48,495 bases of DNA from Methanobacteriota archaeon (GTDB taxonomy: Archaea; Thermoplasmatota; Thermoplasmata; RBG-16-68-12): the NCBI GenBank assembly GCA_005879065.1, contig VBLU01000083.1, positions 1 through 48,495 on the forward strand. The letters run 5' to 3'. The first letter of the stretch is position 1. Every line of letters starts with the position of its first letter. The notes beneath the pieces are model-generated. The model ran no database searches, had not been told where the DNA came from, and saw nothing but the letters and a program-made list of their open reading frames with translations. Made by a program: the position numbers and the translations under genes. Positions 1 to 48,495 of the stretch are shown piece after piece.

Positions 1-201
1 GGCCATTGCCATCCCCACGATACCGGGCATGGTCGCCACATTCGCGACTTGCTCCGGAGCCCGGTCTTGCCGGAGCTGGGGGATCATCGGCTGGTCCACG
101 AAGATGAGCCCGCTCGTCCGCATCTGCGGCTTGTAGGACCGTGGGATCTGGAACCGAAACGAGTCCACCTGTTCGAGAGGGCCGTTCCATCCGTCGACCA
201 T
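1..201 (-). CDS. rtcB: RNA-splicing ligase RtcB, N-terminal 67 codons (gene runs off the window start)
   Basis: Hand translation of the minus strand from ATG 201: MVDGWNGPLEQVDSFRFQIPRSYKPQMRTSGLIFVDQPMIPQLRQDRAPEQVANVATMPGIVGMAMA. This fits the RtcB N-terminus pattern (W/F-x-IP ... EQ-x-x-NVA-x-LPGI ... AMPD). It is absent from the ORF track because it is open at the window edge. Confidence 0.8.
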   Translation of the reverse strand, partial: MVDGWNGPLEQVDSFRFQIPRSYKPQMRTSGLIFVDQPMIPQLRQDRAPEQVANVATMPGIVGMAMA

Positions 202-483
202 GGCACCGGGAGGGCCAACTAACGACCGAGCCCACATAAACGTTCTTGCGCCCTCGGAGGAATTCGCAAAGTATATGCTCGACCCTGCCATCGTCTGTCA
301 CGGGTTGGGACGAGCTCCGGTGCCGCTCCTCTCGGGCCGCTTTCCGGTGGGCATGGGCGGCCGGGATTCGCAGGCCGAGGACACCCCGGTTGAGGGGGAG
401 GGATCGGGACCTGCGGCTTCGCGAGCGTCCGGGGCTCGTCGCTTCCTTTTCTCCGGTTCTCACCAACAACGGTTTTAGGAATC

Positions 484-1341
484 TCAGCCGCGGGCCTCGT
501 CGATTGCCACGATCGCTTCCCGAATCAGGCGGGCGGCCAGCAACGCCGTCTGTCCGAAGTCCCAGGCGGGGCTCACTTCGTTCAGGTCCATGCCGACGAG
601 GTGCGGCGCCAGGATGCCGATCAGCTTCTTCACTTGCAGGGGGGAGAGACCGAACGGCTCGGGATTCCCGACGGCCGGTGCGTACGAGGGATCGATGCCG
701 TCCATGTCGACCGTGAGGTAAATCCGGTCGCGGTCAACCTCCTTCAGCGCGCGCTCGGCACCCGCTGCGATGCCGCGCTCATGGATGTCGAACACGCTCA
801 CGTACGTGAGGCCGAGCCGCTCCAGGTCCTCCCGTTCTTCCCGGCTGTACGACCGGACGCCCAGGTAGACGACATGCTCGACGCCGATGTGGTCCGCAAT
901 CCGACGTGCGCTACATGCGTGCGACCACGGATCGTCCAGGTAGGACTCTCGGAAGTCCAGATGGGCGTCGATCCCGATCACGCCGACGTCCTTCGGGAAG
1001 GCACGGACGACCGCGGGCGCGAGGCTGTGCTCCCCGCCGATCACGATCGGAATCTTTCCCGCACCGACGACTTCGGAGGCCATCTTGGTGACGCCGCCCA
1101 CCATCTCCGTTGTCGGTCCGAAGGCGGGCGTGTCGCCGAGGTCGGCCACGGGGACCTCGAGCAGGTCCCTCTGGTGGTCCATCATGAAGGTCTCGAAGTT
1201 GTACGAGGCCTCGCGGATCGCCCGAGGCGCGAATCGGGAGCCGCCGCGGAACGAGCAGGTGCGATCGTACGGAACGCCGAACAAGGCGATGCGGGCCGCG
1301 TCGTATTTCGCGACGGCGTCCGCGAAACGAGGCGCGGCCAT
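484..1341 (-). CDS. speB: Agmatinase (ureohydrolase family)
   Basis: ORF 484..1359 carries ureohydrolase metal-site motifs GGEHS, IDAHLD, TVDMDGIDP and NEVSP. I moved the start to the second ATG (1341, MAAPRF...). A TATA-like CAAATAAG (1370..1363) lies 28 nt upstream of it and only about 5 nt from the first ATG. Confidence 0.9.
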   Translation of the reverse strand: MAAPRFADAVAKYDAARIALFGVPYDRTCSFRGGSRFAPRAIREASYNFETFMMDHQRDLLEVPVADLGDTPAFGPTTEMVGGVTKMASEVVGAGKIPIVIGGEHSLAPAVVRAFPKDVGVIGIDAHLDFRESYLDDPWSHACSARRIADHIGVEHVVYLGVRSYSREEREDLERLGLTYVSVFDIHERGIAAGAERALKEVDRDRIYLTVDMDGIDPSYAPAVGNPEPFGLSPLQVKKLIGILAPHLVGMDLNEVSPAWDFGQTALLAARLIREAIVAIDEARG

Positions 1342-1362
1342 CCGCGAGCGGAATCGCATGGG

Positions 1363-1370
1363 CTTATTTG
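1363..1370 (-). promoter_or_regulatory. TATA-like box for speB
   Basis: CAAATAAG on the minus strand, 28 nt upstream of ATG 1341. It fits the spacing seen at other genes in this window. Confidence 0.45.
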
Positions 1371-1383
1371 AGGACGAGCCCGG

Positions 1384-1770
1384 TCATTGCCAGGTCAGCT
1401 TCCGGCGGCCCAGGGCTTCCATGTACATGACCTCCTGGCCGGGCTGGAGCTTGCCCTGCAATTCCTCCGGCACGGGAAGTTCGAACGTCTGGTAGGTCGC
1501 GAGGTCCATGAGTTGCGCGACGTTCCCGTGCATCGAAAGGACTTGCGCCTTCCCCTTGTCAATCATCGGGATACGGACCTTGTGGGTGACGGGATGGACG
1601 ACCGATCGCTTCTGACCGTCGAAGAGGCCGACCACTTCGAGTCGGGCTTTCGCCTCGCCGTGTTTCCCCGGCTTCGACATCTGGATGCTGATGATCCGGC
1701 AAGGTTCGTCGTCGATGACCACGTACCGGTTCACCTTTAGCTCCCGAATCTCCGCCTGTTCCCACGACAT
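1384..1770 (-). CDS. eif5a: Translation initiation factor 5A (aIF5A)
   Basis: 128 aa with the hypusine-site motif [13 protein letters not shown] and an OB-fold C-terminal half. It lies directly upstream of speB. Confidence 0.95.
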
Positions 1771-1800
1771 CGCGATTCTCCTGCAGCGATAATGCCGGGT

Positions 1801-1815
1801 CCTTAAAATGTTTCC
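1801..1815 (-). promoter_or_regulatory. BRE/TATA-like element for aIF5A
   Basis: GGAAACATTTTAAGG on the minus strand, 38 nt upstream of ATG 1770. A GGAG lies about 9 nt before the ATG. Confidence 0.5.
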
Positions 1816-2886
1816 TTACTGACGCCGACCTTTCTTGGACCGGCGTTTGTTTCGCGTTCGATGACCGGTCGTCCGGGCCGGTCGTTCCGACTTCCGACGA
1901 CGGATTTCAATGACGGCGGAGTCGAGGCTGCGAAGGAGATCCGGCGCGATTCGTCGTTTCGTATATGCGTCCGCGCGCGCCGCCATCGCGATGCGTCCGG
2001 CGAGGGCACGGGCGATGGCACCGCGCTGCCACGTGGGCGCGCGATGGACGAGGGGATGCTGGAAGAGTACTCCGTGCTTCGGAGGTCGTGAGCCGGTCCG
2101 GAGATGTCGGAACAAGGCGCGCTCCGCGCCGAGAAGCTGCACGGTCCCCGCCGGAGCGCGGGCCAGGTCTTCGACGCTCCCCGCGAGCGTCACGAGTCGC
2201 GCGGCGATGATGGGCCCGGTGAGCTCCGAGACGTTCGGGGCCAGCTCTCGGACGGAGCGTTCCACGTACGCCTCGACCAACTTCCGTTCTCCCGCGACGT
2301 GCTTCGCGAGTCCCGCGAACGACTTCAATTCTTCCTCCTCGCGGTCGCCGAGTTCCGCACCGACGCTCTCTGCGGGAGCGATCGGCATCCGCTCACGGCG
2401 CCCATGGAGCGCAACGAGATCGATGTACGTCCCAGCGTCCACCATGGGCGCGAGTTCGGGGAAATGGAGGCCGTACCATTCGCGCAGGCGTTCGACGATC
2501 GCGTTCTCCTGTTCCTGGATTTCATCGAGCGCGCCCACCGCTTGGCGGAGATGGTCTTCCGGCCCGACCGCCTTCCGCATCCGGACCTTAGCGAGGAGGA
2601 CCATCGCATCATGGAGGAGGTCGCGGCCGTAGCCGAACGCCTCCGGATCGAGGAAAGGGGCCGCCTCCCGAGTGAGGTTGCCACCCGCGCGTTCGAGGCG
2701 CGGTTCCAGGACGAAGACGTCATCCGTCAGGGTCATGAGCTCCCGCTCTTCCGCGAGGACCTTCCAGTCGTCTACGAGGGCGAGGCGCTCCGCGAGTGGC
2801 TCCGCCGCTTTCGGAAAGAGTCGCTGCTCGACGACCTTGCCCTCGTCCAGGAGGAAGGAGCCGAACCAAGTCGTCAGGAGCAACAC
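1816..2886 (-). CDS. nop5: C/D box sRNP core protein Nop5 (Nop56/58 homolog)
   Basis: 356 aa. Nop-domain signature LLGAERALFRHLRTGSRPPKHGVLFQHPLV, NOSIC-like LREWYGLHFPEL, and a basic K/R tail. The start codon is GTG. Confidence 0.9.
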   Translation of the reverse strand: MLLLTTWFGSFLLDEGKVVEQRLFPKAAEPLAERLALVDDWKVLAEERELMTLTDDVFVLEPRLERAGGNLTREAAPFLDPEAFGYGRDLLHDAMVLLAKVRMRKAVGPEDHLRQAVGALDEIQEQENAIVERLREWYGLHFPELAPMVDAGTYIDLVALHGRRERMPIAPAESVGAELGDREEEELKSFAGLAKHVAGERKLVEAYVERSVRELAPNVSELTGPIIAARLVTLAGSVEDLARAPAGTVQLLGAERALFRHLRTGSRPPKHGVLFQHPLVHRAPTWQRGAIARALAGRIAMAARADAYTKRRIAPDLLRSLDSAVIEIRRRKSERPARTTGHRTRNKRRSKKGRRQ

Positions 2887-2907
2887 GCGTGCGCGAAGGG
2901 GATGATT

Positions 2908-2920
2908 CCGTAAAAGTGTA
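2908..2920 (-). promoter_or_regulatory. TATA-like box for nop5
   Basis: TACACTTTTACGG on the minus strand. The TTTTA lies 29 nt upstream of GTG 2886. Confidence 0.45.
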
Positions 2921-2925
2921 TGCGC

Positions 2926-3969
2926 TCAGCGGGACTTCTTCGCGGTCCCTTTCTTTCGCGGCGCCGCCGGCTTGTTCAACAGCCCTAGCTGGGACGGTTT
3001 TCGGATCCCGAACTCCGTGATGATCCCGGTAATGTACTTGGCCGGCGTGACGTCGAAGGCGGGGTTTCTCGCGGGGCTCTCTTTGGGAGCGATCGGCTGT
3101 CCGTCCAGATGAAGGACCTCCTGCGGCGACCGTTCCTCAATCGGAATCTTCGCCCCGGTGGCAAGGGTGAAGTCAATTGTGCTCGTCGGTGCCGCGACGT
3201 AGAACGGGACGTCGTTCTCTCGGGCAACGACCGCCTTTCCGTAGGTGCCAATCTTGTTTGCTGTGTCTCCGTTTGCAGCGATGCGATCCGCGCCGACCAG
3301 GACGAGGTCGACTTCTCCCCGGCCGAGGAAGTGACCGGCCGCCCCATCCGTGATGATCGCATGGTCGATTCCTTCCTGCAGGAGTTCCCACGACGTGAGC
3401 CGCGCACCCTGTAACCGGGGACGGGTTTCATCGACATACACGAAGAAACGCCGGCCCTGCTCTTTGGCGGCTCGCATCGGCGCCATGACCGTCCCATAGT
3501 CCACTGCCGCCAGGGCCCCGGCGTTGCAGTGCGTCAGGATCCGCGTCCCGTTCCGGATGAGCTTGGCCCCGCGTTTCCCGATGTTCCGGCAGCGGTCGAT
3601 GTCTTCCTGAGCGTACCGATCGGCGGCGGCGACCAAGTCGGTTCCGTTCGCGGAAGCCTTCGTCATGTAGTCGATCGCGACGAACAGGTCCTGTCCGGTC
3701 GGCCGTGTCTTCCGGAACCGATCACCGACCGCCTTCAGGTCGAGCCCTTGAAGGCCTGCTTGGGCCATCCCGTAGGCGGCCGTCGCACCGATCGCCGGTG
3801 CGCCACGGACTACCATGTCCTCGATTGCGACCGCGACGTCCTCAGCGTTCTTCGCCTCGTAGATTCGGAGATCGAACGGAAGGTACCGCTGGTCGATCAG
3901 CTTCACCATGCCGTCCTCGAGCCAAACCGTCCTCAGCTCCCGCACCGTGCCGTCGAGGGTGACGTGCAC
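2926..3969 (-). CDS. mtnA: Methylthioribose-1-phosphate isomerase (eIF-2B alpha/beta/delta-like family)
   Basis: 347 aa with LIDQRYLP, VRGAPAIGATAA, THCNAG and VGADRIAANGDTANKIGTY. It has an extra Lys-rich C-terminal tail (APRKKGTAKKSR). Confidence 0.8.
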   Translation of the reverse strand: MHVTLDGTVRELRTVWLEDGMVKLIDQRYLPFDLRIYEAKNAEDVAVAIEDMVVRGAPAIGATAAYGMAQAGLQGLDLKAVGDRFRKTRPTGQDLFVAIDYMTKASANGTDLVAAADRYAQEDIDRCRNIGKRGAKLIRNGTRILTHCNAGALAAVDYGTVMAPMRAAKEQGRRFFVYVDETRPRLQGARLTSWELLQEGIDHAIITDGAAGHFLGRGEVDLVLVGADRIAANGDTANKIGTYGKAVVARENDVPFYVAAPTSTIDFTLATGAKIPIEERSPQEVLHLDGQPIAPKESPARNPAFDVTPAKYITGIITEFGIRKPSQLGLLNKPAAPRKKGTAKKSR

Positions 3970-3979
3970 GAGGCCCCTC

Positions 3980-4213
3980 CTACGCCCGCCGGAGCGAAGA
4001 AAGAAGGCTCGAAAGTCCCGGTCGTCCCAGCTCCCGTTTCATCTCCCGGGTAAGAGAATCGTAGTACGCGACCTGCTGTTCGACCTTCACGAGCTCGTCG
4101 TCCAGGCGACGGCGTTCGTCGTCCACGCTCCGAAGCGCCTCGATGAGGCGTCGTTCGCGTTGTCGCCACCGCTCGATCTCGCGTTGCGTGGCCTGAGGCC
4201 CTGCCAGCGGCAT
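3980..4213 (-). CDS. Small coiled-coil protein (paralog of 4215..4457)
   Basis: ORF 3980..4231. I placed the start at ATG 4213 (MPLAGPQ...), 1 nt after the TAG of the upstream gene. The sequence is heptad-rich: REIERWRQRERRLIEALRSVDDERRRLDDELVKVEQQV. Confidence 0.6.
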   Translation of the reverse strand: MPLAGPQATQREIERWRQRERRLIEALRSVDDERRRLDDELVKVEQQVAYYDSLTREMKRELGRPGLSSLLSSLRRA

Positions 4214-4214
4214 C

Positions 4215-4457
4215 CTACCGCCCCGGTCCAATCGATGGAATCGTGGTGCCGGCCCGGGCCCCCAATTGCAGGTCGATGAGGACGCGGCCGTACTGGACGA
4301 TCTTGTTCCTCACGCCGTCCAGCTCCTTCTTCAGCAACGAGCGGCGCCGATCGAGCTGCCGGATCCGATCGTGGATCCGTTTGCGGCGCTCGCGCCATTT
4401 CTTCTGTTCTTCCAAGGCAAGGAGGACACCGGAGGGGTCCATGGAGGCGTTTCTCAT
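4215..4457 (-). CDS. Small coiled-coil protein (paralog of 3980..4213)
   Basis: Last 80 codons of ORF 4215..4634, from ATG 4457 (MRNASMDPSG...). It contains EEQKKWRERRKRIHDRIRQLDRRRSLLKKELDGVRNKI. The upstream part of the ORF overlaps the preceding gene and looks non-coding. Confidence 0.6.
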   Translation of the reverse strand: MRNASMDPSGVLLALEEQKKWRERRKRIHDRIRQLDRRRSLLKKELDGVRNKIVQYGRVLIDLQLGARAGTTIPSIGPGR

Positions 4458-4495
4458 CAGATGGTCAGGACTATTTAACCGTGCTGTCGCCGCTG

Positions 4496-4801
4496 TCATT
4501 CCTCTTTGATCTGAGCACCGGGAATCACGTACTTGAAGAGATCGAAGAGATTCATCGCCTGGTTCACGAAGTCCCGGGCGATCCCATCTCCCGTGTCGAG
4601 TCCGAACACGAGTTCCAGGTCGTCGACCTTCCACACGCTCACCAAATTCGCAACGGTGCGCTGCGTCGCCGCCTCGCTCACGCGGAGTTTGCCAATCAGG
4701 TTCTCACCCTCCCGGGTCGTGGAGAGGGAGACCAAGAAACCGCGCCCTTGCAGCTGCTTTTTCGCGATCGTTGTCATTTCTGATTTGTCCTCCTTTGCCA
4801 T
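4496..4801 (-). CDS. Hypothetical protein, 101 aa
   Basis: ORF 4496..4834. I moved the start to ATG 4801 (MAKEDKSE...), which has GGAGG 8 nt upstream. The first ATG lies only about 10 nt from the TATA-like element. No family recognised. Confidence 0.65.
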   Translation of the reverse strand: MAKEDKSEMTTIAKKQLQGRGFLVSLSTTREGENLIGKLRVSEAATQRTVANLVSVWKVDDLELVFGLDTGDGIARDFVNQAMNLFDLFKYVIPGAQIKEE

Positions 4802-4835
4802 CGAGGGTGCCTCCTGCGGAGCTATTCCGACCATC

Positions 4836-4848
4836 GGTAATAAAGGCT
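4836..4848 (-). promoter_or_regulatory. TATA-like box for the 4801-3980 small-protein/mtnA operon
   Basis: AGCCTTTATTACC on the minus strand, 43 nt upstream of ATG 4801. Confidence 0.45.
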
Positions 4849-4880
4849 GTGAGAAGGGGCCGGGACGCGTCCGCCACGAT

Positions 4881-4892
4881 GGAAATTTATAC
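4881..4892 (+). promoter_or_regulatory. tRNA-Val promoter (TATA box)
   Basis: GGAAATTTATAC. The TTTATA starts 31 nt upstream of tRNA position 1. Confidence 0.6.
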
Positions 4893-4916
4893 CGCGGGGT
4901 GCGTTGCGCAGCCGTC

Positions 4917-4989
4917 GGGCTCGTGGTCTAGCGGTTATGACATCGCTCTCACACAGCGAAGGTCACCGGTTCGAATCCGGTCGAGCCCA
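4917..4989 (+). tRNA. tRNA-Val (anticodon CAC)
   Basis: Hand-folded cloverleaf of 73 nt. Acceptor GGGCTCG/CGAGCCC; anticodon stem TCGCT/AGCGA with loop CTCACAC (CAC at 4950..4952); T arm ACCGG-TTCGAAT-CCGGT; discriminator A. No encoded CCA. Confidence 0.95.
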
Positions 4990-5000
4990 TTGTTCCTCTT

Positions 5001-5026
5001 GGTCGCGGACGCCGGACCGCGAGACC
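5001..5026. terminator. Imperfect hairpin between convergent tRNA-Val and coxIV-like gene
   Basis: GGTCGCGG-acgccgga-CCGC(ga)GACC, preceded by the T-rich TTGTTCCTCTT. Function not established. Confidence 0.3.
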
Positions 5027-5034
5027 GAACGAGT

Positions 5035-5265
5035 TCAATGTGCGACCGTCGCGGTGAGAGCCGCGACAAGCACGGCCACCAACGCGAGGCCGGCGAGCGG
5101 AATCAGGGCGAGCCACCGAGGCTCATATCGAAGATGCATGTAATATGCGACGACGAGGCTCGCTTTGATCGTCGACATGATCACGAGAAGGACGATTCGG
5201 AAGGTATGTTCGAGGACGGGGAAGTAACCGGGCGTGGTGATTGCGATTTCGAGTCCGGTGACCAC
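5035..5265 (-). CDS. Small two-TM protein, cytochrome oxidase subunit IV-like
   Basis: 76 aa with a GTG start. It has two hydrophobic helices and a KASLVVAYYMHL motif resembling prokaryotic CoxIV (K..LV...FMH). It lies directly downstream of coxIII. Confidence 0.55.
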   Translation of the reverse strand: MVTGLEIAITTPGYFPVLEHTFRIVLLVIMSTIKASLVVAYYMHLRYEPRWLALIPLAGLALVAVLVAALTATVAH

Positions 5266-5366
5266 AAAGAGTACCGCGAAGACCGGGATGTACGGTCGAC
5301 GCCGAATCGTCTCGCCGATCGCAGGGGCCTGTTTCGCTACGGCCGTTTCTGCCAGGTGTCGTCACC

Positions 5367-6203
5367 TCAGACCAGATAGACGATCGTGAAGAGGAAGATC
5401 CACACGACGTCGACAAAGTGCCAATAGAGGCCGACGAGTTCGATGGCCTCGTGATTCTCCTTCGTGAATCCGCCCTTGAACGCCTTCCTCGTGACGTACG
5501 CCAGGGCGAGGACGCCCGCGGTCACGTGGGATCCATGGACGCCGGTCTGGGCATAGAACGCGGGACCGTACAGCGGGTTGACCCCGGACCCAAGCGGCGC
5601 GTGGGTGAAGGTGAGGCCCTCCCCGAAATACAGGTGCTGGTACTCGAAGGCCTGGATGCTAAGGAACGTGATTCCGAGGAGAAGCGTCGCGAGGAGGTAG
5701 AACCGGTGCTTCACTTTGTCGTCGCGCTCGATCGCGGCGAGCGCCTCGACCATCGTCAGGCTGCTGCAGATGAGAATGAACGTATTCAACCCGGTTAGGG
5801 GCACGTTCAGGATCTGGCCCGGGGTCGCCCACGGACCTTGGAACGTGGCCAAGCCCGGCGTCCCGGTCCTCAGGCGCAAGGTGAAGGACGAGCCGATGAT
5901 CGCCGAGAAGAACATGATTTCCGTCGCGAGGAACAACCAGGTGCCCAGCTTCCGCGCGCTGACCCGCGGGAACCGGGATTCGACCGATGTCGCGAGCCCG
6001 TAAAAGGCGCTCGACGGCTCCTGCATGTCCTGGTGGATCCATCCGCCGGCACCGCCGCCGAAGATCACTACGCCAACGAGGAGCATCGGGACGCTTGCGG
6101 ACACAATGCCGACATAACCGACGCCCATGCCGACCGCGATGATGACGGGCCAGGGGCTCCCGTGATGTTCCTCTTCTTCCCCGGCGGGCTCCGGATGCGC
6201 CAT
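5367..6203 (-). CDS. coxC: Haem-copper (cytochrome c) oxidase subunit III
   Basis: 278 aa, polytopic. The C-terminal signature GLYWHFVDVVWIFLFTIVYLV is typical of subunit III. Confidence 0.9.
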   Translation of the reverse strand: MAHPEPAGEEEEHHGSPWPVIIAVGMGVGYVGIVSASVPMLLVGVVIFGGGAGGWIHQDMQEPSSAFYGLATSVESRFPRVSARKLGTWLFLATEIMFFSAIIGSSFTLRLRTGTPGLATFQGPWATPGQILNVPLTGLNTFILICSSLTMVEALAAIERDDKVKHRFYLLATLLLGITFLSIQAFEYQHLYFGEGLTFTHAPLGSGVNPLYGPAFYAQTGVHGSHVTAGVLALAYVTRKAFKGGFTKENHEAIELVGLYWHFVDVVWIFLFTIVYLV

Positions 6204-6272
6204 CCGCCTCGTTCCGCCGTCGTGGATAAGCCGGGCCGCTATAACATCTTCGGTTTCCCATCCGAATGAAGT

Positions 6273-6545
6273 TCAGTTCGGACGGAACACCCAGGGATCA
6301 TGGGCGAGGCTCAGGAACAAGTCGCGGGATTTCGACCACTCGATGAGCCAGTTCGGGACGGGAATTCGAGGCCCCTCGGGACGAAATCGCATGGGAAATG
6401 CGTTCTTCGCGAGGGGGATAAAAGCATCGACGCTCGTGCTGATTCCAATTCCCAGGAGATAGAACGCACCCTCCGTCGAAACGGATCGGGACAGCGGCGC
6501 TCCGCCGATGCTTGTCAATGCCGCGACGGCCGCGATTCCGAACAT
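6273..6545 (-). CDS. Candidate small membrane protein, 90 aa
   Basis: Last 90 codons of ORF 6273..6704, from ATG 6545 (MFGIAAVAALTSIGG...). It has two hydrophobic segments and G/C-rich third codon positions. A TATA-like CTATAAG lies 31 nt upstream. No family recognised. Confidence 0.45.
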   Translation of the reverse strand: MFGIAAVAALTSIGGAPLSRSVSTEGAFYLLGIGISTSVDAFIPLAKNAFPMRFRPEGPRIPVPNWLIEWSKSRDLFLSLAHDPWVFRPN

Positions 6546-6568
6546 TGGTTGGTATGCACCGACGAAAC

Positions 6569-6579
6569 GGCTTATAGTC
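6569..6579. promoter_or_regulatory. Near-palindromic TATA element between divergent genes
   Basis: GGCTTATAGTC. It lies 31 nt from minus-strand ATG 6545 and 41 nt from plus-strand ATG 6613. Confidence 0.4.
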
Positions 6580-6612
6580 GAGGCTCGAATGGAGGAGTCG
6601 TCCTGGATTTCG

Positions 6613-7416
6613 ATGCCCGATGTTCGAAGGATGAAGACGAAGCTCGTCCTCATGGGCGAGGGCGGAGTCGGCAAGACCTCTCTCGTCCGGCGGTTCGTCC
6701 TCAATGAGTATCAAGACACATACCTGCATACCGTCGGAACGCGGGTGAACAAGATCGAACTGACGATCCCCCACGGGGCGGACACGGAAGTCCAGATGGA
6801 CATGGCGATCTTCGACATCATGGGTCAGAAGGGATTCCGCGATCTCGTCCGCGAAACGTATTACCACGGGGCGCAGGCCCTCATGGCGGTTTGCGATCTT
6901 ACCCAAAAGGACAGCCTCTCCGCCCTGGACGATTGGATTCCCCGGGCCCTCGAGATTACAGGGGATGTACCCTTGTATCTGGTCGTGAACAAGAAGGACT
7001 TGGAAGCCCAGAGAGCCATCTCGGACGAGGAGATTCGCCAGGCCGCGGAAACCTTCGCCGCACCGTATGTCCTGACATCGGCTCTGACGGGCGAGTTCGT
7101 CGAGGACGCGTTCAATGCCCTCGCCATCGAAATGGTCACTCGGGCGTTTCGTCAAGAGGACACGCGAGCGGCGGAGCGCGGCTTGCGTCAGAAGGCTCTC
7201 GTCCTTCTGGACAAACGCGGTTCGATCGGGTTGAAGAAACAGCAGTTCTTCGAGATCCTGCGCGGCGTGAAGGTCGACGAGCTCCAGGCGGAGCTCGACC
7301 GCCTCGAGCGGGAGGGCTTGGTAACGATCCTCTGGTACGGTGCGTCCGATTTTGCCGTGACAATCACCCCGCGCGGCGTGAAAGCGGTGAAGCAGTCCTC
7401 CGCATGGGAGGAGTGA
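6613..7416 (+). CDS. Ras/Rab-like small GTPase with C-terminal winged-helix-like domain
   Basis: ORF 6508..7416. G1 GEGGVGKTS, G3 DIMGQ, G4 NKKD, G5 SAL. The last approximately 75 aa (KKQQFFEILRGVKVDELQAELDRLEREGLVTILWYG...ITPRGVKAV) look like a wHTH. Start uncertain (6589, 6613 or 6631); 6508 is unlikely because it overlaps the divergent ORF and lies upstream of the TATA. Confidence 0.85.
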   Translation: MPDVRRMKTKLVLMGEGGVGKTSLVRRFVLNEYQDTYLHTVGTRVNKIELTIPHGADTEVQMDMAIFDIMGQKGFRDLVRETYYHGAQALMAVCDLTQKDSLSALDDWIPRALEITGDVPLYLVVNKKDLEAQRAISDEEIRQAAETFAAPYVLTSALTGEFVEDAFNALAIEMVTRAFRQEDTRAAERGLRQKALVLLDKRGSIGLKKQQFFEILRGVKVDELQAELDRLEREGLVTILWYGASDFAVTITPRGVKAVKQSSAWEE

Positions 7417-7449
7417 TTCGACGAAGAGGGGGACCGGGCCACGAAGAAG

Positions 7450-8046
7450 GTGCAGCTGGAGCGAATCCTGCAGTCGTTGGAGCCGGTGAAGATTCCGTCC
7501 CCATCGGCGGAACAATATCCGACGCCCGCCGCGATCGCGGCCGAGGTGATCCAATTTGCTCTCGGTCGGAGCGACATCGCAGGTCGCTCCGTCGTAGACT
7601 TGGGCTGCGGGAACGGCGTCCTCGCGATCGCCGCGAAACTGTCGGGGGCAGCCCGCGTTCTGGGTGTTGACGCGGATCCCGAATCCGTCGAAGTCTCCCG
7701 CCGCAACGCCGAACGCTCGGAGGTCGAGGTCGAGTGGGAGGTCGCCGACGTAAGCAGCGTGCACGAACGGTTCGACACGGTTTTGATGAATCCCCCCTTT
7801 GGCGCCCAAACCCGCCACGCGGACCGTCCGTTCATCGATGCCGCGATGCAGTTGGGGAAGGTGGTGTACATGTTTCTGAATGCGCCGTCCGAGCCGTTCG
7901 TGGAGCGGAGGATCGAGACGACGGGAAGCCGCATCACCGACCGACTCGAATATAGGTTCCCGATTCCGCATTTGTTTTCGTTCCATCGGCAAGACGTTCG
8001 GACGCAGGAGGTCCTCCTCTATCGCGTCGAGGTGGCGAAGGGCTAA
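7450..8046 (+). CDS. METTL5-like (COG2263-type) SAM-dependent N6-adenine RNA methyltransferase
   Basis: 198 aa with a GTG start. SAM motif VVDLGCGNGVLA and catalytic NPPFG. The methylase-csl4 adjacency is a known archaeal arrangement. Confidence 0.8.
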   Translation: MQLERILQSLEPVKIPSPSAEQYPTPAAIAAEVIQFALGRSDIAGRSVVDLGCGNGVLAIAAKLSGAARVLGVDADPESVEVSRRNAERSEVEVEWEVADVSSVHERFDTVLMNPPFGAQTRHADRPFIDAAMQLGKVVYMFLNAPSEPFVERRIETTGSRITDRLEYRFPIPHLFSFHRQDVRTQEVLLYRVEVAKG

Positions 8047-8094
8047 ATACCGAGGTCCGTTCTTCGTGCGGACAGACGGAGTGGAAAAGGCCGA

Positions 8095-8859
8095 ATGGAA
8101 GCCAAGATGGTCCTGCCAGGCGATGAGATCGCGACGGCGGAGGAGTTCGAACCTGGTGAGGGTACTTACGAGAAGAACGGTCTCGTGTTCGCGGCGACGC
8201 CCGGCGTCCTCGTCCTTGATCCCGGGAATCGTGTGGCGCGCGTGCGGGCTTTCAATCCGCCGGCCGAACTGCGGGTCGGGGACATCGTGTACGGGGTCAT
8301 CGACGACATTCGCGGCATGATGGCGACGGCGAACATCCTCGCCATCCACGGTCGTGCGCGCCAGATCAGCGGCGAGTCGGAAGGGACGATCCACATTTCG
8401 AATGTATCCGAGGATTATACCGAAGACATCCACGACAAATTCCGTTTGGGAGACGTCATTCGCGCTAAGGTGGTTCAGGTTAAGCCATCGGTCCAGTTGA
8501 CGACGGCCGAGTCAGACTTGGGTGTCGTGAAGGCCGTTTGCTCCGTCTGTCGTGGACCGCTCGAACTCCGGGATCGTGACCTATACTGTCCCCGCGACGA
8601 AAGGACCGAACAGAGAAAGCTCGCAGCGGACTATGCGGACCTTCGTCTCTTCGTTCCCGCGAGCGAACTCGGCGGGGGGACGATTCCGGAAAAACACCGC
8701 GGAGGTCGCGGCGAGGGCGCCGACCGCGGTGGGCGAGATCGTGGCGGGCGGGGAGGCGGCCGTGATCGGCCCCGCGATCGGGGCGGCGGCGGTCGGGGCC
8801 GCGACGGTCGAAGTCCACGGGGCGGCGGAAGGGATCGGGATCGCGGTCGGCATCGCTGA
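8095..8859 (+). CDS. csl4: Exosome RNA-binding subunit Csl4 with RG/RGG-rich tail
   Basis: N-terminal PGDEIATAEEFEPGEGTY, an S1 domain (GDIVYGVIDDIR...), and Zn-ribbon remnant CSVC...YCPRD. The final approximately 60 aa are RGG/RDRG repeats. Confidence 0.85.
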   Translation: MEAKMVLPGDEIATAEEFEPGEGTYEKNGLVFAATPGVLVLDPGNRVARVRAFNPPAELRVGDIVYGVIDDIRGMMATANILAIHGRARQISGESEGTIHISNVSEDYTEDIHDKFRLGDVIRAKVVQVKPSVQLTTAESDLGVVKAVCSVCRGPLELRDRDLYCPRDERTEQRKLAADYADLRLFVPASELGGGTIPEKHRGGRGEGADRGGRDRGGRGGGRDRPRDRGGGGRGRDGRSPRGGGRDRDRGRHR

Positions 8860-8962
8860 TTCGCGGCAAAATTCCTGATGATTGCGTTCCGAGAATTAGC
8901 ATCAAGAATCGAAGGCAAAAAGATAAGAACCTACCCCGTGATAGCAGCGCAACGAGGTTTTG

Positions 8963-9127
8963 ATGCCTCCGTCGAACGAAGAGCTCATGCGAGAACTGAC
9001 GCGTCTTCGCACGGAAATTCAGCAGCTCCGCGAGGTCGTGAGCGCCTTGTTCAACGCGGTCTTCGAGGAAGGGGACGAGGACTGGGATACGGTCCCCGAG
9101 AAGGACGAATTCAACCTCTACAACTGA
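8963..9127 (+). CDS. Candidate small ORF, 54 aa, acidic coiled-coil
   Basis: Hand-translated: MPPSNEELMRELTRLRTEIQQLREVVSALFNAVFEEGDEDWDTVPEKDEFNLYN. It shows G/C-rich third positions. AAAAAGATAAG lies about 40 nt upstream. It falls below the ORF-track length cutoff. Confidence 0.45.
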   Translation: MPPSNEELMRELTRLRTEIQQLREVVSALFNAVFEEGDEDWDTVPEKDEFNLYN

Positions 9128-9150
9128 AGGGACTCTTCGCACTGGCGTCC

Positions 9151-9162
9151 GTGGTTTATATT
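9151..9162 (+). promoter_or_regulatory. TATA box for glyA
   Basis: GTGGTTTATATT. The TTTATA starts 28 nt upstream of GTG 9183, implying a leaderless transcript. Confidence 0.55.
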
Positions 9163-9182
9163 CCCCCTGGCTATCCCTTCGC

Positions 9183-10394
9183 GTGGTCGAGCTCCGCGAC
9201 CTTGTGAAAGCGCATGAGGATTGGCGGCTTCGCGAGGCGATCAATCTCCAAGCATCGGAAAACGTAATGAGCACGGAGGCGCGGTCGCTCCTCAGCACGG
9301 ACTTCGCGCACCGGTACACGCTCCCTGAAGACTTGGTCCCCGGTTTGGCGGGTTTGAAAAACGCATATCGCGGCACGAAACATACGGACGCGGTGGAGGC
9401 GTTGTCGGAACGATATGCCCGCGACCTATTCCGATCCGCATTTGCATCGCTCAAGCCTCTCTCAGGTCACCTCGCCGGGTTCATGTTGCTGCAGGCCTGC
9501 TGCAAACGGGGCGACCGTATCTTGGTCGTCTCCTCGGCCCACGGCGGATACGACGGCTACATGCCGGGCTACTTGCCGGAGTATCTGGGTCTGACGGTGG
9601 ACTTCCTCCCATTTGACGAACGCACGTGGAACGTGGAGGCGAAGGCCGCCGCGGACGCGATCATCGAGACGAAGCCGCGCCTCGTGCTCGTCGGCGCTAG
9701 CCTGATCCTGTTCCCGTACAACCTACGCTGGCTCCGTGGCGCCTGCGACGATGTTGGAACGATTCTCGGGTACGACGCATCCCATGTGCTCGGTTTGGTT
9801 GCCGGCGGTGAATTTCAAAGGCCCATGATGGAGGGAGTCGACGTGCTCAGTGCCAGCACGCACAAATCGTTCCCCGGCCCGCAAGGCGGTCTCTTCCTCT
9901 CGAACCGGAAGGACCTGTTCGACCGTGCGATGCAAACGTTCCTCTGGCGGATCCAGGACAACGCGCACTGGAATCGGATTGCCTCGACTGCGCAGGTTTT
10001 CCTCGAGATGAAGGAGTTCGGCGGGGCCTATGCAAAGCAAGTGGTTGCCAACTCGAAGGCCCTCGGGAAACAACTGGACCTGCGGGGATTCCCGGTGAAG
10101 TTCGCGTCCCTCGGATATTCCCGGTGTCATCAGATTCACGTGGACCCGATCGTCCTCCGGGACGCATGGGGCCTGACCCCGGCGCAGTTCGCGGATCGGC
10201 TTGAAGCGAACAACCTGATCGTCGACGCGGTCGGCCGAATCGGGACGAGCGAGGTCACGAGGATGGGGGCGACCGAGGACGAGATGCAATCGATCGCAGG
10301 CTTGATCGTCCGCGCCGCACGAGGAGAGGATGTTCGGGTCGAAGTCGCGGAGGTCCGTGCCGGACTCCGCCTGTCGTTCGTGTTCCCGTCGTGA
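9183..10394 (+). CDS. glyA: Serine hydroxymethyltransferase-like PLP enzyme
   Basis: 403 aa with INLQASEN and the PLP-lysine motif SASTHKSFPGPQGG. It looks rather divergent from textbook SHMT elsewhere. Confidence 0.8.
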   Translation: MVELRDLVKAHEDWRLREAINLQASENVMSTEARSLLSTDFAHRYTLPEDLVPGLAGLKNAYRGTKHTDAVEALSERYARDLFRSAFASLKPLSGHLAGFMLLQACCKRGDRILVVSSAHGGYDGYMPGYLPEYLGLTVDFLPFDERTWNVEAKAAADAIIETKPRLVLVGASLILFPYNLRWLRGACDDVGTILGYDASHVLGLVAGGEFQRPMMEGVDVLSASTHKSFPGPQGGLFLSNRKDLFDRAMQTFLWRIQDNAHWNRIASTAQVFLEMKEFGGAYAKQVVANSKALGKQLDLRGFPVKFASLGYSRCHQIHVDPIVLRDAWGLTPAQFADRLEANNLIVDAVGRIGTSEVTRMGATEDEMQSIAGLIVRAARGEDVRVEVAEVRAGLRLSFVFPS

Positions 10395-10449
10395 CGCTCC
10401 CCGCAGAGGACTGGACAAAGGCCATAAGCCGTCCCCTCCTTAGCGGGCC

Positions 10450-11460
10450 GTGGCAGGTCCCGAGCGTTACCGCCGCCAGACGGTGCTCCCCGAAATCGGT
10501 GCAAAGGGCCAGCGAGCCCTCCGCGAGGCCAAAGTGGTGGTCGTGGGTCTCGGCGCCCTCGGAAGTGTCTCTTCCGACCTCCTGGTGCGGGCGGGGGTCG
10601 GTCGCATGCACCTCGTCGACCGAGACGTCGTGGAAGTCGTGAACCTGCAACGCCAAACCCTGTATTCGGAGGCGGACGTGGACAAGCCGAAAGCCGAAGC
10701 CGCGGCGGAACGTCTGCGTCAGGTCAACTCGGACGTCCAAATCGAAGGCGTCCCGAGAGACGTTCATTCTGCCACCGCGAAGGACATCCTCCAGGACGCT
10801 GACCTCGTCGTGGACGGGACGGACAACCTCGAGACGCGGTTCCTTTTGAACGAAGCCGCGACGGACCTCGTCATTCCGTTCGTCTACGGAGGTGCCATTG
10901 CCACGTATGGCATGGTGTTCTCGATCCGCACTCCCGACACGGCGTGCTTTCGTTGCTTCAACCCGACCACTCCCGCGCCGGGAAGCCTGCCGACCTGCGA
11001 GACCGCCGGCATCTTCAACGCGGTGGCGGCCCAGGTGGGAGCGATCCAGGCGGGCGAAGCCCTCCGGCTGTTGGTCGGGAAGGCTCCTTCCGGCGACCTC
11101 CTCCTCGTGGACGGCTGGAGTCCGGAAATCCAGAAGATCCACCTGACCCGTCGCTCCGACTGTCCCGTCTGCGTTCGTGGAGAGCGAGAATATCTGGGGG
11201 TCCGACGGACCCAGGTGCTGGCGTCCCTGTGCGGGAGCGACACGATCTCCCTTGATCCGATCCACACGGGCCTGATCGACCTCGAAGGTTTGGGTCGTCG
11301 GCTGGAGCCGCTCGGCACCGCCCGTCGGGCCGGTGGCGTCCTCGTCGCCGACGTCGAGGGTCGGCGGCTCACGATCTTCTCCGATGGGCGGGCGTTGATT
11401 CGAGGTGTGAAGGATGAGACCGAGGCCCGCGCGGTCTACGCCAAATACGTCGGGGTCTGA
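10450..11460 (+). CDS. ThiF/MoeB/HesA-family E1-like adenylyltransferase with extra C-terminal domain
   Basis: RYRRQ, VVVVGLGALGS, LVDRDVVEVVNLQRQ, and two CxxC pairs (CFRC, CPVC). The C-terminal approximately 85 aa is homologous to the stand-alone protein at 12130..12414. The start codon is GTG. Confidence 0.85.
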   Translation: MAGPERYRRQTVLPEIGAKGQRALREAKVVVVGLGALGSVSSDLLVRAGVGRMHLVDRDVVEVVNLQRQTLYSEADVDKPKAEAAAERLRQVNSDVQIEGVPRDVHSATAKDILQDADLVVDGTDNLETRFLLNEAATDLVIPFVYGGAIATYGMVFSIRTPDTACFRCFNPTTPAPGSLPTCETAGIFNAVAAQVGAIQAGEALRLLVGKAPSGDLLLVDGWSPEIQKIHLTRRSDCPVCVRGEREYLGVRRTQVLASLCGSDTISLDPIHTGLIDLEGLGRRLEPLGTARRAGGVLVADVEGRRLTIFSDGRALIRGVKDETEARAVYAKYVGV

Positions 11461-11461
11461 C

Positions 11462-12133
11462 ATGGCGCGAAAAGGAATCTTGCTTCTGAGCGGGGGCTTC
11501 GACAGTCCGGTCGCGGGCCGCCTGATGTCGCGCCAAGGGCTCGGGCTCGTCGCCGCACACTTCTCATTGGAGCCGATCACGGATGATGCGGCAGCCGTCA
11601 AGGCCCGGACTTTGTGCGGCCTTCTCGAAATCGGGTCCTTGTACGTCGTGCGGGTGGGAGAGGCCTTTGCGGAGGTCGCGCACGCTGCCAATCGGCGGTT
11701 CTACTTCATCCTCACGAAACGTCTCATGATGCGGCTCGCGGACGCGATCGGAGATCGGGAGGAGGCCGAGGTCCTCGTGACCGGCGAGAACCTCGGACAG
11801 GTGTCGAGCCAGACCCTCGCGAGCCTCCGGGCGATTGATGCGATCGCGCGCCGTCCCGTCCTGAGGCCGTTGATCGGGTTTGACAAACAGGAGATCGTGG
11901 ACCGGGCGAAGGAGATCGGCACCTACGAAGTCTCCAAGGGACCCGAGATTTGCGATCTGCTCGGGCCGCCGCGGCCGTCGACCCACGCGCGCCTGGATCA
12001 GATCCTTGGCGAAGAAGCCAAGCTCGATCTGGATCGGCTGGTCGCCTCCAGCCTTAGGGGCGTGGTAGCAGAAAGGTTCAAGGCGGACGGACCCGCTCGT
12101 CGCGTCCCCACCGGAATGAGGACGGCCGCATGA
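11462..12133 (+). CDS. ThiI-like PP-loop ATP pyrophosphatase, no THUMP or rhodanese domain
   Basis: ORF 11414..12133, with the start at ATG 11462, 1 nt after the thiF-like stop. PP-loop LLLSGGFDSPVA, VTGENLGQVSSQT, RPLIGFDKQEI, and single-Cys ICDLLGPPRPST. Confidence 0.8.
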   Translation: MARKGILLLSGGFDSPVAGRLMSRQGLGLVAAHFSLEPITDDAAAVKARTLCGLLEIGSLYVVRVGEAFAEVAHAANRRFYFILTKRLMMRLADAIGDREEAEVLVTGENLGQVSSQTLASLRAIDAIARRPVLRPLIGFDKQEIVDRAKEIGTYEVSKGPEICDLLGPPRPSTHARLDQILGEEAKLDLDRLVASSLRGVVAERFKADGPARRVPTGMRTAA

Positions 12134-12414
12134 CGTACTACCTGCTGAAACCGTGCCGCACCGCGACGGCCTTCATCTCGACGTTGAAGCAGGCGAGACG
12201 CGTCGATCTTGGTGCGGCGGCCGAGCGACTTCGTCTGAAGGGCTGGGTCGTCAACGACATGAAAGTGATGTTGATCCTCGACGGCGAACCTGAGCTCACC
12301 GTGTACGAAAGCGGCAAGATTCTCGTCAAGACGGACGAGGAGGCAGCGGCCCGAGCGTCGATCGATCGGGTGTACGAGGCCATCGGAATTTCCACGCCGC
12401 TGGCGACGGCCTGA
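12130..12414 (+). CDS. Small protein homologous to the C-terminal domain of the ThiF-like protein
   Basis: 94 aa with an ATGA overlap on the upstream gene. VDLGAAAERLRLKG...ELTVYESGKILVKTDEEAAARASIDRVYEAIG aligns with IDLEGLGRRLEPLG...RLTIFSDGRALIRGVKDETEARAVYAKYVG. Confidence 0.75.
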   Translation: MTYYLLKPCRTATAFISTLKQARRVDLGAAAERLRLKGWVVNDMKVMLILDGEPELTVYESGKILVKTDEEAAARASIDRVYEAIGISTPLATA

Positions 12415-12460
12415 GCCCGCGAACCGCCGTGGCGACCGTCCGCCGCGGCCGGGGAAGAAT

Positions 12461-13558
12461 TCAACCGCGAAAGGCGATGAGGACGACATCGACGACGAAC
12501 AACAAGACGACGAGGAACTCGAGGATGAGGAGTCGACGCGCTTCGAGCTCGGCCTGCGCGACTTCGTAGATCTCGCTGAGGTCCTTCATCTTCTCCTCGA
12601 CGATCTTCCGCCAGGAGTCGAGCTCGAACTTCCGCACGCACGCCCGATAGACCTTCCCCAGGAACCAGTCTCCCCACAGCTTGGAGATGTTGTCGACCTG
12701 GAAGGTGGCCTCCGCGAGGTCCATCCGGACTTCGGCGAGTTCCTTCACCGTGTCGTGTCCGCTCCGGAGGAACGAGCTCCGGGCGAACAGGTCCTCGAGG
12801 TCGTCGTAGGCCTTGTCGACGACCTTGTCTAGGAAGGCATCGTAGGTTCGCAGCTCAAGCAACTGAAGGTTCGCCAGCTCGAAGACGGTCAACGTGTCCT
12901 CGTACGTCGCGCTTGGCTCGACGATGAGCGCCGCGTCCCATTCGAGGACGACGAGGTCGTCCTGGTAGTAGGAGAACCAGTTCCGCCACGTGTCTTCGAC
13001 CTCCTCGTCGCTGATCGCCTCGGGTCGCGGGTCGTTCGCGAGGAGGGCGGTGACCTCCCGTCGCCAGGTTGTGGTGAATTCGCGGACCGGCGTTTCGCTG
13101 ACCGAGATGCAGTACACCGTGTAGGGTTCCGGGTCGACCTTCGTCTCGTAGGCGTCGTGGAGGAACGGAACCAGGTCTTCGATGATTCGCTCGGCGAGAC
13201 GGCCGCAGTATCCGTCCAGGTTTTCCTCGCGACCGGCGTCCTTGATCTTCAGGCTCGCGAACGGGCGCAGGTCGCGGAGGCCGGCCGCTTGGAAGGGGAC
13301 CCGCACGACGACCGCGAGCGCCCCGACTCCATAGAGTTTCACCGCGATCGAGGCGGTGAGCGGTCCGAGGTTCGTCGCCAGTCTCCGCTCATCTACGAAG
13401 ACAAGCAGCGGCTGTGCGAATCGGGCGTACCGGGGCGCGGCCCTCTCGGTTGGGAACCGGCCCGAGAGGAAGGGCATGTCGATCGTCTTCTGGATCTCGT
13501 CCAGGTCCACCGACGCACCCACGTCGAAGAGGCGGTAGAAGACGACCTCGCCCTTCAT
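12461..13558 (-). CDS. Membrane-anchored protein, possibly DUF155/RMND1-like
   Basis: ORF 12461..13570. I placed the start at ATG 13558, 30 nt downstream of CCTTAAGT. It has a C-terminal coiled coil plus one TM (LLILEFLVVLLFVVDVVLIAF). The family call is from memory of the RMD1/DUF155 architecture only. Confidence 0.7.
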   Translation of the reverse strand: MKGEVVFYRLFDVGASVDLDEIQKTIDMPFLSGRFPTERAAPRYARFAQPLLVFVDERRLATNLGPLTASIAVKLYGVGALAVVVRVPFQAAGLRDLRPFASLKIKDAGREENLDGYCGRLAERIIEDLVPFLHDAYETKVDPEPYTVYCISVSETPVREFTTTWRREVTALLANDPRPEAISDEEVEDTWRNWFSYYQDDLVVLEWDAALIVEPSATYEDTLTVFELANLQLLELRTYDAFLDKVVDKAYDDLEDLFARSSFLRSGHDTVKELAEVRMDLAEATFQVDNISKLWGDWFLGKVYRACVRKFELDSWRKIVEEKMKDLSEIYEVAQAELEARRLLILEFLVVLLFVVDVVLIAFRG

Positions 13559-13580
13559 GCGGCCGCGCAACCTGGCGACG

Positions 13581-13591
13581 AGACTTAAGGG
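13581..13591 (-). promoter_or_regulatory. TATA-like box for 12461..13558
   Basis: CCCTTAAGTCT on the minus strand, 30 nt upstream of ATG 13558. Confidence 0.45.
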
Positions 13592-13603
13592 CTCCGGTGA
13601 CGC

Positions 13604-14326
13604 CTATTCTCCATATCGTCGTTGGCGCATCTGGTACGATCGAAGGGCTCGGAGGAAGTCGATCTTCCGGAAGCCGGGCCAGTAGACGTCGACGAAGTAC
13701 AACTCCGAGTACGGATCCGGCAGGTCCGCCGTGTAGAGGCGCTTCGAAAAGAACTTCTCATCCACGTCGTCCGGGTCCACCTTGCCGGCCTGGGCGTCCA
13801 AGACCACGTCGCGGATCGCCCGGAGGATTTCCTCCCGTCCGCCGTAGGCCACGGCCACGTTGAAACGATATTGGTCGTATTGTTCGGTCCGACCTTCGGC
13901 ATACTCGATCGCCTCGATCACCTCGGGCGGCAGGAGTTCCCGGTTCCCGAACACGCTGACCCGGATCTTGTGGCGGTGGACCCGCTCGTCGTCTCCGACC
14001 CGACGGAAATTCTCAGCGAAGAGGTGCATCAGATGCTGGACCTCCTCGTTCGCTCGCCGGATGTTCTCCGTCGAGAAGGCGAACACGGTCAGGATGCGGA
14101 CGCCGACTTCGAGGCACCACTCGAGGACCTCCTCGAGTTTGTCCCGGCCTTTCACATGCCCATCGAGGACGTTCCCGAGGCCGATCTCCCGAGCGAACCG
14201 ACGGTTCCCATCCATGATGATCGCCACATGATGCGGCACGGGGGCCTGTTTGACCTGATGCAGGAGCCGGCGTTCGTAGGCCTGATAGGCGGCATCACTG
14301 ATGATCTTGGAGATGTCCGTCGGCAC
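13604..14326 (-). CDS. uppS: cis-Prenyltransferase (undecaprenyl-diphosphate synthase family) lacking a conserved internal block
   Basis: HHVAIIMDGNRRFA, FAFSTEN, and C-terminal YSELYFVDVYWPGFRKIDFLRALRSYQ. The sequence reads LPDP-YSELYF, so the approximately 21-aa DL.IRTSGE.R.S.FL.WQ.A block expected between them is absent (junction 13711/13712). Confidence 0.85.
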   Translation of the reverse strand: MPTDISKIISDAAYQAYERRLLHQVKQAPVPHHVAIIMDGNRRFAREIGLGNVLDGHVKGRDKLEEVLEWCLEVGVRILTVFAFSTENIRRANEEVQHLMHLFAENFRRVGDDERVHRHKIRVSVFGNRELLPPEVIEAIEYAEGRTEQYDQYRFNVAVAYGGREEILRAIRDVVLDAQAGKVDPDDVDEKFFSKRLYTADLPDPYSELYFVDVYWPGFRKIDFLRALRSYQMRQRRYGE

Positions 14327-14349
14327 CTAGGGATGCGACGAATGCCGAC

Positions 14350-14361
14350 CTATTTAGCCAT
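14350..14361 (-). promoter_or_regulatory. TATA-like box for uppS
   Basis: TGGCTAAATAGG on the minus strand. The TAAATA lies 30 nt upstream of GTG 14326. Confidence 0.5.
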
Positions 14362-14514
14362 TCGCGGGGACCGCAGATACAGATGGCGGGAGGCGCCGCT
14401 CGCGGTCCGGCCATCCCACCGTCGTGTTCGCGTTCCCGCGCCTCACCCGCAAACCTTTAAGTACGCTATTTTGTTGGTGCCGTCAGTTCCTTTCAATCCC
14501 TTCAGTGTGGTTTA

Positions 14515-15363
14515 GTGGCCTTATCGATGAAATTAGGTGAGTATCAGGACCTTTACCGAAAACTCGGGACGGTCCAGGACATCGACTTCCTGGCGGAGAA
14601 CTTCGGTTATGACAAAGAGCTCCTCCTCGTCGTCTACACGCAACGGATCGTCCGCGACACGACGAAGAAGTTCTATCGGGTGAAGGCCCAGGCGCGGCGG
14701 CTCGCCTTCATGTGGCAGAACGGGACGAGCCTCCTAGAGATCGCCCGAAGGTTCGATTTTCCGCCGATCCTCACCGCCCTGATGGTGCTGGAGCAGCGGA
14801 GGATCTCCCGCAAGAACTTCTGGAAGATGATCAACGACATCAACGGCATCAAGGACAAGCGCCTGCGACGGGAGCTCGAGGAAGTGAACCGCGCGGACAT
14901 CGTCTACTCTCCCGAGGGAACCGCCCGCCAGTACGCCCGCGGTCGGTGGGGCGAGGCGAAGCTTTCCACTTGGCTCAATGCCCGCGGCCTCCAATATGAG
15001 ACGGAGAAGGACCTCCGCGCGAAGTACGACAAGACCCCGGACATCCTGATGCACAAGCCGCTCGAGATGAACGGATCCCGGAAGTATTGGATTGAATCGA
15101 AGGCGACGTTCGGTGATCCGTATGAGATTCGGCGGCACATCAAGAAGCAGCTCCAGCCGTACAGCGACCTTTTCGGTGACGGCGCGGTCGTATACTGGTT
15201 CGGCTTCGTGGACGATCAGCAGTACGCTCTTCCGGAGGGCGTCGACATCGTCAGCCCGACGTTCTTCGAGACACCGCCGGTTCCCTTCCCGTACGCGCCC
15301 GTAGGGGAGACCCGCATCGAGGATCGGGCCCTTGTTCCCGACGCGGTCGATCTCCCTGAGTGA
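14515..15363 (+). CDS. CDIN1 (C15orf41)-like TPD-motif PD-(D/E)xK nuclease
   Basis: 282 aa. LRAKYDKTPDILM ... WIESKATFGD ... FGDGAVVYWFGF matches my recollection of human CDIN1 (YDKTPDFIL, WIESKASFGD, VIYWYGF), and the length is similar. The start may be ATG 14527. Confidence 0.8.
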   Translation: MALSMKLGEYQDLYRKLGTVQDIDFLAENFGYDKELLLVVYTQRIVRDTTKKFYRVKAQARRLAFMWQNGTSLLEIARRFDFPPILTALMVLEQRRISRKNFWKMINDINGIKDKRLRRELEEVNRADIVYSPEGTARQYARGRWGEAKLSTWLNARGLQYETEKDLRAKYDKTPDILMHKPLEMNGSRKYWIESKATFGDPYEIRRHIKKQLQPYSDLFGDGAVVYWFGFVDDQQYALPEGVDIVSPTFFETPPVPFPYAPVGETRIEDRALVPDAVDLPE

Positions 15364-15372
15364 GCGAGCCCG

Positions 15373-15385
15373 CAAACGTTTAAGC
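15373..15385 (+). promoter_or_regulatory. BRE/TATA-like element for aIF1A
   Basis: CAAACGTTTAAGC. The TTTAA lies 30 nt upstream of GTG 15409. Confidence 0.55.
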
Positions 15386-15408
15386 CTTCCCTCCCCATCG
15401 ACACGGAA

Positions 15409-15714
15409 GTGGCCGAAGAGGAGGTCGTCCGCGTCCGGATGCCGCGTACGAAAGACGGCGAAATCCTCGGCATTGCCGACCAACTTCTCGGGGCGTCCCG
15501 AGTCCGCGTGATGTGTTCCGACGGCAAGAGTCGGCTCGGTCGTATCCCTGGCAAGCTGAAGAAACGGATGTGGATCCGCGAGGGCGATCTCCTCGTGGTC
15601 AAGGTCTGGCAGTTCCAGGATGAAAAGTGCGACATCAAGCACCGCTATACGAAGACCGAGGCGAGCTACATGAGCCGCCGCGGTCTCATCCCGAAATCGA
15701 TCAACGTCTTCTGA
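15409..15714 (+). CDS. eif1a: Translation initiation factor 1A (aIF1A)
   Basis: 101 aa S1/OB protein with VRVMCSDGKSRLGRIPGKLKKRMWIREGDLLVV. Confidence 0.95.
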   Translation: MAEEEVVRVRMPRTKDGEILGIADQLLGASRVRVMCSDGKSRLGRIPGKLKKRMWIREGDLLVVKVWQFQDEKCDIKHRYTKTEASYMSRRGLIPKSINVF

Positions 15715-15720
15715 CGCCCA

Positions 15721-15733
15721 CAAAGCTCTTAGT
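15721..15733 (+). promoter_or_regulatory. BRE/TATA-like element for rio1
   Basis: CAAAGCTCTTAGT, 33 nt upstream of ATG 15760. Confidence 0.4.
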
Positions 15734-15759
15734 CGACCCGGTCGTTCGTTTTCGCATCG

Positions 15760-16524
15760 ATGTTCGACGACCGACAGATGAGGCACCTCGAAACCCAGGT
15801 CGACGCCCTCCGGATGAAGCAAAAGGACTCGGCGACCCGCAAGACATACGACCAGGTCTTCGACCAGGCCGCGCTCCTGACCATCGCGTCCCTGATCAGC
15901 GACGGGGTGATTTCGACCCTGGACTATCCCGTGAGTACGGGGAAGGAGGCGAACGTCTTCCATGCGACGGACGCTGCCGGCCGCGCGAAGGCCCTCAAGA
16001 TTTATCGCATCAACACGGCGACCTTCCGGAACATTGCCCTGTACATCGAAGGCGATCCCCGGTTCAAACGCGTGAAACGGGCGACGAAGCCGACGATTTT
16101 CGCCTGGGCCCAGAAGGAATACAAGAACCTGGTGCGCATGGAGGATGCCGGCGTTCGCGTCCCGACCCCGGAACGGGTCCTCGACAACGTGTTGGTCATG
16201 GCATATATCGGGGACGAGACCACGCCCGCTCCTTCCCTCCGCGAAGTGGCTTTGGAATCGCCCGCGGCCGTGTACCAGGACGTCGTCGCGAACTTGCGCG
16301 CGATCCGGAAGTCGCGGCTCGTCCACGCGGACATGAGCGAATACAATCTCCTCTGGTGGCAGGACCGCGTCGTCGTGATCGACGTCGGTCAGGCGGTGCC
16401 CCTGGATCATCCCCATGCGGAGGAATGGTTTCGCCGGGACGTCGCGAACATTGCTCGGTTCTTCAAACGCCTTCGGGTCGACACCACCCCGGCCTCCCTC
16501 GAGCAGGCGATCCTGCAGGACTGA
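15760..16524 (+). CDS. rio1: RIO-type serine kinase Rio1
   Basis: STGKEANVFHA, LKIYR, LVHADMSEYNLLW and IDVGQAV. It sits in the conserved aIF1A-rio1-KH context. Confidence 0.9.
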   Translation: MFDDRQMRHLETQVDALRMKQKDSATRKTYDQVFDQAALLTIASLISDGVISTLDYPVSTGKEANVFHATDAAGRAKALKIYRINTATFRNIALYIEGDPRFKRVKRATKPTIFAWAQKEYKNLVRMEDAGVRVPTPERVLDNVLVMAYIGDETTPAPSLREVALESPAAVYQDVVANLRAIRKSRLVHADMSEYNLLWWQDRVVVIDVGQAVPLDHPHAEEWFRRDVANIARFFKRLRVDTTPASLEQAILQD

Positions 16525-16525
16525 C

Positions 16526-17062
16526 ATGTTGTACGCTCGAATTCCTGCGGAACGGCTTGGCGTCCTCATTGGCCCGGATGGCGTGACGAAGCAGCGGCTC
16601 CAGCAGTCGACCGGGACACGGATCGCGGTTGACTCCATGAGTGGCGAGGTGACGATCGACGAGACCGGCGCGTCGGATCCGGTGCTGGCCCTGAAGGCCC
16701 GCGATATCGTCCATGCGATGGCTCGCGGCTTTTCGGAGGACCGCGCGTTCCGCCTCCTCGACGAAGACGCGTACCTGGAGGTCCTCGACATCAAGGATTT
16801 CGCCCATTCGAAGAACCGGGTCGCCCAGATTCGGGCCCGCCTGATCGGGACGCGGGGGAAGACTCGGCGCATCATTGAGGAGCTGACCGGCGTCGACGTG
16901 AGCGTGTGGGGACACACCATCGCCCTGATCGGAGGCACCTTCGAGATGGTCATCGCCCGGGACGCGGTCATCATGCTCCTCCGGGGCAGCGAGCACAAGA
17001 CCGTATACCGATTCCTCGAACGAAAACGGGCGGACCTCAAAGCCTATCAGATGGGATTCTAG
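16526..17062 (+). CDS. KH-domain RNA-binding protein (Dim2/Pno1-like)
   Basis: ORF 16415..17062, with the start at ATG 16526, 1 nt after the rio1 stop. It has two KH-like modules (LGVLIGPDGVTKQRL; LIGTRGKTRRIIEELTG). Confidence 0.85.
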   Translation: MLYARIPAERLGVLIGPDGVTKQRLQQSTGTRIAVDSMSGEVTIDETGASDPVLALKARDIVHAMARGFSEDRAFRLLDEDAYLEVLDIKDFAHSKNRVAQIRARLIGTRGKTRRIIEELTGVDVSVWGHTIALIGGTFEMVIARDAVIMLLRGSEHKTVYRFLERKRADLKAYQMGF

Positions 17063-17119
17063 GTTCTCCTGCCAAACTCGCGAGGCTCTTCGGACGCTCG
17101 ACCGACCGCCTTCGGATAA

Positions 17120-20062
17120 TTGTTATATAACGCTCGAGACTACTGCGATAGGGGTCCTGGGCTGCCGAAGTACGTCTACCTGTTCGAGGAGGGAGACGCC
17201 ACCATGCGGGACCTGCTCGGCGGCAAGGGCGCCGGGCTCGCGGAGATGACCCGGCTCGGCCTTCCGGTCCCGCCGGGCTTTACGATCACGACGAAGGCCT
17301 GCAATGCATACGCGCGGAGCGGCCGTTTTCCGCCCGGCCTCTGGAAGCAGGTGGAGGACGGACTCTCGACCGTCGAGGCCAAGATCGGCCGTCGCTTTGG
17401 CGATCCCACGAACCCGTTGCTCGTCTCCGTCCGGTCCGGCGCGAAGTTCTCGATGCCCGGGATGATGGACACGGTCCTCAACTTGGGTCTGAACGACGCG
17501 ACCGTGGAAACGCTCGCGCGAGTCTCGAACGCCCGGTTCGCATGGGACGCCTACCGTCGGCTCATCGCGATGTTCGGTCGGATCGTGAAGGACATCGACG
17601 GACGAGCATTTGAGGCGATCTTGGAGGACCACAAAGGCAGGGCCGGCGCAAAGAAAGATACCGACCTGTCTGCCGAAGAGCTGATCGGAGTCGTCGGGGA
17701 TTTCAAGCGATTGTACGCGGACCGGGTGGCCGAGGAGTTTCCACAGGGTCCGAAGGAGCAGCTGCAACAGGCGATTGCCGCCGTCTTCCGGTCGTGGAAC
17801 GGGAAGCGGGCCGTAGACTACCGAAACTTCAACAAGATCCCGCATGACCTCGGGACCGCTGCGAACGTCCAGACGATGGTCTTCGGGAACATGGGATCCG
17901 ATTCCGGCACGGGCGTGGCCTTCACCCGGAACCCGTCGACCGGTGAGAAGCAGTTGTATGGGGAATTTCTCCCGAATGCGCAGGGCGAGGATGTCGTCGC
18001 TGGCATCCGCACCCCGATGACGATCGCGCAGCTCCGAGAGACCTTCCCCGCCGTATATGAACAATTCACGGACGTCGCCGAGCTGCTCGAGAAGCACTAC
18101 CGCGACGTACAGGATATCGAATTCACCGTGGAACGCGGAAAGCTATGGATGCTGCAGACGCGGACCGGGAAGCGGTCAGCCAAGGCCGCCGTAAAGATCG
18201 CGGTCGACATGGCCCGTGAGGGCTTGGTGACGAAACAGGAAGCCATCCTCCGCGTCGAGCCGATGCATGTGGTGCAGCTCCTCCTTCCGCAGTTTGACGA
18301 GCGCGCCAAGGTCGGTGCTCGGAAGGAAGGACGTTATCTGACACGCGGTCTCAACGCCTCGCCGGGAGCCGCCGCGGGATTCGCGACGTTCGATCCGGAC
18401 GAAGCCGAGTCGATGGGCCGGGATCAGAAGAAGCCGGTCATCCTGGTCCGCCTGGAGACCTCTCCCGATGACGTCCACGGCATCCTCCACGCGAAGGGAG
18501 TCCTCACCGCGCGGGGAGGGGCCACGAGTCATGCCGCCGTCGTCACGCGGGGTCTCGGGATCCCGTGTGTGACCGGGTGCGAGTCCATCTCCGTCGATTA
18601 CGACGCGGCCCAGTTCCGCGTCGGCGAGAAGATCGTCCATCGCGGGGATTTCGTCTCGATCGACGGAAGTACGGGGGAGGTGTTCGAAGGCCGAATCCCG
18701 ACGATTGATCCGGACTTCACGAAAGAGGCGGACTTGCAGGCGCTCCTTGGGTGGGCGGACGAAGAACGGCGCCTCCAGGTGTGGGCCAATGCGGATTATC
18801 CTCGCGATGCGGAGCGCGCCCGGCAATTCGGCGCGCAGGGGATTGGCCTGGACCGGACGGAGCACATGTTCATGGAGACGGACCGGCTCGATATCGTCCA
18901 CGAGATGATCCTCGCTGCGCCGGACTATCGACGGGTCTCCCGCGAGATGCGGGCACTCAAGTCCGAAATCGAGACCGCGAAGGACGAGAAGCGGGACGCC
19001 CTTTCGAAACGCGTCGCCCTCCTGGAACCGGTGCTTGGGGATCTCTCCCGGCGATACCTGGGCTCTTTGGAGAAGCTCGGTGGCCTGCAGAAGGAGGATT
19101 TCATCGGCATCCTCCGGGCGATGCAAGGACTCCCGGTGATCATCCGCCTGATCGATCCGCCCCTCCATGAGTTCCTTCCGAAGTACGAGAGCCTGCTCGT
19201 CCAAGTGACAAAGCTCACATTGGCACGGGGCAACCCGGACGTGCTTATCCACAACGCTCATTCGGACGAAGACAAGGCATTCGTCGAGGAGGTCACGAAG
19301 GCGGGAGACGGGGATGTTCGCCGCGGAATCGAGGTGCTCCTACCGGGGAAGCAGGTCCTTCTCGAGGCCGTCGCCGCGAACCGGGAATCCAACCCGATGT
19401 TGGGCCTTCGGGGATGCCGCCTCGGGATTACCTTCCCCGAGATTACGGAGATGCAGGTCCGGGCCATCTTCGAGGCCTCCTGCGCGCTCACCAAAGAAGG
19501 CGTCGTTGTGAAGCCGGAGATCATGATCCCCCTGGCGGGTCATGTGAACGAGCTGAAGATCGAGAGGGACGCGCTCGAGGCAGAGGCGAAGAAGGTCATG
19601 GAACGAGAGGGCGTTTCCATACCCTACAAATTCGGGACGATGATCGAGCTCCCGAGGGCAGCGCTCACGGCGGACGAGATCGCGAAGCACGCGGAGTTCT
19701 TTTCCTTCGGGACGAACGATCTCACGCAGACAACGTTTGGATATTCCCGTGACGACGCGGAAAGCAAGTTCCTCCTCGATTTCGTGGATCGGGGAATCCT
19801 GCCCTTCAATCCATTCCAGACCCTCGACCGAGAGGGCGTCGGCCAGCTCATGCGGATGTGTGTGCAAAAGGGCCGGAAGGTCCGCAAGGACCTGGAGGTC
19901 GGGATTTGCGGCGAGCACGGTGGCGATCCCTCGAGCATCGAACTTTGCCACACGCTCGGTCTTACCTATGTGTCCTGCTCGCCCTTTCGAGTTCCGGTCG
20001 CCCGCCTGGCAGCCGCCCATGCAAAGCTTCGAGAAGAGGTCAGCGAATTCGGGGATCGCTGA
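17120..20062 (+). CDS. ppdK: Pyruvate, phosphate dikinase
   Basis: KYVYLFEEG, LLGGKGAGLAEM, phospho-His motif GGATSHAAVVTRGLGIPCV, NPMLGLRGCRLG, FFSFGTNDLTQ and GICGEHGGDP. The true start is probably downstream of 17120 (see finding). Confidence 0.95.
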   Translation: MLYNARDYCDRGPGLPKYVYLFEEGDATMRDLLGGKGAGLAEMTRLGLPVPPGFTITTKACNAYARSGRFPPGLWKQVEDGLSTVEAKIGRRFGDPTNPLLVSVRSGAKFSMPGMMDTVLNLGLNDATVETLARVSNARFAWDAYRRLIAMFGRIVKDIDGRAFEAILEDHKGRAGAKKDTDLSAEELIGVVGDFKRLYADRVAEEFPQGPKEQLQQAIAAVFRSWNGKRAVDYRNFNKIPHDLGTAANVQTMVFGNMGSDSGTGVAFTRNPSTGEKQLYGEFLPNAQGEDVVAGIRTPMTIAQLRETFPAVYEQFTDVAELLEKHYRDVQDIEFTVERGKLWMLQTRTGKRSAKAAVKIAVDMAREGLVTKQEAILRVEPMHVVQLLLPQFDERAKVGARKEGRYLTRGLNASPGAAAGFATFDPDEAESMGRDQKKPVILVRLETSPDDVHGILHAKGVLTARGGATSHAAVVTRGLGIPCVTGCESISVDYDAAQFRVGEKIVHRGDFVSIDGSTGEVFEGRIPTIDPDFTKEADLQALLGWADEERRLQVWANADYPRDAERARQFGAQGIGLDRTEHMFMETDRLDIVHEMILAAPDYRRVSREMRALKSEIETAKDEKRDALSKRVALLEPVLGDLSRRYLGSLEKLGGLQKEDFIGILRAMQGLPVIIRLIDPPLHEFLPKYESLLVQVTKLTLARGNPDVLIHNAHSDEDKAFVEEVTKAGDGDVRRGIEVLLPGKQVLLEAVAANRESNPMLGLRGCRLGITFPEITEMQVRAIFEASCALTKEGVVVKPEIMIPLAGHVNELKIERDALEAEAKKVMEREGVSIPYKFGTMIELPRAALTADEIAKHAEFFSFGTNDLTQTTFGYSRDDAESKFLLDFVDRGILPFNPFQTLDREGVGQLMRMCVQKGRKVRKDLEVGICGEHGGDPSSIELCHTLGLTYVSCSPFRVPVARLAAAHAKLREEVSEFGDR
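17121..17131 (+). promoter_or_regulatory. TATA box upstream of ppdK
   Basis: TGTTATATAAC. It lies inside the longest ORF call for ppdK. Confidence 0.5.
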
Positions 20063-20074
20063 CCGGGTGGCATT

Positions 20075-20860
20075 GTGGCAGGCGTCGCAGACTCGCCCTA
20101 TTTCTTGATCGTCCTGCTGGTTTCTGCGTTCACGATGCCCCTCGTGTTCGTGGCCGTAATTCGGAACACGGCTCGACAGGCAAGGGAGCCCTGGAGGCTT
20201 GTCCTCAAGGCCTTCTTTTGGGGCGCCGTGTTCAGCGTGATCATCGCGATCATCTTCAGCCTCGTCCTCAGCGCCACGCTCGGTCAAGTTGGACCGTTGA
20301 ACGAATTCCTCGCCCGGCGTCTCCATGACCCCGACGTTGTCTACCTCGTCGTGGGGGCCGTGATTGTCGCGCCGATCGTGGAGGAGGCGGCCAAGGGTCT
20401 CGGGGTCCGAGCTGGCAGGCCGGAAATCCAGAAACTGCTCGATGGCCTCGTTTATGGAGCTGCGGCAGGCCTCGGATTCTCCGCGACGGAGAACCTCTTC
20501 TATGGGATCGCAAGGTTGTTAGAAAGCGGCCCCACCGCTTCCCTAGTGGAGATTTTGATCCGATCGTTCTCCTCCTCTCTGCTCCACGCGAGCTCGACCG
20601 CGGTTTTCGGATACGGTCTCGCGAAGACCTGGCTCGTGCGTCGCGCTTGGGCCTTCGTCCCTTACTATCTGACCGCCGTGATCATGCATGCGGTCTTCAA
20701 CCTCGTTGCGGTCCTCGGAGAGTTGTACGCGACTCAATATGGGGATTTGGGAAGGCTGGTCAGCTTCGTGGTCGGGGTTTCCTTCGCGGTCGTGGCGATC
20801 ACGCTTGTACGAATCAAGCTGCGCTCTCGGACGCACCGGGATGTAAGGGGTGACGGATGA
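20075..20860 (+). CDS. PrsW-family intramembrane protease
   Basis: Polytopic, with APIVEEAAKG, GLGFSATENLFY, LLHASSTAVFGYGL and MHAVFN. Confidence 0.75.
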   Translation: MAGVADSPYFLIVLLVSAFTMPLVFVAVIRNTARQAREPWRLVLKAFFWGAVFSVIIAIIFSLVLSATLGQVGPLNEFLARRLHDPDVVYLVVGAVIVAPIVEEAAKGLGVRAGRPEIQKLLDGLVYGAAAGLGFSATENLFYGIARLLESGPTASLVEILIRSFSSSLLHASSTAVFGYGLAKTWLVRRAWAFVPYYLTAVIMHAVFNLVAVLGELYATQYGDLGRLVSFVVGVSFAVVAITLVRIKLRSRTHRDVRGDG

Positions 20861-21522
20861 TTCGGGATCTTGCGATTGGGCATCGCACGGTCCGGATCTC
20901 GAAGATTCTGTGTGTGGCCCGCAACTACGCGGATCATGCTAAGGAAATGGGCACCCCCGTTCCGAACCAGCCGATCTTCTTCCTCAAACCGACAACTGCG
21001 CTGCTTCTTGGAGGCGGGACGATCCTGATCCCACCGGAATCGATGCGGGTCGAGGTCGAGACCGAGCTCGCGGTCATCCTGAATGAGGGAGGCCGCGACA
21101 TTTCGAGCGCCTCCGCGATGGACCACGTCGCTGGATATTCCGTGTTCTTCGACATCACAGCGCGGGACCTGCAAGCGAAGGCCCGGGAGGAAGGTTCCCC
21201 ATGGACCGCTGCGAAAGGGTTCGACACCTTTGCTCCGGTATCGGAGGCCGTCGCCGCAGATCCGGACCTCGATCCACACCGGCTTCCGATTCGCCTTCGT
21301 GTGAATGGCGCCGTGCGGCAAGATTCGAACACGAACCAAATGGTGTTCCGGATCCCGCAGCTCATTGAGGCGGCCTCCCGGATCATGACCTTGGAAGTCG
21401 GAGACGTGATCGCGACCGGAACCCCCGCGGGGGTGTGGCCGATCCGCCCCGGCGATGTCCTCGAAGCGGAGATTCCGCGGGTTGGAACCTTGCGGTGCAC
21501 GGTCGCGGCGCGAAATCGTTAA
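20857..21522 (+). CDS. Fumarylacetoacetate hydrolase (FAH) family protein
   Basis: ATGA overlap with the upstream gene. KILCVARNYADHAKEMG, IFFLKP, ETELAVIL and GDVIATGTPAGV. Confidence 0.85.
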   Translation: MIRDLAIGHRTVRISKILCVARNYADHAKEMGTPVPNQPIFFLKPTTALLLGGGTILIPPESMRVEVETELAVILNEGGRDISSASAMDHVAGYSVFFDITARDLQAKAREEGSPWTAAKGFDTFAPVSEAVAADPDLDPHRLPIRLRVNGAVRQDSNTNQMVFRIPQLIEAASRIMTLEVGDVIATGTPAGVWPIRPGDVLEAEIPRVGTLRCTVAARNR

Positions 21523-21550
21523 CTATCAGGCACTGCCTCCATGTGCGCGC

Positions 21551-22021
21551 ATGCGATTTCGCTTCGAGATGGTGGGGGATGTCTACTCGAAGCATAAGGA
21601 GTCGTTCAAGCGCCTCCTAGCGAAGCATGGACTCCGATGGAGGGGGAGCCTAGACCGACCGTTCTGGGCGAGCGGCACGGAGCGCGTCACCGCCGTCTTC
21701 GATCGGGACGAGGAACGGGACCTTCTGCGAAGCGCAGCACTCGTCTGGGAGAGCGCGGGGAAGTCACGCCTCCTGGAGGACCTGAAAGCGTGGGCATGGG
21801 AAGCCGGGGCGAAGGCTGTGGAAGACCAATCTCCGTCGGCCGAGGACGTGACCGACGAGGTCGAGCAAGCCCTTCGGTACTGGGACATCGTCTGGAAACC
21901 TAACGAAGATTGGTTGAAGGCCCAAGGCCGACCCAGGGCCTGGATCGAGGCGGACGTCAAGCGGTGGAAGCAACAGCGACAAGAACGTCGACGGGAGCTC
22001 GTGGGCCAAGCGACCGACTAG
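21551..22021 (+). CDS. Hypothetical Trp-rich protein, 156 aa
   Basis: In-frame ATG 21551 within ORF 21455..22021. TTAACTAT lies about 30 nt upstream. No family recognised. Confidence 0.55.
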   Translation: MRFRFEMVGDVYSKHKESFKRLLAKHGLRWRGSLDRPFWASGTERVTAVFDRDEERDLLRSAALVWESAGKSRLLEDLKAWAWEAGAKAVEDQSPSAEDVTDEVEQALRYWDIVWKPNEDWLKAQGRPRAWIEADVKRWKQQRQERRRELVGQATD

Positions 22022-22281
22022 AACGCCGCGATGGAACGAACCTCGAGCGAATCGTAACAGTCGAAACAATATCCTTGGCGTCGATCATCCGGGAGGAGGA
22101 CGATGCGGGTGTGGCATTTTCGACACCGGGCCTCTCGGTCGCCTCCATCGGAAATGCGCCGTAAATCTGGACGAAGCTTCCATGAAATCGTACACGCCTC
22201 CCGAGCCGGTCCCCGCGCGGCACGGAGCCGTCGCACTCTATAAAAACGTTGTGCGGGCCAGGCTACGGCGCGTCTCAACAA
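22018..22281 (-). CDS. Possible small zinc-ribbon protein (start unresolved)
   Basis: The C-terminal part reads CRKCHTRIVLLPDDRRQGYCFDCYD (CxxC...CxxC). There is no ATG/GTG/TTG between the Arg-rich N-terminal part and the ribbon, so the real extent is unclear. Confidence 0.3.
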   Translation of the reverse strand: MLRRAVAWPAQRFYRVRRLRAARGPAREACTISWKLRPDLRRISDGGDREARCRKCHTRIVLLPDDRRQGYCFDCYDSLEVRSIAAF

Positions 22282-22291
22282 CGGTTTAATG
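22279..22291 (+). promoter_or_regulatory. BRE/TATA-like element for tmk
   Basis: CAACGGTTTAATG. The TTTAA lies 32 nt upstream of TTG 22317 (LLTGFVTFEG...). Confidence 0.45.
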
Positions 22292-22304
22292 CTCAGCCCG
22301 ACCG

Positions 22305-22834
22305 TTGTCCCCGGTCTTGCTCACCGGCTTCGTAACATTCGAAGGCATTGATGGTTCCGGGAAGACCACTGTCGAGGCGTCGAAGAGGACGCGAACGCAA
22401 TCACGGAGTCATTCCTGTTTCTCGCAGATCGTTCGGCCCACATCCCGCAGATCCGCTCCCATCTCGAGAAGGGCGACCTGGTCCTCTGCGACCGGTACGC
22501 GGACTCCACGTACGCATACCAGGGCGCACGATTGGTCGGCGTCATTCCGGATCCGATTCGGTTCCTGCAGAATGCGAGTCGAGGATGGCTTCTGTCCCCC
22601 GATCTCACGATCCTCCTCCGAGTCTCCCCGGAACTCGGGATGGAACGGATTAAGGATCGACCGACGAAGATCCGGTTCGAAGACCTCGCCCTCCTTCGTC
22701 GGGTCGCGGCGAACTACGACCGACTCGCGAGGTCCCGTCGCTTTGCCGTCCTCGACGGCGCTCGGTCCGCGGACGTCGTCAGCGACGACGCGATTTCGGC
22801 GATCGAGAAGCGGCTCGGCCGCGGGCGAACATGA
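22305..22834 (+). pseudogene. tmk: Thymidylate kinase, disrupted by internal loss plus frame change
   Basis: The P-loop part FVTFEGIDGSGKTTV is in the frame of 22305. The remainder (GVEEDANAITESFLFLADRSAHI...VLCDRYADSTYAYQG...) is in the frame of ORF 22532..22834, open from 22352. About 35 aa, including the TREPGGT region, are missing around 22371-22376. Confidence 0.8.
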
Positions 22835-22982
22835 CGTTTGGGCGTTTCACCATCAACGCCTTCCTCAGAAGAAAGGCACGAGCGAAGACCGCGGCAGTCT
22901 CGAGATCGCCCCGTTCCAATTCGAGGAGGAACGCCTTCCCGAACAGGACGTGAAGGGTCTCATTCGCCTTCCCGGTCGACAT
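22779..22982 (-). CDS. Possible small helical protein divergent from the HerA-like gene
   Basis: 67-aa ORF (MSTGKANETLHVLFGKAFLLELERGDLETAAVFARAFLLRKAL...) with G/C-rich third positions. Its last 18 codons overlap the tmk 3' end antisense. No family recognised. Confidence 0.3.
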   Translation of the reverse strand: MSTGKANETLHVLFGKAFLLELERGDLETAAVFARAFLLRKALMVKRPNVMFARGRAASRSPKSRRR

Positions 22983-23084
22983 CTTGTCGTTGCAATTGTC
23001 CGCGGTGCACCATGAAAAGGTGCCCCAAGAATATCATCCGCGATTCTCATTTTCTCCATAAGCGCGACGCCCGCGCACGTGGAC

Positions 23085-23097
23085 AAAGCTATTTATG
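23085..23097 (+). promoter_or_regulatory. BRE/TATA-like element for the HerA-like gene
   Basis: AAAGCTATTTATG, about 45 nt upstream of ATG 23136. Confidence 0.45.
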
Positions 23098-23135
23098 CCG
23101 TCGCCCGGTTATCGCGCCGCGCATGGGATGCACGC

Positions 23136-24626
23136 ATGGAATCCGCGGCCCACCATAGGCCTTCCGCTCACCATGGCGACGGTTTTGTCGGCGTGATCTA
23201 CGGCGACATCGGCACGACCGCGTTCCGCTGTTCCGTCGCGGAGGCCGTGGAACGGAACGAGTTCGTGCAGGTTCAGCACGAGATGTGCGGCATAGTCCTT
23301 GGCCGGGTCGACGAGATCGAACGGAAGACGGATCTCTCCCTGGACCGTGCGCAACTCCTCGGAGACGGCAATCCCATCGACGTGGAGGAGCGGGTGTCCG
23401 CCCAAATCAGCGTGATTGGATACCGCGACGATCGGGGTCTTCTCCAGGTTCCCAGGACCCCCTTTCGCGCCGGAGAGCCTGTCCACCTCGCCGAGACCGC
23501 GACGATCGAAGAGGTGATCGGCCTGACGGAGGACAAGAAACACGGCGCCTACGTCGGCCTCTTGGCGGGTCATGAGGTGCCCGTCTATCTGGACATCAAC
23601 GCGATGGTCCAGAAGCACGTATCGATCCTGGCCAAAACGGGAGGCGGGAAATCGTACATCGCGGGCGTCCTCATCGAGGAGCTGATGAAACACCACGTGA
23701 CGTGCGTGATCCTTGATCCGCACGGCGAATACGCGTCCCTCCGGGAGAAGGGGAAGTCCCCTCACGGTGCCACGCGATTTCATGTCGAGCCCCGTGCCTA
23801 CGCGGACGTAATCCAAGTGTTTTCGCCCGACACCAAGGTGAATCCGGGGAGTCGACCGCTCAAGTTCACCCTGAGCAACCTCGACGCTCGAGACATCTTG
23901 TCGCTCACCGGCTCTGCGAGGGTTCGGACCCACCTCACAGCCTTGCGCAAAGCCCTCGACCTGCTGCGACAGGCGACGAAGGACTACACGATTCGGGACA
24001 TTGTCCGAGTGCTCGAGCGCGAGGAGGATCCCCAAAACGCCTCTTTGATCGACGAACTCGAGTACCTGAGCGAAGTCGAAATCTTTGCCAAGGAAGGGAC
24101 CCGAATCGACGAACTCGTGATCAAAGGGAAGACGACGATTATCAACTTGAAAGGGGTCCCACCGGATATCCAGGAACTCGTCGTGAATCGCCTGGCGACC
24201 GCGATGTTCGAATTACGAAAGCTCGGTCGAATCCCGCCCATGATGCTGGTCGTCGAGGAGGCCCACAACTTTTGTCCGCAGGTCGGGCAGGTCGCGTCGT
24301 CGAAGGTGTTCCGCACCTTGGCTTCCGAGGGTCGCAAGTTTGGATTGGGCCTTGTGATCATCACCCAGCGGGCGGCGAAGGTCGACAAGAACGTGCTGAG
24401 CCAGTGCAACACCCAAGTCATCCTGAAAGTCACGAACCCGAACGATCTAAAGGCGATCATCGCCAGTGTTGAAGGGCTCACGACATCGATGGCGGAGGAA
24501 ATCTCCCGCCTTCCCATCGGAGTCGCCATCATGACGGGCGGCGGACTTCAGATGCCTTTGATGGTGGAAGTGCGTCCGCGGGAGACGCGACACGGCGGAG
24601 AAAGCGTGAAGGTCATCGAGGACTGA
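23136..24626 (+). CDS. HerA-like (DUF87/COG0433) ASCE ATPase
   Basis: ORF 23079..24626. I moved the start to ATG 23136 because the TATA-like element lies inside the longer call. Walker A LAKTGGGKSY, Walker B MMLVVEEAHNF, GRKFGLGLVIITQR, and an N-terminal barrel-like region. Confidence 0.85.
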   Translation: MESAAHHRPSAHHGDGFVGVIYGDIGTTAFRCSVAEAVERNEFVQVQHEMCGIVLGRVDEIERKTDLSLDRAQLLGDGNPIDVEERVSAQISVIGYRDDRGLLQVPRTPFRAGEPVHLAETATIEEVIGLTEDKKHGAYVGLLAGHEVPVYLDINAMVQKHVSILAKTGGGKSYIAGVLIEELMKHHVTCVILDPHGEYASLREKGKSPHGATRFHVEPRAYADVIQVFSPDTKVNPGSRPLKFTLSNLDARDILSLTGSARVRTHLTALRKALDLLRQATKDYTIRDIVRVLEREEDPQNASLIDELEYLSEVEIFAKEGTRIDELVIKGKTTIINLKGVPPDIQELVVNRLATAMFELRKLGRIPPMMLVVEEAHNFCPQVGQVASSKVFRTLASEGRKFGLGLVIITQRAAKVDKNVLSQCNTQVILKVTNPNDLKAIIASVEGLTTSMAEEISRLPIGVAIMTGGGLQMPLMVEVRPRETRHGGESVKVIED

Positions 24627-24928
24627 CCGTTTCCTCCGGGTGGTCCCCTACCAATTGGATTCTCGGTGATCCGGAGCCGGGCCAGCCGACCGGGTGTGCC
24701 GAGTGAATACAAAGGTGCCCATTGCTACTCACAAGAATACGTGTTTCTCAATAGCACTCGCGCTGTCCGAGGCGTAGTTGGCGTAGAGACCCATGTCGGT
24801 TTTGCACGCAAGGAGACAACAACGGCCAAAGAAGTGCGAACACAACCCGAAGTCCCTTGGAAAGCCTTCGGGCGATCTTAACCCGGCGCGCATTCCGATG
24901 CGAATACGAGTGCGCCGGAGCGAATAGG

Positions 24929-26221
24929 ATGGTCGCCATCGCTCAGGTGCCCAGTCCGGATACGTCATGGCCGGCCGCGCCGAGTCATCCCGCGCCTTCC
25001 GCCAATTCTGCCAGGGTGCCGCGCATTGCCTTGTACTCGCAGGGAATGGTCGGCTTCGGTCACATTCGACGTAACGCTTCGATCGCCCAAGCCCTTCGCC
25101 ATTCCACGCTGCAGCCAGACGTCATGTTGATTGCCGAAGCCTGGCAGGCCGGAGCGCTCCTCATGCCTCCCGGCGTGGACTGTGTGACGCTTCCCGCGCT
25201 CCGTCGTGAAGCCGACGGTGGCTACAACCCGCGTTTTCTCCTCGATGTTTCCGAGGGAGAACTCATCGCCTTGCGGAGCCGGGTGATCCGCAGTGCGATG
25301 GAAGTATTCGCCCCGGACCTCTTGGTCGTGGATTACTTGCCCCTCGGTGTCGCCGGTGAACTCGCTCCAACCCTGGAATTCTTGAAACGACGGGGTAAGA
25401 CCCGCCTGGTCCTTGGTCTCCGTGACGTGCTCTACGACCCGGAGACTGTCAAGCGTTCGTGGGCGAGCCATGAAAATATCGTCGCGATCGAAAATTTCTA
25501 CGACTCCGTCTGGATCTACGGTGATCCCACCGTCTTCGACCCGCTTCGCGAATACGATCTCGTGGAGTCTGTGGTGACGAAGGCGCGACACACGGGATAC
25601 TTGGACCAACGCCCGCGGCTTGAGTACGCGAAGGCAGAGGCTGCGCCCCTCGTCGCGAATCTTCCGTCGGGTAAGATTGCGTTGTGTCTCGTTGGAGGTG
25701 GATACGACGGAGGTGCCCTCGCGGAGGCTTTCGTTCAGAGCGATTTGCCTCTCGATACGACGGGTGTCGTTGTGACCGGTCCGTTGATGCCCTGGGAAGA
25801 GCGCCAGCACATCCGCCTCGAGGCCGAGGGACGCTCTCAGTTCCGCGTCCTGGACTTTGTGCACGACCCGACACCGTTGATCGATCGCGCCGACCGGATC
25901 ATCGCTATGGGAGGCTACAACACGGTATGTGAGGCCCTCTCGTTTGAGAAACACGCCTTGATCGTGCCTCGGGTAAAACCCGAATCCGAGCAGTGGATCC
26001 GCGCCCAACGCCTCCGCGACCTCGGTTTGGTTGACGTGTTGCATCCGGGCGCCCTGACCCCTGAGGCGTTGACGGAGTGGCTCGCGAGCGATCTGGGACC
26101 CCCTCCAGCGAGTCGCAGTCGGATCGATTTCGACGGGTTGACCCGGATACCGGCGATGGTCGCGGAGCTGCTGGACGCCCCCTTCACCCACACGCCGGGC
26201 GACATGCCTCTGCCCTTATGA
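24929..26221 (+). CDS. MurG/GT28-like GT-B glycosyltransferase, copy 1
   Basis: ORF 24857..26221, start at ATG 24929. N-terminal GMVGFGHIRRNASIAQAL; C-terminal MGGYNTVCEALSFEKHALIVPRVKPESEQWIRAQRL. From memory it resembles COG4671-type predicted glycosyltransferases. Confidence 0.8.
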   Translation: MVAIAQVPSPDTSWPAAPSHPAPSANSARVPRIALYSQGMVGFGHIRRNASIAQALRHSTLQPDVMLIAEAWQAGALLMPPGVDCVTLPALRREADGGYNPRFLLDVSEGELIALRSRVIRSAMEVFAPDLLVVDYLPLGVAGELAPTLEFLKRRGKTRLVLGLRDVLYDPETVKRSWASHENIVAIENFYDSVWIYGDPTVFDPLREYDLVESVVTKARHTGYLDQRPRLEYAKAEAAPLVANLPSGKIALCLVGGGYDGGALAEAFVQSDLPLDTTGVVVTGPLMPWEERQHIRLEAEGRSQFRVLDFVHDPTPLIDRADRIIAMGGYNTVCEALSFEKHALIVPRVKPESEQWIRAQRLRDLGLVDVLHPGALTPEALTEWLASDLGPPPASRSRIDFDGLTRIPAMVAELLDAPFTHTPGDMPLPL

Positions 26222-27492
26222 CCGCATCCATGAGCAACGGGATTCGCACGTTTCTGATGTACGCCCAGGATGGCAAAGGGATGGGGCACATCACCCGGAC
26301 CACGACGATCGCCAAGCATCTCCTCGCGGCCCATCCGAATTCAGTCGCCTACATCACGACGGAGTCCCCGGTGATCGGGGAGTTCACCCTCCCTGAACGT
26401 TGCGACTACCTGAAGTTGCCCAGGCGAATGAGCCCGACCACGATGGTCGAGACGGAAGCGGAACATGAGGCGGCCATCGATCATTTCCGGATCCACGTCC
26501 GATCCCGAATCCTGCGAGAGGCTGCGCTCTCGTTGGTCCCTGACCTCGTGCTGGTCGACCATGAACCCCTCGGTCGGAAAGGGGAGTTTCGGGAAGGCCT
26601 GTACGCGTTGAAGGAGAAGTCCCCCTCGACGAAGTTCGTGTTCGGCCTGCGAGACATCATGGACGGTGTCACTCGGATTCGGGCCCAGTGGCGAGACCTG
26701 GGGGTCTACGACGCCCTTGAGAACGTGTACGACGGCATCGCCGTATACGGCTCGCGGGACATGTATGACGTGGCGGAAGCCTATGCCATCCCGCCGTCCG
26801 TGCGTCCCAAGTTGCACTATTGCGGGTACGTCGTCCGGGATGTCGAGTGTACGAATATAGACGAGATTCGTGAGCGGTACCACGTCCCTTCGAAAGGACC
26901 CCTAGTCGTCGCGACCGTCGGCGGAGGAATCGACGGGTATCCGGTGCTGGAGGCCGCGTACACGGCCGTCCAACACTTGCAGTCGGTCCATCCCAATCTC
27001 AACGCCGTCTTCGTGACCGGACCGCTCATGCCTCTCGAACAGCAGGAGAAACTTCGCGCGCGAGCCACGGCGACGTGCCGCGTCCTTACCCGGGCCGACA
27101 ATTTTCAGCTCATGGCCGCGGCCGACGCCATCGTCAGCATGGGCGGATACAACAGCGTGTGCGAAGCACTGTCTGTCGGTCGACCTCTAGTAATCGTGCC
27201 CCGGTCCACGCACAAAATCGAGCAGCAGATCCGAGCCGAGACCCTCGCAGCGCACGGCCTCGCTCGATGGATCCACCCCAAAGACCTGAACGGGGGCGAA
27301 GGCCTCGCCCAGGCTCTGGAATGGGCGTTGACGCGGGATCCGCGGGAGCACGCTCGACTCGTTCGAAAGATTATCCCCTCCTTCGACGGAGCTTCAAACC
27401 TGACCGCGTACGTTTCTGGCTGGCTGAGCGAAGAGGGAATGGGTGGCCGAGCCGATGCCCGGGAGCAACTGTCAACGGAGGGATGGGCATGA
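26218..27492 (+). CDS. MurG/GT28-like GT-B glycosyltransferase, copy 2
   Basis: ATGA overlap with copy 1 (ATG 26218, TGA 26219-21). GKGMGHITRTTTIAKHL and MGGYNSVCEALSVGRPLVIVPRSTHKIEQQIRAETL. It is a paralog of copy 1. Confidence 0.8.
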   Translation: MTASMSNGIRTFLMYAQDGKGMGHITRTTTIAKHLLAAHPNSVAYITTESPVIGEFTLPERCDYLKLPRRMSPTTMVETEAEHEAAIDHFRIHVRSRILREAALSLVPDLVLVDHEPLGRKGEFREGLYALKEKSPSTKFVFGLRDIMDGVTRIRAQWRDLGVYDALENVYDGIAVYGSRDMYDVAEAYAIPPSVRPKLHYCGYVVRDVECTNIDEIRERYHVPSKGPLVVATVGGGIDGYPVLEAAYTAVQHLQSVHPNLNAVFVTGPLMPLEQQEKLRARATATCRVLTRADNFQLMAAADAIVSMGGYNSVCEALSVGRPLVIVPRSTHKIEQQIRAETLAAHGLARWIHPKDLNGGEGLAQALEWALTRDPREHARLVRKIIPSFDGASNLTAYVSGWLSEEGMGGRADAREQLSTEGWA

Positions 27493-28469
27493 ATCCGGCC
27501 GGGACGCTCCAACCGGACGAGACCCACGCGGTATTGAGCGGAGCGCTGCGCGAATTGGAGGGAGTTGGCGCTCGGCTCGAGGGTTGGACCGCGGACGATA
27601 CCTTCACGCGGTTCGGGAAACGGCGCGTGGTCCGCTATGAGCTAGAAGCCCGGTTGGCCGGAGGTCCCCATATCTGTCGATACAAATGGGTCGGCAAATT
27701 TTACGATCGGGATGAAGACGCCCGCAGAGTCGCCACCGTCCTTCGCGAGCTGGGGGAGTCGAACGCCCACGCTGAATTCGGTCTCGCGGTTCCGAGCGTC
27801 CTCGCTTACCACGCACCACGGCGTCTCTTGTTGTTGACGTACGAGTCGGGCGAGTCGATGACGACGGCGATGGCACACGACACGCAGACGATTTTAGCCG
27901 CGATCGGGCGCGCGCTGGCGACCTTGCACTCCCTTCCCATCGCCCCGACTCGGACGCTCTTTCCGAACACCGTCCTCGAGGATATCCGGCCAAGAGTTCG
28001 GGATCTTTGCGAACGGTTCCCCAGCGAAGCTAGTTCCCTCGAGAGCGCCCTCGATGCCCTGGAGCGCGATGCACCGCCATTTCCCTCGGCGCCGTCCTTC
28101 GTCCATGGCGACTTCGGCCCTGCCAATCTCCTCTGGAGGGCGGGCCACGTCGTCGTGTTGGATTTCGACAAATGCGCGCTAGGTGACCCGGCGTGCGACC
28201 TGGGCAACCTATTCGCACAGCTGTTCCGAACTACAATCAAAAGGCCGGAAATCCTGAGGGATTTCCCCTCCGCGCGCGCGTCGGTCCTCAGGTCCTACAT
28301 CCATTGGTCTCCGCCCAACTCGGATTTGGACTCACGGATCGCATGGTATGAGCGGGCAACTTTGTTGCGGAAAATTCACGGATTGCTGTTCAGCAAGAGC
28401 CGAGACCAACATCCGGACGCGGTTCGGCAACGTCAAGCGGAAGCGGTCCAGTTGCTGGGGATGGAATAG
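27489..28469 (+). CDS. APH-fold (aminoglycoside/choline-kinase-like) phosphotransferase K1
   Basis: ATGA overlap with GT copy 2. Lys motif WVGKFY, catalytic loop VHGDFGPANLLW, and metal site VLDFDKCALGDPACDLG. All are intact. Confidence 0.8.
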   Translation: MNPAGTLQPDETHAVLSGALRELEGVGARLEGWTADDTFTRFGKRRVVRYELEARLAGGPHICRYKWVGKFYDRDEDARRVATVLRELGESNAHAEFGLAVPSVLAYHAPRRLLLLTYESGESMTTAMAHDTQTILAAIGRALATLHSLPIAPTRTLFPNTVLEDIRPRVRDLCERFPSEASSLESALDALERDAPPFPSAPSFVHGDFGPANLLWRAGHVVVLDFDKCALGDPACDLGNLFAQLFRTTIKRPEILRDFPSARASVLRSYIHWSPPNSDLDSRIAWYERATLLRKIHGLLFSKSRDQHPDAVRQRQAEAVQLLGME

Positions 28470-28471
28470 CC

Positions 28472-29953
28472 ATGCGCGGTCAACCGGAACAACGGAATTC
28501 GCCGCCGACCTCGGTCCAGCCCCTGGACTCGGAGCGTGCATCCCATTCGGGGAGTGACGAACGGTTCGACCCCGGCCGAACAGACGGGTTCCCTTTCGAT
28601 CCCGACTTTCCGCAGCTCCCGATCGCGGCGAACCCCGACCTGATGCTCGACGTCTTCCGAGCCAAACTGAAGCCGGTCGCGAACAAGAAGTACGAAATCC
28701 AAGCGTGCAAGCCGTTCCGCTTCCGGTGCCGGCAGTCAAAGTCTCGTCATGTGTTACAATACACCCTCCGCATCGCCGAGCCGTCTACGGGTCGCCGGTG
28801 GGACCAGCCGGTGACTGGGGTCCTGTATGCTGACGAAAGCAAAGCCGAGCGGCGGTGGCAAGAGATGCAGGCCAAGGATCCACGCCGAGGAATTCCTTCG
28901 GAGTGGCTCACGTTCGAACCGGTCAGCATCGTTCCTGGCCTCCGAATGCTGGTCCAGATCTTTCCCTACGATCGGAGACTTCGGACCCTCGGGCCGATGA
29001 TAGGAGCGGTTGGGCGCGACGTTGACCCCCTACTCCTGGCCCGCATCGGTCCCGGCGAATGGGAAGTGGAAGATCGGACAATCGAAACGGCGAGGTACCG
29101 AACCGAACGCGGGGCCGTTCTCCGCTACTCAATACGGGCACGAGATGTCCAGTCGGATCGGCGTGAGACCTTGGCCTCCTACTTGAAAGTGTATCGAAAC
29201 GAGCGCGGTGCGGAAACATGGCAGTTCCTGCGATTGATGTCCGAGAAGGCCGGAGGCGGACCACAGCCCTACGACGTGATTCGGCCGATTGCCTATTTGA
29301 GCGAGCACCGCACCCTTGTGATGGAAGAAGCTCCCGGCGCTCCGCTGACCCAACTGCTGCTTCGCGCGGGAGATCCGGCCGAGGCGGTACGACCCGTCGC
29401 TCGGGCTCTTGCAGTTTTCCATCAAGACCATATCCCGGCCACCCGGCACGAATCGCTCACGGACGCATTGAAAACCATTCGAAAGGCGGCAACTCTCGTC
29501 GAGTGGACGTGCCCCGAGGCGCGGGATGCGATCCAAGCGATCATGGCCGAAGTGACTGCTGGCTTGCAAGAGGCACCGCCTACGCCGATTCACGGGGATC
29601 TCAAGCCGGACCATCTCTTTGTGTCCGGCCAGCAGGTGCTCTTCATCGATCTCGACTCGGTCGCGTTCGGCGACCCGGTTCGAGACGTGGCATCATTTTT
29701 CGCTCACCTGGCAAGCAGGGCCGGGATGCGTTCGATGCCCGAAGATCGGGCTTGTGCAGCGGCGGCCGCCTTCGTTGAAGAATACTTCCGGCACGCGCCG
29801 AGTTCGTGGCGCAAACGTCTCCCCCTGCACAGCGCAGCCGCCTTCCTTGAGGTGGCGGCAGGCATCTTCCGGGCTCAAGAGCCGGGTTGGCGGGAAACGC
29901 TCGCTTGGATCATCGAAGCGGCACAACGCGCCTGCGAGGAGGTCCCTGATTGA
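28472..29953 (+). CDS. APH/protein-kinase-like phosphotransferase K2 with about 190-aa N-terminal extension
   Basis: Starts 2 nt after the K1 stop. LKVYRNERG, IHGDLKPDHLFV and FIDLDSVAFGDPVRDV. The N-terminal extension (DPDFPQLP...VTGVLYADE) resembles a degenerate extra N-lobe of the same family. Confidence 0.8.
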   Translation: MRGQPEQRNSPPTSVQPLDSERASHSGSDERFDPGRTDGFPFDPDFPQLPIAANPDLMLDVFRAKLKPVANKKYEIQACKPFRFRCRQSKSRHVLQYTLRIAEPSTGRRWDQPVTGVLYADESKAERRWQEMQAKDPRRGIPSEWLTFEPVSIVPGLRMLVQIFPYDRRLRTLGPMIGAVGRDVDPLLLARIGPGEWEVEDRTIETARYRTERGAVLRYSIRARDVQSDRRETLASYLKVYRNERGAETWQFLRLMSEKAGGGPQPYDVIRPIAYLSEHRTLVMEEAPGAPLTQLLLRAGDPAEAVRPVARALAVFHQDHIPATRHESLTDALKTIRKAATLVEWTCPEARDAIQAIMAEVTAGLQEAPPTPIHGDLKPDHLFVSGQQVLFIDLDSVAFGDPVRDVASFFAHLASRAGMRSMPEDRACAAAAAFVEEYFRHAPSSWRKRLPLHSAAAFLEVAAGIFRAQEPGWRETLAWIIEAAQRACEEVPD

Positions 29954-32346
29954 CCGGGTCAGACGAGGGACCGGAGGACCAGGAGGGACGATCGCCGCGG
30001 AAGCGTGTTGATGGAGAGGAGGAGAATCGGCCTGCGGCTGAACGAACGTACTCGGAACTGCTCGACCAGATTCGCGTCACGGACGAGCGGTACGCGGAGC
30101 TCCTAGACGAGCTGAGGTCCCTCAGCGAGCCGAGAGCGTCTGCTGGTGGGCGCGGGACTCGGTCGACCAGCGTGCCCCCAATGTCGATTTCCGAATCAGG
30201 AAGCGTTCGTTTTCGGGACCTCCCCACGACCCGACGTCGCTGGATCGCCAAGTCGGTCGCGGTGATCCTCACCGGCCTCTCTACCTTTGCGTGGCTGCTG
30301 GGCTATCTCGCGTCCGCCTACAACATCCAGGTGGCGTTGTTCGCCCTCCCACGGGAATTCGGTCGCTCATTCCTCTCCGATTTCCAGCTCTTACTCTTGC
30401 AGATTGCCGCACCGGTTCTCGCTTGGGGAATCTGGGGCGTCATCGCCACTCAAGAAAGGCGGCGATGGGTCCGGGCCCACGTCCTCAGCTCCCCGAGCCG
30501 GTCCGGGTCCGAAATCTCTCCCTCGCAGGTCCCTGGGACCAGCCCATCTACGGTTCGGAGCGATTCAGAACCGGGTCGGAAACAAACCCTCCGGCGGCTC
30601 TTGTCCTATGTGAGGCCGCACTGGCCCTATGCGGCCGGGATCATGGCAGGACTCGTCATCGCCGCCCTGATGGACCTAACGCAGGTGTGGATCCTTGCAT
30701 TTCTCTTCATCGGGCAGGTTGTTCGGCTGGGGCACGTGGAGCTCCTTCCAAATGTGCTCCTCCTGCTCGGCACGACCTTCGCCGTCAAAGAGGTCTCCTC
30801 GTTTGTCAAGGATTATCTGTCGGAGATCCTGGCTCAGAAGACCGTGCACCGACTCCGATCCGATCTATACGAGAACATCGAGCGAATGCCCATGAGCTTC
30901 CTCGATACGTCGCGTTCCGGCGAGCTCATCTCCCGCGTCGTCAGCGACACGAACGAAGTGGAACGGGTCCTCACGGACAATGTCGCCGATTTCCTCTCGA
31001 ACGCGGTTATGGTCGCGGGCGCCCTCGGCCTGCTGTTCTTCGTGAACGCTAGACTCGCTCTACTCGTTACGCCACCCGCCCTCGTCATGGTCATCGTCGT
31101 GAACCGATTCAAGAAGTCCATCAAACAGTCCTCGAGAAAAATCCGCGAAGCGGTCGCCGAACTCACCGCGAAGGCCTTCGAGGTCATCTCCGGGCTCCGT
31201 ATCGTGAAGAGTTTCCGGATGGAGCACCACGAGGCAAACGCCTTTCGCGATCGGTCCTGGGCGATCGCCCGGGCCAAGGTCCGCCTGGCTCGGCTCTCCG
31301 GAGCCTATTCTTCGACCGTGGATTTCCTGACCTTGTGCTCCCTCGCGGTGTTCGTCTGGTTCTCGGCGCCGGCGGTGATTAGCGGCGACCTGACGGTCGC
31401 AGTAGCGGTTGCCTTCCTAGGGTACATGGACAAGGTGTTCAAGCCTCTCGTCGTCCTCAGCAAGGTCAATTTCACGGTCCAGAAGGCCGTGGCGGCCGCT
31501 GACCGCATCTTCGAATTCATGGATGCAAAAGTGGAAATCTTGGAGGCCCCCGGAAGTCTCGTGCCGCAGACGATCGAGGGACGCATCCAGTTCGACCGGG
31601 TCACGTTCGGATATCGGCCTAACCGATACGTGCTCGAAGACTTCTCGTTGACGATCGAGCCTGGGGAGACGGTTGCGGTCGTCGGATCGAGCGGTGTGGG
31701 CAAATCCACGATCGTCAACCTGCTCCTCCGGTTCTACGAGCCGGTCGCGGGCCGGATTTCTATCGACGGATACCCCCTCGATCGGTTGAGCTTGAGTTGC
31801 CTGCGGAACAAGATCGGCCTTGTCATGCAGGAGCCGGTCCTCTTCTCCGGATCGATTCGGGAGAACATCATGTATGGCGACGTTCACGCATCGGAGGAGA
31901 ACGTCGTGTTGGCAGCGCAGTCCGCGAATGCCCACGATTTCATCGAGGGCATGCCGAAGGGATATGATACGCAGATTGGCGAGCGCGGAGTCACCCTGTC
32001 CGTCGGCCAGAGGCAACGGATTGCGATTGCTCGTGTTCTCCTGAAGAACCCGAGCATCCTCATACTTGATGAGGCGACATCGAACATCGACTCCGAATCG
32101 GAATCGCTCATTCAAGACGCGTTACGCAAGCTTGCACAACGCAGGACGATGATCATCATCGGGCACCGGCTTTCGTCGATCATGGATGCGGACCGGATCG
32201 TGGTGCTCGAGGATGGAGGGATCGCCGAGGTCGGGACCCACGAAGATCTCCTAGGGAAAGGAGGAGTCTACGCGCGGTTGTACGAGGCCCAGATTGATCG
32301 GGGAGCTCCCGAGGAGGCGCCCCACAACCAACTCGACGCCGTGTAA
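29950..32346 (+). CDS. MsbA-like ABC exporter (TMD-NBD) with about 200-aa N-terminal extension
   Basis: The TTG start overlaps the K2 stop (TTGA). Walker A GSSGVGKST, signature LSVGQRQR, Walker B ILILDEATS, and H-loop GHRLS. The extension has a coiled-coil-like acidic segment, two extra TM helices and an S/P-rich linker. Confidence 0.9.
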   Translation: MTGSDEGPEDQEGRSPRKRVDGEEENRPAAERTYSELLDQIRVTDERYAELLDELRSLSEPRASAGGRGTRSTSVPPMSISESGSVRFRDLPTTRRRWIAKSVAVILTGLSTFAWLLGYLASAYNIQVALFALPREFGRSFLSDFQLLLLQIAAPVLAWGIWGVIATQERRRWVRAHVLSSPSRSGSEISPSQVPGTSPSTVRSDSEPGRKQTLRRLLSYVRPHWPYAAGIMAGLVIAALMDLTQVWILAFLFIGQVVRLGHVELLPNVLLLLGTTFAVKEVSSFVKDYLSEILAQKTVHRLRSDLYENIERMPMSFLDTSRSGELISRVVSDTNEVERVLTDNVADFLSNAVMVAGALGLLFFVNARLALLVTPPALVMVIVVNRFKKSIKQSSRKIREAVAELTAKAFEVISGLRIVKSFRMEHHEANAFRDRSWAIARAKVRLARLSGAYSSTVDFLTLCSLAVFVWFSAPAVISGDLTVAVAVAFLGYMDKVFKPLVVLSKVNFTVQKAVAAADRIFEFMDAKVEILEAPGSLVPQTIEGRIQFDRVTFGYRPNRYVLEDFSLTIEPGETVAVVGSSGVGKSTIVNLLLRFYEPVAGRISIDGYPLDRLSLSCLRNKIGLVMQEPVLFSGSIRENIMYGDVHASEENVVLAAQSANAHDFIEGMPKGYDTQIGERGVTLSVGQRQRIAIARVLLKNPSILILDEATSNIDSESESLIQDALRKLAQRRTMIIIGHRLSSIMDADRIVVLEDGGIAEVGTHEDLLGKGGVYARLYEAQIDRGAPEEAPHNQLDAV

Positions 32347-32480
32347 AACCCATCCCGCCTAAGGAACTGAGTTGTCGCCGACCGAATTCGACAAGTGTCA
32401 AAACACCTCTGTGGTACAACTGGCCCAACATGTGGCCGACCTGATTACAATCGGGGCCAGATAGGCCTCAGTTGGCGACC

Positions 32481-32492
32481 AAGCCTTGATAG
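32481..32492 (+). promoter_or_regulatory. Candidate promoter of phosphoesterase 1
   Basis: AAGCCTTGATAG, about 36 nt upstream of ATG 32520. The same AGCCTTGAT block occurs at the same spacing upstream of the paralog (41592..41601). Confidence 0.4.
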
Positions 32493-32519
32493 GACCGATC
32501 TCGTACGAGCCCGGATCGC

Positions 32520-34142
32520 ATGAAGGGGATGGCCGCGACGTATCAGGGACCCCGAGCGGGACGGGTCGATTTTCGCGGAAGGGCGAGGGGCTTGGCTCGA
32601 ACGACGCGGAAGTTTGGAGCGCTCGGCACCTCCGGGGACAGCGTGGAGCCGCGCCCGTGGGCCGTCCGCGTCAAGCCCGATTCCGACAAGGAGCTGTTAG
32701 AGGAACTTAGGAAGTCATTGACATGGATGAAGGCCCTCGAAGGCGGACAGGTGGATCGAACTCCGAAACAGGCATCGATCGCGGGCAGCGACATCAAGGA
32801 ACCGCGACGGATCCCAAGAAAGCGGCACGGGTCCGCCACCTTGCGTCGGAGAGCGGTCGCCGTCCTCGCTCTCTCCCTCCTCATCGCCGTGTCCGCGGGA
32901 TGGGTCCTGTTCCAGAAGGGAGCGGTCCAAAAGAATCCGTTCGATACCTCCCGGCCGCGCTGGAAGGACGAGTCGGCCACGCACTTCACGTTTGCCGCCG
33001 CGGGAGACTTTGGGGGACCGGGCAATAACGATTCTCTCGGCCTCGTGGGACGTGCTCGAACGGCTGGAATGTCGTTCTTCCTTGCCCTGGGCGACTTGGG
33101 ATACACGACAAGCGCATCCGGCTGGTGCACGCAAATGAAACGGCTCGTGCCGGAGATTGTCATCATCGCCGGTGATGACGGGAGCAACGCGGACGGAAAC
33201 ATGTCGCAGTATGTCGCGAGCTGTCCATACCCGCTCTCCTCTCCGATGGTCGCGGGTAAAGGGACTCCCGGCTACGGCTACGAGTATTACTTCGACTACC
33301 CTCGGGAGAAGCCCCTCGCGCGATTCATCCTGCTCTCGGCCGGACTCTCGGGCGTCGATTACAACTACAGCCGGAAATCACCGCACACGGAGTGGGTCGA
33401 GGACAAAGTCGCCAGCGCCCGAGACGCGGGCATCCCATGGGTCATCGCGGGAGTCCACAAGGAGTGCATCACGGTGGGCAACGATGGACACTGTCCCATG
33501 GGACAGGACCTCTTCGACGAGCTCGTGGAAGCCCATGTGGACCTAATCTTGGTAGGTCACGACCATGTGTACGAGCGGAGCAAACAGCTCAGGGTCTCGT
33601 CGAGCTGCGAGTCCGTCAACTCGACGAACCAGTTCGAGCCGTCTTGCGTCGCGGCGAGTGGAACCCAAGGCGTCTACGCGAAAGGCGAAGGCACCATCGT
33701 CGTCGTGCAAGGTGTCGGAGGGCGAAGCTTCGACAACGTGGCGATTGACGGAAGCAACCAGGCGATGGGCTACTTCGACGCGGTGATGGGCGCCAATGCC
33801 AACACGCAAGGGCGGCTCTCTGGCTTCGGATCCGTGTTCTACGAGGTCACGGCCGATTCGATTGGGGCGAAAACCGATTTCTGTCCGCCCGACTCGACCG
33901 GCACCGACGGCCGTTGCACGTCGAATCCTGGCGCGGTGTTCGCAGACCAGTTTGCGATCTCTACAGACACCGGTTTGGGGCCTGTGTCCTATACTCGGGC
34001 TTCGGGCATCTTGCCTGATGCCCCTCCGGCATCGAGTGCCTCGTCCTTCCCTCAGGACCCCAATCAAAATGGACTTGATCAACCAGGGATTCTGCTATCG
34101 AGGGATGAGGAACCGCCTCTTCGCGTCTGGACCGCACGTTAG
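32520..34142 (+). CDS. Membrane-anchored purple-acid-phosphatase-like metallophosphoesterase (MPE1)
   Basis: About 110-aa basic N-terminal region, one TM (AVAVLALSLLIAVSAGWVLF), then AAAGDFGG, LGDLGYT and GHDHVYERS. The expected GNH(D/E) position reads AGDDG. Confidence 0.8.
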   Translation: MKGMAATYQGPRAGRVDFRGRARGLARTTRKFGALGTSGDSVEPRPWAVRVKPDSDKELLEELRKSLTWMKALEGGQVDRTPKQASIAGSDIKEPRRIPRKRHGSATLRRRAVAVLALSLLIAVSAGWVLFQKGAVQKNPFDTSRPRWKDESATHFTFAAAGDFGGPGNNDSLGLVGRARTAGMSFFLALGDLGYTTSASGWCTQMKRLVPEIVIIAGDDGSNADGNMSQYVASCPYPLSSPMVAGKGTPGYGYEYYFDYPREKPLARFILLSAGLSGVDYNYSRKSPHTEWVEDKVASARDAGIPWVIAGVHKECITVGNDGHCPMGQDLFDELVEAHVDLILVGHDHVYERSKQLRVSSSCESVNSTNQFEPSCVAASGTQGVYAKGEGTIVVVQGVGGRSFDNVAIDGSNQAMGYFDAVMGANANTQGRLSGFGSVFYEVTADSIGAKTDFCPPDSTGTDGRCTSNPGAVFADQFAISTDTGLGPVSYTRASGILPDAPPASSASSFPQDPNQNGLDQPGILLSRDEEPPLRVWTAR

Positions 34143-34231
34143 CTTGCCTCGGTTGGACGGGCGCTAGCTTCCGCGGCCCAGAGTGTCGCCGTGGAAAGGG
34201 TTTTCGTCTTCCGCCTCGATATCCCGAAACG

Positions 34232-34516
34232 ATGGACCTGCGTGCTCTCGTCGACCGGGACATTGCGCTCACAGAACGCGCTCTCGGGAAGGCCAAGATT
34301 GCGGTGCCGGAACGATCTCACCTCCGGAAGGTGGCGGAAGACTTCGTGACGATGGCCCGGGCGTATTACGCGGACGCGAAGCACTTCCGGGACGCGGGGG
34401 AGTTGGACAAGGCCCTCGCAAACGTCAACTACGCCCATGGTTGGCTCGACGCGGGTGCGCGACTAGGCCTCTTCGATGTCGGCGGCGACGACCAGCTCTT
34501 CACGCTGAGCGAATGA
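34232..34516 (+). CDS. Small helical protein, DUF357-like
   Basis: 94 aa. MARAYYADAKHFRDAGELDKALANVNYAHGWLDAGARLG matches my recollection of the archaeal DUF357 pattern. Confidence 0.55.
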   Translation: MDLRALVDRDIALTERALGKAKIAVPERSHLRKVAEDFVTMARAYYADAKHFRDAGELDKALANVNYAHGWLDAGARLGLFDVGGDDQLFTLSE

Positions 34517-35389
34517 TCACAGGACGCGTGCACCTTCGTTGTCGACCTCGCATCGCTGCAAGGTGCCGAACTTGCGGTAGAGGCTCGCTAGCTGCTCCGA
34601 ATTCCCGGTGGCGAACAAGGAGTTGCCGAGCATGGCCATCGTCGCCCTCCCGAACATCCGGCTTGCTCGGATCACCTCGAGCATGGTCCGATTTGCAAGT
34701 CCCGTCTCTTCCGCAAACCGGTTCCCGAGGTCGAACAATCGTTCGAAGCTTGGGGACCGGGAAAATTCATCGACCAATGCCCCGCCAACCCGATTGATCG
34801 TCGCGACCTTCGGCGCATCGCGAAGGATGCTCTTCGTCGGGATCTCCTGTCCGAGGACCGCGAGCAGAAGGTCCGCTTGCACAGGGAAGGTTCGAACTTC
34901 GCTGTAGCCGGGCGCGCCCGGTTTCCACCGGAGGTCCATGCCTCCGAGGGAGGCGGGGACGACATCGCCAAGTCCCGTGGCGCATTCGACCTCCGTCTCA
35001 TGGGCGATGGCCACGAGCTCGTCGCGAGGCAGTCCTCCTCCGAGCGCCTCATCCAGCGCGAGCGCCGTGCTGAGGGCCGCGGCCGCACTCACTCCGAAAC
35101 CTTGCGACACGGGCAAGGGGGTTTCGCTCAGGATTTTGATCTCGAGCGACCGCGAACCGGTGAGCTTCTCGACGACGCGCTGCGTGACCTCGGCCTTCTG
35201 GCGGCGCTCATTCACCATGATGTCGAGGGAGGAGCGTCTCGCTTCCCGGACCTTGGCGACCGTCCGGACACCGAGGCTTAGCGACAGCCCGGCACCGCGA
35301 GATCCCTTGGCTCGGGGATCCGGGTCCTCATGGACCTCGAAGAAGGCCGTTGCGTGTCCGGGGCAGAACGCCTCACCCTCGGACACCAT
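34517..35389 (-). CDS. GHMP-family kinase, pantoate kinase-like
   Basis: ORF 34517..35548, start at ATG 35389 (MVSEGEAFCPGHATAFF). PVSQGFGVSAAAALSTALAL and ATGLGDVVPASLGG. It is adjacent to coaBC. Confidence 0.7.
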   Translation of the reverse strand: MVSEGEAFCPGHATAFFEVHEDPDPRAKGSRGAGLSLSLGVRTVAKVREARRSSLDIMVNERRQKAEVTQRVVEKLTGSRSLEIKILSETPLPVSQGFGVSAAAALSTALALDEALGGGLPRDELVAIAHETEVECATGLGDVVPASLGGMDLRWKPGAPGYSEVRTFPVQADLLLAVLGQEIPTKSILRDAPKVATINRVGGALVDEFSRSPSFERLFDLGNRFAEETGLANRTMLEVIRASRMFGRATMAMLGNSLFATGNSEQLASLYRKFGTLQRCEVDNEGARVL

Positions 35390-36484
35390 GCAGGACGGCC
35401 CGCCACACCCGCTCCGCCGCGAGCGACTTCGATCCCTCGAATGTCTCCGAGTGACCTTTGCGGTCGAAGATCGTGATGGAGGTCGTGTCTCCCTTGACCT
35501 TCGATACGTCGTTGGCCACGACGAAGTCCAAATCCGCTTCCTTCGCAAGCGTCATCGCCCGGGACTTGAGCTCCGCCTCGCCGACCCCGGCTTCGGCCTT
35601 GAACCCGACGAGGGCCTTCCGTGTGCCCTTGCGGAATCGCCCAAGCAGTTTGGGGGTGGGCTCTAGGTCCAGGGTGAGCGTCCCTTTGCGGCTCGGGATT
35701 TTTCCCGTCTGCTTCTTCACCGGACTGAAGTCGGCGACGGCAGCAGGCACGACACAAATGTCCGCATCCGTCTTCTCGGCCATGCTGGCCAGGTCTTCCG
35801 TCGTCTCGAACGACTTGTAGGGAAGCCAAGGTGGGACCGGCACCTCGTGGCGTCCGAGCCACAATTCCACATCGGCTCCATGCTCGAACGCGGTTCTCGC
35901 GAGTTCGATGCCGGTCCCGCCGGACGACCGGTTCGTGACCACGCGGACATCGTCGATGGGTTCCACCGTTTCGCCTTGTCTTCGTCGCGGCGCGGGTCGA
36001 CAAACTCAATCCCGAGTTCCCGCAGGCGGCGGACGTTCGCGGCGACGGCCGGGTTGTCGATCATGGACTCGTGGGCTGCCGGTGCAAGGAGGATCGGGAT
36101 GCCCGAGCCGAGTGCATTCGTCGCGTACGTCGTCACAGTAGTGTCATCGATTCCCTGAGCGATCTTGCCCATCGTATTCGCAGTGCAGGGAGCGATCAAG
36201 AGGAGGTCGGCCTTCCCGTCGCGCCCGCACATCTCGAGATACTCCATGGAGCCGGTGATGGCGGTGACCACGGCGTGCCCGGTCGCGTATTCCAGGGCGT
36301 TCGGATGGACGATCTCGAGTGCCGATCGGGTCAGGACCGCATGGACGTCGGCCCCGTGGCGGATCAGCTCATGGGCCAGCTTCACCGTTTCCACGGCTGC
36401 GATGCTGCCCGTGACCCCGAGGACGATCGTCTTGCCGTGGAGCTTCGGGCTCTTCCGTCCGCGCAGTCGCTCCGCCGGATGCAT
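35373..36484 (-). pseudogene. coaBC: Bifunctional CoaBC (PPC decarboxylase / PPC synthetase), two frames with a missing linker
   Basis: The CoaC part ([13 protein letters not shown]...[11 protein letters not shown]...[12 protein letters not shown]) is in the frame of ORF 35717..37111, starting at ATG 36484. The CoaB part ([21 protein letters not shown]...) is in the frame of ORF 35373..35966. The frames switch near 35969-35972, and about 35 aa (linker plus first Rossmann strand) are absent. Confidence 0.8.
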
Positions 36485-36506
36485 CCTGTGAACGATTGCC
36501 ATGCGC

Positions 36507-36520
36507 GATATATATGTATG
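36507..36520 (-). promoter_or_regulatory. TATA box for coaBC
   Basis: CATACATATATATC on the minus strand, about 32 nt upstream of ATG 36484 and only about 5-10 nt from the upstream ATG 36502. Confidence 0.55.
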
Positions 36521-36550
36521 GGCCTCGTTCGATTCCTCGGTCCGCGATCG

Positions 36551-36564
36551 GGCAACCTTTAACC
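36551..36564 (+). promoter_or_regulatory. BRE/TATA-like element for folC
   Basis: GGCAACCTTTAACC. The TTTAA lies 35 nt upstream of ATG 36593. Confidence 0.5.
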
Positions 36565-36592
36565 CGCGAGGTCCGTTAGCCCGGCCGGACCG

Positions 36593-37879
36593 ATGGATTA
36601 CGACGCGACCCTTGAGCACCTCTATCGTCTCGAGCGGTTCGGGATCAAGCTGGGCCTGGACAACATCCGACGGCTTCTTTCCCTGCTGGGGGATCCCCAC
36701 CGCGGCCTGAAGGTCCTTCACGTCACCGGCACGAACGGCAAGGGTTCCGTGTGCGCATACGCGGCCTCCGTCCTTGAGAAAGCCGGCTATCGCGTCGGCT
36801 TGTACACGTCCCCACACCTCGTCCGCTTCAACGAGCGGATCCAAGTGAACCGCACTCCGATTACGGATGACGATGTCTTGCGCCTTTGGTCGGGGATGCA
36901 GCCGGCGATTCGAGCGATGACCGCCGCCCGGGCGATCGACCATCCTACGTTCTTCGAGGTGACGACCGCGATGGCCTTCGAGTACTTCCACGAGCGGCAG
37001 GTGGACATCGCTGTGATCGAGGTGGGGATGGGGGGGCGGATGGATGCGACGAATGTCGTGGACGGCCTCGTCTCCGTGGTCACGCGCGTGGACCTCGAGC
37101 ATACGGAGCACTTGGGGAAGACTGTATCCCGCATCGCTCGGGAGAAGGCGGGCATCATCAAACCTACCTCACGGGCGGTGACCGTGGCGCAGTCCGCCCT
37201 CCCCGTGATCGAGGCTCGGTGCCGCGAGTTGCACGCGCCTTTGACTGTCGTCAATCGGGACGTCCGCGCGGAACGCGGAGGGAGCGACTGGCGAGGCCAA
37301 GACATACGGATTCGCGGGTCCTTCGGGGAGATTGATGTCCGAACGCCTTTGCTCGGCACCTTTCAGGTGGAGAATGTCGCCCTCGCGGTCGCTGCCTTGG
37401 TGGACCTCCGCGGAGCCGGTTTCTCGATCCCCTTGGAGGCGATTCGACGCGGCATCGCGACGGCGCGGTGGCCCGGTCGCCTGGACTTGATCGGGGAAAA
37501 GCCATCTATCCTCGTTGATGGCGCCCACAATCGGCCCGCCGCTGAGGCGCTTGCGGGGGCCATCACGGATTTGCTCCCGGGTCGAAAGGTCCTGCTTGTC
37601 GTGGGCATCTTGAACGACAAGGACCTAGCGGGGATGGCGGCGGCCCTCGGGCCCCTCGCATCCCGCGTGTATGCCTGCCGCCCGAAGACGCACCGCGCGT
37701 TCGATGGCGAAGAGGTCGCTCGCGCGTTTCGGCTGCATGCGGAGAGCGTCTCGATTCCATCCGTCCGGGATGCGATCGACGCGTCGATTCGGGGTGCAGG
37801 CTCCGACGACATCATTCTGATCACGGGATCGATTTACACGGCGGGGGAGGCCCTTGACCACCTCGGCGTCCATCCGTGA
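36593..37879 (+). CDS. folC: Folylpolyglutamate synthase / dihydrofolate synthase
   Basis: [31 protein letters not shown] and VDGAHN. 428 aa. Confidence 0.9.
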
Positions 37880-38609
37880 GCGGATCCCATTCATCATGCG
37901 AGACTTGGCGAGGCGGTACCTTCCCGCCGGCGACCTACGCCAAGGGGAGACGGCTCTCGCAAAGATCGTTGCAGAGCGGGAGGACCCGTTCCTCGTCCTG
38001 ATCTCCACGATTTTGTCCCAAAGGACCCGGGACGAAATGACCGAGCAGGCGTCGCAGCAGTTGTTCGCAAAGTACGACACGCCTCAAGGGATTGCGCATG
38101 CGGACCGGGGGGACTTGGAGCGTCTGATCAAACCAGTCGGCTTCTACCGCCAGAAGGCGGGCCAAATTCAGAAAGTGAGTCGACTCCTCCTCGAGCGACA
38201 CGGAGGAGTTGTTCCCGGGACCTATGAGGAGCTCATCGAGCTTCCTCAGGTCGGCCCGAAGACGGCGAACTGCGTCCTTGTCTACGGTTTCGGCGAGCCT
38301 CGAATTCCGACGGATACCAACGTGCACCGGGTGAGCAACCGCCTCGGGCTCGTGCGGACGAAGGCCCCCGAGGCGACCGAGCAGCGGCTTGTGGCGACGG
38401 TCCCCAAGGAATACTGGCTCCTCATCAATGAACTCTTCATTCGGTTCGGGAAGGACCTTTGCCGGCCGATCGGGCCGATCTGTCCGCGGTGCTCTTTCAC
38501 AGAGTTCTGTCGCTTCTACCCGCGGACGAAGTGGGGAAAGGCGACTCGAAGGGCCGTGCGTCGACCGCAGGTTCATCGCTCCCGACGCCGTTCCTTGTCC
38601 CATGATTGA
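37854..38609 (+). CDS. nth: Endonuclease III (HhH-GPD, 4Fe-4S)
   Basis: ILSQRTRD, LPQVGPKTANCVL, TDTNVHRV, and cluster C-x6-C-x2-C-x5-C (CRPIGPICPRCSFTEFC). The start is either TTG 37854 or ATG 37896. Confidence 0.9.
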   Translation: MTTSASIRERIPFIMRDLARRYLPAGDLRQGETALAKIVAEREDPFLVLISTILSQRTRDEMTEQASQQLFAKYDTPQGIAHADRGDLERLIKPVGFYRQKAGQIQKVSRLLLERHGGVVPGTYEELIELPQVGPKTANCVLVYGFGEPRIPTDTNVHRVSNRLGLVRTKAPEATEQRLVATVPKEYWLLINELFIRFGKDLCRPIGPICPRCSFTEFCRFYPRTKWGKATRRAVRRPQVHRSRRRSLSHD

Positions 38610-39972
38610 GCCTGACGAGCGGACCAAAATCTATTCCACCCTCGATACCCGTTTCGAGGACTTCGTCACGATCCTGTCGGACTACCTTCGCGTCCCGACG
38701 ATCTCCGCGCATGGCGCGAAGTTCCAGGAGGGGGCCGAGGCGACGAAGAAGGTCCTCGAGGCGATTGGGGCAGACGTCCGACTCGTCCCGGAGGAAGGCG
38801 GACCTCCCGTCGTCATCGGCGAGGTCGAAGAGGATCCAACCTTACCTTGGGTGATTCTGTACAACCACTACGATGTCCAACCGGTCGATCCTCTGGACGA
38901 ATGGAGGTCGGACCCTTTCGACCCTGTCATCCGCGACGGGAAGCTTTACGCCCGGGGGGCGGCGGACACGAAGGGCAACACGGTTGCGCAGGCGCTTGCC
39001 GTTCAGGCGATTCGCGATGTGGCCGGTCGCCTTCCGGTGAACGTGCGGTTCTTCGTCGACGGCGAGGAGGAGAGCGGGAGCCCGCATCTGCTGCCCTTCG
39101 CGGAGGACCATCCGGACCTGTTCCGGGGCCTCGGCGCGACGATCGAGGCCGCCGCGCACACGCGCGAGGGGAAGCCTTCCCTGAGTCTCGGTTCGAAGGG
39201 GATCTTGAGTGTCGAGCTCGAGGTGAGGACCTCTGCCGTGGATCAACACTCCTCCCTGGCCACCGTGATCCCGAACGCTGCCTGGCGGCTCATTGCAGCG
39301 CTCCGAAGCCTTCGATCGGAGCGCGGGAGGATCCTCATCGACGGTTTTCTCGACGGGGTGCCGCCTCCGGATCCAGGGATGTTGCGATACCTCCGAAGGA
39401 ATACGGCCGACCCAATAGCGTACAAGGAAGACTACGGGGCCAGAGAGATTTACGGCGGAAAGACACGCTACGCGCGTATCAAACAGGCCACCTACGGGAC
39501 GACGTGCACGATTGACGGAATTTGGAGTGGCTACACGGGAGCGGGTCACAAGACTGTGAATCCAGCTGTGGCTCATGCGAAGCTCGACTTCCGCCTCCTC
39601 CCGGGTCAGCGACCGGATGCGATCTTCGATCTCCTTGTCGCCCACCTCCGAACGAAAGGCTTCTCCGACGTCAAGGTGGAAAAGCACTCCGTCTTCGAGC
39701 CCGCGGCGTCTGCGATCTCGGAGCGTCTTCCGCAGGCGATCCTCGCCGCGACGCGGGAGGTGTACGGGACAGAACCGAACGTGTTCCCCTGGTCCTACGG
39801 CTCGTCCACGACGTGGTACTTCACTCGGATGGGGACACCCGCCCCTCACCCGCCCGGAGTGGGATATCAAGGGAGCCGAGCGCACGCCCCGAACGAGCAG
39901 ATCCGCCTCGACGATGCGCGTCGAGCCATGAAGGTCGCCGCCGGAATGCTGATGGCCCTTGAGCACTCGTGA
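38602..39972 (+). CDS. M20-family metallopeptidase (dipeptidase/deacylase)
   Basis: ORF 38389..39972, start at ATG 38602, overlapping the nth stop by 8 nt. NHYDVQPV, ARGAADTKGN, VDGEEESGSP and AHAPNE. Confidence 0.85.
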   Translation: MIEPDERTKIYSTLDTRFEDFVTILSDYLRVPTISAHGAKFQEGAEATKKVLEAIGADVRLVPEEGGPPVVIGEVEEDPTLPWVILYNHYDVQPVDPLDEWRSDPFDPVIRDGKLYARGAADTKGNTVAQALAVQAIRDVAGRLPVNVRFFVDGEEESGSPHLLPFAEDHPDLFRGLGATIEAAAHTREGKPSLSLGSKGILSVELEVRTSAVDQHSSLATVIPNAAWRLIAALRSLRSERGRILIDGFLDGVPPPDPGMLRYLRRNTADPIAYKEDYGAREIYGGKTRYARIKQATYGTTCTIDGIWSGYTGAGHKTVNPAVAHAKLDFRLLPGQRPDAIFDLLVAHLRTKGFSDVKVEKHSVFEPAASAISERLPQAILAATREVYGTEPNVFPWSYGSSTTWYFTRMGTPAPHPPGVGYQGSRAHAPNEQIRLDDARRAMKVAAGMLMALEHS

Positions 39973-40113
39973 CTCGTCCTCGTGCGGGGAGTGACCCCGG
40001 GGTTGACAGTGGACCCCCGATTTCGGCCGCATTGCGGACTGTGCGTATCATGCTATCAATGAGAATCCGAAGTCGGCAAGGTCGCCCAGAATGCTGCGGT
40101 GCGAAGCCTATGA

Positions 40114-40181
40114 TTCATATCGTCCTCTAAGGTTCAGACGTCATCATGCGGATCGACCGCGCTGAATTCCGTCGTCCACCC
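40114..40181 (+). repeat. Direct repeat copy A: promoter plus first codons of an epimerase-like gene
   Basis: TTCATATCGT-22nt-ATGCGGATCGAC-6nt-GAATTCC...CACCC. It has the same block order and spacing as 43286..43354. Confidence 0.7.
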
Positions 40182-40217
40182 GGTGTTCGTGACGTCCTTT
40201 CCGAGGGTTTTGGGTAA
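40146..40217 (+). other. 23-codon relic ORF/uORF (MRIDRAEFRRPPGVRDVLSEGFG)
   Basis: It shares MRID-xx-EF with the start of the epimerase gene (MRIDLMEF). It ends 2 nt before ATG 40220 of K3. Confidence 0.5.
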
Positions 40218-40219
40218 CG

Positions 40220-41338
40220 ATGGAATCGACCGGTCGCCTCCCCGAGGATCCTGCGCTGCCCGCGCTCGAGGCCATCCGGATCAAAGGGCTTGCCCGCGCC
40301 ATCCCGGGGCTTGAACTGGACAATGATCCGGTCGAGCTTCGCCTCTGTAACTATGTTGCCGGATCGCGTGCGACGTTCGAGGCCCGCGTTGGCGACCGTC
40401 GCTTCGCCGTCAAGGCGTATGCGGAGGATCCGGCGCCCGAAGCGCAATTGTACCGAAGGCTCTCCCGGATGGGACTCGGGGGCGATTTCGGGGCTCGCGT
40501 CCCCAAGCTCATCACGACGAGCCGGGAGCTGAAGGTCCTCGTCATGAGCTGGCTCGAAGGTCGGCCTTTGAGTCACCTGATCAGAAGGGGACTCGGCGAA
40601 CGAGCGGGTCAACTCGCGGCCTCCTGGTTGTGGCACGCTTCACGACGTCGGATTCGGATCGGTCCGCCATGCGGACCTGGGCGCATGCTCTATCAGGCAG
40701 GTGTTTCCGCGGGCGTGCTAGGGGCGTCCGACCGACTCCTCGGTGCCGACGCCAAAGCAGCCACCAAGAAGCTGGTTCGGATGCAACCCGGCGAGAAGCC
40801 CCGTCAGCTGGTCCACGGGACCCTCTACGCGCGGCACATCCTCGACTTGGGCGACGGCCCCGGTGTAATCGACTGGCAGCAGTTCGGGCAAGGCCCGGTC
40901 GAGGTCGACGCCGGGATGTTCCTGGCCACGATTTCGCGCCTTGCCTTCCGGCACCCGGACGTGGCGGACGAGGCGGCGCGGGCGGAGGAGACGTTCATGG
41001 CGAGGACGCGAGGTCTGGTGGACGCTCGCATCGTGGAATGGTACCGAGCCGCGGGGCTGCTACACTTGGCCGGGAGCGGGTTGAAGACCGGTCTAAGGCG
41101 GTCGGTCCCTACACCCGAGGCGCACGCCCTCGTTGCCGAAGCCTCCCGACGAGCCGAGCTCCTGATCGGAAGCCATCCGATTTTGTTGGCCGAGGCACCG
41201 ACCACGTTTGCGCGGATTCGATCCATCTTCACGGCTCGTCCGCGCGCTCCCAGCCTCGTCCACCCGGCGGTCCCCATGGCGAAAGTCGGACCCGATCTGA
41301 AGAACCCCGGTGGAACCGATGGAACGAGACTCCGATGA
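40220..41338 (+). CDS. APH-fold kinase-like protein K3, predicted pseudokinase
   Basis: Same family as K1/K2 (DPALPALEAI, FAVKAYAED, VIDWQQFGQGPVEVDAG). The catalytic loop reads VHGTLYARHIL in place of HGD....N (Thr codon at 40820..40822). Confidence 0.8.
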   Translation: MESTGRLPEDPALPALEAIRIKGLARAIPGLELDNDPVELRLCNYVAGSRATFEARVGDRRFAVKAYAEDPAPEAQLYRRLSRMGLGGDFGARVPKLITTSRELKVLVMSWLEGRPLSHLIRRGLGERAGQLAASWLWHASRRRIRIGPPCGPGRMLYQAGVSAGVLGASDRLLGADAKAATKKLVRMQPGEKPRQLVHGTLYARHILDLGDGPGVIDWQQFGQGPVEVDAGMFLATISRLAFRHPDVADEAARAEETFMARTRGLVDARIVEWYRAAGLLHLAGSGLKTGLRRSVPTPEAHALVAEASRRAELLIGSHPILLAEAPTTFARIRSIFTARPRAPSLVHPAVPMAKVGPDLKNPGGTDGTRLR

Positions 41339-41629
41339 ATCCGATCAAGGAACTTGCCGACGACCCCGGATCCCTGCGAATTGCGGTCATTCGCGAGCAG
41401 GGGTTGCCGCCGCGATTCCGTCACTAGGCCGTGCAATCGCTGCCTCCGTCCCAACGATTCCATACATGACCGACTCTCGGCCCCCGAATGTCGTCTTGTG
41501 GACTGCCGCTGCCCGAGACTGTGGAGACCGTCCGCTTATCCGTGGTGCAATGTGGTCCCTCTTGTACCAGACCCGAATGCATCCGGTGCCGCAGCCTTGA
41601 TGCGGCCGACCTCCTCCCGTCGGCGGAGC

Positions 41630-43180
41630 ATGAAGGGAATGTCCGGCGCATTCCCCGGATGGGTCAGGGCGCCGAATGGACGACGGCGTACGAGTCAGTC
41701 CTCTGAGCATACTGACCTCGGGTCAGGATTGCGTGCCTTCAAGGGACGGATCGTGGGGGTCAATAACCGGCTCCCGGCCGCCTCCCAACCAACGAATCTC
41801 GGCGACGACCTTCTGGAAGAAGTGAGGAAATCGCTCAAGCGTCTCAAGGTCCTCGAAGGTCTGAAGGCAGACCGGGACCCAATCCTGACGCCGATCACGA
41901 CTCCGGACGACGACCCTCCAGAGCCTTCGGCACCCGAGAAAGAGGACTACGGGAGCCCCGTCGCACGGCCTTCGAAAGTCATTGCGACTCTCCTGGTCAC
42001 TCTCGTCATTGCGAGCTCGCTCGGATGGGTCCTCTTCCTCTCCCACCCCGGAACGGTGCCTCGAAACGCGTTCGATGTCCTAGGACCTCGATGGAAGGAC
42101 GAATCCGCCACACACTTCACGTTCGCGGCATCCGCCGATTTCGGGGGCCTCGACAACAGTGATTCGATGGCGCTCGCGATCCGGGCCCGAGTTATGCCGG
42201 AACTCGTCATCGTCCCCGGAACCCACGATATGGGCGGGAGTGGAGGCGGAAACATATCCCGGTACGTGAAGAACTGCCCATATCCTCTATCCTCGGCGGT
42301 CATGCCCGGCCCAGGTACCCCCGGGTACGGTTTCGAGTATTACTTCGATTACCCGACGGAAACGCCCCTCGCACGGTTCATCATGATCTCTCCCGGCCTC
42401 GGAGGTGGACTGAAGTACAATTATAGCGAGGAGTCAGCCCATACGGAGTGGATCGAGGATGTCGTGGACAATGCGCGAGATCAGAGGATCCCGTGGGTCA
42501 TCGTCGGGGGACATGCGGACTGCATCACGGTCGGAAGGAAGGACCGCTGTTCGATGGGTCAAGAGCTCTTCGACGAGATCGTCGGAGCCAAGGTGGACCT
42601 GATCCTGGCCGGCCATGACCATGCATACGCTCGGAGCAAGCAGCTCAAGGAGTCTGACTCCTGTAAGTCTGTCAACTCCACCGGCCCGGTTCAGCCATCC
42701 TGTATCGTCGAAGATGGATTGCACGGGGCGTATCCGAAGGGCAACGGGACGGTGGTGATCACCCAGGGGGTCGGAGGGGATGACCTCGACAACGTCGTGC
42801 TTAACGACACCGACCCCCAAGTTCGGTACTTCGTCGAAGCGATGGGCCAGAACGCGAATACGGAGGGCGCGCTCCCCGGGTTCGGGTCCGTGTTCTACAC
42901 CGTGACGGCGAATTCGATTTCCGCGAGAACCGATTTCTGTTTGCCCGGGTCGGTTTCGCCGGACGGACAGTGCACCGCAGATACCGGTCGTGTGTTCACA
43001 GATCGGTTCTCCATTTCCGACCGGGTCGGCGATCCGGGTCTGTCTCCCGCGGGAGGGTCGGACCCTCAGGCTCCGAATGCTTTGAACGAGTACAGCCTCC
43101 TTGTCGACGCGCTCGTGCAACGAATGTCGCTGCCGGAATCCTGGCAATCCTTCGTTGCTCGCGAAGAGCCGCGGCAATAA
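41630..43180 (+). CDS. Membrane-anchored purple-acid-phosphatase-like metallophosphoesterase paralog (MPE2), motif II absent
   Basis: ORF 41354..43180, start at ATG 41630 (MKGM..., as in MPE1). It is collinear with MPE1 (ESATHFTFAA, NCPYPLSS, GHDHAYARS). It reads ASADFGG, has PGTHD at the GNHD position, and lacks about 28 aa including GDLGY (junction about 42190). Confidence 0.8.
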   Translation: MKGMSGAFPGWVRAPNGRRRTSQSSEHTDLGSGLRAFKGRIVGVNNRLPAASQPTNLGDDLLEEVRKSLKRLKVLEGLKADRDPILTPITTPDDDPPEPSAPEKEDYGSPVARPSKVIATLLVTLVIASSLGWVLFLSHPGTVPRNAFDVLGPRWKDESATHFTFAASADFGGLDNSDSMALAIRARVMPELVIVPGTHDMGGSGGGNISRYVKNCPYPLSSAVMPGPGTPGYGFEYYFDYPTETPLARFIMISPGLGGGLKYNYSEESAHTEWIEDVVDNARDQRIPWVIVGGHADCITVGRKDRCSMGQELFDEIVGAKVDLILAGHDHAYARSKQLKESDSCKSVNSTGPVQPSCIVEDGLHGAYPKGNGTVVITQGVGGDDLDNVVLNDTDPQVRYFVEAMGQNANTEGALPGFGSVFYTVTANSISARTDFCLPGSVSPDGQCTADTGRVFTDRFSISDRVGDPGLSPAGGSDPQAPNALNEYSLLVDALVQRMSLPESWQSFVAREEPRQ

Positions 43181-43285
43181 TTCTCGACTCCGGCTGCAGC
43201 AGTGCAGAAACGGTTTCGTGGTCTCTTCACCGAAAACCCCGAATGAAGCGGCGTTGTCCTGAGGAATGATTTGCAGAGCCCAGGG

Positions 43286-43354
43286 TTCATATCGTGCTTG
43301 CCCATTCGGACGACGTCATGCGAATCGACTTGATGGAATTCCTTCCGGTCACCC
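43286..43354 (+). repeat. Direct repeat copy B: promoter plus first codons of the epimerase gene
   Basis: TTCATATCGT-22nt-ATGCGAATCGAC-6nt-GAATTCC...CACCC. Pairs with 40114..40181. Confidence 0.7.
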
Positions 43355-44379
43355 TCCAGAGGAAAGAGACATTCACGATCGCTCGTAGTTCGTCCGCGAT
43401 CTCGGAGGCCATCTTCCTCGGCGTGCATTCGGGAAAGCGGACGGGACACGGGGTCGCGGTCCCGACCGACGTGACGCGCGAGAATGTCCATTCCGTCTTG
43501 AACACGCTCCAGGGTTTCGCGCGAACGTTCGGAGGCGTCGAATTCGAGAAGCCCTTCCAACTTCAGGAACGGATGGACAAGTTGGCCGCGAACCAACCGA
43601 GCGCTCGAGCGGCCGTGGAGATGGCCTTGTTCGACCTATCGGCGCAGGCGGCAGGCATGCCGCTGTATGCCTATCTCGGCGGGCGCCGGGACCGGATGCT
43701 GACCGACATGACGGTCGGGATCATGGCTACGGACGCCGCGGTCGACCGCGCCCGTCGCTGGGCGGGAGTCGGGTTCCGCGCACTCAAGATCAAAGTCGGC
43801 AGGGATTGGAAAGCCGATGTGAAACGCGTAAAGGCAATCCGCGATGCGGTGGGTAAGGACATCGAGCTCCGAGTCGACGGGAACCAGGGGTATTCCTGGA
43901 GCGATGCATTGTCCTTTGCGCGGAACGCCCGGAACGAAGGGGTCGCTTTCTTCGAGCAGCCGGTCTCCGTCAATGACTGGGAGGGGATGCGCGCACTCAC
44001 GGAATCCTCCCCGATCCCGATCATGGCGGATGAGATGGTCCTGACGCCGGACGATGTGAAGAAACTTCGGTGGAGCAACGCCGCCCGGGCCGTGAACATG
44101 AAACTGATGAAACACGGGGGGATCCTCCGCTCGATGGAGGTGAACACGCTTTGCGAGGCGGCGGGATATCCGACGATGGTCGGATGCATGGGGGAGCCGC
44201 AGCTCTCCGTCGCCGCCGGACTCCATTTCGCGTTGGCGCAAAAGAACGTCCGCTGGCTCGACCTCGACTCCCATTTCAAGTTCTCGTCCGATCCCACGTC
44301 CGGCCTGCGGTTCGACAAGGGTGAGCTCGTCGCACCGTCGAAACCGGGTCTCGGTATCGACGTGAAATTCCCGACGTGA
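43318..44379 (+). CDS. Enolase-superfamily dipeptide (L-Ala-D/L-Glu) epimerase / muconate cycloisomerase-like
   Basis: ORF 43294..44379, start at ATG 43318, 32 nt downstream of TTCATAT. LKIKVG, RVDGNQG, FFEQP, MADE and KLMKHGG. Confidence 0.8.
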   Translation: MRIDLMEFLPVTLQRKETFTIARSSSAISEAIFLGVHSGKRTGHGVAVPTDVTRENVHSVLNTLQGFARTFGGVEFEKPFQLQERMDKLAANQPSARAAVEMALFDLSAQAAGMPLYAYLGGRRDRMLTDMTVGIMATDAAVDRARRWAGVGFRALKIKVGRDWKADVKRVKAIRDAVGKDIELRVDGNQGYSWSDALSFARNARNEGVAFFEQPVSVNDWEGMRALTESSPIPIMADEMVLTPDDVKKLRWSNAARAVNMKLMKHGGILRSMEVNTLCEAAGYPTMVGCMGEPQLSVAAGLHFALAQKNVRWLDLDSHFKFSSDPTSGLRFDKGELVAPSKPGLGIDVKFPT

Positions 44380-46890
44380 TTAGGACTCGGCTTTTTGATC
44401 AGGCGGGGTCGCGGCGTCGGCGACGGCGGTCTCTTCTTCCGTCGGTCGGACGAGGCGGACCACGGCGGTGACCTTGTCCCCCTCGCTCAAACGTTGGATG
44501 CGGACGCCGCGAGCCGCGCGCCCGGTCTCACGGATCTCCTCGACGGGACACCGGATCACGATCCCTCCGACCGTGGTCACGAGGAGTTCGTCGATCGGCT
44601 CGACTTCGAGCACGGCGACGACGGGACTCTGTGCGGTCTTCATGTTCGTGGTCTTCACCCCTTGGCTCCCCCGGCGGGTCTTGCGGTATTCGCCGACCTT
44701 GGTCCTCTTCCCATACCCGCTCTCGAGGACCGTGAGGAGTTCCGTCTCCTCGCTCTTGACGAGGGCCATGGACACAACGCGATCTTCCTTTCGCAGACGC
44801 ATCCCACGTACGCCCGCCGCGGTCCGGCCCATCGCGCGGACCTCGCCGAGGCTGAAGCGGTTCGCGGAGCCGCCGGCCGATGCAAGGATGACCTCCGGGT
44901 CGCCGTCCGCGATCCGGGCCTCGACGAGCTCGTCGCCGTCGTTGAGCGCGATGGCGCGGATGCCTCGGACGTTCGGGCGCTTGAATGCGTCGAGGCGGGT
45001 CTGCTTGATCTTGCCGAGCTTCGTCGCAAACACGATCGTCCGCTTCGGGTCGAACTCTCGCACCGCGATCATGTCGAGGATACGCTCCCCGGGCTCGAGT
45101 CGCGGCAGGAGGTTCACGATCGGTTTCCCCTTCGCGTACCGGCTGCCGACCGGGATGCGGTAGGTCTTGAGCCAGTAGCACTGGCCCTTGCTCGAGAAGA
45201 ACAGGATGTAGTCGTGGCTCGACGCGGTGAAGAGGTTGACGACGAAGTCCTCCTCCTTCGTCTCCATGCCGGTCACGCCCTTGCCTCCGCGCCGTTGCGT
45301 GCGGTAGACGGTCGCCGGCACACGTTTGATGTATCCCGTGTTCGTGATCGTGACCACGACGTTCTCCTCGGGAATCAGATCCTCGACTTCCATGTCGTAG
45401 GCTTGGAGTTCGACCGTCGTGCGGCGGTCGTCGCCGAACTTCTCCTTCACCTCGAGGAACTCGGTCTTCAAGATGCCTAGGACCCGATCCTTCGACGCAA
45501 GGATGGATTCGAGGTCCTCGATCTTGTGGTTCAGGTCCGTCTTCTCCCTGCGGAGCTTTTCGATCTCGAGTCCGGTGAGCTGACGCAACGTCATCCCGAG
45601 GATCGCCTTCGCCTGGTTCTCGCTCAGGAGGTATCGGTTCATGAGGCCCGCTTGGGCTTCGTCCGCGTCTCGCGCCCGTCGGATCAGCCGGATCACTTCG
45701 TCGAGGTGGTCGACCGCCGTGATGAGGCCCTCCACGATGTGCAACCGTTCGCGCGCCTTCCGGAGGTCGAACTCCGTCCGCCGTCGGACCACGACGACTC
45801 GGTGGTCGATGAACGCCTGCATCGATTCCTTCAAGGGCAGGACCTTCGGCTGTCCGTCCAAGAGGGCGAGGTTGATCACGCCGAAGGTCGTCTCCATCTG
45901 GGTGTGGTGGTACAATTGGTTCAGCACGACGTCTTCCACGGCGTCGCGCTTCAGCTCCAAGACGATCCGCATCCCTTCCCGGTCGCTTTCGTCGCGGAGG
46001 TCCGTCACGCCGTCGATCCGTTTCGACTTGACGAGCAACGCGATCGATTCGACGAGGGCGGCTTTGCTGACCATGTACGGGATTTCCGTGATCACGATTC
46101 GCACTCGGTCGTGGCCCGCCTCTTCGTAGTTGGCCCTCGCGCGAATCCGGATGAGTCCGCGGCCGTCTCGATACGCGTCTGCGACCCCCTCGGCTCCGTA
46201 CAGGGTCCCGCCGGTCGGGAAGTCCGGTCCTCGGATCGGCCCTGTCTCCGGATTGTAGAGGTCGATGAGCCCCGCGTTCGGGTTGTCGATCAAGATGATG
46301 AGCGCGTCGACGATTTCACGTAGGTTGTGGGGCGGGATGTTCGTCGCCATGCCGACGGCGATGCCGCTGGAACCGTTCACGAGGAGATTCGGGAACTTCG
46401 ACGGGAGGACGGTCGGCTCCTTCAGCGTCCCGTCGAAGTTGTCCATCCAGTCGACCGTGTCCTTCTCCAGGTCCTCGAGCATCGCCTCCGCGGTCTTCGC
46501 GAGCCGGCATTCCGTGTACCGCATCGCGGCGGGCTCGTCCTCCGTGCTCCCCCAGTTTCCCTGCCCGTCGATCAGCGGGTAGCGGAGGGAGAAGCTCTGG
46601 ACCATCCGCGCCAGGGCGTCGTAGACCGCGAGGTCTCCATGCGGATGCCATTTTCCAAGGCACTCTCCGACCACCCGAGCAGCCTTCTTATGTTGTGAGC
46701 CGGAGCCCATGCCGAGCTCGTTCATCGCGTGCAGGATCCGCCGTTGGACCGGCTTGAGTCCGTCGCGCACGTCAGGCAATGCCCGCCCGACGATGACGCT
46801 CATCGCGTAGTCGATGTAGGATCGGTGAAGTTCGTCCTCGATCGGCTGCGGCGTCACACGAGGACGAGGTTCCTGGGCTTCCTCTGGCAT
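44380..46890 (-). CDS. gyrA: DNA gyrase subunit A
   Basis: 836 aa with [15 protein letters not shown], active-site AAMRYTE, and C-terminal beta-pinwheel repeats. It appears complete. Confidence 0.95.
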
Positions 46891-46897
46891 GCTCCTC

Positions 46898-48495
<1,598 letters not shown>

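Follow-up and report, generated by a model that had tools for sequence, protein, structure and literature searches.

A gene cassette of glycosyltransferases, APH-fold kinases and an ABC half-transporter shared by archaea and bacteria, with a candidate role in phosphorylated glycoconjugate export

Glycosyltransferases and APH-type kinases feature in several described systems that each resemble part of the locus analysed here. Macrolide resistance involves Mgt/OleD plus Mph and rifamycin resistance Rgt, while class V lanthipeptides and thioamitides have the kinases LxmK and TvaC. In amicoumacin, AmiN/AmiO are a precedent for the logic of a phosphorylated pro-form (PMC6156654). The locus described below combines paralogous glycosyltransferases, kinases and a transporter in one cassette, for which we found no characterised counterpart and no characterised member of its gene families: NCBIfam matches all fell far under their cut-offs, PADLOC gave no hits and literature searches returned nothing, in keeping with the sequence-only reading, to which no characterised pathway of this composition was known.

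Gene content and coupling of the cassette

The window, the whole stretch of DNA analysed, is 48,495 nt long and spans positions 1-48,495 of contig VBLU01000083.1 from a Methanobacteriota archaeon (Thermoplasmatota; Thermoplasmata; RBG-16-68-12; assembly GCA_005879065.1). Positions 24929-34142 hold six plus-strand ORFs, GT1-GT2-K1-K2-ABC and then PAP1, and every junction was checked. The translational coupling proposed for the first five matches at all junctions: GT1 (24929..26221) and GT2 (26218..27492) share an ATGA overlap, as do GT2 and K1 (27489..28469); a gap of 2 nt separates K1 from K2 (28472..29953); and K2 runs into ABC (29950..32346) through a TTGA overlap. The TTG start of ABC coincides with the position at which the L007 ortholog begins with Met. 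PAP1 (32520..34142) follows after a 173-nt spacer. Pfam searches returned the expected domains, namely Glyco_tran_28_C in both glycosyltransferases, APH in K1 and K2, ABC_membrane and ABC_tran in the transporter, and Metallophos in PAP1.

Two non-coding regions are conserved. Upstream of GT1, the block GTGCC.AGTGAATACA...ACGTGTTTCTCAATAG (24693..24754, plus strand) has columns invariant in five archaeal loci, the spacer being otherwise ~70% identical or unalignable, and is a putative operon promoter or regulatory region. The ABC-PAP1 spacer (32347..32519, plus strand) contains the blocks GAATTCGACAAGTGTCAAAACAC... and CCTTGATAGG, the latter about 37 nt ahead of the PAP1 ATG; these are invariant in six archaeal loci whose coding regions there are merely 51-84% identical. 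An Rfam search with this spacer gave no match, and it may form a separate promoter/operator for PAP1.

GT1 (430 aa; Glyco_tran_28_C, 2.1e-7; motifs GFGHIRR at 42 and GGYNTVCEAL at 328) and GT2 (424 aa; Glyco_tran_28_C, 1.6e-10; Glyco_trans_1_3, 1.5e-7) are GT-B glycosyltransferases of the MurG/GT1-like superfamily. They are 33% identical to each other (E 1e-48), which bears out their description as MurG/GT28-like paralogs. Searched against the PDB, the GT2-family profile lies as close to YjiC/OleD (family GT1) as to MurG (GT28), with E 6e-9 to 1e-7. Orthologs of GT1 in archaeal and bacterial loci are 59-90% identical, and those of GT2 56-81%.

K1 (326 aa; Pfam APH, 2.4e-26) has an APH fold with canonical catalytic motifs (HGDFGPAN at 206, LDFD at 224) and orthologs 44-90% identical to it. 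K2 (493 aa; Pfam APH, 2e-16, residues 239-418) carries HGDLKPDH at 374, IDLD at 392 and an invariant Lys239. Both retain the β3 Lys, the HxD loop and the DxD motif, and are predicted from these intact motifs to be catalytically competent. An HGD..N motif had been assigned to both kinases; it is present in K1, whereas in K2 His replaces the Asn, and the DxD assignment holds for both. The ~190 residues that precede the K2 kinase domain had been called a degenerate N-lobe. They do align with the true N-lobe (hhalign E 8.5e-5, probability 60%), but they rank with the most conserved regions of K2 (PFRFRCRQS motif) rather than drifting, and by alignment are a strongly conserved duplicated N-lobe. 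The AlphaFold model of K2 (pLDDT 83) has a generic APH/choline-kinase-like fold, and its top Foldseek neighbours are kinases that act on antibiotics and small molecules rather than on glycans, as WbdD does; this may just mirror the content of the PDB, in which K2 has no sequence match, even by profile search. The K2 family comprises 525 clusters at 50% identity (E<=1e-30). The K2 half of one ortholog, P0007, exceeds the Pfam threshold for Kdo/WaaP sugar kinases (28.1 vs 21.3 bits).

The cassette is larger than the five genes plus PAP1 first outlined, which left out a third core kinase-family member and a second PAP. K3 (40220..41338, plus strand; 372 aa; Pfam APH, 7e-13) lies about 6 kb away from the operon in the window genome. 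It is 56-63% identical to APH genes within the L080, L076 and L078 cassettes and 49-50% identical to bacterial copies located after K2. All eight aligned K3 sequences, archaeal and bacterial, have HGT[LF]Y[AD]RH, with Thr for the Asp of HGD, together with IDWQ, and the β3 Lys is kept (AVKAY at 63). The K3 family is a universal core component of the cassette and, from its HGT motif, an apparent pseudokinase.

The ABC half-transporter (798 aa; ABC_membrane, 9e-42; ABC_tran, 2e-33) has an MsbA-like exporter fold and scores 476 bits against TIGR02203 MsbA, under the 602 cut-off. Its ATPase motifs are intact (Walker A at 579, signature at 683, Walker B at 703) and, with the exporter-type fold, point to a role in export. 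The unusual N-terminal extension of ~200 aa has the helices and the linker noted for it, with two extra predicted TM helices (99-117 and 147-165) and a linker of 39% Ser/Pro. The closest relatives share these features; the extension is retained in L006-L008, reduced in length in L004 and L027, and missing from the bacterial orthologs (roughly 600 aa).

PAP1 (540 aa; Metallophos, 6.6e-5) is the anchored phosphoesterase expected downstream, with one predicted TM helix (113-131) and an outward-facing purple-acid-phosphatase-like domain. Its only matches among PDB sequences are purple acid phosphatases (PAPs) and the wheat PAP phytase, and all of the top 27 Foldseek matches in the PDB (E 1e-13 to 1e-10) belong to this enzyme class. 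The motifs are GDFG (162), GDLGY (191), AGDDGSN (217) and GHDHVYER (346). The GDDG that had been read as a replacement of GNH(D/E) is indeed there, but alignment attributes it to a clade-specific deletion of two residues, which removed the Asn-His of GNHD (family consensus AGNHDxG, AG--DDGSN in the PAP1 clade). PAP2 (41354..43180, plus strand; 608 aa; TM 209-227) starts 15 nt after K3 and is a membrane-anchored paralog of PAP1 (51% identity, E 9e-153). It lacks the GDxxY block, with a 28-aa gap across the GDLGY motif, and has ADFGG for GDFGG and GTHDMGG for GNHD.

Conservation, fusions and distribution

The same cassette is found in soil Thermoplasmata and in about ten bacterial phyla, many of the hosts being uncultured soil bacteria whose phylum labels come from MAG contigs of one soil data set and may include binning errors. 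Sufficient flanking sequence was available for 36 related genome loci: a glycosyltransferase is present in 35 and the ABC gene in 33, and 33 loci are co-directional with K2. The gene set and its order are repeated in dozens of loci across the two domains, which contradicts the lack of conserved order that would have undermined the cluster. In L080 the 4-nt overlaps are kept, with proteins 48-69% identical to those of the window. Fusions join several of the genes: K1 to K2 in many Thermoplasmata, K1 (APH) to ABC in L070 and L028, ABC to K2 in L047, and APH to a glycosyltransferase in L059. Synteny across two domains, conserved tight coupling and several such Rosetta-stone fusions support the view that the cassette genes belong to a single functional unit. 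The idea that unrelated genes lie together by chance has nothing in its favour except that each family is generic; given the conserved gene maps, the 36-locus counts, the conserved start/stop overlaps and the multiple fusions, it was rejected as having a negligible probability.

Phosphatases are more variable. Nearly every archaeal cassette has a PAP-like protein after ABC or K2: a protein in the PAP1 position, 3' of ABC or (in L076/L077) of K2, occurs in L004-L008, L027 and L076-L081, and an intact relative of PAP2, P0134, lies directly 3' of the K2 gene inside the L076 and L077 cassettes. PAP is an accessory found at this position in archaeal cassettes only and stands outside the universal core. 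In bacteria, K2 is followed by a non-homologous secreted β-propeller phytase, signal peptide included, in L036, L058, L028, L029, L016 and L024, while L021 has a partial copy; this adjacency is limited to about 7 bacterial loci, and most bacterial cassettes have no phosphatase gene.

Other accessory genes also vary. Sister cassettes carry an NTP_transferase and a UDP-glucose/GDP-mannose dehydrogenase, as well as two GT4s with 3-5 Sulfotransfer_3 genes, and in Gemmatimonadales an ATP-grasp domain is fused to GT1. BlaR1-type M56 sensor genes adjoin several bacterial cassettes.

Proposed pathway and its alternatives

Our preferred reading, to which we tentatively give a probability of roughly 45%, is that of a self-contained cassette that makes and exports a small glycoconjugate bearing multiple phosphates. 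GT1 and then GT2 would add sugars from nucleotide-sugar donors at the inner membrane face. The archaeal and bacterial glycosyltransferases are 60-74% identical and K2 about 55%, which implies reliance on universal metabolites only; the acceptor would have to occur in both domains, either as a soluble compound (a sugar or a polyol) or as a sugar linked to polyprenyl-(di)phosphate. For a membrane-lipid acceptor such identity would be surprising given the very different lipids of archaea and bacteria, and the suggested lipoglycan role, if specific to Thermoplasmata, fits it poorly. A lipid-linked route would need to borrow host enzymes, as none of the loci whose genes carry Pfam annotation encodes a polymerase, a ligase or a phosphoglycosyltransferase for priming. 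K1 and K2 would phosphorylate hydroxyls of the glycan, with K3 as a non-catalytic binder or scaffold, and an ABC homodimer physically close to the kinases would move the anionic product outward. Outside, the product would meet a phosphoesterase, PAP-like in archaea and a β-propeller phytase in some bacteria. The extracellular phosphoester remodelling once suggested is doubtful in this organism because the PAP1 lineage lost the motif III Asn-His and is thereby degenerate at a metal-binding motif; with motif II also missing from PAP2, the two proteins would more likely bind or only weakly hydrolyse the product.

Biosynthesis and resistance had both been put forward. The accessory genes of sister cassettes (NTP-transferase, UDP-sugar dehydrogenase, two GT4s, 3-5 sulfotransferases) speak for the first, with a polyanionic glycoconjugate made and exported, rather than for drug resistance, as does the ATP-grasp domain fused to GT1. 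A mobile resistance or detoxification island, in which a toxin is glycosylated and phosphorylated and the ABC protein pumps out toxin or conjugate, would leave these genes unexplained, as well as the two paralogous glycosyltransferases, the 3-5 distinct kinase families and the pseudokinase. It could draw on NCBIfam, where GT2 weakly resembles glycosyltransferases that inactivate macrolides and rifamycin and K1 is weakly similar to APH(3') and to the capreomycin and viomycin kinases, on PDB matches to OleD, YjiC and hygromycin kinase, on the BlaR1-type sensors and on the spread over many phyla and into archaea. However, all resistance-family scores lie far under curated cut-offs (MGT 29.5 vs 260, APH(3') 27.9 vs 205), and in archaea the cassette is long established, passed on vertically at a single chromosomal site and free of flanking mobility genes, unlike a recent mobile acquisition; we consider this explanation quite unlikely. 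The reverse flow is improbable: a salvage route, with the outside phosphoesterase dephosphorylating an organophosphate or glycoside for import by ABC and trapping and processing by kinases and glycosyltransferases, would suit the phytase-class enzymes beside the cassette in soil organisms, and a few exporter-fold ABC proteins do act as importers. Yet glycosyltransferases are anabolic, a substrate-binding protein is absent, most cassettes lack a phosphatase and the sulfotransferase-rich sister cassettes do not fit.

The kinases invite two further comparisons. RiPP-like modification, in which APH-type kinases phosphorylate Ser/Thr, the glycosyltransferases glycosylate and ABC exports the peptide or protein, is suggested by LxmK as best NCBIfam match of K1 and K2 (E 5e-11 and 1e-9), by LxmKY and TvaE among the K2 Foldseek matches, and by the K2 loop HGDLKPDH, which resembles HRDLKxxN of protein kinases. 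The scores are 42 (K1) and 38 (K2) bits against a cut-off of 315, the lyase partner and any conserved small ORF are absent (66-aa and 50-aa ORFs are confined to L001-L003), and ABC has no Pfam peptidase domain, which leaves this reading very improbable. A bioactive glycoside that is secreted as a phosphorylated pro-form, with the kinase step as self-protection or export tag and extracellular dephosphorylation as activation after ABC export, is unlikely, though more probable than the other alternatives. The succession of inside kinase, exporter and outside phosphatase occurs repeatedly, with phosphatases from two unrelated families. Self-resistance kinases for corramycin, amicoumacin, capreomycin and viomycin are among the structures closest to K2, and the cassette is accessory, horizontally transferred and restricted to soil organisms. 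Against this, it has glycosyltransferases and kinases only, without the aminotransferases, dehydratases or NRPS/PKS typical of antibiotic clusters; 3-5 conserved kinase families with an invariant pseudokinase exceed the needs of a protecting group; and the phosphatase is missing in most bacterial cassettes and degenerate in the window.

Set beside known systems, the pro-form logic is that of amicoumacin AmiN/AmiO and streptomycin StrA/StrK, the resistance logic that of Mgt/OleD plus Mph and of Rgt, and the peptide-modifying logic that of LxmK and TvaC. The preferred biosynthetic reading, as opposed to detoxification, gains support from a Ca. Manganitrophus cluster, where a K2-like kinase lies alongside glycosyltransferases, an alginate lyase and alginate export.

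Organization of the operon and its proteins

The five operon genes and the downstream phosphoesterase gene lie on the + strand, and the open reading frames, coordinates and junctions given by the sequence-only reading were reproduced exactly. GT1 (24929-26221, +) and GT2 (26218-27492, +), two glycosyltransferases, share an ATGA overlap, as do GT2 and the APH-fold kinase K1 (27489-28469, +). A 2-nt gap separates K1 from the second kinase, K2 (28472-29953, +), which has a TTGA overlap with the gene for the MsbA-like half-transporter (ABC; 29950-32346, +), and a 173-nt spacer then leads to PAP1 (32520-34142, +), which encodes a purple-acid-phosphatase-like protein. Pfam bore out the domain calls: Glyco_tran_28_C in both glycosyltransferases, APH in K1 and K2, ABC_membrane and ABC_tran in the transporter and Metallophos in PAP1. 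The interval first proposed was too short: scanned with Pfam, the remainder of the window proved to encode a third APH family member, K3 (40220-41338, +), and a second Metallophos protein, PAP2 (41354-43180, +), which starts 15 nt past K3. In the related archaeal loci L078 and L080, the interval from the M20 peptidase/HhH-GPD genes to the enolase-superfamily gene has no such APH and PAP-like pair. K3 is 56-63% identical to in-cassette genes of L080, L076 and L078, and shares 49-50% identity with the copies, one to four per locus, found after K2 in most bacterial loci that have sequence past K2. As its orthologs sit inside the cassettes of relatives, K3 is a core component, displaced by ~6 kb in the window genome.

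Two non-coding blocks, at 24693-24754 upstream of GT1 and at 32383-32500 upstream of PAP1, are conserved far above their surroundings across archaeal loci. The latter includes GTGTCAAAACAC (GTGT/ACAC inverted) and CCTTGATAGG. An Rfam search of the spacers for structured RNA gave only a distant tRNA and no match for the conserved blocks. The blocks are probably promoter or operator elements, and their positions before GT1 and PAP1 would fit two promoters, as the sequence-only reading had suggested.

GT1 and GT2 are paralogs (33% identity, E 1e-48), and their Glyco_tran_28_C donor-binding domains score 31.6 and 41.7 bits, respectively, over a Pfam gathering cut-off of 22. They share the GT-B fold and this C-terminal region with MurG (GT28) and with GT1-family enzymes such as OleD, YjiC and CalG; the family profile matches both groups (E 6e-9 to 1e-7), and the window proteins fall in neither equivalog. 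On the murG model TIGR01133 (cut-off 250.25 bits), which describes the enzyme converting lipid I to lipid II, GT2 reaches 27.7 bits and GT1 gives no match. Their closest named relatives are uncharacterised glycosyltransferases of the MJ1255/VC2487 type and, at ~32% identity, glycosyltransferases of rhizobial megaplasmids.

The kinases K1 and K2 are distant paralogs (26% identity), and with K3 they all pass the Pfam APH cut-off (PF01636; 93.4, 60.9 and 49.2 bits for K1, K2 and K3; cut-off 23.2). HGD..N and DxD motifs had been claimed for both K1 and K2. This holds for K1, which has the full canonical catalytic set (HGDFGPAN, LDFD and the beta3 Lys). K2 has the catalytic Asp, its DxD (IDLD) and the invariant beta3 Lys239, but its catalytic loop reads HGDLKPDH, with His in place of Asn, so the HGD..N assignment was wrong there. 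His at this +5 position is also the state of the heptose kinase WaaP. Against the Pfam Kdo/WaaP family (PF06293, cut-off 21.3 bits), K1 scores 15.2 and the K2 half of a fused ortholog (P0007) 28.1; K2 of the window gave no match at E<=1. The predicted K2 model (pLDDT 83) shows a generic APH/choline-kinase-like fold, with APH, MTR kinase and choline kinase as top Foldseek matches, and PDB searches with the K2 sequence and with its family profile returned no match. We considered a maltokinase/GlgE-type enzyme, which pairs an N-terminal cap with an APH domain, and rejected it: K2 has no PDB sequence match and no Mak_N_cap Pfam match. Mak structures are present in the PDB.

K2 has an additional N-terminal domain (residues ~40-192) with a beta-beta-beta-alpha-beta-beta arrangement, the pattern of a kinase N-lobe, and hhalign aligned it with K2's own true N-lobe (E 8.5e-5, probability 60%). 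The earlier description of this region as a degenerate N-lobe is thus right as to its N-lobe likeness and wrong as to decay: it is strongly conserved and hence a functional duplicated lobe. K3 shows a different departure from the canonical kinase. All eight aligned K3 sequences, archaeal and bacterial, carry HGT[LF]Y[AD]RH and IDWQ, so that Thr replaces the catalytic Asp (HGTLYARH) and the HxDxxxxN loop is lost, while the beta3 Lys is kept. K3 is thus an apparent, conserved pseudokinase or, failing that, a non-canonical enzyme.

In the transporter, Walker A, the signature and Walker B are all intact, and its architecture is that of type IV exporters (ABC_membrane followed by ABC_tran). MsbA is among its best full-length NCBIfam models, although the MsbA equivalog cut-offs are missed (TIGR02203, 475.8 bits versus 602; NF008381, 387.3 versus 867). 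As had been noticed from the sequence, the canonical six-helix domain is preceded by two additional TM helices and a Ser/Pro linker; the nearest relatives have kept this extension, which is shorter in others and absent in bacterial orthologs. A short, helical motif, ELL[DE]ELR[KS]L, occurs in the cytoplasmic N-terminal tails of the transporter (residues 50-58; 30097-30123), PAP1 (residues 58-67; 32691-32720) and PAP2 (residues 152-161), and is also kept in the PAP orthologs P0134, P0139 and P0144. Either a common docking helix or chance could explain it.

PAP1 is a single-pass protein whose ectodomain is predicted to adopt the purple-acid-phosphatase (PAP) fold (pLDDT mostly about 65-95 in the ectodomain blocks, with a whole-model mean of 67). 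Its top 27 Foldseek matches in the PDB are all PAPs, including wheat PAP phytase (E 1e-13 to 1e-10), followed by PhoD (4e-8). The PAP signature comprises five motifs and seven metal ligands (GDxG / GDxxY / GNH(D/E) / VxxH / GHxH). PAP1 has four of the five (GDFG 162, GDLGY 191, GVHKE 311 and GHDH 346) and hence not the full signature; it shares with PAPs and PAP phytases the GDxG motif, GDxxY with the PAP-specific Tyr, the His at the VxxH position, GHxH and an extracytoplasmic location. It differs from them in its membrane anchor, its conserved cytoplasmic N-terminal helix, the absence of the N-terminal fibronectin-like domain and an identity of only ~15-17%. The reported replacement of GNH(D/E) by GDDG proved on alignment to be an exact loss of Asn-His through a 2-aa deletion common to the closest clade; more distant Thermoplasmata orthologs at the same genomic position retain AGNHD. 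The wider family, with the alignment consensus GDFG / GDLGY / AGNHDxG / H / GHDHxYER, is large and extracellular, often with PKD or Ig-like domains.

PAP2 is 51% identical to PAP1 and lacks the GDxxY block; an intact relative lies directly 3' of a K2 gene, inside the cassette, in L076 and L077. At least two housekeeping genes in the window are frameshifted, coaBC (35376-36445, -) and the thymidylate kinase gene tmk (22317-22849, +), each split across two frames where L080 and L004 have intact orthologs. Sequencing or assembly error would explain this, as would pseudogenes, so local sequence errors are possible in the window. The 2-aa deletion in PAP1 is shared by independent relatives and is therefore real; a 28-aa deletion in PAP2 is seen in the window genome alone. 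Loss of Asn-His in PAP1 and of GDxxY in PAP2 probably leaves both outward-facing proteins weak or inactive as hydrolases; both are still under purifying selection.

Conservation of the cassette in archaea and bacteria

A search that scanned one genome per species returned 70 loci, all in metagenome-assembled genomes and mostly from soil; the close relatives recovered all come from uncultured organisms. The archaeal hosts are Thermoplasmata (named "Methanobacteriota archaeon EA_x"). The bacterial hosts include many Gemmatimonadota, Rokubacteria, Verrucomicrobia, Betaproteobacteria and Eisenbacteria, together with Chloroflexota, Rubrobacteraceae and other Actinomycetota, Binatia, Nitrospirota and Cryosericum. 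The K2 family comprises 525 clusters at 50% identity (E<=1e-30), with hundreds of relatives at ~55% identity over 90% of the length, and a look-up of cluster members gave unnamed metagenomic proteins only. Plasmid searches added only distant relatives. A Ca. Manganitrophus plasmid (L083, CP114557.1) encodes K2-like kinases (~27% identity, full length) in a cluster with several glycosyltransferases, an alginate-lyase-family protein, a radical SAM protein, a histidine phosphatase, a split ABC transporter and an alginate-export porin, and rhizobial megaplasmids encode glycosyltransferases ~32% identical to GT2 that adjoin GT4 genes.

Gene order was mapped by seeded tblastn with the window proteins; single-linkage clustering of ORFs was confounded by shadow ORFs in this high-GC DNA. 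Archaeal loci read GT1-GT2-K1-K2-(K3)n-(UDP-sugar dehydrogenase)-(NTP-transferase)-ABC-PAP. Bacterial loci show two orders: type A, (ATP-grasp-)GT1-GT2-K1'-K1-ABC-K2-(K3)n-(K4)-(phytase), and type B, GTx-GT4-GT4-K2B-ABC-K2, where K1', K4 and K2B are further kinases. Type B occurs in Rubrobacteraceae, other Actinomycetota, Chloroflexota, Binatia and some Rokubacteria and Betaproteobacteria. Where the locus extends 7 kb or more upstream of K2, a glycosyltransferase is present in 35/36, the ABC gene in 33/36 and a K1-like kinase in 27/36, and the genes are co-directional in 33/36. The 4-nt overlaps are kept in L080, though its proteins are only 48-69% identical to those of the window. Fusions further tie parts of the cassette together: K1 to K2 (~820 aa, in many Thermoplasmata), APH to ABC (L070), ABC to K2 (L047) and APH to GT (L059). 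The gene set and its order thus recur in archaeal and bacterial loci, and the concern that the genes might be neighbors by chance was not borne out. One Thermoplasmata contig (L008, 1-10700) carries a partial extra copy, GT1-K1-K2-K3, directly upstream of the full one, GT2-K1-K2-ABC-PAP.

Several loci carry accessory genes. Genes for a sugar-1-phosphate nucleotidyltransferase and for a UDP-glucose/GDP-mannose dehydrogenase occur in sister cassettes. GT1 of Gemmatimonadales is fused to an ATP-grasp domain of ~330 aa or has one directly before it (L012, 3667-4650; also L015, L018, L019, L022, L023, L032, L035, L037 and L049). The type B sister cassette of Rubrobacteraceae and other Actinomycetota (L044, L045, L048, L057, L060, L061 and L066) combines one related glycosyltransferase, two GT4s, a short APH, ABC and K2 with 3-5 Sulfotransfer_3 genes and as many as five K2 paralogs in tandem, which suggests that its version of the product is both sulfated and phosphorylated. 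A secreted beta-propeller phytase (PF02333, with signal peptide) is encoded just past K2, or past the K3/K4 copies that follow it, in six loci assigned to three phyla (L036, 1482-2600; L058, 2060-3178; L028, L029, L016 and L024), or in seven loci of four phyla when the partial ORF of L021 is included. L016 and L024 have a BlaR1-like gene between the K2 side and the phytase. The bacterial phytase stands where archaeal cassettes have the PAP-like gene. As far as their genes are annotated, the loci compared showed no polymerase, no ligase and no priming phosphoglycosyltransferase.

A neighbor-joining tree of K2, midpoint-rooted and rough, with no support values, places the Thermoplasmata as a single clade nested within bacterial sequences. 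The archaeal cassettes share one chromosomal neighborhood, with DUF357, a pantoate-kinase-like GHMP gene and CoaBC downstream. Together these suggest a single old acquisition followed by vertical descent. A stand-alone HerA-like ATPase gene (DUF87; 23079-24626) lies immediately upstream of the cassette in the window, and likewise in every archaeal locus with a captured upstream flank; none of the bacterial loci compared has it. We take it for a conserved archaeal neighbor and do not count it as a cassette component. Phylum mixing among the bacterial sequences may partly reflect binning error. Two pairs of near-identical cassettes are filed under different phyla among MAGs of the same soil study (L016 and L017; L024 and L040, from Betaproteobacteria and Gemmatimonadetes), a mismatch due to either very recent transfer or binning error.

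A proposed function and its alternatives

The accessory additions are anabolic carbohydrate functions and point to a small glycan, made polyanionic by phosphate (and by sulfate in type B) and then exported. Its hosts differ considerably in their envelopes, so the cassette must rely on universal metabolites. We infer all of the chemistry of the cassette. In the reading we prefer, at a probability of about 0.45, GT1 and GT2 would build a short glycan, K1 and K2 would phosphorylate it at the membrane with K3 as a scaffold, the transporter would export it, and the ecto-phosphoesterases would bind or trim it outside.

An alternative is that the cassette makes the phosphorylated pro-form of a bioactive glycoside, which would be activated outside the cell. 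StrA/StrK of streptomycin clusters provide self-resistance through such a phosphorylated pro-drug. In the amicoumacin system an APH-fold kinase (AmiN) acts inside the cell, a transporter exports the product and a dedicated phosphatase (AmiO) reverses the phosphorylation outside (PMC6156654), and AmiN is among the closer structural neighbors of K2. However, amicoumacin and streptomycin clusters combine large scaffold-biosynthesis machinery with a single kinase, while the cassette combines glycosyltransferases with 3-5 kinase families, and its phosphatase families (PAP-like and beta-propeller) differ from theirs and are often absent. We hold this alternative unlikely. A resistance island is somewhat more doubtful still: the cut-offs for resistance kinases (APH(3') 27.9 versus 205; Cph 20.5 versus 390; Vph 17.8 versus 400; APH_6_hur 15.5 versus 27) and for inactivating glycosyltransferases (MGT 29.5 versus 260; OleI 22.6 versus 700; Rgt 17.2 versus 800) are all missed.

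The extracellular phosphatases might also belong to a salvage or import system, which is improbable. Peptide modification is more improbable again: kinase scores of 42.3 and 37.8 bits against the LxmK equivalog miss its cut-off of 315, and the loci hold no lyase and no conserved small ORF that might be a RiPP precursor, the small ORFs near bacterial cassettes being unconserved. A class V lanthipeptide system would need both a lyase and a precursor gene. Chance adjacency is effectively excluded by the conserved set, order, overlaps and fusions. We also rejected a defence-system reading, raised by weak TCAD9 matches and the neighboring HerA: PADLOC anti-phage models gave no match for the glycosyltransferases, kinases or PAPs, and only generic ATPase matches for ABC.

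Returning to the glycan reading, a broader and rather unlikely extension takes the cassette and its sulfotransferase-rich sister together as making a hitherto unknown class of small polyanionic carbohydrates, exported into soil, from which phosphate is later recovered. The products would be oligosaccharides or glycosylated polyols with multiple phosphate (or sulfate) ester groups; after release by uncultured soil bacteria and archaea, they could chelate metals, bind minerals or store extracellular phosphorus in the soil matrix, and phosphate would be regained through dedicated phytase-class ecto-enzymes. If so, microbes of both domains would, through the cassette, supply part of the soil organic phosphomonoester pool that is so far unexplained, and the conserved pseudokinase and this lineage's pseudo-phosphatase pair would be product-binding proteins, a new role for them. 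An inositol-phosphate product, raised by the phytase neighbors and a borderline Pfam match of the ATP-grasp domain to Ins134_P3_kin (inositol-trisphosphate 5/6-kinase), is retained only within this speculative extension and was not established: the best PDB match of the domain is a RimK-like alpha-L-glutamate ligase (7qys, E 2e-6, full length), with ITPK1 matching only locally.

The cassette is a well-defined and strongly conserved gene set without a characterised member, which appears to have crossed into a Thermoplasmata lineage and to have been inherited vertically thereafter. It offers several experimental handles: a kinase with a duplicated N-lobe, an invariant pseudokinase, kinase-transporter fusions and two unrelated extracellular phosphatase families. 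Were its product a secreted or surface polyphosphorylated glycan, it would bear on the soil-archaeal envelope and on gene transfer between domains, and perhaps also on soil organic phosphorus; were it an ordinary envelope glycolipid, the pathway would still be new, though of specialist interest only.

Comparison with known systems

The claim that the composition matches no characterised pathway has stood: the gene set is described in no paper and by no curated or defence-system model, and a full-text literature search aimed at the gene combination found nothing relevant. Every NCBIfam score is far below its curated cut-off, which places the proteins in superfamilies but in no named family. We regard the cassette as a putative glycoconjugate synthesis and export cluster, with a modest chance that the class of its product is itself new.

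By analogy, the WbdD-terminated O-antigen pathway is the second closest in logic. In E. coli O9a, a glycan made by cytoplasmic glycosyltransferases is phosphorylated before ABC export by the kinase-fold protein WbdD, a kinase-methyltransferase with a eukaryotic-kinase-like domain and a coiled coil (PMC3482155). The cassette has neither a methyltransferase nor polymerising mannosyltransferases, its transporter is a fused TMD-NBD exporter, and the 50 best structural matches of K2 do not include WbdD. Wzm/Wzt, with which WbdD works, is by comparison a two-component transporter of the ABC-2 type.

The closest logic is that of LPS inner-core assembly (WaaC/F/G; WaaP/WaaY/KdkA; MsbA), with which the cassette has in common, in this order, glycosyltransferases at the cytoplasmic face, protein-kinase-like sugar kinases and an MsbA-type transporter. 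It differs in having no lipid A or core genes, in hosts that include LPS-free monoderm bacteria and archaea, and in glycosyltransferases that are MurG/GT1-like rather than GT9 or GT4. As the defining features of neither the inner-core nor the WbdD system are present, the cassette is a member of neither.
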